Positions 1 through 64,000 of a DNA stretch of 64,000 bases are shown here, one piece after another. The stretch is taken from positions 129,897-193,896 of the forward strand of contig MNCI01002702.1 in NCBI GenBank assembly GCA_015680685.1, written 5' to 3'. Both the position numbers and the translations under genes were made by a program. How positions within the stretch are numbered: the stretch's first letter is position 1; each line of letters opens with the position of its first letter. The notes beneath the pieces are model-generated. The model did no database searches. It saw only the letters and a program-made list of their open reading frames with translations, and had not been told where the DNA came from. Origin of the DNA: Gnetum montanum. Lineage: Eukaryota > Plantae > Gnetophyta.

Positions 1-1780
1 AAGAGAAACTTGCAAATGATTGTAGGTGGATGCAAAGTTCGATAAAGCCCAGGTCAAAGCCTTTCCGTTGCATGATGGTGGTCAAGGCTTCCCAACTAAG
101 TGTATTCGACATTCGAAAAGCATGAAACACCTCCTGCATGAGAAGCACTTGGTCCTGCAAGGTCCGGCCTTGTACAAAACCTATTTGGTTTACTCCCACC
201 AGTTTAGGCATTAGCGGAGCTAGCCTACGGACAATCATCTTGGACAATAATCGAATTAAAACGTTGCAGACCCCGATAGGTTAAAAATGTTATGGGCAGT
301 GTGCCTCTGCCTGCTTGGGGATGCACACAATTCGAGAACAATTAAGCTCCCTTCGGACCTACCTCTTGGCCAACATAAGGCTGACAGTGTCCAAAATGTT
401 GGGTCCCACAATATCCAGGAAGGTCCTGAAAAATTTGAGGCTCCAACCATCCGGCCCAGGCACCTTTTCTCTTGGCATATCGTTGATTGTTGCTATGACT
501 TCCTGCCAAGAGAATGAAGCCAGCAATCTAGTGTTATCCTCCACGTTTAGCACCTGTGCAATTTGAACCAATATGGGCTTTGTGGGTCACTTGGCCTAGA
601 TCTTCTCCCAATATTGTGTCAGCTCCCTAGCAATGCTCTTCTCCCAATATTGTGTCAGCTCCCTAGCAATGCTCTGTGGCTCATCAATTATCCCNCCATC
701 CATGTGTCTTGGCGACAGCAAAGAAGAAGTTTGATTGCCTATCCCCCTCTCGAAGCCATCTAATCAGTGATCTTTGTTTCCAGTATGTCTCCTCCTCCAA
801 GTCAAGGTCCTGAAGTTATCGCAAAATGCTCTGCTCTTCTTCATACAGATCCTCCCCTGCTTCCTGCCTAGTTTGGATCTAAGTCAACCTATCCCAAAGC
901 ACTGTGTGACCTGTCCGAAAAGAGAATTTTTCCTCCATTGGTAGGGCCCAGATAGCCCACTTCAAACAAAACAAGCCTTCTTTGAGGAAATTTCTGGGGT
1001 CTCCCTGGCCCCGCCGGTAGTCTACCCAGATGTCCTCCACTAACGGCCACAACCACAACTTGTACAACCAAGTTGCCTCAAAACAAAATGGCCACGGTGT
1101 CTGGTTCCATTCAGGCCCAAGCAAACAAACCAGTGAGCAATGGTCCGATGCCACCCATTCTTGTTCCGTAACCCGCACGACCAACTAGAGGAGGAGGTCG
1201 AAACTAATGCAGATCCAGTCAATTCTAGAAAGGACGTAGTCAAGGCCTTTCTGCCTATTGCTCCAGGTGAACTGGCAATTCTCAATGGGCAGATCCACCA
1301 ACGAGTGCGCCACCAAGAAATCCTGAAACTCCTGGGCGTCTGGAGGGGAGCCTCAACACCTGACTTTTCCCATGGGTGTAATCTTTGGTTGAAGTCCCCC
1401 ACAATTAGCCATGCTAGGCAGTCTTGCACCAGCGTCACCACACGCTCCATCTCGTGCAACCTCTGTTCCCACATCTACAGCCCATAGAAGTTAGTTAGCC
1501 ATAGCCCCTGAGAGGGGATATGGACTGTCATGGTCCATTGTGAAGAGTCAACCAGCGTCATGTCATAGCAGGCTAGGATAGCCAGACCCCCCGCCCAACC
1601 CACGCATGGGTGTAGATGGACTTTCCAACCGTCCCAAATGAGATGGTGTGATTATGTTGCCTGTAGCTTGGTCTCTTGGAGGCATACGATATTGCATTCT
1701 TCATCACGAACAATTCTTCTCAGGGTATTTCTTTTATAGGGTGTACCCTGTCCCCTATAGTTCCAGCTGAAGACTTTCAT
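1..1780 (-). mobile_element. L1-type LINE ORF2 (APE endonuclease plus start of RT), degenerate, running off the window; lies in intron 8 of the BRO1-like gene
   Basis: ATG at 1780 reads MKVFSWNYRGQG. Downstream are IVCLQETK, WLIVGDFN, SDHCSL, PFCFEATWL and the RT-proximal KVPGPDGWSLKFF. Frameshifts and stops throughout. Confidence 0.9.
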
Positions 1781-2270
1781 GTATGCCTGGACGAGCGATG
1801 TTGGTAGACCTCCCAAAGGGTCTTCTCCAATCCCAAGTCAATATTTCGTTGTGCTTGTTTAGCCTTGGAGAGACTCTTGCATGGGNNNNNNNNNNNNNNN
1901 NNNNNNNNNNNNNNNNNNNNNNNNNNNNNNNNNNNNNNNNNNNNNNNNNNNNNNNNNNNNNNNNNNNNNNNNNNNNNNNNNNNNNNNNNNNNNNNNNNNN
2001 NNNNNNNNNNNNNNNNNNNNNNNNNNGGGGGTGGGGGTGGGGGGTGGGGTTTGAAGGGAGGTGACGATTTGTGGGGGGGTAGTTGAGGTTGTGGTGAGTT
2101 CGGTCAGCCCTTACACCCCGCGGTGAGCCCCCGATTGGCGTCTCCTTCTTCCGCCACTCCGTCGTCAGCCATTTTACCTGTGCTCACCCCACCATTCACC
2201 TGTTTCTCCATGCCTTCGCTCACCTGTTTCGCTGTGTCTTCGTTCTGCAGCTTTGTTGTTTCTTCCATTT
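1781..2270 (-). mobile_element. Probable 5' end / ORF1 start of the same L1, mostly hidden by an N gap
   Basis: GC-rich segment with aaaATGGCT at 2172 (MADDGVAEEG...) directly upstream of ORF2; assembly gap at 1886-2026. Confidence 0.45.
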
Positions 2271-3770
2271 GCTAAATTTTTTATCACTTGATATCTCAGT
2301 ACAAGCTGTGATGGTAGTTACAGCTCAATTTTTTCATCATGTGACTAGGGCATGAGTAAATTTCATGTATCTTTTCTAGCAAGATGGATTGGCTGATATG
2401 CTGTATAAACAACCTTATAAGACTAATCTTATCTTTCATAGTTGAATTCTTTGATTGTATGATAGCTTATTTATCAGCAGTGTTTAAACTTTGCTTAGCT
2501 TGGTATCATAGAAATTGAATTTTGTATATTTCTTTATATTGATTCAGGCGGGAGCTGTAAATATGCTTGTATTACTGCTTTCATGATAGTGTTGACTGGG
2601 ATGAATTAGAATGATTTTATTTACTCTATTATTGTATCACTTTTCTCTGTATCTAAGATGCTTACATTTCTTCTTCTTTTTTAAGTCATGACTGTAGTAT
2701 TCTTTGTTTTTTTTTTTCTGGTAGAGAGTTGTCAATCATCATATTGACCAACTCTTGAGGCTAGATCCTGTTCTTGGTTTGGGTACAATGACATTTCTCT
2801 TTGGATCATAGATGTATTTGCAAAAAAAAAGAAAGGTGTATTTATTTGTGTTTTCTTTGGCTGCTACAGAAACTCAGTAATACTCCTGTATTTTACATTA
2901 CTCTTTCAACTGACTTGTTATTTTACTTGGACTTCACCATCATTCCTCTTCGCATGCTACAAGCCAATGACCTTAATTCATATCACATGCTCTCTCTTTA
3001 GCACTTCACCTGTCTCATGCATTTCAAATTAGATTTAACATTATCACTCCACTTTTGGCCTTTACTGGCACTTCATGACTCGTATTTAAAAACTGTAATT
3101 TATCATGTTTCTAAAACTGAACTATTTTTATTAGTCCATGTGGAGATGAGACAGATCTGTTAGAACAACTCAGTTCCAACCATTGTTTTCTGCAAATGCT
3201 TATATACCTTAGTATAACACACTGAAATCAAATTTGTGACCTGTCAGATGCATGTCACAAGCTTTAAACAAATAGTTACCCCTCATTGATATTTCAATGT
3301 CTGACACGTATCTATACATCCATCTAAATGCATCATTGTATTTAAAATGAAATCATCATCTAAAATACATTCTACAAGTAAAGCTACATAAACCTCCAAG
3401 GTACAAGATTCAAGTTGTTTCTGTCAACTGACAAAGGAATAAACAACACAAACTGACCATTGTGTGACGGGCATATTTGTGGATGCCTTGATGCTTAAGA
3501 TTGAATTTAATAAAATTGTAGGAATTTGTGACTTGATCACTAAATTTAAGATATCAATTCAGCTATTAAATCAAGTTATTTTATATTTCATGTAACTTAA
3601 TCGTATGAAGTATTGTTCTACGTGAATAAGATCTTCAAAAGAAATAATAATAACAGTAACCGCTATTTTATATTTGTTTATCCATAAAAACGTAACAAAT
3701 TTTTCATGAAAATTGAATAATCCCGTTTCTTACAGGTCCAATATTCATTCAACTAAAGCAAAGAGCAAAC

Positions 3771-3860
3771 CTTGGCTTCTATGCATTTCCACTTGATGAA
3801 AAGTCGATGTTTTTCACCCCAGTCATTCCCCAAATGCAGTCCTGATGTACTATTTTGCGC
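3771..3860 (-). CDS. BRO1-like domain protein, coding exon 8 (AQNSTSGLHLGNDWGEKHRLFIKWKCIEAK)
   Basis: ttcag|GCG ... AAG|gtttg, 90 nt, phase 0/0. Matches the recalled motif AQDNLMNLPLANGWGEKHMLFVKWKYVEAK of Arabidopsis At1g73390-type proteins. Confidence 0.92.
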
Positions 3861-3953
3861 CTGAACAGTAAACAAGAGAATGGATGTCAACTTTTCAAGT
3901 AAACAATTTACCAAAATATAAGTAAAAAGACATTGAGTCACACATCCTTTGAC

Positions 3954-4052
3954 CTCATGCCAGTACTTGACTTTTTCGCACGCCAGCCTTCTTTTCACTG
4001 CTAAAGTTGCCTTAGGGTTCTCAATTGCTAATCCAAGTTGAATATCCACACC
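3954..4052 (-). CDS. BRO1-like domain protein, coding exon 7 (GVDIQLGLAIENPKATLAVKRRLACEKVKYWHE)
   Basis: aacag|GGT ... GAG|gtcaa, 99 nt, with the highly conserved KATLAVKRRL motif. Confidence 0.93.
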
Positions 4053-5949
4053 CTGTTACAATCAATCACAAGTTGCATAAAAAAGAAACCAGATTAAAAA
4101 ATTTATGCTCAATTTTCAAATGGGAGAACAAGTAAACAGAGGACATTAACATCCCACTCTAGTGCAAAATAAGAGTTGAGGATATATGAAAACTTGTGTA
4201 AGAACATGTTGCTAAGAAGCAAGATGAAACGTATATTTTTTATTTTAGACCTATCAGTCTGTGTAACGTGGCATTTCAGAAAAGCACTCTTGAAAACATT
4301 TTCAAGCTCTGTGCACTCTGGGAGTGGAAGCTATAATCCAAATTGTCTCAGAAACCATCCCATATCCAAATTTTCATAATATCTTTAAAAGATTACTAAA
4401 GCGTGTTTGTAGAACGTAGAAGCAAGGAGAGACATTGGTGAAGGTATAAAGTAGATCTTCCCTGAAAATGTAAAATGAAAACCTTTCAATGTGCATAGAT
4501 CAAATTTCACTATTTAAAATGAAAAACTTTTGCTTGACCAGGTGTATGGTGCATGTACACAAAGGACGACTTCATTGGTCGTCTGCAAGGGTCTGCTATG
4601 GATGAGGGTAGCAAAAAGCTTATGTGTAGTGGCAAAGTGAGATATGACTACAACATGCGCAATGAGCATAGTATGATGTTAATGACAAGTGTGGTTTATG
4701 TGATGATGTTGTTATGAATTGCCAACATTTTAGGCAAGCAGCCATAGTTTTGATACTCATTCATGATTTTAGATCTAGTGACTACAACTTTAAATATGGC
4801 ATGCACGGGGTTTTCAGTATGTCAAGTAGTTCAACATTGAGGGAAACTCAATTTCAAGGGTATGGGAAGTGTTAGCTATGAAATTAGGCACAACTGACCA
4901 TGAACAGGGTCATCATTATGGCGAGATTTGCCCCTAACTCCATCAACGATGGCGATAGCAGAACAGGAGCTACAAGAGTGATGAAACATCACAGTGAAGT
5001 CATTGGCGCTGCCCATAGTTGCAAAAGTTGCGGGCAATGACAATAGCACAAACAATAAAGAAGAAGGATGCGATTTAGTGTTTAAGATAGAAAACGACAT
5101 TAGGAATTTAATTTATTATGATGGGTCCATGGTCAAGTGTAATTGCAACCCATATTAAGAGTAATTTCTCATGATCGCAGACCAGAAGGATCTGTGGTTG
5201 AATCAATGAGGTCCATGGTTTCCCTTCTTCTTACTACTTTGTTGAAAGATCCTAGACTGAATTGTCAACGGTGTTCTAGCATAAAAAGAGCCAAAGCTGA
5301 AAGCTCTCACAAATAATGGAGTTTTGGATGCAACCTTCTTGTTGTGGATATGCAGCTAGAGTGCAGTAACATTTTTGGTTGCAAGATAGACAGTCCCTTC
5401 ATTGGTATTTTGGGTTGTAAAATGTGTTTGCAGTTTGTCACTCATGTTTCGGTAAATCTGTATACTATTTGCACATCTCTCACATGTGCACTATTCGATT
5501 TCATGTCACATGAGAGAAGTGAAAAGAAAAGAGCATACAACCAATTCCATTACCCTTAATCTCAATTTATACATGTGTTTACTTAAAAGCTAACCCAAGG
5601 TTTATTCAGCCTAGAGTTACTCTCCACTCTCTTAGAAACTTCTAACAATCACCCCCTCAATGCCAACATGGGTGAGAAACCTGAAAATGCACCCCATAAC
5701 CCAGATTCCATCTCAACATATGCACTATTTAATCTCAACCCGGATTGTGCCTGTAAACAGCTCCCCACCAACCCCTAAGGTAGTGGGTAGTGGGGGGTCA
5801 TCGTCGTCGTCGGGGGGGGGGGGGGCCCCTTTTTGTAACCTTATGTAACATATTTTGATCTTTCATAATAGAATCCCGAACACTTTCTCAAAAAAAAAGA
5901 CAGTTCAGATATATATACCCCTCAATACATCCTGGCAATGACCCTACCA

Positions 5950-6310
5950 AAATAATCCGACCTGAAAGACAGCAAACTTGCAAGAATATTTTGTCCTATG
6001 AAACCAACAATAAACCTGCAAGAGCAACCCATCCTATAAAATAGCAACACCCCTATTAGAATAATCTATTTTACAAGTCACTGACAAACCTGTGGGAGAA
6101 ATCTATCATGCACAAATACCAATGAATCTGCAAAAACAATTCATCCTGCAAAATAGTAATCAACCCTATAAGAATAATCTATCCTGCAATATGGCAACAA
6201 ACCCTACAAGAACAATCCATATAAGAAAACTATCTTGGGAAAATAATAAAAAACTGTAAAGAAAATTTTATGTTACAAAATAACAACAAACCCATAGGAG
6301 AAACTCATTC
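5950..6310. repeat. Degenerate ~40-bp tandem array
   Basis: About 8 recurrences of aaacc(t/c)gcaagaa(c/t)aatc(c/t)atcctgcaaaatagcaa-like units. Confidence 0.6.
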
Positions 6311-6878
6311 TACATATGCAAAATCATATATCTTACTAATTCAATCACAGATCCTCTTAATCTGTAATCACGTACTACTCCTAACATAACTTCTAGCCAC
6401 ACTTGGTCAAAGAACATCACAACCAGCTAAATCCACCAATGTCATTTGCTATCCTCAATCATCAATTACACCCTTCTCACCATCTTTTGATAATACTATT
6501 TACAAAGCTTTTTTGTTAACTATTGTAATAGACTTTTCACAATGGTTCTCTTTAACAAAGGTTTATTTGAAACCCTAGTGAAATGTCTTAGTTTTTGGGC
6601 CTCTAACAAAGGTTTTATTTTGACCCTCAATAAAAGTTGGCATCATCAATGACTAGATGTCAATGCATAGACATCGCCAATAGCCTTTGAATGTACTTGT
6701 GAAAAGCATATACATATGAGGTCAATGCAACACAAAAAAAAGTAATGTTTTGACACCATAAGTAAACTCTGTCTTTACACCATGAATTTCAGTCTTTCTA
6801 TCAAGTGAAAGCAATATATGAGCCAATGATTGTACCAAATCTTATTCCATGGACTTGTTGCAACATCCCATTCCCAGA

Positions 6879-6907
6879 TGTCATGGCAAATGTTAAATAT
6901 ATGTAAC
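6879..6907 (-). mobile_element. Terminal 29 bp of the 3' LTR of family-B copy 2, split off by the Athila-like insertion
   Basis: Reverse complement gttacatatatttaacatttgccatgaca matches the end of the copy-1 LTR (...catatttgatgtttgccatgaca, 17876) and continues the LTR broken at 29508. Confidence 0.75.
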
Positions 6908-7717
6908 TAGTGAAATTTGATTTGGTCAGTCACATTGACACATCAGTGTCAATGTATGCCTTGCTTCGTCAATGCATCAGCATTGACACAAAGCTAATAA
7001 ACACCTATATAAGTGTATGTACCCACTGCATTTATGGCAACATTTGGTTATACTCTTAGCTAGACTCTGTCGGTTTAATTCCAAAGTAGTAAGTAATACT
7101 TACAAGGTGCTTGCAAAGTGAACCAAGTGGATTGAATGGAATTTTATCTGAGTGAACATGTATTTGAACATATTTTAATGGCAACAATAAAATTAAGATC
7201 CATTTTCTTCATTGCAACACTTGGCTTAGCACTTCAATTTACTTTCTTGCAATTTACTTTAATGATTATTTAATTTCATGAACTTAGTTAATTAATCTAC
7301 TTTAGTCACACTAGCATTTGGTAATCCCACTAGTGGACACTTGATACACCCAACAATGAACACTTGGTAACCTAGCAACACTAATGCATGTTCAGGATAT
7401 GTATGGCAAGCTGGGAATGGATACTCTATGCCTAGGCTACACGAAATTTATTCTTCTAATATTTATATTCATTAGTTAGAATTTTAATATTTTAAATATT
7501 TTAATAAATAAATAATATATTAATTATGAGTCTCAATCACACTTAGCCATACGACTTAAGACTCACACAAATGTGATTGGGAAGATAGCGACCAATGACC
7601 TAACACTTAACTATCTAAGTCATCTAAACTAGTCTCAATCCACAAAATTCAACCAAATTGTGCATGGACGCTTGTGATCTGTATCATTGGGCATAGGGTC
7701 TATTGTGCCACTCATCA
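6908..7717 (+). repeat. A1 5' LTR
   Basis: Colinear with 28649-29507, e.g. the shared run ttgcaacacttggcttagcacttcaatttactttcttgcaatttactttaatgattatttaa. Confidence 0.88.
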
Positions 7718-7736
7718 TTTGCATCATTGCTAGGGA
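7718..7736 (+). promoter_or_regulatory. Athila-type primer-binding site (decayed TGGCGCCGTTGCCGGGGA)
   Basis: tttgcatcattgctaggga directly follows the LTR end; the equivalent site follows LTRs at 50162, 53276 and 34447 (minus strand). Confidence 0.7.
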
Positions 7737-7842
7737 TTGGTGTTAGGGTTTTAGATAGTTAAAATTATTGAAGGATTGTTGTTAGAGTCCAAAATCATTA
7801 ATCAATTAAAAGTCATATTTTATTCAAAGGTACAATTGCAAA

Positions 7843-10830
7843 ATGTCTTCTTCTCATAGGGCAAGTTCCCCACCTACTAATGATTTAGCAAAGGGATGTG
7901 ACAAAATCATTAAAAATCAAGACAAAGTTCAACAACAACTAAAGGTCATTTGCTAGCATCCAAACCCATACTATATAGATTACACTTTCATTCTTCACCA
8001 AGATAAAAGAATTGTGGTGAAGGAATCTAAAGGGCAGCATTGTGTTACCACTTGACCATTCAATTCCATCGATGCTCATGGTAGCATTGATGAAAGTGGG
8101 ACTTAGAAGCAAAAGCTCCTAACACCAAAGCTATTGATGAAATTTCCAGGTCCTACCAACCCATTGAGTCATAACTATGAAAAAACCTTTTCATGGAAGT
8201 ACACCATGAAGCCTCTAAGGGAAAGGGGGCTACTATTCTCTTGACATTGCAATTAGAAAAGGCAAATACTAATTATGAGCCTAGCTGATCTCAATGCCAA
8301 AATCCTCCATCTCCTCAGTGGAGATAATAGGAACTATTCATGGCTACGTTCAGCCTTGGCAACAACCAAGGCAAGGGGAGAACAAAACCCAACACAAGGA
8401 GTACTTCAAGGCCAATGTCTTCAAGTAGGCAACCAACAAAACCTCAATGTGGCCAAGGAAAGAGAGCAAGCTAACATAACTCTCTTAGTTCTCCATCTCT
8501 ATCCTCTTCATCCTCATTGTCAAGCTTTGACAGGGTAAACATGGCCAAGGAAAGAGTAGAAATAATCATATAGACTTAGTGGAGATGATAGAAGGGACTA
8601 TTGCAAAGATGGCTAGAAAGAAGATAGACAAGAACAAGAAGATGGGCATAGAAATGGACAGATGCATAGTAGGCAACATCATAGAAACATGGTCATGACA
8701 AGGACCATGACCATCATGATAAACCATTGCTTACTACCCCAATCATGAGAAATATAAGAGAGGCAATTTATATTCCTACAAGGCATCAGAGGAATAGACC
8801 AATTAAATCGTTAGATATGACCAATATCTCTAAGTTCAAGGAAGGTTACAACATGAACCCACAACATTATTTGCAAGCCTTCCATGATGATTGTGCCTTT
8901 TAGAACATTGAGAACAAATGGAAAAAGCTAAAACTCTTTTCAAGGACACTTATCAAAGAAATAAAAACTTGGTATTGATCTTTGAAACCACAATCCATTA
9001 GGAGGTGGAGTACAATGCTAGAATTATTTAATGACAAATATCAAATGTATTCCAAAGCATCTAATTTGAGGAAGCAAATTCAGGGGTGAAGACAAGGCAA
9101 TCATGAATCCCTTGATGCAACCTTGGACAAATGGATTCTAAAACAAAACAAGGGAAACTCTTAAGATCTATGCCTAAGAAAGATTAGTTACAAATGAGAG
9201 CCCATCAAATCCAAATGTTCATTGATCAAGTGGCAAAAGAGAAAGATGAACTCAAAACATCAGAGAGTGCAGAGGAGCACAACAAGAATCGCTCAATGCG
9301 CAAGAAAAAGGTTCGCCTTTGTAAGCCTAATGAAGGAGCACCATTGGAGGAAGTAGCATAGAGAAAAACCTTGCCTATCCAAAAATCAATCACTAAAATT
9401 TTGACAAAAGTTGATGAAATGTGAGACTCTACAAACAAAAAATTTCAAACACTGCTTGAGACCATGGAGGAGAAAGCAAAGCAAGGAAGAGCCAAAGACA
9501 TACAAGAAAAAGAAGAGAGATGCAGGCAAGGATTACTATTAGCAAAAAGGGAAAGCAATTGCAAGAGAAGAAGTTTCAAACTCCAAATCAAATGATGAAG
9601 GTTGTGACATTTGCCAATATGAATGTCCAAAGGGCTATTGCCTAGTAATGTCACATATCTAGGAGATTGGGGCTTACATCTTAAACCCAAAGTTCGTCAA
9701 GAGACAGACACCTAGGAGGTTGCCTTATCCTCAAAGTAGCTATCAAAAACCTTATAATCAGCAATAGTACTATCCAAATAGGGCACCACCACAACCTCAA
9801 GAGTACTATCAGTAGTGGCAAACCCCACAATTGTGGGGGATGCCACAACCAAGGTAGTAATACCCTTATAGGCTACCCAATATTTATGGGTATTATGTCT
9901 AACAACATGTATCTTACAATGGCTCTACCACATGTCTCTACTCATCACAACTATCCTCCAAAGTACCACAAACCTACCACTCCGTGGGTTGAATCTCCCT
10001 TGTCCTACGCTCCTCCTTACCAACACCCTCAACCTCACGCTCTAAACCCTTTTCCACCTGCTCCACCAATGCAAGGCAAAATCCCTTCGCAACCACAATA
10101 GCAAAATGCCACAAAAGTAGTGAACTTGTAGATGAATGGTAACTCAAGTAGCTCCAAGTGCAAGCCTCAAAAGTGCTTGTTTTTCAAGCCAACCAATCCA
10201 TCTAAACATCCGCATGATTCCAAGGCTATAGATTCCACACATGATACCTCTCAAACATCTAACAAGCCATCTTCAAACCAAAGTTATTCAAAAGTGCAGA
10301 CTGTCATGTTAACTCATGCAGTTACAAATTGGGTAAAATAGGAGACCTTCCCATAAAGAGAATTGATCTAGGAAGTCTCTTAATCTATTTGCAGGTTGCA
10401 GAAAATGCACCATGCAAGGCTCTACTAGACTTAAGATCTAGAGTTAACTTGATTTCACAAAAGATATATAATGTATGGAACCTACCACCACTCAAAAAAT
10501 GCAACACTCAGTTGGAGCTTGCAGACTAGTCCATCACTATTCATTTAAGACTAGTAAAGGACATTGTGACCAGCATTAGTGGTTGGTCATTACCTGTTGA
10601 TTTCCAAGTGATTCATGTAAACAATTGCAATGGAGAATTTCTCATCATCATGGAAAGAGCTTGGCTAAGCACTATTGATGCCAAGCTAGGAAGTAAGGAC
10701 CTTTACTTGGAAATCTCCAGGGAAAATAAGCATGGAATCGTGGAGAAGAAAAGAGTTTCATACATTGTGTACAATGACACAAGGTGCAACTACATGCAAA
10801 AGATTGGACCCTCTGACAAAGAACAATCAT
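7843..10830 (+). pseudogene. A1 gag (with long N-terminal extension) and aspartic protease, degenerate
   Basis: Gag core ISKFKEGYNMNPQHYLQAFHD...LKLFSRTLIKE; CxxCxxxHxxxxC-like knuckle near 9600; P/Q/Y-rich linker; protease CKALLDLRSRVNLISQ near 10410. Confidence 0.75.
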
Positions 10831-11239
10831 AACGTGCAGATTGTGTACTGAAGCAAAAAATGTGCAAAAGTGCCTATACACAGTAAGCACAAATCAAGAT
10901 GGCACCTAGTGGTTGAATCTAGATGAACGCTACAATTCAACTATGTGCATGGAACTAGCAGAAACCTTCACAAATGCATATATTGATAGAATGGACAAAA
11001 TGGAATAGCTTGGATGCCAACTCTCCGATGCAGAGCATAGACAAAAAGCAAGCATGGATTGGGAAGAGTTGGAAATTCCATAAACATCTAAACCAGAGTC
11101 CAAAACTACAACATTACCAGCATCACTTGAATGTGTTCCTAAAAAATGATAAACCGATAATTGTAAATGCTAAGCTCACAAAAAAATAGAAACAAAAGCT
11201 GCTGATGGTAGTGAACAAATGGCCAACAGCATTCACTTC

Positions 11240-11466
11240 GTCATGTGATGAAATTACAAGACTTGAATTGCACATATGCCAAAATCAAATCTATATGGAT
11301 CCTATCATTAAGCCCAAAAGACAACCACAGTGAAGGTTGAATCCCAAACTCAAACAAGTGTTCAAAACAGAGGTGGAAAAGATCCTTAAGGCTGGGTTCA
11401 TCTACACTGTTGTAGATAGTAAATGGATAAGTCCATTTGTCATCATACCAAAGAGAGATGGCCAAT
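11240..11466 (+). pseudogene. A1 reverse transcriptase, N-terminal part, interrupted by element C
   Basis: PKRQPQ*RLNPKLKQVFKTEVEKILKAGFIYTVVDSKWISPFVIIPKRDGQ resumes as WTICIDF at 22545. Confidence 0.85.
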
Positions 11467-12221
11467 TGGTGTAGGGACATCTCTTCCAAGCTCATGACAT
11501 CACTAGCAAAGGAACTAAGGTTTTGACAACTTGGTAGATGTCCAGGGCACTCAATAAACATCTAGTTTGGGAGCTGGGCACTTGCAAAAGACATCTTGGA
11601 GGCACAATAGACATCTTGCCTAAGAGCTGGGAGATTGGTAGGAGACGTCTTGCAAGTGGAGGAGAAGTTTTGCCTATGGTATGTACAGCTTGCCCAAACT
11701 AAAGACGGTTTTTCTACACACTGGGCTTAATAGAGAGACATCTTCATAGACCAGTAGACATCTTGTTTGGCCATAGTAACTTTCTAAAGTGGTAGTTCCA
11801 AGCTAGGAAACAACCAGGAATGTCGAGATTAATGTGGGAAAGTTTTCCTAAAAGTTTTAGCTTTATTTCATAATAAAAAATGGGTCTATGTTGCATGTTT
11901 TGTGTGATGAGAGTTTGTGTGGTATGAGGGGGATCTTGGTAGTTGTATGCCAACCTTGTATGAGAGGAAAGAGATCCAATTCAATTAAACCTTGCATTGA
12001 GGTCAATCATGTGTGATTATAGAGCCTCCTACTCTACAATATTATTGAGTGTGTGTGTTGTTGTGTGATGATTTGTGGAATTGGGGTTCCATTGTAATTG
12101 TATTCCTCTTCCAACATTAATAGAAAATAGCTAGTTTTCTTGTTTTCTAGCAAATTATTTGTCTTCCATACGTTCTAGATTCGGTGTGTAGGGCTAAACA
12201 AATTAGAGTGACTATGCTTTG
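11467..12221 (+). repeat. Element C 5' LTR
   Basis: Colinear with 21717-22539, e.g. aaagagatccaattcaatt(a/g)aaccttgcattgaggtcaat. Confidence 0.9.
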
Positions 12222-12225
12222 AAAT

Positions 12226-12237
12226 TGGTATTAGAGC
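12226..12237 (+). promoter_or_regulatory. tRNA-iMet primer-binding site of element C
   Basis: TGGTATTAGAGC, one mismatch to canonical TGGTATCAGAGC, just after the 5' LTR. Confidence 0.88.
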
Positions 12238-12305
12238 GTAGGTTTGTTGTTTAGATTTTGTTTGTGGATTTTTGTGTCTATTTCAAATAGCTATTAAGAA
12301 GAAAA

Positions 12306-13018
12306 ATGTCTAAGCCTTGAATTGAGATATCGAGAGCATGAAATCTGGTTTTCAATTGATGGTTGAACAATTGGATGAAATCAGTGCTAAGGTGGATAGA
12401 AATGCAAGTCCTAGCCATATTCAATCTTGTGGTCATGATGAGCATTCTCGCTAAAGTTTCTTAGCCTGATGGAAGGAGAATAGATAAGGAAGAAAAGCAT
12501 TCTTGTTATGGGAGTGTGAGAACCCATCAACCTAGGGTTCCAAGGAAAAGGAATCCAAGTCCTCATGTTAGAACTCCAAGGTATCTGTCTAGGACATCTT
12601 CTTCTTCTCATGGAAAATTGGACAATGAAGATGAAGCAAAACTTGCCATAGCTTTCAAAAATGCTGCAAGACTTCTTTATGTGGAATGAAAAACTTTCAA
12701 TGGTATGGACACCACCAATGCCTTTAACAGCTGGGTAAAGGTACTTAACAAGCATTTTGAGCTTAAAGATGCATCAAATCATTTGATGGTAACAACTCCT
12801 AAATCCAAATTAGAAGATATGGCTTCAACTTGATGGAAAAAAGAGTCTCAAAGCTATGTGAGACAAAATGGGCAACCTATCAACGATAGGTCCTTGATGA
12901 AGTATAGATTGAAACAAAAATTTGAACAATTTAAGTAGACGCAAGAAATGATCACGAACCTTAAATTCCTTAGATATGGAGACAAGGATGTGAAAGAATT
13001 CTATATTGAATTTTCATT
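12306..13018 (+). pseudogene. Element C gag, N-terminal part
   Basis: KTFNGMDTTNAFNSWVKVLNKHFE...*WKKE...LMKYRLKQKF...YGDKDVKEFYIEF, a retrotrans-gag pattern; breaks off at about 13018. Confidence 0.7.
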
Positions 13019-14509
13019 AGGCCAAGGTTAATTGGGAGGAATCGTCTCAACGAGTACTATAAGTTGGATATGGTTTCAAGGTCTGAAAACTAATTTGAAT
13101 TTCCAAAATTCTAAAGAACCAAGCTAGCTTATTTTGCCAAATTAACATTCCTAGGCTGACACATAGACAAAATGATCACTTCTAGATAACTTCAATGATT
13201 ATAAATGATATACCAACCCTTAAACGTAAAACATAATAATTTTACCTTATGATTTAGTAAGTATGATATATTATTATCCTCTCACATCAAGATTATGTTC
13301 TAGGTATTAAGGATAAGCAAGACATCACAACATTACCCCTCAAGTATTGGTTTTTGTATGAATTGTGTTCTTTTGCGGGCATTCCAAGGGAATTTTGGTT
13401 ACAGCAAAAAATGAGGGTACCGCACATGGCCTACCATCCATTCCATACATGCATTTTCAAAAGTGTCTGAGCCCCCAAAGTCAAGCTTCAACACTTCCAC
13501 CTATTTTCCACATTCCATGTTGAAATTTCAGACCCTTAACTTTTTCCCAACCCTTTTCTAGGGTGCTTTGTTTTATTTTTGTATTTTGCTCATCCATTCC
13601 ACCTCTATGTGTGTTAACAGTATCATCTACGAGTTAAGGAGGCATTGTTCTCTTGGCTTGGTAATCGCATAGTTGCTAAAATTTAATATAGTTAATTATA
13701 TTAAAATCCTTTTATAGTTAAAAAAATTTCAGGCCGTAGTTCGCAAGGGCCATGGAGGCCCAACCCACATGCCACATCGTCAATCTTGCTACGCTACCAC
13801 TTGTGTCGTGCCATGTCTATACGCTACCACTTGTGTCGTGCCATGTCCTGGGCTGTGCAGAGGATGAGCCTTGCAAATGATCACATAGGCCCTACAGAGG
13901 GTCGTGCAAGCCCGCCTAGGCCGCATAGGCCCTAGTTTTTGCATATTGTTTCCTTTGCAAGGAATATTGATCTATGCTAATGTGCAAGCTACTATGCCGA
14001 AGGCAGACGTGGACCCACCGCTGGTAATGGGAGCAGTGATGACGTTTGAGGCATTAACAGTAGTGGTATGGCAGGTGCTGACGGAGGCACTAGGGATGGT
14101 GGCAGCGTAGCGGATGAAGCTGATGTTCATCGTGGATGGGTAGGCATGGTTCAATCTGCCACTACCATGCGACTACTTCGGCAACGACATCGTCCTAACG
14201 ACAACCACCACGGAGGCCGGGGAACTGTGTTCGCAACTACTCACCTACGGCATGGCAATGCTGCAATGCGTTGTGCACACCATAACAAACATCTTCATAT
14301 GCTTCACCATCGACTTCCACTCTACTCCACCACACTGTCGCTTCCACACATCACTTGCTTTCGCCACCTCCATGCAGCATTGCTTGTTCCCCCACCATCG
14401 TTAACTGTTATTGTCACCGGTGCTACCTTTCCCTCTGCCTGCGCAGACATCGCTGCAATTGCCACCACCATCACCTACGCTGCCACTAAAAAACCCGTCG
14501 GAATTTTTG

Positions 14510-14885
14510 CTAGACCATGGTATCCGTAAGCACCACAAACACCATGGGCACCATGGAATCTTGCCTCCCACAAAGCCCTACGGACACCATGGAATCCCAT
14601 CTCCCACGGAGCTCCATGGACATGATGGAATGCTACCTCCCACAAAGCTCCATGGACACCACGGAGCAGCATGGAATCCCTCCTCCCGTGGAGCTCTACG
14701 GACACCACGGGCATCATATCCCACCTCCCACAAAGCCCCGCAAACATCGTGAAATTCTGCCTTCCACAAAGCTCTGCGAACAATGTGGAATGCCGCCTCC
14801 CATGGAGCTCTATAGACACCACAGGCCCCATGGAATCCTGCCTCCTATAGAGCCCCGTGGACACCATGGAATCCCGCCTCCCGTT
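14510..14885. repeat. GC-rich tandem array, 36-46-bp units, about 9-10 copies
   Basis: Unit resembles ccacggagctccatggacaccatggaatcccgcctc; it explains the overlapping repetitive ORFs at 14411-14939. Confidence 0.85.
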
Positions 14886-15011
14886 AACCATAAAATTTTA
14901 CATCAATTAATGCAAAATTTAAAAACACTAGCAAAATAAGCAGTAAATTTGAATTTAAAACATGGGCAAAAATTTTCCAAAAAAGAATTTGCCACTTTAG
15001 CAGCATGTGAG

Positions 15012-15083
15012 ATAAGAATTCCATAATTAAGTGTGCTTGCTCTGGAGTAGTACTAAGATGGGTGACCTTTCAAGAAGTCTCGT
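15012..15083 (+). pseudogene. 5S rRNA-derived segment covering the Pol III internal control region (A box, IE, C box)
   Basis: ataagaattccataattaagtgtgcttgctctggagtagtactaagatgggtgacctttcaagaagtctcgt versus recalled plant 5S ATCAGAACTCCGCAGTTAAGCGTGCTTGGGCGAGAGTAGTACTAGGATGGGTGACCTCCTGGGAAGTCCTCGT. About 56/73 identical by hand; mismatches are mostly C>T and G>A. Confidence 0.88.
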
Positions 15084-15732
15084 TTACTTAAAAACTTCAA
15101 ATGCCATAATTTTTTATTTCGGAAGCCTTTTTTGGCAAACAATGAGTCGTTTCCTATAGATTTCAACCTCCTAAACACAATGGTGAAGTTGGATCTACAC
15201 CATGAAACTCCAAAAAATTGCTTTTACTCCTTGCCCCATACAATGCCTCAAGACCCTCAAAAAACTTAATTTTAGCATAACTTGGGCATACAGGGTCCAT
15301 TTCTAACATATGAATAGTCATTTCTAACATTTTTCAACCTTCTAAACTCAATGGTAAGGTCAAATTTATCATCAGTACCCGATAATTCAATGATACCTTA
15401 AATCATGCTTTTTAAGATCACAACTTAAGGTAACAAATCATGCCTAGCAAATTAATTGTTGAAACTAATAAATTTAACCTTTTGGGCCTTAAGATTAAGT
15501 GCCTAACCTTTATAGATAGTCTTAAGATCACTAACCCCTGGTGTATCATTAGTTACATTGTTGGAGTCCATGTTCTACGGGGGGTAGAAAGGTCGTTAAG
15601 AATCAAATAATGTAGCTAAATGTTACCAACAAGATTAGTCGGAGAATCAATTATTGAATCAATTGGCGAACCAGAATCGTTAAGAAGATGTATATCAATT
15701 GATCCTGCAATCAAATTATATAGAAGAACAAC

Positions 15733-16883
15733 ATGGAAAGTAATAATCTCGTTCCAACAAGGGGTATGATACCTATATAGAGTAATGGCCCAAAAGAGAA
15801 TCCATGAATGAGAATGAAAGTGGCAATATATAACATGCTTGCAAGATCCCTAGCCAGTGAATACACTATGTCCACCATGGGCCTTGAATATAGAGTTACA
15901 AGATTTGGATGTTGATGTCTTGTGCCTACAAGAAGTCTTGCCATGGGAATTCCTATATCAATTCCAAACGAACATGGAGAAAATGGGATACATAGGTATC
16001 TATAAGCAAAAAGATTCTTGTGGAAGTTCTCTTTCGAGCCATACAAATTAGCCTATTGTAGAAATCACAACATGGATGGTTGCACAATCTTTTATAAAGA
16101 ATCCAAGTTTGAATTAGTACAAAGATTTGAATAGAATTTAGAAGATAAGATTTTTGAAATTCCAAAACTTCAAATCATGGGAAAGAAAGATCAATCAAGG
16201 TTCCAAAGAAACCACATTGTTTTGGCTGTGATACTAAAAATCCATTTATCATGAAGATGTATATGTGTAGTTAACATATATTTAATTGCCAAATCAACAT
16301 GTCAAGATGTCAAATTGTGCCAAGGAGCATACTTGATTAAGCAAATAGAGGAAAGTTTGAAGAATAAGCTATTCCTAAGACATATCAATCCAAGTGCCAT
16401 TTGTCATTTGTGCAAACTTCAATAAAAGTTGGAAGTAGTATTTATCAATTCTTAAAATATGGATGTGTCAAAGAATCCTTGGAAGATAAACCTGATTTGA
16501 AGAAGATGTTTCCATCAATTCAACATGCAATTCCATTGGCCAATGCATATTGTGCTTACTTCGAATCTTCAATAGATAAATCAAATCCTAGAATTCGGAA
16601 ATAGATGATGTTGATGGATAGTACTCACCAAGAACCACAGTTTACCAATTACTTTGCCATGATTAATGAAGATGGGTCAACAACATTCTTCATTAAGACC
16701 CTAGATTATATTCGGTGCAACGTCTGATTCTTCCTAGTTAAAAAGTTACTAGAGTTAATCTCTAAGGATGTTGAGAAGAAACAAGATCAAGCCCTTCCAT
16801 CCTAAACAAGATCATCCATTCATATACCACTTATGGTAGAACTACAACTACTTCCATTGATTCCCAAGGTTTATCAAGATTAG
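15733..16883 (+). pseudogene. Intronless CCR4a/b-like deadenylase (EEP nuclease domain), element-borne, disrupted
   Basis: In order: VPTRGMIPI, MKVAIYNMLA, LCPPWAL, DVLCLQEV, GYIGIYKQK, MDGCTIFYK, DVKLCQ, VPFVICANFN, IPLANAY, EPQFTNY, KTLDYI, LLELI, QALPS..SSIHIPLMVEL. These match plant CCR4 motifs YNIL, YCPPWAL, VCLQEV, DGCATF, DVKLWQ, VCGDFN, LPLVSAY, EPLFTN, TLDYI, ALPSPEWSSDHIAL. Confidence 0.9.
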
Positions 16884-17323
16884 GAAGTATCTTAACCTTA
16901 CTTTTATTTATGATTTTCTTAATTTTCTTTATTATTTAATTTATATTTTAACTAGATGAGTAAAATATCTAAGGTAATGAAAGTTGGGAATAAAGGATTT
17001 GCCCTACCTTCACTTAGGTAACCAAATACGAGTTGCACTTTGTGTGACCTTGGTTAGTACTAGTGATTAGTGGTTGGTAAATCTTTAATTCACTTCTTAT
17101 CATTATCTTAGAAAATCATGTAAGTATTGATAAAATAATATTTAATACTTATATAAATTCTTCTCATATATGCCTTGTTTGCAAAATAAGCAAGAAACAA
17201 CTTCAAGTCCAAAGGAGAAATCAAATTATTGAAGCACAAGAGCATAAAAGAAGCATTGGAGCTGGAAAAAGGATAGTGAACATGGACTCATTCGAGGAAG
17301 AAAAAAACCTAAGGGGGATAGAT

Positions 17324-17876
17324 TGTAATGTCCCCATTCCCAAATGGTGCTGCTACATAACAAAGATGGAGCCTCTTCATAACAGGTATTATCATTATCG
17401 TAACAAGAGCCAAAAGGGAACTTGTAATTAAGACCCAAAAGGGCATGTTGTAATAATGGACATGTCTCTTGAGGTGACCTTTGGGGGTTTCAAATAAGGC
17501 AGTTATACCCGAGCATAGAGGTTGTATCAACATGGAGTTGCAGAGTCAGTAAAGGCAAGTAACAAGTGTTAGGTGAAGCGGGATAGGAAGAGGACTAGCC
17601 ATCCCTTTTGGCCGATTGTAGGCCTAACTAGGGTGGCAATGCTAGATTACCTTTAAGGATAGATGCCAAATAAGACCCCAAGTAACACTCTCAAAGCAAA
17701 GCATGATCTAGATGCACTATTCCACATCAATAAAGCATACTTTTCTCTTTTCTTCTACATTTTCCCTATTATTCTGTTTACGCATAATGTTGAATAATAC
17801 ATATATTTGACATTTGGTCTATTATCTTCTTACGCATAATGTCTAATATAACACATATTTGATGTTTGCCATGACA
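17324..17876 (+). repeat. Family-B 3' LTR, copy 1 (553 bp)
   Basis: TGTAATG...CATGACA terminal inverted ends, preceding PPT, internal AATAAA near 17730; homologous to 29925-29508 (minus) plus 6907-6879 (minus). Confidence 0.78.
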
Positions 17877-20800
17877 TCCAAGAATAGGATGTCACAAAAA
17901 CAAGGGAGGCAAGGGTCAAGATAGTAGCTTATCCAAGATACAGTGCTTCAAATGTGGAGAGTGGAGACACAAACAATGAAAATGTCTACTTGAAAAGGCA
18001 GCCAAAGGCAAGGATGTACAAACCTTGGAGACAGAGGAATCATTAAGCCAAGCTCTTCAAAGAGGTAATCCTAATACTTAAAAATTAAGGAGGTTTATGA
18101 ATTGAATTTATGTGTATTTATAGGGAATGTGAATAGAGGAGATCATCCAACAAGAAATTTAGGACTAGATGTTTGATTAGTGGGGAATGGATTCATATTT
18201 TGATTGATGGGGAAGCCCAAGAAGATGTTATTTCCTCCAGGATAGTTGCTAAGTTGGGTTTAGTGACATATTCTCATAAGATGCATTAGTTGTCTAAAGT
18301 TTTCTCTCAAGAGGTAAAAGAACAATGTATTTTAAAGTTTAAAATTAGGAGTTATCATGATGTTGTGAGATGTGACATGTTGCTTATTGATGGGGCAAGA
18401 AATGTGTGGAGTGTAGCAAGAGAAAATGAAATTCAATAGTTGATTCCTATGACTGATGAACAAGTGAGGCAATAAACCTAACTTAAATACTTCCTTAATT
18501 CTTCTTGGGGAGAGAAAATACATTAAGGAACATAATGAGGCAGGTTTTGGATTTGTGATTGTATCAATTGTTACTTCTAACCATGATGTTGTGCAGGTAG
18601 AACTTCCACCAAGTGTACTAGGCTTGAAGGAGTGATTTCCCAATGTGTTCATAGGGGAATTTGATAAGCTGCCACCAATGAGGAATGTTCAATACCATAT
18701 TGACTTCATCCCTAGTTTTACCAATCCAAATGAGAGAGCATGCCAGATGGCACCAAATCAAAGGGCTGAATTGCAAAGGCAAGTAGAGGAGCTACTTGCG
18801 AATGACTTTGTGAGAAAGTCAATCACTCCTTGTGCAAATCCAGCAGTGCTTGTGCCAAAGAAGGACAATGACAACTAGAAAATGTTTCCTATTCTAAGGA
18901 TAGATGATAAGATAAGATAATAGTAAGGTAGATGTTTCCTATTCTAAGGATAGATGATATCCTTGATATCCTTACCAATGCTGAGATTTTCGGCAAAATT
19001 GATTTGAAAAGTGGGTACCATCAAATTCGGGTCACTTCTAGTCATAAATGGAAGACCACATTCAAGACACCTAATGAATTGTTTAAGTGATCGGTTTTGA
19101 GATCATAATGGTCCTACCACATTCATGAGGTTGATGCATGCCGTTCTCAAGGATTTGATTGGTAAGTGTTGTATTGTCTTCTTTGATAATATTTTGGCGT
19201 ACAGTTCCAATGAGGAGGAGCATTTGGAACATGTGAGGAGTGTATGTCTCAAATTGGAGGAGACACAGTAAGTTGTCAACATGAAGAAGAGTTATTTCTT
19301 CAAAAAGAATATGACATACTTGGGACATGTGATTTCTAAAAATAAAATCAAGATGGAAGCTACTAAGGTAAAGGCTAGTAGAGATTGGCCAACTGTTAGA
19401 AATGTTGTGAAGGTGAGATCATTTCTTGATGTAGCAGGTTTTTACAAAAAAATCATCAAACATTTCAGTGGTATATTAGGGCCTATGTTTGCGTTGCTTC
19501 AGAAAAATCAAGATTTTAAGTGGGGTGATCAAACCCAAAGGAGCTTTGACTTGTTTAAGGCAAAAATAACTAGTGAACCAATGCTTGCAATACCAAATTT
19601 TCAGAAGCTTTTTCAGGCAGAGGTGGATGCAAGTGGACTTGCCATTAGAGGGGTGCTTTCACAAGAAGGAAGATTTATGGCTTTATTTTTAGAAAAAATA
19701 AATGGATCAAGGCAGAAATACAGTGTGTATGAGAAGAAATTGTATGCTATTCTTTAATCAATCAAGCATTTGAGGCATTATCTGTTAACGAAGGAGTTCA
19801 CCTTGATGGCTGACCAGAAAGCACTTCAACTACTCAATTCCCAAAAGAAGTTGTGGGTAGCACAATTGCAGGAATTCAATTTTGTGCTCAAGCATAAGAG
19901 TGGGAAAACCAATGTGGTAGATAATGTATTATCTAGGGTGCATGTGGTGAATTTCAGTGTTCCTTGTGGAAGGTATGAATGATTTTGCTGATTTGTATAA
20001 ACATGATTCAGATTTTGGATAGGTTTGAGGGAGCCTTAAAGAGCCATTGTTGAGTAGGATAGACCAATGGAGAAACTATCACATCCAAGATGAACTGCTG
20101 TTCAAGAATGGGAAGGTTTGTGTTCCCAATTGTGATTTTAGATGAAAGATTTTGATTGAAAAACATTGTGGTGGCATGGCAGGTCACACGAACAAAGATA
20201 AGACATTGATGCTTGTGGATTGGCACTATTTTTGGCCTGGAATGGCCTCTAAAGTCTCAAAATTTGTGAAGGAGTGTTTGACATGTCAGAAATTCAAGGG
20301 AGGTAAACGAGTTGATGGACAGGATCTGCCCTTGCCAATTCCGAAAGGACCTTGGCAATGTGTGTCAATAGACTTTGTGAGTAGGATTCCAAAGACCAAA
20401 AATAGGAACGATGCTATCCTTGTGGTGGTGGACAGGTTCTCCAAGATGGCACAGTTCATTCTGTGCAAGAAGGTGAATGATGCATCTCATATTGCAAATT
20501 TGTTTTTCCATTATGCTGTGAGGTTGCATAGGATTGTTTTGAATATTGTTAGTGAGAAAGATTCCAAGTTTAATAGTCAAAAAAAAAATTATTTTTTTTT
20601 TGAGAAAATATTCGGGAGTATATTACTGACAAAATATAGTACATGAAATTAGAAACCGTGGGTCATCAGCAATGGCCCTCATTGGGTGGGGAAAAAACCC
20701 CAAGCCACAAACCAATCCAACACCACAACAGTCATGCCAAAGCCACAAACTCCCCAGAAAACCCAGCAAATGCTTTGTGGGGGGGGGGGGGGGGGAGGGG

Positions 20801-21690
20801 AGAGACAGTGCAGGGGGAGCATGAAGGAGATCCAATAGTCATTTTTGAAGGTCCCTTTGGAAGATTTTAGGAACAAAGTTGAATTTTTCTAATGCATATC
20901 ATCCACAATTTCATAACCAAACTAAAGTGGTCAACAAATATTTGCTTAATATTTTGAGGTGCTTATATGAAGGATTGTCCAATAGGTGGAAAAAGTTATT
21001 GTCATGTTGAGTTTTCCTAAAACAATGTTTTTCATGTTGCTATTGGGAAGAGCCCATTTGAAGCTAATTATAGTTTCTGTTCCATGATGGTGGATACTTT
21101 GAGAAGCTTTGATAGAGAGGCTCAACTGCGTGTAGGCTTTATGAAGGAGACAATAGATCTTCATGCTCAGGTGAGTGCAAATCTAGAGAAGAAAGCTAAA
21201 GAAAGAGCCCAAAAGAGGAATGAGGCCAAGAAGAAGCCTAATTTCGTTGTTGGTGATCTTGTTTGGGTGCACTTGAAGAAGAAGAGGTTGAGGGGTCTAA
21301 ACTTCTCAAAACTGAAGGCCAAGAAGAAGGGTCTTTTCAAGATAAAGGCTGAAATCAATTAATGCCTTTGAAATTAACTTACCCAATGATGTGGATATGT
21401 CTTTTGCTTTTAATGTTGCAGATCTTGTGCATTACCATGGACCAGAAAATGATGAAACCTTAAGGGGCAGCATCGATGAGTTGAAGGGGACCATTGACAA
21501 GTCCAAATCTTCATAGGAAAGGAAGGCAATTGTACTCAAGAAGAGAGAAGCTTACAGCACTCATAGAGTAAAGAGGCATGAGTACTTGCTCCATTGGAAG
21601 GATCAAACTATTGATGGCGTTGTATGGGTCAAAGAGACTAAATTTGTTGAATGGGGAATTACTTCTACCCCTAGTTCCTTGTTCACCTAA
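17877..21690 (+). pseudogene. Element C zinc knuckle, PR, RT, RNase H, integrase and chromodomain (degenerate)
   Basis: CFKCGEWRHKQ*KC; ILIDGEAQ; PCANPAVLVPKKD; KIDLKSGYHQIRV; VFFDNIL; VDASGLAIRGVLSQ; HCGGMAGH...CLTCQ; PWQCVSIDFV..VVVDRFSKMA; KKKGLFKI; EYLLHWKDQTIDGVVWV (about 21585-21630). Confidence 0.92.
20580..20833 (-). mobile_element. 5'-truncated non-LTR (L1-like 3' end) insertion in the element C integrase
   Basis: TSD AATAGTCA at 20572-20579 and 20834-20841; A-tail on the minus strand after ...taatatactcccgaatattttctc. Removing it restores DSKFNSHF*RSLWK. Confidence 0.8.
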
Positions 21691-21716
21691 GTTCACTTTT
21701 TGAAGGGTGGGAGAGT

Positions 21717-22539
21717 TGGTGTAAGAACACCTCTTTTGAGCCCCATGTCATCCCTACAACTAGAGGAATGAAGGTTCTGACAACTTGGTAAACATCTAGG
21801 GCACTCAGTAGAGATCTTGCTTGAGAGCTAGGCACTTGCAGAAGAAATCTTAGAGGTATAGTAGACATCTTGCCTAAGAGCTAGAAGGAGACATCTTACC
21901 CAAGAAGGAGACGTCTCTAGGAAAACATCTTGCAAGTGGAGGAGACCTCTTGCCTTTAGTATAGACATTTTGCCCAAATTGAGATGTCTAGCTTGCATGT
22001 TGGACTTGACAGAAAGACGTCTTTCGAAACCTATAAATGTCTTGTTCAACTGCGGCAACTTTCCATAGTGGCAATTCCAAGATGGAAAACCATCAAGAAT
22101 GTCAAGATCGAAAGGGGAAAGTTTTCCTAAAAATTTTAGCTTTGTTTCTTGATAAATAATGGGTCTGTGTTGTATGTTTTGTGTGACAAAAGTTTCTCTA
22201 ATCAATCGTGTGTGTGGTATTGGCCATTATGTGTCTGTGTAGGATCTTGGTGGTTGTACGCCAACCTTGTGTGAGATTAAAGAGATCCAATTCAATTGAA
22301 CCTTGCATTGAGGTCAATTATGTGTGATCGTAGAGCCTCCTATTCTACAATATCATTGGGTGTATGTGCTGATGTGTGATGATGATCTATGGGATTGTGG
22401 TTTCATTGTAATTGTATTCTTCTTCCAACATTAATAGAAGGTAGCTAGTTTTCTTGTTTTTTAGCAAATTAGTTGCCTTGTATGCATTTTGGATTTAGTG
22501 TGTTTGAAGGGTTAAACAAATTAAAGTGACCCTACTCCA
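21717..22539 (+). repeat. Element C 3' LTR, preceded by PPT at 21702-21715
   Basis: gaagggtgggagagt|TGGTG ... ctcCA|ccaat. Confidence 0.9.
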
Positions 22540-22544
22540 CCAAT

Positions 22545-24770
22545 GGACGATTTGCATAGATTTTTAGCTGTTGAATATGGCAGTGTTTCATAATAATTTT
22601 CCACTATGATTTGTGGACCAAATGTTAGATACCATTGTGGGGTATAGTGGCTACAATCAAATCTAAATAGCCTTGGAATACCAAGCCAAAACAACATTCA
22701 TAAGTCCTTTGAGGACTTTTGCATATAAAAAGATCTCTTTTAATCTTTGTAATGTGCCCACAAGCTTCCAATGCCTTGTCCTCGGCATCTTCCAATAGAA
22801 AATTGGCAATGGTGTGGAAGTCTTCATGAAGAAAGGGGAGATTCTAAAAAGATACATAGAAGCCAATCTAAAGTTCAACTGGCAGATGAGCCACTTAATG
22901 GTCCAAGAAGACAGTTTTGAATCATCAGATATCAAAAAAAGGGATAGAGGTAGATCTTGAGAAAATCAAAGTGATCCAAAGAATTACTTAAAGGCTACAA
23001 ATTGTTAAAGATGTCAAATCATTCCTTGGACACACAAGCTGCTATAGGAGGTTTATAGAGAACTTTTCAAAAATCACAAAACCACTAGTGGAGCTAACAA
23101 AGAAAGATGCACCGTTTGAGTAGACCAAGGAATGCAAGCACACATATTAACTTTTGAAGCAAAAACTTCTAGAAACTCCAATTCTACAAGCACTTGACCA
23201 ATCCAAACCATTCCACATCATGATGAATGCATCCAATTTTGCTTTAGGAGCAATGCTTACACAATTGGATGATCAAAAACATCCATACTACTTCCACTGT
23301 GAAAGCAAGAGTATTACAAGCGCATAGTTGAACTAGACGACAACAAAGAAGGAGCAAATGGTCATGTTATACACCTTAAAAATTTTTAAGCACTATGTGC
23401 TTGAATACACAATCTTTGTACACACTAATCACAATGCAATTACTTCCTCATGAACAAACCAACAATTAGCCCTCATATTATATAATGGATAGTGATTTTG
23501 CAAAAGTTTGACATTATGATGACAAATAGGAAAGGAACCGAAAATGTAGTAACCAATCATCTATCTTGGTTACAATGGGGCAATAAGGATGATAAAGAGC
23601 CACTTTCCAATCAATTTCTTAATGAATTACTCTTTGTAAAGACAACAATGGTAGCAACTAATGTAGCCAAACCATGGTATGTAGATTTCCTCTCATATCT
23701 AATCACACAAGAGATCCCTACTAAATGGGATAGGAAGAAAAAGCAACAACTCCTCCACAAAGTTGAGCATTATATGGAACTAAAGGGCAACTTCTATAAA
23801 ATCTACATAGATGAATTGGTGCAATGGTGTGGATTTGATGATGATGAACTCAAGATTTTCCAAGACACTCATGAAGGGCTTTGCAGAGGCCACTATCAAG
23901 GCACAAGAATAGCCATTAAAATCCTCATGGCAGGATACTTTTGGCCCATGATCTTCAAGGATGCATATCTCTTCGCCAAATCTTGTGATAGATTTCAACA
24001 CGATGGTGGGATGATTGCCAAGCTAGGAGGTCCACAACAATGAATCTATGGGGAATTGGTTTCATGGGTCCCATCACACCCATGTCGAATGGGAAATCCT
24101 ACATCATTATTGTGGTAGATTATTGTATTCGATAGGTAGAGGCCATAGTCATAACAAACCGATTGAACGGCAACAACAATAGCCATATTTTTTCAACAAT
24201 AGGTAGTAAATAGGTTTGGTGTACCTAGAGCACTCATTTCTAACAATGGAACTCATCTTATAGATGGTACTTTTAAAAAGCTGATGAGACACTTGGGGGT
24301 TCAACATAAACTTACTACACCTTATCATGCCCAAGCCAATAGTCAAGCCAAGGTAATAAATAGGGAGATCATACACATCCTTACTAGGACAATGAACCAA
24401 TATAGAAGATGCAAAGTACAAAACTCAACAATGCTTTATGAGCCTACTGCTCCACTTGGAAATTCCCTATAGGCTACTCTGTTTATGAATTAGTGTACAA
24501 AAAGCTACCAAAACTTCCCATCCAAACAGAGTTACCCACACTCAACATAGCATGTGAGCTTGACCTCAACATCAATCTAGCACAAAAAGAACAACTCATG
24601 GACCTCAACATGCTAGATGAAAACAAAAGAGTAGCCCTAATGATGAATGAAGTGCATAAAGCTTATACCAAACAGCAACATGATGCTAAGATCCAACAAG
24701 TGGAATTTCAACCAGAAGTTCCAGAAGACAAGGTCCTTTACTACAACCCCACACATGTACCTCAATAGAC
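22545..24770 (+). pseudogene. A1 RT (remainder), RNase H and integrase, degenerate
   Basis: [67 protein letters not shown]...GYFWP...CDRFQ, TTPYHAQANSQAKVINREI. Confidence 0.88.
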
Positions 24771-24833
24771 AAAATTCCAAAAGCACAATCATTAATTAAT
24801 TACTTCACAAGAAAAGTATTCATGGGGTACCAT

Positions 24834-25024
24834 TGGAAAGACATGTTACCCATGCCTAAAGGTAAGCTAATGCCAAGAATCTCAAGGTCTGTTGGACAAA
24901 TTTCATCATATAACTGGAAAGATATGTTAACCATGCCTAAAGGTAAGCTAATTCCAAGAATCTCAAGTTCTCTTGGACTAATTTCATCATATAACTGTAA
25001 AGATATGTTAACCATGCCTAAAGG
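24834..25024 (+). repeat. 81-bp tandem repeat (about 2.4 copies) downstream of A1 integrase
   Basis: tggaaaga(c/t)atgtta(c/a)ccatgcctaaaggt starts at 24834, 24915 and 24996. Confidence 0.85.
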
Positions 25025-26309
25025 TTCACCATTGATAGAAAGACATAAATCCATGCTTGAAGGCACCCCTCTAACCAATACCCAAGAATCCTCAAACTTG
25101 ATGTTTAAGTAATTAATGAAATTGAAATTTTTACTTACATCAACTAAGACCTCTTGGGTTTATCAAACCAATCTCAGAATTCTTTTTATGGATTTTTTTT
25201 TTAAATTTATATCTCAATGCTACCTAGTAAAATTGAACCTTTGACCTAGGCTTACCTAGGATCACGCAATGCCATGTCATTTGGACAAATAGGTATGATG
25301 GCCATCTTAACCATCCTTAACACAAAAACCTATTGCAAATATAGTAAAGTACCTCACGTACCAAACTTTGCAATCCCTTCTTATTCCATTATTCACCTTA
25401 CTACAGCATTCAATTATGTGCCGATTTTGTTTAGTAAAATGCAAGATCCTTGATAGCAATAGTTGTGTGAGTGTGGCACATTGACTTAATTGACATTCAA
25501 TCTCCAATGTGCCTACAAACACCTTGTGAGATGGTTATACAAGGGCATTATCGGTAGGAGCCTACCTTGGGGAGGACCCACTTGTATAACTTTTGGAAAT
25601 CTCATCTATACACCACCTCCACATGCCCAAATCATCAAAGAGCAACTCCAACATTCAAATGCATTGTTATTTTTTACTCATCTTATTGAGAACCTCTCAT
25701 TTCATAACTCCAATTCATACTACCTATGCTTCACCAACTTCATGATGTCCCAATCATGTTCACCCACATTGTCCTCATCATTACACCCTTCCTATCCCTC
25801 TCATTTAACCCCTAGTTTGCTCCAACATTCGCCAAAAATACATCAAAACTCAAAGGAAAATTATTGACTTTGGCAACATCAATGCATCAACATCGATGCA
25901 ACCGTCAAAACCAATATAAGTGTAGCGGGTCTTAGGAAAATTTTGTCATTTTGCTCAAACAAAGAAGAGAGTTTTTGCCATTCTAAAAGCCCAAAGCTTC
26001 CATAAGCGATATTTTGTAAACTGTAAACCCATTTAAGCCCATTCAAAAACTTGTGTGCTCTTGTAGTCAAGCTCTATGTCATGGGGGCAATAAAACCACG
26101 ATTTCCAACACTTCAAACAACCCCTATTTTTTAATGCTTAAGTTAGTTAACAATAAATAATAATTGAATATCAATAATTTAATGAAAAAGCGACCTTAGG
26201 ACCTCAAGAACAATAGACTGTGAGCACTTAGAAGCATTGCTATCAAATTTTTCATCCATCCAAGGATGATTAAGGTTCATAATGCCAAAAGAGTAGTGAT
26301 TAAAGCCTA

Positions 26310-28400
26310 ATGACTGATCATCCATGTGATTGTAGATGGCACCTAAGAGAGGTCCACAAGCAAGAGGATCATCCCAAGGAAGGAGGAAACACCCAAGAGG
26401 AGGATGAGGACAAGGACAAGAGTAGCCACAACATGAGCCTAAGGCCACGCACGCAACTAGAGCCCTCAAAGAAGAGCCTGAGGTGGAATCTATTTGCCAA
26501 ATTCCCATTGCAAAAACTAGACAGTCTAGGCAAGATGAAGTGCCTAGACCTAGATCAAGATTGGAGATCACCCTCATAGAAGCTTGCCTAGAAAAGATAA
26601 AGACTAAGAATATTCAAAGCACTATCTTGTAGGAGCATAACTTTGGGCCCTTCCTAGTGTTTGCTTCACAAGAGGTCCAAAGAAGCTACAAGCATTACCG
26701 CTTTGGCCCATCATTTCCACCAATGGAGAATGGTACCTTGACAAAACTTGCCTCTTCTAGAACAATCACCAAGGGGACACCACAATGAAGATCAAGGACA
26801 TTACCATTTTCCTACTTGATGGAGACCATTGTAGAGGCCTCAAGGCTTCCAAACATGGGACCAAAGCTAGCAAAGGTATCCATGCAATACAATGCTAAGA
26901 GTAAAAAGGAGTGGACCTAGAGGTATTACAATATTAATAACAAAGAGTACAGTGCACTCACTCACCTAGGCAAAGGGGATCTACTTCAAGATAGCAGTGT
27001 ACCACTTAAATCCAATAGTGCACCCAAGCTAGATCATGATGTTCTTCACCAAGGCATGTGTTGCACTCAATGGAAAATTCCCAATCAACCGACCCCAATT
27101 AATCTTTCTGGAGATCAAAAAGCAGTTCAAGCAAAATGAAAAAGGTAGGAAGACACTCCCCTTCCTAGGATTAATTAGAAAACTTTATCTAAAGCAAGAG
27201 ATACCATGCTACTTAAACGATGTACTTCGAAGGGCCACTATAACATCATGGCAATAAATGATGAAGGAGAAGTCACGTCTGCGGCTTCAAAAAGAAGAAG
27301 AGCATCACCTCCACTAGCCAAGGACACCACTCATGAAAAATAAAGATTAAGACAACTGAAGGAGCAGCAAGAAACACCTAGCAATGAGCCAACAAACTAT
27401 CAACCTACTATGAGCCACTTAAATGAGGTCACCAAAACTATCAATTGAGAGCATAACGAGTTGTCTAACTTGTTCTCAACATACAGAAGCCATGCCACTA
27501 TCCGAGTCAATTCCACTAATGGAGGAACAACTTGAAAACTACCTGAAAACTACCTTAAGCACCAGCAGGAACACTTGGCAAAAGTATAAAGACTTGCAGC
27601 AAAGAATAGAAATCTCTCGATGGAGGAGGTGTGTGCAATAAGGCAACATTTGGCCATTGAAATTGCTACCTAGAAAAATGAGTCTCTAAAATACTAGAAA
27701 GTTAAAAATCATTATAAGAAACAAGTTGGCTTGCAAAAGGAAATCTAATTAGCCAAAGCCAAGATGAATGAAGCCCTCCAGCAACTCCAAGACAAGGCAT
27801 GATAGCTCATCTTTGATGGACTAAATGCTTATAATAAAGCTGAAATTCGAATGAATGAGCTACAAATCAAGAACATGAAAGAGTACATGGAGCTAGCCAA
27901 TCTCCGCTATGCCAGCCTTGTGATACACATTGTTGAAAGGCCAAAGTCTAAGTTAGAGAAACAGTGGCCAGCTTGTACTTATTCTACTAAAACAAGTTTA
28001 AGCTCCATAAGGAAGAAAAATAGAAATTGGAAATAGGCAATGCAAAGCTTGAGATTCTCAAAACAAAATTTGAAGATCAATGAACAATCACAAACAACTT
28101 GGCCAAACGAATGAGCAACTACCATGAGTCCAAGAACACCATGAAAGTATTTGACATCGAACATAAACAATTTGATGCCTAGTTCATCAATGCTCATGAA
28201 ATATTCCCTACTTTACTTTGTCCATGAGATGTACCAACAACTATAACTCCAGGCGAAGTAGCTTGGACAATCAATGATCCTAGGACAAAGGAGGAAAAGA
28301 TGAGAGCCCTCATCAATGCATTCTAGTTGAAGGCAGCAGCTAGGCAACCATAGCCTGCACAAGCATGAGGAGCCATCACCACCTGGCACCACTTGAGACA
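26310..28400 (+). pseudogene. A1 Athila env-like 3' ORF (LPFxxLI domain plus coiled coil), degenerate
   Basis: LIFLEIKKQFKQNEKGRKTLPFLGLIRKLY, homologous to LIFLEIQRQFKEKKVVKLTLPFPCLIRKLC near 62540; lies between pol and the 3' LTR. Confidence 0.65.
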
Positions 28401-28648
28401 TATGCCTTGGTCCATTTTTGTACATGTCCATTTTTGTAATGTGTTTACATTTTCTCAAGTCAAATTGTAAAATACTCAAATAACTTTTGTAATGTAGCAC
28501 TTGAGTCAATCAGTTAGTCCTATTACTCCCACAATTTTGTAAACTCAATCCTAATTTTGTTAACTCAAGGATGAGTTTTCAATTAGTTGTAGGACTATGA
28601 TGAAAGTTGATTTAGTCAAGGATGAGTTTTCAATTAGTTGTAGGACTA

Positions 28649-29507
28649 TGATGAAAGTTGATTTAGTCAATCACATCGATGCATCAACGTTGACATATGC
28701 CTTAGTTTGTCAACACATTAGCATTGACACAAAGCCAATAAATACCTAAGTGTACCTTCCCGCCATATTTATAGCACCATTCAATCATACTCTTAGCTAC
28801 ACTCTATCAATTTGTTTCAGTAGAAGTTAGTAATAGTCAATAAGTGCTTGCACCATGAACCAAATAGATTGAATGTAATTTTATTCGAATGAGCATTTAC
28901 TTGAATACATTTTTATGGTGGCAATAAAATCAAGATCCATTTTCTTTATTGCAACACTTGGCTTAGCACTTCAATTTACTTTCTTGCAATTTACTTTAAT
29001 GATTATTTAAAGTCATGAACTTAGTTAGTTAATCTACTTTTATTGCACCTAGCTAATTCTCATGAATACAACCAACTTTGAGCATAAACACATTAGCGTT
29101 TGGTAGTCACAACAGTGGACACTTGGTATACCCAGCAATGAACACTTGGTAACCCAACAACACTAATGCATGTTTAAGATGTGTACAAGAAGTTGGGACT
29201 AAATACTCCATACCTAGGCTACACTAGATTTATTCTTCTTAAACTTAGATTCGTTAGTTAGAAATTTAATATTATAATTTTTTAAATATGTTAATAAATC
29301 AATAATATTTCAATCATATGCCTCAATCACACTTAACCATATGACTTAAGACCCACACAAGTGTGATTAAGAAGACAAAGACCAATGACCTAACACTCAA
29401 CTATCTAAGTCATCTAAACTAATCTCAATCCACAAAATTTGACCAAACTGTGCATGAACAATTGTGATCTGTATGGTTGGGTGTAGGGTCTACTCTACCA
29501 CTCATCA
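28649..29507 (+). repeat. A1 3' LTR
   Basis: TGATG...CATCA, colinear with 6908-7717. Confidence 0.88.
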
Positions 29508-31907
29508 TCATTTGACATTATGGGTAATAAAATGTAAAAGGAAACAAAAAAGAACATTATTAAGAGGGGGAAATGGAAATAAATGAGTATATCCGAGTCA
29601 TGCTCCGAAGGTTCCTTTCTTTGGTAATCCAACACTACTACCATGGTAGGCCTATACCTAGCCAAAACAGATGGCCAATCACCTTCCTATCCCACTTCAC
29701 CTAGCACCTATTACATGCTTTTACCGACTCTGCAACTTCATGGTAGTGTAACCTATAATCATTGGATATATATACCTTAAGTCAAACCCACAAAGATCAC
29801 CTCAAAAAACATATCCATTATTACAACGTACCCTTTAAAGTCTTATTACAATAATTACATCATTTGATATAAAGTGAAACCATTATGATTACAAAATGGC
29901 ACCATTTAAGAATGGTGATATGACAAACTACCCCTGGCCTCACTTTAACTTTTGTTCATCCTTGAGCGAACTTGCATTACGGTTCTTTCTTCAGTCTCCA
30001 ATGCTCCCTCCATGTGTTAGTGCTCCAATGCTTACATTTCTCATTTAGAAATGAGAGTTGAATATTTAAAATTCTCCTGCTTATTCTACAAATGAAATAT
30101 AAGTGAGAAATATTCATGAAAAATAGATCTTATTATGACAACAATTCACCTCAATCTCTAGGTAATACAAGAGGTGAATTATAGGTCTGCCAACCACCAA
30201 TCACCAATCCTAACCAAAGTATACTATGTGCATCTTGTATCTCTAGTTACCCAAGAAAATATACTTGTCTAATTTAGAAATGTAAATTAGATAAATAAAG
30301 AAGAATAAAAAATGAGGAATAGAAGCAAAGTTATGAAATCCCCTAATATTCATCAACCTCCAGGATGACAAGTGTATTTGTAGTTCTTTTATATCGTCAA
30401 ATGAGCTTGTTCTAGATGGTAGTGCTTCATCTTGCTCATCAACTTCTTCCTTAGGAATTAACTCCAGTAGCTTGGTAACTTGGAAGAATCATGTATCATA
30501 CCAAATGTAATTTGGGGTCTCGACGAAGAAAGATGTTAACTTGTCTTCAGTAATCATGGCAGCATAATTAGTGAAATGCGGTTCTTGATGAACACTATCC
30601 ATTAGCATCTTCTATTCTTGAATCCCAGGATTCCACCTATCTATTGAGGATTCGAAGTAAGCGGAGTATGCACTGCCCAAAGGGACCCTACGATGGATTG
30701 AGGGAAATTTCTTCTTCAAATTCGGCTCCTCTTCCAAAGAGTCTTTCACACTTCTGTATTTTAAAAATTGATGAATAAAAATTTCAATTTTCACATTAAC
30801 ATCTCCAAAAAAGATGAATGATACTAGATCAAGACTAGTATAGGTTAGGAATAGCTTGTACTTCAAGCGTTCATTGATTTGATTAACCAAATAAAAATAC
30901 TTGACAAAGTCTATCATCTAGGCATGTTAGGTCAACGATCAAATGTGTGTTGACCACGTGAACACACCTTCCTAATAACTGCATTTTAAGTAACAATGTT
31001 AACGCTATGTGGCTTCTCTAGAATTTTGATCATTCATTCTTCCCCATAACTTGAATTTTTGTAATTTCGGCTTTCTAATCTTCTTTCAAACCTTTATATT
31101 AACTTGATCTTGGCTTCTTTTTAGAAGATCGTGCAACCATCCATGTTGTGATTCAAGCAATAGGCTAGTCTATGTGGGCTTGAAAAAAGAATCATCATAA
31201 GAACCTTTTTTCTTGTAGACATTTTCGTATCCCAACCTTCTTAGATCATATTTAAATTGGTATAGAAATCCAATAGCAAAACTTCACATTTAAATCATGT
31301 AACTCTACAAGGATACATGTACCTTAAAAATACACTATGTTGCAACCTTCATATATATTCTTAAATTCTATCCTGACTCATTATCTCTCACATATATCAT
31401 ACACCTTGTTGAGACAAGGTTATGATTCTCCATGATGATTTATCTCTATTAAATGTTATGGTTTTCTGTTAGGTTGATTTAAGTCTTCCTTGCATTGTTG
31501 GTTTACAAACTAATTCTTTAATTACTTGATTCTTTAGGTAAGTAGCGATTTGGCTTCATTCCCTAGGCTTTTAATGACCTATCTAACCCCCTTAAGACAT
31601 TCACTCCAGCAATGTAACTAATGGCCAACTAGGGTTCATAAACCTAGGGTCAGTTGTAGGGGTTAGAGGCCTATGTCTAGCTATAAGTATAACTTAATTG
31701 CCTAATTCTAAGGCCTAAAATGACTAAAAAGGGTTAAATTGTTAATCATAACCTTTAAATTGTTAGACATGGTTGGTCGATTTAGGTTATAGCCTACTAA
31801 AGCATGATTTAAATTGTCACCTAATTATCAGCTTCCCAAACGACCAATCTAACCTCACCATTGGATTCAAAAGGCTAACAAATTTTAAAAATGACTATTT
31901 ATATATT
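29508..31907 (-). mobile_element. Family-B LTR element copy 2 (5'-truncated): CCR4-like ORF, PPT, 3' LTR (29925 to 29508, continuing at 6907-6879)
   Basis: Minus strand reads aagtgaggccaggggtagtt|TGTCATATCACCATTCTTAAATGGTGCC, homologous to TGTAATGTCCCCATTCCCAAATGGTGC at 17324; ORF flanks are also homologous. Confidence 0.8.
30343..31433 (-). pseudogene. Second intronless CCR4a/b-like deadenylase ORF, disrupted
   Basis: MENHNLVSTR..MKVAT, NMDGCTIF, VVNTHLI, FIFFGDVN, HQFLKYRSVKDSLEEEPNLKKKFPSIHRRVPLGSAYSAYFESSID, HQEPHFTNY, LLELIP, ALPSRTS. Confidence 0.88.
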
Positions 31908-34900
31908 AACAACAAACATCAAATGCCCACTACCATTAACTTGTAGTTGTTGGTAGTGTCTTCCATTTGTGTATTTATGGCCCTAGTTACATTCTTTTGT
32001 TGAGGTTGTGTTGGCAATTCTCCTTGCATTGATGGCAGTGGAACTAGAGGAAGTGGATTAGGAGGTTGTTGAGGACGTTGTCTTGTGAGGTGAGGCATGT
32101 CAAATGGTGATTCTGCATGTGGAGTTATAAGTCAGTGATATTCAACAAGATAGTAGTGACAAGAAGTATGGACAAAGGTATTGCCAAAATAAATAGGTTG
32201 TTGCACATAGTAGCCATATGGATTGGGTTGTCTATGGGGATATTATTGTCTCAATGGTGGTATCCCCCACAACTATGAGTTTTACCATTGCTGATTGTAT
32301 TGTTCCTGAGATTGAGGATAAGCCCCACTAGGATAGGATGGTTGTTGTTGATAGAGTTGTCTACAGTTGCCTTGTAGGTAAGGCAACCTCTTAAGCATTT
32401 GCTTTTTGATGTTTATGCCCCTAATTCTTATAGGTGATTCATTATGGGACAACATCCTTTAGGATGTTCATATTGGCATAGGTCACACCCATCTTCACCT
32501 TCCAAACTGGAATCAACAACCTCTTGCACAGAAATAGCTTTCCCTTTCCCTTTATACTTCTACATATCACATTTTGTTTCCTTGTTTTATCTTTTTATTC
32601 TTTTCTTTGGTGAGGGCTTTCTATGTGTTCTCTACTATCTTTAGTGTTGTTGCAAACTTCTCATCTACAAAATCCTACATCTTTTTGACCTTTGTTGCAG
32701 TGTCAAATACAAATATTTGAATTGGTAAGGTCTTTCTTTGAATCAATTCTTTCATGGATTCTTGTTATTGTGTCTCACAAACTCAAACATCTATTTTGCA
32801 CAGAGATGGATCCCTATTATACTCCTCTGCAAATTTTGTCTCTGTTAACTACTTAATCAATTAACCTCTATATACGATGGGCTCACATTTTAGACAACCA
32901 CCCCTAGACATACACCCCAAGGGTCTCTCTTGTTTTATTTCTTCACCTTCATTTATGAGCCTAAATTGTTCCTTCTAAGAAAAGCCATGCCCTGGAATCT
33001 ATGCAAGAGTGAATAATATGTACTCATGGCTACATCAAGCGACTCATGGCTCCCTTGTTTCCATCCTTTGATTTGTTTTCTTAGATTTGACAATCTCAAA
33101 TAAGTCTGGTACTTGTCACTAAAAAGTTCTAGCATTGTGCTCCATCAGCAAATAAAATCTACTTCTAGAGATCAATACCAACTTTTTGCTTCTTTAATCA
33201 ATGTCCTTGAGAACAATTTAAGTTTTTCCCAATGATTCTCAATATTTTGTAGCACACAAGCATTATAGAAGGCTTGTAGATACTGTTGTGGATCAGCATT
33301 ATAACATCCCTCAAACTTTAAAATGTTGTTCATGTCAAGTCGCTTGATGCAACTATTCCTTTGGTGCCTTGTCAAAATGTAGACAGCCTCTGATATTTAT
33401 CATGCTTCTAGTAGCTAGTAAGGGTTCATCATGATCTTCGGGTTCATCACAATATTTGTTGTTGTGGTGATAGCCTCTTAGATGTTTATCTTCATTCCTT
33501 CTCCTATGCCTTCTCTCTCTCGCTCTCTCCCTCTCTATCTTCCTCTTAATCTTTATCATGATTTCTATCTCTTCTATGACATCTATCTTGATCTCTTCTT
33601 CTATCTCGATCAAGCATTCTGTCCTAATCCATTTGTGGAGTTTTTCTCCATGTCTATGTTTGTCTTCGTTAGAGTCTATCAATGAGGGTTACAAAGAGGA
33701 TGGAGGACTTGGAGAATGATTGGATTGCTCTCCTTCTACACTCCCTTGATTCTTCCTTTCTAGATCTATTGGAGGCCCTAGGCCTTTGGTTCCTCCTTGC
33801 TTTGGGATTTCTCCCATCCTTCCGAGAGTTTCTGCTAACACTAAACACAATCTCTGTTGCATAGGATCTTCATTGTACAAAACAAGTGGTCAGGAAGTAG
33901 ATGGATGATGGTGAGACTTTTTAGACTGATATTCCACATCTCCCTTTTCTAATGGTAGTATCACCTGAGACACTACATTTACCCTTCTCTTATTCATACT
34001 TAACTTCCATGATAGTGTATGTTCTGGCTTGGGCTTTAGTCATGTTCTTTGTGACTTGATAGCCTCCATGTGTGTAACCAAGACCACTAGAGCATCTTGA
34101 AGCATAGATGGAGATAATCAGTTTGGTGGTAATAGAATGTTACCCTGTAAATCTCTATCAGAACGATTCATTTTGATTAAAAATAGAAGTGAAATCTAGA
34201 TAATATGGATTAGTATGAGCATAGGAAATCCTTGGTTGTATTGGCCCATTCTAATTTTCCTCAGGATAGATTATATCGTTACTCTCATTACTATCACTTG
34301 CAGGTGGAGAATTCGCTTTGTGTGTCAAAGCCTAAGTGTGTGTTTGAAAATAGTATATCTTTTACCAGGTATATTTTGAAATGCTGAGACAATGAACTTG
34401 TATAATATCAACTAAAATATTGACACCATCCCCGACAATGGCATCAATGATAAATGGTCGTCCAATCATATAAGTCATAGAAGCATACACATGCGACCAT
34501 ATCGTAATCTGTAAATGAGACAATATGAACTTTAGATAGTTAATACAAGAGTTGATTGTTGTTTTCTTACTGGAGTTAGTGGCAATCAAAGTAATGATGG
34601 TTTAACTTGCAGTAAAGTATAAGATGTGATGATGTTTGGCTCTTACATAATAAGAATAGAACACTGTAAGATGAATATTGATTTTAATTGACTAGAAGAC
34701 AATGGAAAGTAAATCTAGTCTAGCCTAATGGTGATAAGCATTTGTTCCTAATCTTCCATTCACGTCCTAGGCTCATACAACTATTACTAGGATTACCAAG
34801 TAAATTTTTACTAGGTGAACCAAATGATATTACCACTGGGTTACCAAATAACTATGCTTAACACTCAAGATTAATGTTAGTCTGCCAAATGCTAATAGAC

Positions 34901-35305
34901 ATCAGAAATGTAAACAACATGAAAATGGAAATGACCATTAAAATGTAAATGACAAGTAAAATGTATATGAAAAATAAATCTCTAATATGTGAGATGTTGC
35001 AATGCTTATAAACAATCTCAATGTTTATTGTTGTCCATGAAGCATATCCAGGTATACTTCACTCGAATAAAAATGCCGTACAACCACTTAAGATCACACC
35101 ACAGGCACTCACAACTAACTATAACTTTGAGAAAACAAACTAAATGACTTTTAGTAAGAGTAGACCAAAAGTTGTCATTTTGTGAGACAAGTAACTAGTA
35201 GTTATAGACATGACCGGCCTAGATACATCATATAAACAGCATTGTAGGCATAGCTATGATATATCATAGATGTGATATCGTTTACAATTAATAAAAAGTT
35301 CATCA
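31908..35305 (-). mobile_element. Athila-like element A2: 5' LTR (35305 to 34448), PBS and gag; 3'-truncated and fused to B copy 2
   Basis: LTR TGATG...TATCA; PBS ttgatgccattgtcgggga; gag NILKFEGCYNADPQQYLQAFYNAC...KLKLFSRTLIKEAKSWY. Confidence 0.82.
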
Positions 35306-37199
35306 AAGAGTATGTTCCAAACCCCTACCAAAATAGGGCAAATGCTTAAACAATCAATTTTATTAACGTTTGTTTCAATTTATACATGTAGTTTCTCACA
35401 AGCTAATCCAAGGTTTCCTCAATTCTGTAAATATTCTCCAATCACCTAAAAATTTTCATAAAATGTCTAGTGACTAATAATATTGACAATGTTGTGTACT
35501 CCAAGAATTATGCTACAATGGTGGACTTGATGGTTTCCAAGGATAGTCCATCCCTAGACACACTCCACTACAATCACTTTGCAAACATGGTTAGTGGTCC
35601 TAGAGCGTTCAAAGTGATTAAAGAGGCAAATCACTAGCAGATATGAGTATCCAACAACATACTCAAGGATCAACAAGAAAGGTAAGGTAAATCCATGACT
35701 AACCTATTTAATGACCATAGTACGTTCCTTTGAGACATGAACAATCCTAAATCAAACACTCCTTGGGGCATCTAGGATTGAATCACACCACTATGGCACA
35801 ATGTGTTTTTCCTTGTTTTTGCACAATAGTAAAACAAAGACAAGTTTTTGCCAACTTGTGCCTGAAACATGAACAACCTCATCTTGCATATGGAAAAGTG
35901 AGAACCAGGGCCCCTTCCCTCCCAATGTTCAAGATAAACAGTCACTTCGGGCAAGGTGCTTAGCCATTTGGGTATGTTTGCCTCCCTTACTCCCAAGTTG
36001 TGAATGTGTGCTTTTGTTTAATCACATCCTAGACAGAGATTTATTGTTCATTGACCAAAACATAGCTCAAGATGGCCCAAGACTGATGGTATGCAACTGC
36101 ATTCACATGGGTCTAGACCAAGCGATCAAAATTAAATTTACCTTTTCAGCTCACACGGCTTCTTCCAACAAATTTTAGTGTTTGAGAACCTTCCATATAG
36201 CTGCTAACAGTTAATGAAGAAGGACCATCAACCCTTTAATTGCCTTAGCAATGAGCAAGTCGATAAGCAGTTCATGTCACCAAAGGCTCCCACACAGCCT
36301 AGCAAGCACCCCCGAGAGGAGGAACAAATGAGACAAGAAGTTACAAAGTACCCTACTTGCAAGGCAGGTAAATAGAGGCATAAAAGCCATTGAAAGAGGG
36401 CAAAATTGAAAGTCTCTTTGAACCAGCAAAATAGATAACGACAAAGATTAAAAACTCAGAGAAGTTTGGGAAAATGTCATAGGGAAAAATCGCCAATATG
36501 CAAAATAAAAATTTCTAACGGTTTTGCTAACAAATTATAGCTGATATAAAATAAGAGTAAAAAACATAATTAATAGAAATAAAAATAACAACAGCACAAG
36601 TATATATGCATGACAGGATGTGTACTTCTATCTCTTTAACAACATACGTTTAAGTTATTGACACAAAAATCTATAGTATTCTATTTTAGCATAAACTTTG
36701 TAATCTTTTACTAGGTTTTTAATGTAAACAAACTATAATGTTTTTTTTTTCTTCATGAAATGCTTTTTTTTTCCAAATAACTCGTATCATTAGAGCCACA
36801 TACATGCAAACACTTTCAACTTTAGTAATCTAAAGTAATGATATTAATAGAACAATAAAATATAAAAATGATATAATCAATTCATAATTTTATAAATTTA
36901 AAATCTCTCAAAACCTTATAAGAATTATTTAAAATATTCTGTAAAATATCATGAATTTTGAAAAAGGTTGATTGGTACTCTTTGTAAAAATTCAGTTGAA
37001 AAAGTCATAAAGTAGTGAAGACTTTTTCCAGTCAAATATTTTTCCTCAATTTAGCTGTTTTTCACAGATTTTTTAAACACTGGACAAAATAGCCACAAAG
37101 GATGGGATTGGTCTTGGGCCAAAACAAGGAGAGACGGTAATATCCGTCAATGAAGACAGAATTTACAAGAGTGAAAGAAGAAACCTCATCACCCTTATG

Positions 37200-37650
37200 C
37201 CCTACAGCCCCTATATCAAAGTTCTCTATGAAAGTAAGAAAAGGCAACTTGAAGGCACCTCATTAGCAGCAAACCCTAACAACTAGCTGATGTGACAGCC
37301 CAAAAGGGTCTTGGGGCACCAAAGAAGCCTCGATCAAACCTGAATACAACCAAAGTGGAGGCCTAATGACCCTGACAAGCAACCTGCCCATATCCAGCTT
37401 CAATTTGGGATATGCTAGAAACCCATTGGCTAGATGTGCCATCCCACCAACCTGGAAGCCTATCAAGAGGCTTTAACAGAGGCCATTACTAACAGGTTCG
37501 ATCACATCTTGACCCCAAGGTATTCCTCAAAAGCTTCAAAAATGACAAAGGAACCAGAGATTACTTGCACAACTTCCAACTGCAAGCCTACCCTGGTAGC
37601 AGTTTACAGCCAAAATGATAAAGCTTTGCAACCCACACCATGAAGATCTT
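37200..37650 (-). mobile_element. Possible old L1 ORF1 (DUF4283-like) remnant
   Basis: VQVISGSFVIFEAFEE...LVGW...LLVRVIRPPLWLYS resembles the DUF4283 / WVRxxxLP pattern; weak. Confidence 0.3.
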
Positions 37651-38936
37651 GAGCTAGATTTGCAAAATCCTTGGATGCCCACAAAATTTAAGGTAACTTC
37701 AAATCCTAGTGAACATGGAAGGTGTTAACATTATCCTTCTTCTGGATACTATACGTGAGTTATCTGGTTAGGCTAATTAATCCATTTTGATTGTATATGG
37801 TCATGTTACCCACAGAATTTGTAACTTAGTTCATTCCTTTAACTTGAATTGACCTTTCCCTCAAAAAAACAATATTACTAAAGTTTTGAGACGCAAATGA
37901 GATAGGCTCCCAAACAAATTATTTGGTATATTATAGTTCTTGGAAGGAATTACAAAATTATGGACTAGAGTTTTGGACAGAGAATCAAAGATTGACAAAC
38001 TGATTTGGTTAGCTTCGTACTATGGCTGGTATGTTACAATTAATTTGAATTTATCATTAATTTGCTCCAATATATTTAATTTCATGCTTAAAAAACCAAT
38101 CAAGATAGTCAAATAAGCTAACAATGAGGTGTTCACTTAGTCATAAGAGTCTTGGTATAGAAAACCCACGTTACAGGTTTGATTGCAGTGAGCAATGCTG
38201 AGTTATGGACCCAAAAAAAATGCTGTAAACAAAATTCTAAAATTGGTGTAGTCTAATAGATCTAAGAGGGTCTTAGTGGATGTAAATAAAATTCAGTTTC
38301 AGTTTCATAAAAAATTTGGATCATGAATTTGTCTAGGAATCCAAAGGTGTAAAAAGTAAAAACTTCAACTCTTAGATGAAGTCTATTATCCAAGGAAATG
38401 TAGTGAACTAGTGCTAAAACCTTAAGTTTTCTAACTAGAGCTCTTTAGGAACTATCATGGAATATTATGAATGGCATGATGTAGGTGATAGAGATGAAGG
38501 CAATGTAAGTTTTCTAATTAGAGCTCAAAATAAGAATTTTAAAAGGATTTCATATTGGTAATTCAAAAATATCAAAAAGAATTGAAACAATGCATGCATG
38601 GATGAAAGACAATCCTTCAAAATCTCATAACGATAAGGTTTGTTAAGGCAAACTAAATAATCATAGAGGATAGCAGAGGAACATGATACTCTATGTATAG
38701 GTGAAATAAATAAGGAAGTTATTCATTAGCACAAGGAGGATCATTTAATGAAGCTCCTATATTTTTTGAGATGACAAGGAGAATTTCCAACTACAAATAA
38801 CTTGATGAAACAGCGATTGCCAATGGTCAATAGCCATTATTTTTCTAAAAATACATGTGAGGATGATAATCATATCTTTGTGCATTGCCATGTAATTCCC
38901 TGTATCTAGAACAAATAATGATAAAATCTTTGCAGG

Positions 38937-41793
38937 TTTTAGAGTTACATTTTACGCCTTCTTTAGGCAACTCTAATATACTAAGATCCATAGAATAAGG
39001 CAAGGGAGTAATTGTAACTCAAGAAAAAAGATAACTGTAATTTCTAATCCTTTCTACAATTATGAATATCGTAAGTCTTACTAGCTACTTATAAACAAAG
39101 CCATGTTAGTCTATGTCATAGATCAGAAATAATCAGAAGCTATAGTAGATAGTGTATATCAAGTATTGTTATTGGCTCTGGTAAATTGTAACATCAGCTT
39201 TGAGCTTGCTATTACTCTAGACTAGATTATACTAAGTTCATAAAAACCTGTTATGTTTCAATGGTGTCGCTCTAGTAATGCTACAACTTTTATATTGTTG
39301 TAGTATCTTCTAGTATTGTGGGCTCATGGCACACTTACTATGCTTGTAACTTAATTTTTATTCTTAGTCTTAAGTGGGTTAGGCCACTCTAGATTCCTTC
39401 AACGATTCACCACTAAGTTGGATTAGTTGTCATCAACAACTAGGGACTATTACATCAATTATAGCCTATCTTTCTCTGCTTCATAGCCTTCGTAGCTACT
39501 CCTTTCATGTATCCTTTATTTGGGTTCATTATGCTGAATTTCTTCAATCTTGTCCTTAATGCACCAATCCTTCTTTTGAAAAAGCTGGGAACTTCCTTCT
39601 TCTACTACTCTTCATGTTTTTGAATCAGAGCTTTCTTCTTCACACATGGTCTTACGACTCACCACCTATTATTCCTTTTGGCTTGCAAATGCTTTTGCTT
39701 TCTTTTGTTCCATGATTGTTGTTTCCATTGTTGATTTAAATTATTATGTAGATTTTACATGGCATGGACTTGAGCTCATTTGAACCTCATAAGTGGTTGA
39801 CTCCTGATATATTGTCATAACCTTGCATAATGGTTGGCAACTTAAGTTAAGAAACTAATGACTGTATCTTGACTTAGAGGATATTTTCTAACCCTTCCCT
39901 TCAAGCATTAGTTTCTTAACTCATTCCTTCATGTTTGCAAATTTATGAGTGGTTAAATTTCTTCATAATTTTATTATGGCAATTTTATCTTTAATGTATC
40001 CTTCTCTCCCTTCACTCATGAATTTGAAAGCATAAATGATTTTAAGTCTTCTTCTTATAATATTTGGTTATGGTTTCCTTTTCCTTGCTTACATAATTGT
40101 TATGAAGTTGAAAAAGAATTGAAGGATGAATCTTCCATTATGACTTCTTTATCCCTACGAATTGCCTAGAAATTTGTGCCACAACCATGCACAAAATGAG
40201 ACCTAAGTGATGCTTCCATCGGATTTTCCTTGGATTGGGCATTAAGGTCTAATATCCAACTTTTACGAAAATCTCTAAATGATCCCCTCATATTGCATTT
40301 CAATTTGGGTAGCTCGCAACTTGACTAATATAGTATGTTCAGCTTCCTTCCTTACATCCTGTAGAACAATTCTCCAATTATGCTCATGATCAATCATCTT
40401 TGTCTACAATATGCTATTCTATTCATGGGACCCAAGTTCCTAACATATTGTCATACAATGAGGCCTCTAGGACTTACAAAATTTTGATCGTAAAACCGGC
40501 AATCCTTGTTGCTAAAACAATTTTTGTTGTCTTGTTGGGGTTGGGCAAGTTTTGAAAGATGTTCTCCTCAAGAATCAAGCCAAAATTTTGCACAAAATGG
40601 GAAAATGATAGACACATATCTCCATGTTTCTATAACTTAAGAGTTTCAAGATCAACCAAACACCATATTCCAACTTTAAGGAAAGATTTTCTGTCATATC
40701 CCGTTCTCATTTCAATAAATAATTAGGGTTTGACTACTTTATTTTACTTATCCTCAATTCTCCATTGAACATGCAATACCAGCATTCAATATTTAGAAGT
40801 AGGACTCCTAGGCTTATTTTTCTTCTTTTTCCTTTCTTTGTTCTTCTTTTTTTTTTTTTCCTTTCAGTCAATGATTCCTTCTGCAACCTCAAACTACATC
40901 AACTCCTTTCTCGATGTGCACCTCATCAATTAGCAAACTGGTGCAGATTAGTGTCTTCAGATACAGATCATATGCTTAAATTGTAACACAGTTTTAGTTG
41001 GTACTTTGCAAATCCTTGTTTCTTCCTTAACCAGTCATTTTCTTGTCAACTTATGATTATCCCGATTCTTCTGTATTATGTTAATTTACCACCTTCATTT
41101 CTGAAGCATCACCTCTTTTGGCTTTGACCTTTTGAATTTCATTTATAGTGATATTTCAAGTATACTTCTTCGTACAAATTGTTCAACTTCTTAGGTTCTC
41201 CACATACATCCTAATTATCTGAAGTCATTCACCTTTTAATATCTTCGTTCAACTTCTCTTCTATTCCTCTCTATTCTTTGAAAACTTCTTACAAACTTAG
41301 TTTATTTGTAGTAAAGGTATTTATGATGCCAAATATCCTTCGTACTTCAATAGATATTACAATCATTTACTCCTTCTATGACTCTAACTAGCTCTAATAC
41401 CATGTTAAAGTTTCATTTTACATCTTCTCTGGGCAATTCTAATTATACCAGGATCTATAGAATGAGTCAAGAAAGTAATCATAACTCTCGTCTAGAAGAT
41501 AATTTTAATTCATAATCCTTTCTACAATTACGAGTATAGTAAGTCTTACTAACTGCTTACAAATCCTCTAAATAATAAACAAAGCCATGTTAGTTTATTC
41601 CGTAGATCAATGCTAACCATAAGATATCGTAGATTGTTTATAACAAGTACTATTTCTAGTTCTAGTAAAGCGTAACATCATCTTTGTGCTTCCTATTACT
41701 CTAGACTAGATTATACTTAGTTCATAAGAACTTGTGTTTCAGTGGTGTCATTCTGGCAATGCTATAACTTTTATAATATCTTTTGGCATCGTG
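38937..41793 (-). mobile_element. Degenerate short LTR-like element: ~390-bp direct repeats with a tRNA-Met PBS
   Basis: Direct repeats at about 38937-39326 and 41403-41793; minus strand reads ...aaCA|TGGTATTAGAGC (PBS 41391-41402); the ~2-kb interior has no clear pol. Confidence 0.6.
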
Positions 41794-42194
41794 GGCTCTT
41801 TCTTTGATCACAAGAAATGGTTTCCTCAGAAATCATCTATAATTTGTATGTTATCAAGTTGTTCACATGGTTCTTGTTTGACAAATTTACTATTACTTTG
41901 TAAGTTCTCCAAAGAATTATGGAAGGAACTCCAAATTCTCTTTAATATCTAGTAATTCTATAGAAAGAAACAATGCTTTTCTATCATCTTTAAAGTGTTT
42001 TCTACATAACCATATTCAAGATCTAAATTTGTCTCACAAGATTTTGAATTTAAGATATGTTGAAATATTTATATAAATTTCGTAAGTCATTCAGAGTGAC
42101 AATACAAATTCATGAAATAAGTTAACAAAAAATAAATCATAGAAACTAATTGGGACAAGAGTTCATTTGTATGGCATCACATCCTGCTACCTAC

Positions 42195-42261
42195 CTGACC
42201 CAATGCTTGAACAGAAAGTGCATGTAACACGCCTTCATTTAGATCTGCTGGAAGCTTACTT
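42195..42261 (-). CDS. BRO1-like protein coding exon 6 (SKLPADLNEGVLHALSVQALGQ)
   Basis: caacag|A ... CAG|gtagg, 67 nt, phase 2 to 0. Confidence 0.92.
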
Positions 42262-42364
42262 CTGTTGATGGAAACTCAAAGAATTATTGACAAATCAGGA
42301 ATAAATTTTACTGAAATCATCAGAATAAAATATCATAAATGATTCAAAAAAAAGTATGGATTAC

Positions 42365-42461
42365 CTGTGTTCAGATGACATCTTAGGCAAGACACAACGA
42401 AGTGAAAAGTCTAAATAGCCTGCTGCCTTCAAAAATATTTCAATTGCAGACATTTTGTTTT
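42365..42461 (-). CDS. BRO1-like protein coding exon 5 (ENKMSAIEIFLKAAGYLDFSLRCVLPKMSSEHR)
   Basis: cacaag|AA ... AG|gtaat, 97 nt, with the IFLKAAGYLD motif. Confidence 0.92.
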
Positions 42462-42629
42462 CTTGTGATCAAAGAAAGAGCCATATCATAAATCCTTGAA
42501 GAAGTTGCTCAAAATGCCCAAAAAAATGGAAAGAAAGAAACAAACGATAACCAAAAAATCCCTTTCCAAATATATTAAATTGTCATTTTAAAAACTTATC
42601 ATAGAATAAACCAAAACAGACAAACCTAC

Positions 42630-42765
42630 CTTCTGTCACTACTGGATGGTAACCATCAGATGAAGTTTTTGGAAGAAGCAAAGAATTTGCATGTAACAAG
42701 GACAGAATTGCCATCATATGCAAAACAGACAGCATTTCATACCAAGCACTTGATATGGCCGTTTC
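42630..42765 (-). CDS. BRO1-like protein coding exon 4 (ETAISSAWYEMLSVLHMMA...DGYHPVVTE)
   Basis: caaag|GAA ... G|gtagg, 136 nt, with the WYExLSVLH motif. Confidence 0.92.
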
Positions 42766-42972
42766 CTTTGGGGAAGAACAAGAAAAGAAAACCAAAACAT
42801 CCAGTTAAGTACAAATATTCAAATCATCATCTTCAAACCATTATCCCATCTATTCTGGGAAACCTCAAAATTCAATATATTTATACTTTACCAATCATTG
42901 AATGTTCATTTGGAAAAAAAAAGGTAACAAGTAGAAAAGGGAGTAACAACGAATATTTTTATTCAAGTCAAC

Positions 42973-43028
42973 CTGTTCATCATCTTCTTGATTGGACCAA
43001 GAAAATTCCAAATCATTTAGCTGCATTC
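42973..43028 (-). CDS. BRO1-like protein coding exon 3 (GMQLNDLEFSWSNQEDDEQ)
   Basis: tacag|GA ... CAG|gttga, 56 nt, with the FxWxNQED motif. Confidence 0.9.
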
Positions 43029-43288
43029 CTGTATGAAACGTGAAGCAAAACATGCCCCCATCAGTCTGCTGAAATAAATATCAAATGCACCTTACGCTCT
43101 GCAAGTATAATGCTTTAACCCAAATATCATGTTTTCAACGATCACTCCATTAAACACATAAAATATGAAAGAACTGTGTTGGCAAAGCAAAATGCATTCC
43201 TCACTAAATCGTTTCTGACAAAACCTTTGTAAGTTAATAGTTTAAAAAATAAAAATCATGCAAAGTTTCAAAACCATAGTCAAAATAC

Positions 43289-43363
43289 CTTCTCTGGTTA
43301 AGCCTAATAAAACTGGCAAATAATCCTCCAGAGCTTGCTGCAGATCCCCCAAAGTAGAAGCAC
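43289..43363 (-). CDS. BRO1-like protein coding exon 2 (GASTLGDLQQALEDYLPVLLGLTRE)
   Basis: ttgcag|GT ... G|gtatt, 75 nt, with the ALEDYLPVLLGL motif. Confidence 0.92.
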
Positions 43364-45012
43364 CTGCAAATAAGTAGCTATTGCAAATTAATCTAAACGG
43401 CAGAGCAATTGAAGGAAATAAGTTTAGGAAACTTGAACAAAGGAACACATTATTAAGGACATGTAATTTAATGTTAACCTAAATACTAACTATGCATTAT
43501 CCATTACATTTAACTCTCAAGTAGCCCACATGCATTGATCTCTGGTATCTTCAAGCCCTATGCGCAAGCAACACTAGACAGAATATTATTATTTCAATCA
43601 TGTTAATGTGCAGAACAGGTTGAGATGATATTTCAAGTAATTCAAATTGCATTCTGTGTTTTTAGTTATTACACACGCTCTCATCCACTGTATGGTTGTC
43701 GTATCAATGTGACATTTAATATAGTGTTAGGATCTTCCCCCTGTCCTGCATGCTAGGTAGCTAAATATATGAGTGACTACGTTTTAACGAAGGTAGCACT
43801 TTTTGGATTGCTAATTAGATAGGTCATGATACACAGTGTGAAAGCATTAGCTTTCCCAGGATTTTTTTTTTTTTTTTTCTTGCATAGGTTTCTTCCAGAA
43901 TGGCAGCTCTGGTGAAACAGCCATGGAAAAGTGGTAAAACACAGGTTCAATCTCCCCCAACCCCCTCCCCTTTCTGCCCAAAACTCCAAAAAATTCATTT
44001 AAAAAAGGGAATTATGTTTAAAACCGTCACAAGTTTAACATATGATCCTGGAACAAAGTATTGAACATTTTCACATCTTGAAACAGTTGGTATTGTGTTA
44101 GTGACATCCTAATAGAAATCCATATTCACAATATAATACAGCTTATAAACAAGTTGAAGTGCCATTCTTATAACCTCATCATTTGATTTCAAAAACAGAT
44201 TCCGTTGTTTTTGCTTCAGAGTTGATATGCAGTTCTTCTAACAGGTATGGGTCAAAAATAGAACTTTGCATGGCTAAGTATCAATTTAGAATAGAACTTT
44301 CATTTCCATAATTTGTTTGAGTGGTTTGGTTTTCTAATGTTAACATTGGCCTATTAAGAAATATTCTTAGCACGGTAGTGAAACGTTTTTGGTGGCATGA
44401 AAGTTCACTTGATTTCACACATACAATCCTTATTTATGGCAGAGACCTAATTGTGTTAATTAATGTTGATTCTCGTGTACAACCTCATTTATGGCACAAT
44501 TAAAGTATTCATTCACGATTATGGCATCAGGTAAGCAGCCAGCCACAGCAAATCATCATCAAAACCTTCCCTATCTTAAAGGTCGGCCCATCACAGATGA
44601 GATAAGGCATCAAGATGATGATGATGAATGTTGGAACCTGTTGAACATGGTGGTGGTTGTAACAGTTGGCTGTGACATCTATGAAAGCTTTAAATCCACA
44701 ATCACAGGCAAAATAAATGCCTACCAACACGTTCTAAGATGAATATAAGGGCCATGAGGCTCAAATTTTGCATTGATGTTGTGTAAGAGGAGTGTTATCT
44801 CTAACATAACTCATTGGAATCAAATGTATATCTTATATAGCACCAAGTCATAAATCTTAACCAATAAACTACATCCCCTTGATTTTGCACATGTGAAAAT
44901 AAAAATAAAATCAACAACAATGGGGTTAAAGGCATCCCTCATTATGGTTTAACTAAGTGTTAGTGAATCCAGTCGATTTTCTAAAGAGTTTCAAGCATAC
45001 ATGTATACTTGC

Positions 45013-45259
45013 CATGTTGTCTTGATGTCCATCTTTTCTTCTTCTTCACTGTACCTTCTCCAGCAGCCATAGCTATAATATGATTGCGATGAGCTGACAG
45101 TCGTTCAATCATTTCTCTAGACAGTTCACCTTGAAGTTTTGTAAAGTCAATGGGTTTCGGAATGCGCAAGCCTGGTACAAAAACAACCATTTCCTCCACA
45201 AAACATGGTTTCTTCTTGACGCCGCCTTCATCCCTCGATGTTGAAATGAAGCATCCCAT
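45013..45259 (-). CDS. BRO1-like domain protein (endosomal-targeting BRO1-like, At1g73390-type), first coding exon
   Basis: MGCFISTSRDEGG...VFVPGLRIPKPIDF...ERLSAHR...RQH; N-myristoylation/palmitoylation-type MGC start; 247 nt, phase 1, GC donor. Confidence 0.92.
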
Positions 45260-46760
45260 ATTTTTCGTTTTAAGAGAACCAATCTGCATTTTTGCGGTGA
45301 ACATAGCATTATGAAGATGAAAGCACGTATTCATGGACCAAAATGTGATTTTCAGAAGCACCGTCTACAGAGAAAAAATTTGACAAACTCATAGCAAAGC
45401 ATCATTTTTTAAAACAATCTAGCACAACCAAATATCATGTTTCTTATTTCCAACTAAATGTTTTGCAATTGGTGCTTATGGAGCAAATTGTTATGGCTTA
45501 CAAAAGCTAGCGTTAACGGGTTCCTCGGAAATCAAACACAAATCCAAGTACAACAGTGACAACAGTGCCATAGAGTGGACATCAGACTTGAGAACGGACC
45601 CAATTTTTATTGTTCGTTTTTTGTATTTGTTTTTAAACGTAACAGAAAAATATCGTAGCCCCATTAGGCTGATAAAAAATGCCTGATAACTGGTCACTTA
45701 CGAATATAACCGTACAATTTTTCCGGTGTAGCAGAACCTAAGGAATTCCCCAGCAACACACTTCGCAAGCAACAGTCAGAGCGTTATCAACTCCTGACAT
45801 CAGAATCATGTAATAGTCAAGAATTTTTCAACAGGGAATAGCATATAAAACACTATCCTCACTCGTGTTATATGTAAGCACCTATCTAAAATCTGTCATA
45901 AAGGTTCAATTATTGCAACCAAAAACGTTCCATTCATAGCCAAAAACAATTGCTCCGATGTGCTAATCTCCCAGATCTACACTGGTGCCAAAACAATGGT
46001 TATTGTCAGAGAAAACATTGCTGCAGGAGGAAAAATACTTAATCTGAAACAAAAAAGAACGAGTAAAATTTAAAACAAAATAAATCGCATGATGACAAAT
46101 GCTTTCATGGATGATCCTTGAAACCTTGTGCAACATGGCAAGCTGAAGAACCCTTGTTTCTGAGGAAACAGATTAAGACGGGCATTCAGCACACTGAATC
46201 AATATATGCTAAAACATGCTAATGTAGAGTTGTGACAGGAATAGGATAATCATGGATGCACTGAAATAAGTGCAGGGCCTTTTCAAAGAACGTTCTGGAT
46301 TCATAGAATCCCCAAGGGAAAAAGCATACAGAGTAAAATTTTCCAACCCAATGAAATTGCCAAGTAACCCAGCAAGAGAAATTTATTTAATAAAAAACCA
46401 TCTATTATATGAATTCTTCCACACGCTTCTCAGACTTTCAGGATAGCAGCAGAGCGCACTGGATTGACCAAGTTTGCTGAGTGGTTTTTTTACCAAGCAA
46501 AGACTTGGCAGATGCCAACCCATTGGTCTGTTACTAAACAAAGAAATTTTAAAATCTTTTTTAAGGGAAGAAACAGCAACACCCACCTCCAGCAAAGAGC
46601 AGCAATAAACCATCCATTTTAAGTTTTTTATTTTTTCTCTTTTTTTCAAATTTATGCTATGACAGAACTGGGCAGAGGTGGCTCACCAGCAAAGCAAGAA
46701 ATCGTTGACGCTAATGGTGGTGATGATCCTTTTGTGATGTAGTTCACGAGCTGCCTTTTT
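45260..46760 (-). other. Probable 5' UTR of the BRO1-like gene with a UTR intron
   Basis: Acceptor ttttttctctgtag| before 45364; candidate donor gctg|gtgagc at 46687. TSS not determined. Confidence 0.4.
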
Positions 46761-48999
46761 CTTTTTCAAATTAACTGCCTGCTTGACATGTGTAGGCCCT
46801 TACGCCAGACGATCCCAAATTAATAATAATCCAGCTCCTCTCACCCCAATAAAATAACTCTCAAATGCCAAAACGTCGTGAGCATCAGCAATGCCCCATT
46901 AACAGTTGACTACTGCTTTCGTTCTAAAATTCCAAATACGTTTTGCAGAGAGATTAGCCCTGCAAACTTTAGCAAACTACTGTGCAATAGTGGATTCCGA
47001 GCAACCAAAAAGGAGGAACCAGCAAACTGTGAAACTGTAATATACCCCCATTTTAAATAGATTAAGCCTAACTGGCGCCAGTATACTCTGATTCAAATTA
47101 AATCCAAGAATGGTCGTTGAATCGGCAGAGATTGAATTGTGACCAGGTCAGCATGTGAGAAAAAGCGGATGAGATGAAAGCAGTAGCAACAGGAAAAGCA
47201 AAAGCTCAACGGTAGAAGCAAACGAAGAAGAAGAAAGGAAACAATGCAGGCAAAACCACTAACAAACAGTCTCTGGGCGTTAGCTATGACAGCAAATTTC
47301 TTGGATGAGGCTTATGTAGTTGTGTCACTTGGCGAGGCCCGGCCACTCACTGTGCATCTAGCATTTTTGGGTGTTTCTAGGATTTATGATTTTTCAGGTG
47401 TTGGCTACCGTTTTGATTGTGCGACTTTGGCGTGTCATGAAGGAGGCACCTGTTGTTGCCGTTGGTTTTGCTTTGGTCCTCAAATTACGAAAGACCTGCT
47501 ATTTTTGGCCTCCGTTTTTTTAACTTTCCTTCGCTTCACAACCATCCATCAATCATTGTCCAAACCTGCGTCAGACGAACACATGATTTGCAACAATGCA
47601 TTTATGCAGGGGATCAAATCGTGGAACGTTGCTTGCTCCGCCTGCTAACGGCCATGGCCATGCCTTTACTCTTTTTCTTGGTGTTTTTTGGGAGGGGAGC
47701 TTTTGACCAGTCCAGTAGGCAGGCAAGCATGGCTCTCAGAAAGCGTAGCCTAACTCTAACAACTGAAAGTGAACACGCAGGCAGAGTCATCAGGTTTGGA
47801 GCATACCATAGCTACAGCAACCGTTGATTGTGGAGCAGACATTTAATTTAATTTAATTTCATTTGGGTGTGGATACAGCCGATCCGATCCTATGGTCAAG
47901 CAAGCAAGTTTGAAAATGAGGCTGCTCCTTGTCCTGTCATTTGCACTTGGCCTTGGAGACGTACATTACTGGGTTTCGTCCGCGAAGATATTCGCTGCGA
48001 TATCTCGCTACAACGCAATTGGCCTGTAGCACCCAGCCAATCCTTCGTTGACCTAAAATAAATAAACTCCCTTCATTATTATTATCTGCGTTTGTTTTTT
48101 CGAACAAGATAACCGAGCACCTTTCGGTGGAAAGCCTGAATCAACTTCGGCGGGTGCTCATTGTTGTTTGCGTTTCTTGCAAACTAGAAATTGGGAATTT
48201 CTGTTCCGTCAGGCAATCACATTTGAATGGTTACAAAGCTTTATCTATTTTTAAGGAAAGTTGTAAACATCAACAAAAATTAATCACTAAATTGCACTTA
48301 ATATTATAATTTATTCTCGAATGTGAACCAGATAAAATAAAAGGATCCGTTTTTTATCTTTTACAAAGGCTAAGATTTGAAATTTCCTTTCAGCATAAAC
48401 AAAATCCAACTATGCGTAAAGGATTAATATTAAATTAATATGAAAGCTACTAAATCTAAAATAATAGTGATTTCATTGTAATTCCATAAAAGGAATTCTA
48501 TTTGATTTGTAAAAAGTCTTAGTAAACATGAATAAAAATTCAAGTTCAATTTAAGTCATTATTGTTTCTAATTTGCTTTTAACCTTAATGAGAGGTGGCT
48601 AAAGTGGTTAGTTCATGGTCTAACAAAGATTTGCAGCCAAAAGTTGCCTATTCAAATTACATTTAAAGTTTTTGCAAAAATATCATATTGACTATATGTC
48701 TTAGCCCAAAAAAAGAGAAAAAGGAAAAAAAGTTCACCCCCTTCCCACAAAGTACTTTAAACTTTTAAACTAGCAGTATGACTCCTCAAATACTAACAAT
48801 TATAGTTAGTAAAATGCAACTCAACTGGTTAGCTCATTGTCTTATTAAGTTTGAGGTTGTCATTTCAAGTCATACTTGAGTCATTATTATATTCCTCTAT
48901 AGTTATTCCAAAATGTGTGGGGTATGGATGCTCCATGTATAGGATACACTGGATTTATTTTTTTCAACTTAGTTAGATAACTTAGAATTTTAATATTCA

Positions 49000-51900
49000 A
49001 ATATTTTGATAACATTTTAGCTATGGTCGCATCAACATCATTATCATATGCCTCAATCACACTTAACCACACAAATTAATCTTACACAAGTGTTGATGAG
49101 ACGCGATTTGCACTAGGCCGCGATATCGCATTCTCCTACGATATCGCGTACGCGATATCGCGTCCCTCCGCCATTTCTATAAATAAGAGGCGGCACTCCC
49201 CTTATTTTCCAAATCCTGGCTAGTGTAGCGAAGCTCTGGCAGATTGATCACTCCAGAGTTAGAATTTTTCCCCATGTGCCCGTAGTAGGAGTCCTAGAGT
49301 GAACGGNNNNNNNNNNNNNNNNNNNNNNNNNNNNNNNNNNNNNNNNNNNNNNNNNNNNNNNNNNNNNNNNNNNNNNNNNNNNNNNNNNNNNNNNNNNNNN
49401 NNNNNNNNNNNNNNNNNNNNNNNNNNNNNNNNNNNNNNNNNNNNNNNNNNNNNNNNNNNNNNNNNNNNNNNNNNNNNNNNNNNNNNNNNNNNNNNNNNNN
49501 NNNNNNNNNNNNNNNNNNNNNNNNNNNNNNNNNNNNNNNNNNNNNNNNNNNNNNNNNNNNNNNNNNNNNNNNNNNNNNNNNNNNNNNNNNNNNNNNNNNN
49601 NNNNNNNNNNNNNNNNNNNNNNNNNNNNNNNNNNNNNNNNNNNNNNNNNNNNNNNNNNNNNNNNNNNNNNNNNNNNNNNNNNNNNNNNNNNNNNNNNNNN
49701 NNNNNNNNNNNNNNNNNNNNNNNNNNNNNNNNNNNNNNNNNNNNNNNNNNNNNNNNNNNNNNNNNNNNNNNNNNNNNNNNNNNNNNNNNNNNNNNNNNNN
49801 NNNNNNNNNNNNNNNNNNNNNCCAAAAAAATCACATACCTCAGACTTGCTTAACCATACACCGTGACACATACAAGCAAGCCTGGGAAGACAACGAACGA
49901 TTAACCCCAAGTGTTTCTTGTGGCGTTAAGGCATTTAGTCTGCGGAGTTCGACCGGATCGCGTGTGTACGCTCGTATTCGTATGGTGGAGTGTAGGGGTA
50001 CCTCGCCACTCATCAAGTGTGATCAAGAAGATAGTGATCAACAATCTAATGCTTAACTATCTAGACAACTATACTAGTCCTAGTCGATGGAATTTAGCCA
50101 AATTGCACATAGATGCTTATGATCTATATGGTTGGGGTAGCATCTACTCTACTGTTCATCATTGGCATCATTGCTAGGGAACTTGATGCTAGTGGCTTAG
50201 CTAGTTAGGATCATCTAAGAATTGCTATTAGAGCATAAAATAGTTTTATTTTATTCAAGTCACACTTCATAATTACAAGATGTCTTCTTCTTGCAAGGTA
50301 GATTCCCCACATGCTAATGACTCAGTAAGGGAATGTGATATGACTATCAAGAACCGAGATGAGGTATCAAGACAAATGAAAGTTGTCTACTAGCATCAAA
50401 ACCCATACTATCTAGATTTTACTTTCATTCTTCACTAAGACAAATAACTATGATGGAGAGACCTAAATGGCAATATTGTGTTGCTACTTAATCATGTCAT
50501 TCCATCAATGCTCATGGCAGCATTGATGAAAGTGGAACTTGAAGTAACTACTCCGAATTACACGGTGGTTGATAAAATATCTAAGTTCTACCAACCCACC
50601 AAGTCCCAACTACAAAATCATCATTTCATGGAGGCTTACCATGAAGCTTCCAAGGGAAGGGGAGCTACCATCCCCCTAACATTATTGTCAGAGAAGGAGG
50701 ACACATACTACCAATCTAGTCAATCTCATTGCCAAAATCCTCTACTCCTTAGTATAGATGACATGAACAATACATTGCTACATTTAATCTTGGTGAGTAA
50801 CTAGGGAAACGGGAAAGCATGACCTAATACAAGGAGGCCTAAGTCTTCCAAAAGGCCACCTGGAGAATATCAAAAGAGTCATGGAAAGAGAGTAAGTTGT
50901 CATAACTCTCCTAATTCTCCATCCTCATCATCAAGCTTTGACAAGGGTGAACACAACCAAGGATGGAAGGATAATGATCAAAGACCTAGTAGAGATGCTA
51001 GAAGAAACCATCACATGAATGATAAAAGAGAAGGTATACATAAGCAAGAAGCTAGGCACTAATATGAACAAAGGCATAGTAGGCAATGCCAAAGGAGGCA
51101 TGGTCATGAAATGAACCATGATGAGCATAATGATTATGATGAACCATTACATACTACTAAGAGTATGATCAACATTATGGAGGCAATCTATACTCTAACT
51201 AGACATTAGAGGGATAACCAAATCAAATGGTTGGATATGAATAAAATCGCTAAGTTTGAGAAAGGTTATAATGCAAATCCACAATACCATTTGCAAGCCT
51301 TTCATGATGTGTGTGCCTTGTAGAACATAGAGAACAAATGGCAAAACTTGAACCTCTTTTTCAGGACACTCATTAAAGAAGATAAAAGTTGGTACCAGTC
51401 CTTAAGTTGGAATCCATTAGAAGGTGAAGTACAATGTTGGAGTTGTTTAACAATAAATATCAAACATATTCCTAAGTATCCAACTTAAGAAAGTAGATCC
51501 AGGGATGGAAGTAAGGTAATCATGAATATTATTCTCTTTTACATGAATGCCTAAGCCATGGCTTCACTTAAAGGGAATAGCTATGCTATGTTATAAATGA
51601 ACTCAAAAATAAAATAAGAGAAACTCTTAGGATTTATGTGTAAGGAAGATTATCAGAAATGAGTGTCCATCAAATCCAAAGATTAAATGATCAAGTAATA
51701 AAGTAGGAAGGTGAACTTAAAAAGAAAGAGTGTATAGAGAAGTGTAATAGACACCCCACTATTCACAAAAATAAGGTTAATCTCTGTGAGTTAGATGAGG
51801 AATCACCATTAGATAAAATGGTACAAAGAAAAACCTTGCCAATTCAAAAGTCAATCATTAAAATCTCAACAAAGTTTAATAAGATGTGGGTTTCAATAGA

Positions 51901-52375
51901 TGAAAATTCCAGATAACATCAAGGATCATGAAGGAGAAAGCATACCAAGGTAAAGCCAAAGACAAAGATAAAAAAATAAAAAAGGATATAGGAAGAGACT
52001 ACCACCAACAAAAAGGAAAAGCACCTATAGTTGAGGAGGTTGCAAACTCTGAAGCTAAAGATGATGATCATGACATTTGCTAATACAATCATCCTTAGGA
52101 TTATTGCCTTGTAATGTCACATCTCTAGGAGTATGGGATTTATGTCTTAAACTCAACGTTTGTGAAGAAGTAGATACCTAGGAGGTTACCTTATCCTCAA
52201 GCCAACTATAGGTAGCCTTATCACTAGTAACAATACTATTTAAGTGGGGATTCACCATAATCTTAGGAGTACTATCGGTAGTTGCAAAATCCAAAGTCAC
52301 AAGGGATATCACTACCAAGGTAGTAGTCACCTTATTGACAACCTAATCTCTATGGTTATTATGTCTAATAACCTA
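49000..52375 (+). mobile_element. Athila-like element A3: partial 5' LTR (to 50161), PBS and gag; interrupted by A4
   Basis: LTR 3' part homologous to 7500-7717; PBS ttggcatcattgctaggga at 50162; gag colinear with 7843-9900. Confidence 0.82.
49094..50015 (+). mobile_element. Young CpG-rich Athila-lineage LTR (solo LTR, or an element collapsed into the N gap) inserted in the A3 LTR
   Basis: TGATG...CATCA; perfect TSD AGTGT at 49089-49093 and 50016-50020; TATA-like ctataaata near 49177; gap at 49307-49821. Confidence 0.85.
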
Positions 52376-55357
52376 TGATAAAATCCACTTTTCGTTTAAT
52401 GTGATATCATATCTATGATATCATTTCAATGATATTGTAGCTATAATATCGTATCTCATCTTACGTCATCGTTGATGCGATGTCTCAAGAGCTATGCAAC
52501 CTTATAAATATGACACTTGGGCACAAACAAAACAATAATTTTCATTCCACCCTTAGTGAAATTCTTGTAGTTTTATTTTGTAGTTTTAGTGATAGTGTGA
52601 ATGCTCGTAGCATGGTGTCAAGTAATTGATTGGAATCTTTATTTGAATAAATTGTACTTGGGCATAGTTTATGATGGACAATAAAGATCAAGACTATTTC
52701 AAATCATTGTAGCATTCCTTAGTTCTTTTATTTCATTGTTTACTTAACATAATTTTATTGCTTTACTAGTTTAAACATTTACATTTCAAAGTACTTTACT
52801 TTTATGCTTATTAGTTAAGTGGAATCGGTACAATTGGTTTTGGGCACTAAGTATGATTATTTGGTAACCCAATAGTGATCTTGCTTGATTTTCTTAGCAG
52901 TAATTCCACTTGTTAATACTAGTGGTAATCACATAAGTCCAAGGCATGCATGGGAGATGAAGACAGAATATCCATTGCTCTAGGCTAGGGCTAATTTGTA
53001 TTTTCATAGTTACTTAGGCTTAGAATTTTATCTCATATTCAACCATGTTTACCATTAGGAGTGTTAAGAGCCTTACAACATCAACCTATCACATGCCTCA
53101 CTATGAGTTAAACCATATGGTTGAGCTTCACTAACTTAAAGTGGGAAGACAATGATCATGAACTTAACATCAACCACTAACATAATTACATTGTCCATCC
53201 ACATATTACAATTTGGTCATATGTAAACACTTGTGACTTGTATGGTAGAGTGTTGGGATACGTTATTGCTCATCATTGGTGTTGTTGCCAAGGATGTGTC
53301 AATGTGTGCTAAGTAGTTGATCTTATAAAGTTCATTGTATTAAGAACCACAAAGTCTAGTCTTACATCTTTAATCAATTTTCATAACACGCATACATAAT
53401 TAAACATCAAATACATAATATGGCTTCAACACTTAAAGAGAAATTATCACCTGCCAAAGAACTACAAAAGGATAATGCAGAACACATGATGATAAAGACT
53501 GGAGTGCGCCTATGCAAACAAGGATCTAATATGCTCATTCCAATCCCTATTATCCTGATTTTACATTTATCTTTCATCAGGATGAGTAACTACGATGGAG
53601 AGACTTACATGGTAACATCATTTTTCCTCCAAGCATTCAACACCATCCATGCTTTAGGCAACCTTAATGGGGATGAACTTGAGCCATGCATAGGAAGGGT
53701 ATAATGTGACCAAACACATGACCAGGCTATATCAACCCACAGAGGTGCAAGTAGGAAGAGATGTTACTATTGAGACAAGGCATGAAAATAACAAAGAAAA
53801 GAAAATCAATCCTAATGTTGCCCTAGAGAAAATTAATGGCAATGCATTCTTAATAGAAAAACTCCACCAAAATCATGAAGGAAACTCACAAAAAACCTAT
53901 TATTTGTTTGGAAGAACATGCCAAGGTACAATTACATTTGGTCCTTGTGATGACACCAAAAAGAGAGGCAGAGGACTCTAAACATAGGTAGAGCTTAAGA
54001 CCTAGAGCTTTTGTGAAATCACATAGGGATGAACATTAGAGTCACAAAATGAGAATCAATTGACATCATTCTCCAACTGCTTCATCTTCCTCCTCATGAT
54101 CATTAGTGGAATCTAACAAAAGGAAATGAAGACTTAGAGATCATGATAGGGAAAGATGTTAGGCTCATGATAGGCATGAATATTGTTGAAGGCATCCTTA
54201 TGAAGAAGAGGATGAGTATGAACTCAGAAGAGATAGGTTCCAGGATGAAGAGAGAGAGCATTATGAGCACCAAAGGGGACATCACTACAACAAAGTGTAC
54301 GAATCCAATGACCATGAAGAGCCCCTATTAGACACTCATAACATGATCAATATCAGGGAAGTAGTCTATATTCCAACCAGGCATGTTAGGGACAATTGCA
54401 TTAAGTAACTAGATATGAATAACATTCCTAAATTTGAAGGAGGATACAATATAGATCCACAATATTACCTTTAAGAATTCCATGATGCCTACACCCTACA
54501 AAATATTGAAAGTGAATGGCAAAAGCTCAAGTTATTTCCTAGGACACTCATTAAAGAGGCAAAAAGTTGGCATAAATGATTAGAACCAAAATCAATTAGA
54601 AGATGTAGTACCATGCTTGAACTCTTTAATGACAAATATTAAACTTACTCAAGAGTGTCTAACCTCAAAAAGCAAATCCAAGGATGGAAGCAATGAAAAC
54701 ATTAATTCCTTGATGTTACAATGGATATATGCTACTCTCTCTTGTATAGATGCTAAGGCCATGGATTCTCACAAAGGGAACAACTTAGGCACATTGTTAA
54801 TGGGTTAAAGAATAAAACCAAAGAAACCCTTGGGGTTACACCAAAGGAAGACTATCAAAGATGATCATCCATCAGATTCAAAGGTTAATAGAATAAGTAA
54901 CAAAAGAGGGAGGAGAGTTAAAGAAGAGAGTATTAGCTGAAGAGTATAAGCAAGATCCATCAATCAAAAAATGAGATGTTTAGAGGTGTAACAAGCAAGA
55001 AGAAGAAACCTTGGAAGATGTGATTCAAAAGAAAACTCTACCAATTCAGANTAAGAAGAAACCTTGGAAGATGTGATTCAAAAGAAAACTCTACCAATTC
55101 AGAAGTCTATCAATGAGCAACAAATGTAGAGAAGATGTGGGACTTGGTGGATGAAAAGTTCACTATAGCTCTCAAGATAGTAGAAGAAAGGATTGAACAA
55201 GCATTCAATAAGGGTAAGGATAAGAAGAAGAGAAGAGATCACATATGAGGATGATTTAAGTAGAAAGGGAAAATTGCGACAATTGAGGAGTGTACTGACT
55301 CTAGTTTAGAAGAAGAGGAAGGATGCAAGGTGTGCTAGTATGAACATCCTAAGGGAT

Positions 55358-57069
55358 TGAAACACCACCAAATTTGAAGCTCCTAGGTCTCAACTAAAAA
55401 TTTGGCTAAGTGTCAACACTTGGAAAATTTTGTCTAAGTGTTGTGCTACCACTGCTGGGACTACACTCTAGAGCATAGTCAGTGTAGTTGATACTAACAA
55501 TCCAAATTTGCAAAATTTTTCTAAGTTTCAACAATAGTTGTAAACTTTTCTATGTGTCTTGACTATGCTCTCCCACTTTGTGCTACGATCTAAAGTGTAG
55601 CCAGCATAGTAAACCTTGGAATGACCAGTTTTGCAAATTTTCTCTAAGTTTTAGGCTAGAGGCTACTAAGCATATGGGATGGATGAAACAATTTGGTAGA
55701 TTTTCTAACTTTTGGTGCTACGCTCCCTGCTATGCTCTAGAGTGTAGCTTGCATGTAGGTAACAACTTCACAAGATTTTTTTAAAGTGTTTTGGCTATGC
55801 TCTCCCTATTGGGACTACACTTTAGAGCATAGTCTACGTAGCTAGCACTAAACTTCATCATTTTTTGCCAAATTTTCCTGCCACTCGAGCTATGCTTTAG
55901 AGCATAATTAGCATAGCCACACAAAACTACCTCCAAAAGCTCCTAGAACTCAGCATCGGCCAGCATCTCGGCTCTAACATTCCTTTGGTAAGCAAGATCA
56001 AAAAATTTGCATTTCATTTGCATCCCCCATTTGCCCCCCAAATTGTACCTACACTCGATACCACTCAGAAAAGTGGTAGTGTAGTCCTAGAGCATAGTCT
56101 CCAAAACTGTACTATTTTACACTATTTGTAGGTACTTTGCGGTTTGTTTGGCACTCCTACATGCAGTCTTGGTAGTGTAGTCACATTTTGGCAATTTCAT
56201 AGGATCCATTGGAGCACACCAGTAAAACACTACTTACTTCAATAGGAATGTAACTAGGGTTAGTGTAGTTCCAACTACCCCTTTGCCATGTGGCACTCGA
56301 TCTATGATTCATGCTAACCCTAACCCTATAAATATCCCTACGCCTCATGTTTCAGGGGTTGGCAATTTCATTCAGCAATTGGCATTTTTGACATTCTAAT
56401 TGACATTTTCAAATACTCGACTAGCAAATTCATTTTCCAAGCATCCTTACACCCAAGCACACTTGGCACCTTAGCAAACTTCAGGATCCTGGTGGACATT
56501 GTTGGATGCTTCCCAAAACACCGCACACCACTAAAGCTCGAAGGACACTGTGGCAGCTAACTGGGTAGGCTCAGACTCCACGGTGGACATTAGTCTTCAT
56601 AGCGAAACACCTTGAGACTATGACTATGCTGCCCACTATGCTTATTTATACACCACATACCTCTTCATCTTTTTTTTATAGTTGACTATGCTCCTTCGCT
56701 ATTTGGGGTAGTGTCGTCTTCCCTTTAGCCTGCATTTTGTGTATGTTTCACATTTCTTACACATTTTTGGCATTTTTCTCACATTTTTTGCCATTCACGC
56801 AGCTATTTGCATGTTTGCACCTTCATTTTCATGCTTAAAATTGAAACTACGCTCACCCTTATGAACGCTATAGACACCGCGGACACCATCTAAATACCTT
56901 AAAACATGTTTTGTTGTAACACTTGTAAGTCCCAGTTTAATCGACAAGATCATTCTAGGCACCCTGCTTACATTTTCCAGTAGGTCCTCATGTGGGAGTG
57001 GGGTCAATACTATGCAACTGCGGACCTCTCGATGTCCCATTCTAGCCTCCAACCATTTTGGTTGCTACA
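55358..57069 (+). mobile_element. Solo LTR (~1.7 kb, Tekay/Del-like termini) inserted in A4 gag
   Basis: TGAAACACC...GGTTGCTACA; degenerate TSD gggat/agaat; internal ctacactctagagcatagtc subrepeats; ctataaata near 56326. Gag zinc knuckle CKVC*YEHPKG|CCP rejoins across it. Confidence 0.78.
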
Positions 57070-60000
57070 AGAATGTTGCCCTATTATGGTCCACTTGCAA
57101 GAGTTTGGGGCATATGCACTCAATCCAAAATTCATTAAAAAGTAAATACCAAGATGGTTACCTTATCCTCAAGGTAATCTCAGACAACCTTTCTAGCCAA
57201 CCTACCACCCAAGCAAAGCCTACCCTCAACCGTAGGAGTAATACCAATAGCAGTAACAACAAACGTAAGCATAGGCAATGTCAATGCCAAGGCAACAATA
57301 TTCCTATAGGCAACCAAATCCTTATGGATATTATGTACAAGTCCAATCTATCTAGGAAATACTTTAGTTCACACTTGTTCTCATTAGTATCCACCTAAGT
57401 ATTACAAACCTACCACTCCAAGGATGGATTTGAACATCTATGCATATCAACCAATAGTCGGTCCATCAAACTAACCTTCCAATGCTTTACCGCTAGTGCC
57501 ACCACTAGTCATGCAAAGGGAACTACCATCACAACCATAACAAAGAAGTGTTGTAAGGGTAGTGGATATATAGAGAGAGGATTATATCAACAATGCTAAA
57601 GGAAAATTAAGAAAATGTTCTTTCTTTAACAAGTCCAAAACATTCTGGTAGAGAAAGGACTTCATTGAATCATGTCCCTTATATGAAGGATCCTCCTATA
57701 AGCACTTTTGCTTCTCCAACAATCAAATCCAAAGATTAAGACTATCATGCTAACTAAAATGGTATCAAACTAGATAAAGGCAAGAGCTCTTCCTAAGAAA
57801 AGAATTGATTTAGAAATTCCTTTAATTTATCTATAAGTTAATGAAAACTCACCATGCAAGGCTTTACTCAACTCAGGTTTCAGAGTAAATTTGATATCTC
57901 AAGAAACATGTAAGGCATGGAACTTTCCACCCTTAAAGAAGTACAACATAAGGTTAGAGTTAGCAAATCAATCTATCACCATTCCTTTGGGATAAATAGA
58001 AGATATGGTAACCACTATCAATGGGTGATCTTATCTAGTAAATTTTCTTGTGATAGATGTGAAGAATGATGATAGGGAATTTCCTATTATTATGGAAAGA
58101 GCATGGCTTAGCACAATTAATGCTAAGTTAAGAATGAGAGATTTATCTATGGAAATCTCTAAGGAAGATGAGCAAGGGGCCATACATACATAAATAATTC
58201 CATGCATTACTGAAGATACAGAGGGTGTAGTTGTGGTTTAAAAGTTCAAATTGTCAACACAATCCTTACACTAGCCCACAAGAGATGTGAGAAACAAGTG
58301 TGTGAACAAAAAGAAATATGGGCCACTAAACCAAAAGACACCCAGTGGTTGAAAATTGAGAACATAAAACTGTCCAAGACATGCATGAAAATGTTTGACT
58401 CACTTATTAACTCTTATCTTAAGAAAATGATCCAAATTGAGAACTCACAAAAGAATATCATAAACCGTAATCATACACTAATGGATAATGGAAATGAAGA
58501 CTTAAAATTTGCATTTAAGAATAAACAAGAAAGTAGAGTTGGGCCTTTTAAAATGGAAAGATCATCTAGTCCAATGAGATATATGTCCTTAGAAGATTAG
58601 AATTCGATTATCATTAAGATTACATGGGATAATAACTAAAAAACTAAATTGCTAAGGATGATAAATGAGAAACCTAGAGTGTATGATCTAGGGGATCTAG
58701 GGTCCATTTTCTGAATACTTACCCATGAGTTCAGTTGTGGGGGAGATGCCCTATCTTAACTTAGGGATTAATAAGTGCTTTTCAACTTTTTTTTTATTTT
58801 CTAATTTGTTGTGGTTTATAATTTTTGTTATACTTTTTACTTTTCTTATTATCTTTTCATATTCTTTAATATCTTTTCATTCTTTTATACTTTTCCATTT
58901 CTTAATCATTTTATATTCTTTAATATTTTTCAAATTTTTTCTCTATTTTTCCATTTTTTCTATGATTTTTATCATTTGTTTTGTACATATTTTTGTTGAT
59001 CTTTCCAATAAAGCGCAAGGAATAAAGCAAGATGTAGTCCCAATAAGGTGAAGACTACCCTATATTATCGAATCATGAAAGACTGATTACATATACAACG
59101 AGACCACGTCATCCATCCACTCATTTCCAACAATAGGAGGTTCTTACCATGGCTACAATGATATTCTTCTCACAATAAAACTAAAATAAACTTGTGATTA
59201 TTATGCCTAGATGGAAGAGAGAATATCAACTGGGAATGAAAAGGGAGTGACATCAAAGAAACTTGTGGATTCTCTAGGATTACTACTGTGAGTTTTAACT
59301 TGTTGCTAAGGATGTATTATTTTCTTGAGTTCTAATGAAAAATAGGAGTAAGAGTATAATAAATGCTTCCTTACCATGTCAATAGAAAGACATGTTACCC
59401 ATGCCTAAAGGTAGGTAGCTTCTTAGGAATCTAAATACAATAATAATAATACGCTATTAATAAACTGCTTCCTTGAACTACATTGCTAAGTGGTAATACT
59501 TCTTACAATAGTGGTAGTCTTGTGGTTGTTAGTCTTGGGGTTGAAACAATGTGATGTCACTAGAGAAGTGGTTTGGACCTGGTTTGAATCTTAGATGAAA
59601 AGGCTAATGATTACTTTAACCACACATCACACACATTATGCCTATGGTAAGACACCTCATATCTTGATTTCTATAATCCCTTCTACATTCCATTTCACCT
59701 CACTGGTATATTAATCATAATTTTCTGGTTTTGGATAATATAGTGTTATTTTTCCAATTTGATGATATTAACATATGCATTTTGCTAGATAGGTATGTAT
59801 TACTTTCAACTCCTTGAGTGCCTATGAACACTTTTAGATGTGGTTATACAAGGATACTAAGGGCTGAAACCTACTTTAGGGAGGACCCACTTGCATAACT
59901 CTTATACCTCATACTTGATAAGTAATTCCACATCATTTTACGTTTCCTGAACATTTTAGTACTCAAAGAAAACTTCCCATAAAGTTTTATAATATGTCCA

Positions 60001-60771
60001 TCTACTAAGAATCTTCAATCCATCTCTTACACACCCAAAAAACTTTCATTGCTTGAGATTCCTTCCTTATGACTTTTGAAAGCCAAATTTTTGAATTTCA
60101 AGCATCATCTACGATTCATAATCCCTTAGATAATCTCTATGTCTTCAAAATCATTTAATTGACTTAATTTTGTTATGAAAATCCCTCAAAAATCCAAAAT
60201 TTTTCCAAGGTGACTTTCTAACTACGATGTTGTATGCCTTATGACATCGTAGGTACGATGTTTCATCTATGATGTCATGCATATAAAAATAGTATATATA
60301 TGTGAAAGAGTTAGAAAATTTTTCATTTTGACATTTCAGAGCAAGAGTAGTTTTTGTAGTTTTTCTGAGCTTTGACAAGCAAACTTCCCAATGCCTAAGC
60401 TTCCTCACCACAACTCTGATTTGCGAAATTCTTGAACCCTATTGATCCCAAAGTGCTCAACTTAGTCGCAGGGGGATTTATTGTGAGTACATTGAGATAA
60501 TTGAGCCAAAATTTCCTAATGCCTAGAGGACACAATAAAGAGTAAGTATAAGAGAATAGCCAAAATTTCCTAACGCCAAGAGGACACTATAAAGGGTAAG
60601 TAAAAGAGAATAATAAAAATATTATAACTAACTAACCAAGTTTGAGCCAAAGAACTTAATTAATTCTCCTAAATAATCATACCAACCATCTAGGGGCATA
60701 ATAAATAAGAAAATGATAATAGTGGAAGGTCATAGTAATTAAATACATAATACTTAGGGGTTTCTTTTTCA

Positions 60772-61424
60772 TTTCACCCTTAGCAAAATTTTTGCAGGTT
60801 TATTCTATAGTTTTAGTGATAGTGTAAATGCTTGCAATGTGGTGTCAAGCAATTGATCAAAATATTTATTTGAGTAAATTGTACTTGGACACAATTTATG
60901 ACTGGAAATAAAGATCAAGACTATTTCACATCATCACAATGTTCCTTAGGTCTTTTATTCTATTGTTTAGTTAGCATAAATTTCTTGCATTACTAGTTTA
61001 AACATTTACATTTCAAAGTACTTTACTTTTATGCTCATTCGTAAAGTAGAATGGGTACGATTGGTTTCAAGCACTAAGTGTGATTTTTTGGTAACCTAGT
61101 AGTGGTCTTGCATGATTTGCTCAACAGTAATTCCACTTGGTAACCCTAGTGGCAATCACATAAGCCCAAGGTGTGCATGGTAGACTAGGACTGAATATCC
61201 ATCACTTTAGGCTAAGACTGATTTGTGTTTTCATAGTTAGGCATAGAATTTTATCTCATATTCAACCATGTTTACCATTAGGAGCATTAAGAGCCTTACA
61301 ACATCAACCTATCACATGCCTCATTGAGAGTTAAACCATATGTTTGAACTTCATTAACTTGAAGTGGAAAGACAATAATCATGAACTTAACATCAACCAC
61401 TAGCATAATTACATTGTCCATCCA
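60772..61424 (+). repeat. Internal fragment of the A4-type LTR embedded in the A4 interior
   Basis: Colinear with about 52545-53200; flanked by a ~220-bp direct repeat (about 60550-60770 and 61425-61650). Confidence 0.8.
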
Positions 61425-61699
61425 TGAGATAATTCGGAAAAAATTTCCTAATGCTTAAAGGACACTATAAAGGATAAGTATAAGAGAATAATAAGAATAT
61501 TATAACTGACCAATCAAATTTGAGCCAAAGAACTTAATTAATTCTCCCAAGTAACCATATTAATCATTTAGGATCATAATAAATGAGAAAATGATAATGG
61601 TGGAAGGACATAATAATTAAAGACATAACACTTAGGGGTTTCTTTTTGATTTTTTCTAATTCTACAAACATGATAAAGATTGTAACTAATAAAGAAAAA

Positions 61700-64000
61700 G
61701 AAAAAGTGCTTGGTCAAACCAAGAGTACGAGAAGGATCATGAACCATTAAGAACAAATTTAAACACTTTGGTGAGCTTAAACTCTTGATGATTACAAATG
61801 GCTCCAAAGAGATCAGCAGGCGAAGGACCTTCATAGACATGTAACAAAAGACCAAGAGGCCAGGAAAGAGGCTAAGCAAAATAACAAACTTTGCAAGTTG
61901 AACATGCTAAGTAAGAGGCTCAATCATTCAAAATTTATCAATAGACTCCTACCATTGAACAACCAGCATAAGTAGAAGTGGATGCACCACTAGCACTTGA
62001 ACAAGGACAACATCTCATGTTGTCTACGGATTGTCTATAGGCCATCTAGGAAAAGTCCATCATGTCCATGGTTATTATGGAACTAAACTTTGGTCCATTC
62101 ATGGAGTTTTCTCTAGAAGTTATAAGAACACAACTCTAGGCCTCTCCACGATGGCCAACATTATCCAACAATGTAGAATGGTATTTAGGGAAAGTCTATC
62201 AATTTTGAAGGGATAAGCAAGATGATGAGATAGTGAAAATAGAAGGGACCATAGTATCATATCCAATTGAGGAATTTACTAAGGGCTTAAATATTCCAAA
62301 TGAAGGAGCCAATGTTGCATAGATCTCCACAAGGTTAGACACAGATGCTAAGAAATTATGGCTATAAAAGACTTATGGCAAAGAAGACAAAGATTATAGT
62401 GAACTCACTGCAGAAAATAAAATTTATTTTAAGATTGGGACTTATCACTTGTTTCCAACTAAGAGGCTTAACAAAATCTCCACATACATAGCTGGAGGGA
62501 GTGCGATACTGATGGATGAGTTTAATGTTAACATAACTCTAATCTTCCTAGAGATTCAGAGACAATTTAAGGAAAAGAAGGTAGTGAAGCTAACACTACC
62601 ATTTCCTTGCCTAATAAGAAAGCTTTGCAAGAAATCAGGGATCATGGATTACACTAATGATGTTTCATGTAAAGCCTAGAATGCATCCTATGCAGAGATG
62701 TCCAAACCAATGTTGCTGAAGAAAGATTAGCTGGAGAAGCTAGTAGGCATAGAGGAAGCTTCAAGTTCAACATCTACTAGTAACATTATAGTTACCTATC
62801 AACAACAACAGGCAAGACCTAGTGGTTCAACACCTGCTAGAGACTGACAACAATAACAAGCTTCATCACCTCCATAAGACTACTATCTATCAATGAACCA
62901 TCTATATCAGATTGTAGATACTATCAATCGAGGAGCAATAGAGGGATCCTAATTTTACAAAGCTAGAGAAATCTCAATAAGGTTCATAGTTTCCATAGAT
63001 CCTACTAGGGGTAGGTATCATTATAGATAGGAGGAGAGGAAGACTGGGCACAACAAATTTCAAGGAACACTACATCGTTCTAAGTAATGCTAGAAACTAG
63101 TGAAGGTACCATAATTGTTGTTATGTAGCACCAAGATGCAGCATGAGCAACTGAAGTAATAATTGATCACATCAAGGAGTCCTTTAATATTCCTGTTGTG
63201 CCACCATTCAATATCTTTGGAGCTAAGGATGCCCAAATGCTAGTTGGTACCTCGATGACTCTTGTTGAACATGAAGACATTCTTAACAGACTGTTACAAA
63301 TAGGTTAGGTCATGTAAAATCTTTTTGATACCTCTAATAATATCATTGTAGTATAGTCTAACTTGAAAGCCACAAAAAGAAATATGGTGATGGTTGAAAT
63401 GAGGGCAGAACATGCTAAGAATGAAGTGTAAGGACTCCAAGATGAATTAGCATCTCTTAGAGTAGAATTAAGGGATCTTACATGATTTGTAGCCTCAAAC
63501 TAGCTTAAGTAGTACTGAACTGATCAAGTGAGGTAGCTCATTGCCCACAACAACCATGTGTTGATGGAAAGAAAGAAGGTAGTGTGGAATGTATTAGTTG
63601 CTGAAGCTCAAACATACACATGGCATAGCTCTCATATCCTTGGAGGAAAGAATAGAAAGCTCGTTGCTAATAATACAAGGTTAATAGATGTTGAAAAATA
63701 GAAAAACATTCTCAAGGGAAGCATTCACTAGTTGAGAGAACAACTCATGTGTGTTAACCAAGATATGAGGAGATTGGCTCAAGAGAATAGGACCTTATCA
63801 ATGGAAGAAGTACACACTATCAGACAAAAGTCAACTTTTGAGATAAGCGCTTGGCAAAATGAGACCAAAAGTCATGAAAAGATTAAGGAGCACTTCAAGG
63901 GCCAAGTGGAGATGTCCAAGAAAATAAATGAGGAAGAGATCTAGATGGCAAAGGGAAAAATCAATTCCATCACTACTTAGATTCCAAATTGGTAGCCCAT
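61700..64000 (+). pseudogene. A4 Athila env-like ORF, degenerate
   Basis: LVHSWSFL, LIFLEIQRQF...LPFPCLIRKLC, then coiled-coil sequence homologous to A1 27590-27760. Confidence 0.65.

Follow-up and report, generated by a model that had tools for sequence, protein, structure and literature searches.

Fossil copies of an abundant LTR retrotransposon family in Gnetum montanum probably carried a CCR4-type nuclease gene as selected cargo

It is rare for a plant LTR retrotransposon lineage to fix an extra enzyme, and every known case indicates a host pathway that is important for the life cycle of the element. Among the host cofactors of yeast Ty elements are decay factors. The maize element Bs1 is present in low copy number and holds fragments of several genes. 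Gene capture by LTR elements is itself well known (review PMC7264820). Besides such captures, Ty3/gypsy elements of Phalaenopsis carry an ORF for an AlkB-type m6A demethylase (PMC9289625), and an RT-anchored screen of 121 angiosperm genomes, in which pol-less elements would be missed, reported 15 extra domains, EEP/CCR4 not being among them (PMC9289625). Cassandra TRIMs possess a 5S rRNA-derived promoter inside their LTRs (PMC7215508). A described case of CCR4/EEP cargo in LTR elements was not found in the literature.

In the present study, we analyzed a stretch of 64,000 nucleotides of Gnetum montanum DNA (contig MNCI01002702.1; hereafter the window), in which an earlier note had proposed an LTR retrotransposon family with a CCR4-type gene of its own. 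Taking the explanation as a whole, we consider it likely that the two loci found here (copies 1 and 2, Table 1) are fossil, 5'-truncated copies of an old and very abundant LTR family with selected CCR4 cargo, both of which are surrounded by nested gypsy elements. The family would have carried the EEP catalytic part of a host CCR4-type gene, intronless, in sense orientation, with its own conserved ATG and without the host N-terminal region, and this gene would have been followed by a spacer of approximately 440 nt, a polypurine tract, and a TG...CA LTR of 573 nt.

Table 1. Coordinates of the two copies of the family and of neighboring features in the window
Feature	Position	Strand	Basis or remark
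LINE remnant	2-1474		
Copy 2, final ~52 nt of LTR	6859..6910	-	Displaced 22.6 kb by X1 insertion
Gypsy element X1	6911-29517		Splits copy 2 LTR
Host element G2 (Ty3/gypsy)	11467..22540	+	Context only; gag interrupted by low-copy DNA and copy 1
Low-copy stretch from G2 gag to copy 1	13334..14944	.	Outside repeat family; occupies the place where 5' LTR and 5' internal part would be expected
Copy 1, retained 5' internal non-coding part	14945..15732	+	Depth jump; upstream part including any 5' LTR missing
5S rRNA-derived segment, internal region	14998..15084	+ (orientation as CCR4 remnant)	Rfam RF00001
Copy 1, CCR4-type (EEP) nuclease pseudogene, intronless	15733..16883	+	Translations; PDB/Pfam piece matches
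Copy 1, 3' internal non-coding spacer, gene to polypurine tract	16884..17293	+	Common to copy 2; high depth
Copy 1, polypurine tract region	17294..17322	+	Core purine run 17311-17322, one base short of LTR
Copy 1, 3' LTR, 573 nt, TGTAATG...GTCACA	17324..17896	+	Contig loose ends, depth, copy 2 homology
Copy 2, 3' LTR main part	29518..29925	-	Near its end cut by later gypsy X1 insertion
Copy 2, spacer and polypurine tract region	29926..30339	-	Aligned with copy 1 16884-17323
Copy 2, CCR4-type pseudogene, same ATG context	30340..31433 (end ~30340)	-	Translation, tblastn
Copy 2, retained 5' internal part	31434..31962	-	Copy 1 homology stops at 31962
Truncated gypsy gag X2	32197-33469	-	Adjoins 31962, where copy 2 homology stops

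The gene had previously been described as an intronless CCR4 ORF, of which the intronless character stands, both remnants being colinear from a SYNxL-like start to an SDH-like end with no intron-sized gaps. The open frame does not stand because stops and frameshifts are present in both copies: copy 1 has at least six in-frame stops and three to four frameshifts, and copy 2 has a comparable number, together with a deletion of approximately 50 nt around the CLQEV motif (a gap of 52 in the bin 15850-15949). In tblastn, the two genes were 52-69% identical from piece to piece. An equivalent ATG opens both copies, with MESNNLV at 15733 and MENHNLV at 31433, as had been claimed for an MExxNLV start, and the reported lack of the host N-terminal region also agreed with our reading, in which no coding similarity was noted upstream of this ATG, i.e., for the CAF1/NOT-docking region. 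Several positions of the catalytic motifs are mutated in each copy: copy 1 has ANFN for GDFN and SIH for SDH, and copy 2 has GDVN and FDD at these places; each motif persists in at least one copy. Both copies lack a full open frame and a complete set of catalytic residues, and they are inert, without present activity. The catalytic motif CGDFN, lost from copy 1, is encoded before 16424 in more than 100 contigs per DNA run, and is retained in most family contigs.

Regarding the identity of the gene, phmmer searches of the PDB, with matches up to E = 10, returned only Angel2, CNOT6L, Ccr4, and CNOT6 for the copy 1 piece 15854-16048 (E 0.023-0.88) and only CNOT6L, CNOT6, and nocturnin for the piece 16006-16131 (E 0.067-1.4). 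Each PDB match of these two pieces is weak taken singly (E 0.02-1.4), and the matches lie at colinear positions. The alignment to CNOT6L spans the CPxWAL...CLQEV and DGCxIF regions, and the CPxWAL motif within it is the only hint towards CCR4a/b over Angel- or nocturnin-like paralogues. Pfam Exo_endo_phos matched copy 1 weakly (E = 0.029), whereas ten further pieces returned nothing from Pfam. No CCR4 match was obtained from the PDB (phmmer/profile) for five pieces that were later or N-terminal, or for two alignments of two sequences; the ESM Atlas gave no usable match, and the longest stretch free of stops, 101 aa from copy 2, had 0 matches among 1.84 billion protein representatives. The C-terminal half of the gene, without a match in the PDB, Pfam, or the ESM Atlas, was assigned through motif reading alone. 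The two matched pieces and the motif reading indicate that the gene is a derivative of the CCR4 clade: the CCR4/CNOT6L/Angel/nocturnin EEP proteins were the best and only PDB matches of these pieces and have the same colinear motif order, while, unlike CCR4/CNOT6L, the remnants have no N-terminal partner-binding region, a broken frame, and catalytic positions mutated in each copy.

The surroundings of the gene are common to both copies. Both CCR4 segments are in sense orientation, approximately 440 nt upstream of both a polypurine tract and a TG...CA repeat, and this placement, reported earlier, was confirmed in copy 1, in which the purine tract abuts the TG-starting repeat. A minus-strand counterpart with homologous non-coding flanks had also been described; we found that 15250-17651 aligns with 31962-29623 at approximately 65-67% identity across the non-coding flanks and the terminal repeat, with 64-70% in 100-nt bins of the spacer. 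Within the LTR, 17422-17651 and 29851-29623 are 76% identical, weaker matches continue to 29510, and 17851-17900 matches 6904-6855 at 78% (E = 5e-5). The LTR of copy 2 begins with TGTCAT at 29925 after a purine run and ends with ...GTTGCA; the LTR homology of the two copies stops at a common end, beyond which the DNA is unrelated. Two boundaries in the earlier note needed correction: the LTR ends not at 17876 but at 17896 (...GTCACA), 20 nt further, and position 13019, given as the start, lies inside the gag of G2 and is no element boundary, the high-copy family extending from near 14945. The 5' boundaries of both copies are lost, leaving no TSD pair to compare, and neither a 5' LTR partner for either copy (sensitive BLASTN, Smith-Waterman with shuffles) nor a family primer binding site was found within the 64-kb window. 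The retained parts, 14945-17323 and 29926-31962, from which the 5' part is missing, contain no gag or pol ORF pieces.

The abundance of the family was assessed with contigs of three DNA runs, which were compared with the window for depth and loose ends. Summed contig depth, which is not copy number, was 1,600-78,000 per 199-nt bin over 14940-17924 and 1-20 in adjacent unique DNA, with a step from 1-316 (13348-14939) to 1,600-21,000 from 14940 onward. The depth over 14940-17924 is thus approximately 10^3 times that of adjacent single-copy DNA, and approximately 3,000-5,000 times the unique level over the CCR4 part. More than 100 contigs per DNA run carry unrelated letters before 17324 and past 17896/17897, and from 17324 the depth is approximately 2-fold higher than in the adjoining internal part, as expected for two LTRs per element. 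The loose ends and the depth indicate a high-copy LTR family with CCR4 as a regular internal part rather than two stray retrocopies, and the notion that only these two copies exist is contradicted by the depth and by the number of contigs per run. Since both window copies are dead and 5'-truncated, enclosure by two LTRs is not seen in the window, and it is at the family level that read depth and loose ends point to a two-LTR structure for each element.

The two copies are independent insertions of different age, as indicated by the order of nesting: X1 splits copy 2, G2 lies within X1 with an intact TSD, and copy 1 lies within the gag of G2. The LTR pair of G2 (11467 to approximately 12224 and 21716-22540) is 74% identical, with the 5-bp TSD CCAAT on both sides and a PBS at 12226. 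Its gag-like sequence extends to about 13350 and its gag zinc knuckle follows directly past 17897, with RT_RNaseH_2 and Integrase_H2C2 downstream. The DNA between this gag and copy 1 has a depth of 1-20 in 13547-14541, shows no LTR similarity, and is spanned from 13334 to 14974, where the unique contig ends, by single contigs with 0-4 differences. The X2 gag next to copy 2 was considered as a part of the element of copy 2, and was rejected because copy 1 has a different high-copy sequence at the equivalent place.

Two explanations dispense with an LTR family that carried this gene. The EEP remnant may be the apurinic-type endonuclease of a non-LTR (LINE) element, which belongs to the same Pfam family (PF03372), and a LINE remnant is present at one end of the window. 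Nevertheless, the PDB matches comprise only Angel2, CNOT6L, CNOT6, Ccr4, and nocturnin, DGCxxF, EPxFTN, and LDYI-type motifs can be recognized in either copy, and a polypurine tract and an LTR, instead of an RT, lie downstream; we rejected this explanation as highly improbable. The intronless and decayed state of both copies is also what would be seen if a host CCR4 gene had given rise to two ordinary processed pseudogenes that came to lie beside LTR fragments by chance. This explanation is scarcely conceivable and was likewise rejected, given that both copies share non-coding sequence of approximately 500 nt on the upstream side and 440 nt on the downstream side, together with the polypurine tract and the LTR, an A tail is absent past the coding end at 16883, and the depth of approximately 10^3 runs across the gene and its flanks.

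The differences between copies 1 and 2 are distributed by codon position as 27.5%, 21.9%, and 39.5% (chi-square p = 4e-6), while non-coding controls are flat. The NG86 omega of the gene, obtained from one pair of decayed copies, is 0.24 (bootstrap 0.15-0.36), and that of eight controls, two out-of-frame and six non-coding, is 0.47-1.19, the neutral baseline of the method here being approximately 0.5-0.85 and not 1. The third-position excess and the low omega relative to the controls mean that the gene was formerly constrained, with purifying selection acting on it as the two lineages separated; both copies decayed neutrally once inserted. A passive passenger, that is, a host fragment captured as in maize Bs1 or Pack-MULEs, amplified with the element, and never useful to it, is suggested by the well-known capture of genes by LTR elements (PMC7264820), by the death of both window copies, and by RNA near background over the gene (1-9 reads deep, on both strands). 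However, the codon-position pattern and omega are unexpected for a neutral passenger, the context of the start codon is conserved between copies that are 33% apart, and most family contigs keep CGDFN; we therefore regard a passive passenger as unlikely. Purifying selection between lineages, in a gene that is a regular part of an abundant LTR-ended family, favors stable cargo over a one-off retrocopy, as the earlier note had supposed.

Regarding the origin of this cargo, the gene was most likely acquired through a single capture of a spliced host mRNA in the course of reverse transcription, and would then have spread together with the element. Since gag and pol are absent from the part seen, propagation was probably in trans, by the proteins of an autonomous element. 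The past role of the gene was most likely that of a 3'-5' poly(A) exonuclease that stood alone, outside CCR4-NOT, and acted on RNA of the element or of the host; this deadenylase role is inferred, and an influence on poly(A) tails or on silencing would be speculation. A deadenylase could move RNA from translation to packaging or decay bodies, or alternatively limit its entry into RDR6-dependent silencing. Tentatively, the family may have been pol-less, with a selected, active, stand-alone CCR4-type deadenylase as its sole protein, which, acting on its own or host RNA, would have aided packaging or escape from silencing in a parasite of the gag-pol of others that reached thousands of copies.

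Similar to Bs1, the Gnetum family is an LTR element that contains, in sense orientation, host coding sequence free of introns, which probably came from mRNA at reverse transcription; pol is absent from the part seen. Unlike Bs1, it has a complete catalytic domain as the captured unit, provided with a start codon of its own; as judged by depth, this unit was amplified to the order of 10^3 copies, and it shows purifying selection between lineages. The AlkB elements of Phalaenopsis resemble it in that an additional ORF, which is host-derived and whose product acts on RNA, is fixed in an LTR lineage, and a role in escape from host RNA surveillance was proposed for it; in contrast, the elements of the orchid are 25-kb autonomous gypsy elements with an enzyme that is active in vitro (PMC9289625), whereas in the Gnetum family gag-pol is not seen and the enzyme would be a CCR4-type nuclease. 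If true, a selected deadenylase cargo in a family of approximately 10^3 copies would tie the control of poly(A) tails or mRNA decay directly to the success of plant retrotransposons. Thousands of CCR4-like fragments in the Gnetum montanum genome would then be transposon remnants and not genes, which is a warning for annotation.

The RF00001 match in the retained 5' part of copy 1 scored 24.8 bits, below the gathering score of 38, with E = 0.91 in the whole window and 0.005 in a targeted search of 351 nt. The LTR of copy 1 contains no 5S segment, and a Cassandra-type element was rejected because the 5S piece lies outside the LTR. Unlike in Cassandra, this 5S-like piece is internal and precedes the gene by approximately 650 nt, and the element bears a gene and has a length of kilobases. 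The consensus letters past 17896/7 in the contigs, with an agreement of only 0.41-0.43, resemble the initiator-Met tRNA primer site TGGTATCA.AG. A non-autonomous-looking LTR family with a 5S-derived segment, and possibly with an initiator-Met primer site, is a likeness to Cassandra.

The CCR4-type gene, described in the earlier note as an open reading frame, is broken in both of its copies in the window, each of which lies within a 5'-truncated LTR element. Three-frame translation of copy 1 yielded, in order, pieces that read by their motifs as a CCR4-type nuclease of the EEP superfamily (the SYNxL-like start KVAIYNMLA, CPPWAL...DVLCLQEV, DGCTIFYK, VVNIYL, CANFN, LANAY, EPQFTN, LDYI, and ALPS...SIH). 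The frame shifts three to four times along its length and runs into six or more in-frame stop codons, so that no open reading frame is left. The second copy previously proposed on the minus strand is present and as broken as the first, with approximately 50 nt missing around the CLQEV motif, and an equivalent ATG opens both, as had been noted (MESNNLV at 15733 and MENHNLV at 31433). A window-wide tblastn search found only these two CCR4 copies, and both are dead.

The alignment of 15250-17651 with 31962-29623 (approximately 65-67% identity) bore out the homologous non-coding flanks of the earlier note, as well as the polypurine tract and TG-starting repeat downstream of the gene: the copies share approximately 480 nt before the ATG, a post-gene spacer of approximately 440 nt, a purine tract, and a terminal repeat, which begins TGTAATG in copy 1 and TGTCAT at 29925 in copy 2, each behind an equivalent purine run. 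Neither copy has a 5' LTR in the window, and enclosure of the gene by two family LTRs is inferred from the read data; no primer site or target site duplication (TSD) was found for either copy within the window. The homology of copy 2 ends at 31962, adjoining a truncated gypsy gag, and the family sequence of copy 1 starts at approximately 14945; the start at 13019 suggested previously falls inside the gag of G2, a Ty3/gypsy element. The low-copy DNA between this gag and copy 1 holds 36-nt tandem repeats (14490-14890) coding for His/Pro-rich 12-aa units in overlapping frames, and a paralogue of 13373-13667 occurs elsewhere in the genome. A Cassandra architecture was rejected for the family; Cassandra carries its 5S-derived piece in the LTR, whereas that of the present family is internal.

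Features located in the window
Feature	Position	Strand	Basis or remarks
Copy 1, CCR4-type remnant	15733-16883	+	translation, motif series
Copy 2, CCR4-type remnant	31433-~30340	-	translation, tblastn
Low-copy DNA between G2 gag and truncated copy 1	13334-14944		1.6 kb, depth 1-20
5S rRNA-derived segment	14998-15084	+	Rfam 24.8 bits, below gathering; E = 0.005 in targeted search; orientation as gene
Copy 1 purine run	17311-17322	+	sequence reading
Copy 1 LTR	17324-17896	+	573 nt, TGTAATG...GTCACA; contig loose ends
G2, Ty3/gypsy	11467-22540		LTRs 74% identical; perfect 5-bp TSD CCAAT; initiator-Met-type primer site 12226; RNase H and integrase downstream
X1, large gypsy	6911-29517		22.6 kb including nested inserts; LTRs 6911-~7725 / 28652-29517, ~77% identical
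LTR element	52539-61652		LTR pair 52539-53201 / 60766-61424, 86% identical
Small LTR pair	38939-41775	-	38939-39294 / 41405-41775, 77% identical
LINE remnant	2-1474	-	endonuclease-like and RT-like ORF pieces

The analysis of 12950-18900 drew on contigs of two source-species DNA runs and of a related species, together with an oligo-dT RNA run, all placed at a likeness of at least 80%. Summed contig depth was 1-20 across 13547-14541, which is the single-copy level (unique contigs were 5-10 deep), and 1,600-78,000 per 199-nt bin across 14940-17924, although depth in the bin of the 5S piece may partly stem from 5S genes or Cassandra elements. Over the CCR4 part, mean depth was approximately 3,000-5,000 times the unique level; summed depth is not a copy number, and the family is of the order of 10^3 by depth, contradicting the possibility raised earlier that only two copies exist. 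Every DNA run contained more than 100 contigs with unrelated letters (agreement of approximately 0.4) directly before 17324 and directly behind 17896/17897, and depth approximately doubled across 17324, from 23,000-31,000 to 48,000-70,000. These loose ends, together with the depth step, are as expected of a discrete LTR occurring twice per element; its start was correctly placed in the earlier note, while its end lies 20 nt past the 17876 given there. The letters behind the LTR end form a weak consensus resembling an initiator-Met primer site, which is no more than suggestive. Furthermore, more than 100 contigs per run agreed (approximately 0.8) on a sequence just before 16424 that translates to CGDFN, whereas copy 1 is broken there, and most family members thus retain a catalytic motif that copy 1 has lost.

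The two copies are independent insertions made at different times. The G2 gag ends at approximately 13350 and resumes, with the zinc knuckle, immediately past 17897, which places copy 1 within it, and G2 is itself enclosed by X1, a larger gypsy element whose RNase H and integrase continue beyond G2. The insertion of X1 cut through the copy 2 LTR and left the terminal ~52 nt of that repeat at 6910-6859 (minus strand; aligned to copy 1 17851-17900; 78%, E = 5e-5). Copy 2 is therefore older than X1, and copy 1 is younger than G2. Homology between the two copies stops at a common LTR terminus, past which the DNA is unrelated.

Differences between the coding parts of the copies amounted to 27.5, 21.9, and 39.5% at codon positions 1, 2, and 3, respectively (chi-square p = 4e-6), while two non-coding controls were flat across codon positions. 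Nei-Gojobori omega was 0.24 over 303 stop-free codons (bootstrap 0.15-0.36). For the two wrong frames, the same calculation returned 0.84 and 1.19, and for six flank phases 0.47-0.85; the neutral baseline here is below 1, but the true frame lies clearly under every control. Taken together with the third-position excess and the conserved start codon, this means that part of the divergence arose under protein constraint, before each insertion and decay. The coding constraint supports the earlier view of the gene as stable cargo and speaks against a one-off retrocopy.

In the oligo-dT run, reads covered the LTR to a depth of 32-45 per strand but the gene to only 1-9, likewise on both strands. Of the reads placed, 84% extend into unlike sequence; the reads represent relatives and LTR transcripts and do not show that the gene is expressed. 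In RNA run X24, highly uniform loose ends (agreement 0.94-1.0) were present within 17440-17660 at 17440, 17475, 17638, and 17658, and there appears to be a related LTR variant at one or a few transcribed loci.

Regarding the identity of the gene, the piece at 15854-16048 gave six PDB matches at E ≤ 10, namely, Angel2, CNOT6L (three entries), yeast Ccr4, and CNOT6, at E values (0.023-0.88) that are weak, though specific, because single query pieces are short and decayed. The CNOT6L alignment spans the CPxWAL to CLQEV region, and Pfam returned Exo_endo_phos (E = 0.029). The piece at 16006-16131, covering the next colinear position, DGCxIF, matched only CNOT6L, CNOT6, and nocturnin in the PDB. 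No match was found for the C-terminal half in the PDB, Pfam, or ESM Atlas, or for a 101-aa piece among 1.84 billion representatives. An origin within the CCR4 clade, of either the CCR4a/b or the Angel/nocturnin-like subtype, is well supported for the N-terminal half, and is suggested for the C-terminal half by motif reading.

Gene capture by LTR elements is already known (PMC7264820), and an AlkB demethylase has been fixed in an orchid LTR lineage (PMC9289625); in contrast to this demethylase, the extra enzyme of the present family is a CCR4-type nuclease. The EEP/CCR4 domain is absent from the review PMC7264820 and from a 121-genome screen that was RT-anchored and would miss pol-less families, and a literature text search found no description of a CCR4-carrying LTR family. 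The present case is a high-copy LTR family that carries a predicted RNA-decay enzyme kept under selection. The roles of CCR4 are established, and decay factors act in Ty retrotransposition and plant silencing. Based on these roles, a stand-alone deadenylase from the element may help packaging or, alternatively, may aid the evasion of RDR6-dependent silencing. The observation in the earlier note is, thus, partly confirmed and its interpretation partly supported.

Among other features, the insertion of G2 is very old yet structurally clean. No clear TSD was found for X1; its 3' region contains an 81-nt tandem duplication (24834-25025, 93% identical), and related gag fragments lie at 32197-33469 (minus strand), 50014-52372, and 54280-55357. 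The element at 52539-61652 shows a partial tandem duplication (60493-60774 / 61425-61652) and gag- and protease-like remnants. The small LTR pair is accompanied by a primer site of the initiator-Met type (41402-41391) and is likely a non-autonomous LTR element of approximately 2.8 kb. Assembly gaps (N runs) are located at approximately 1880-2000 and 49300-49850.
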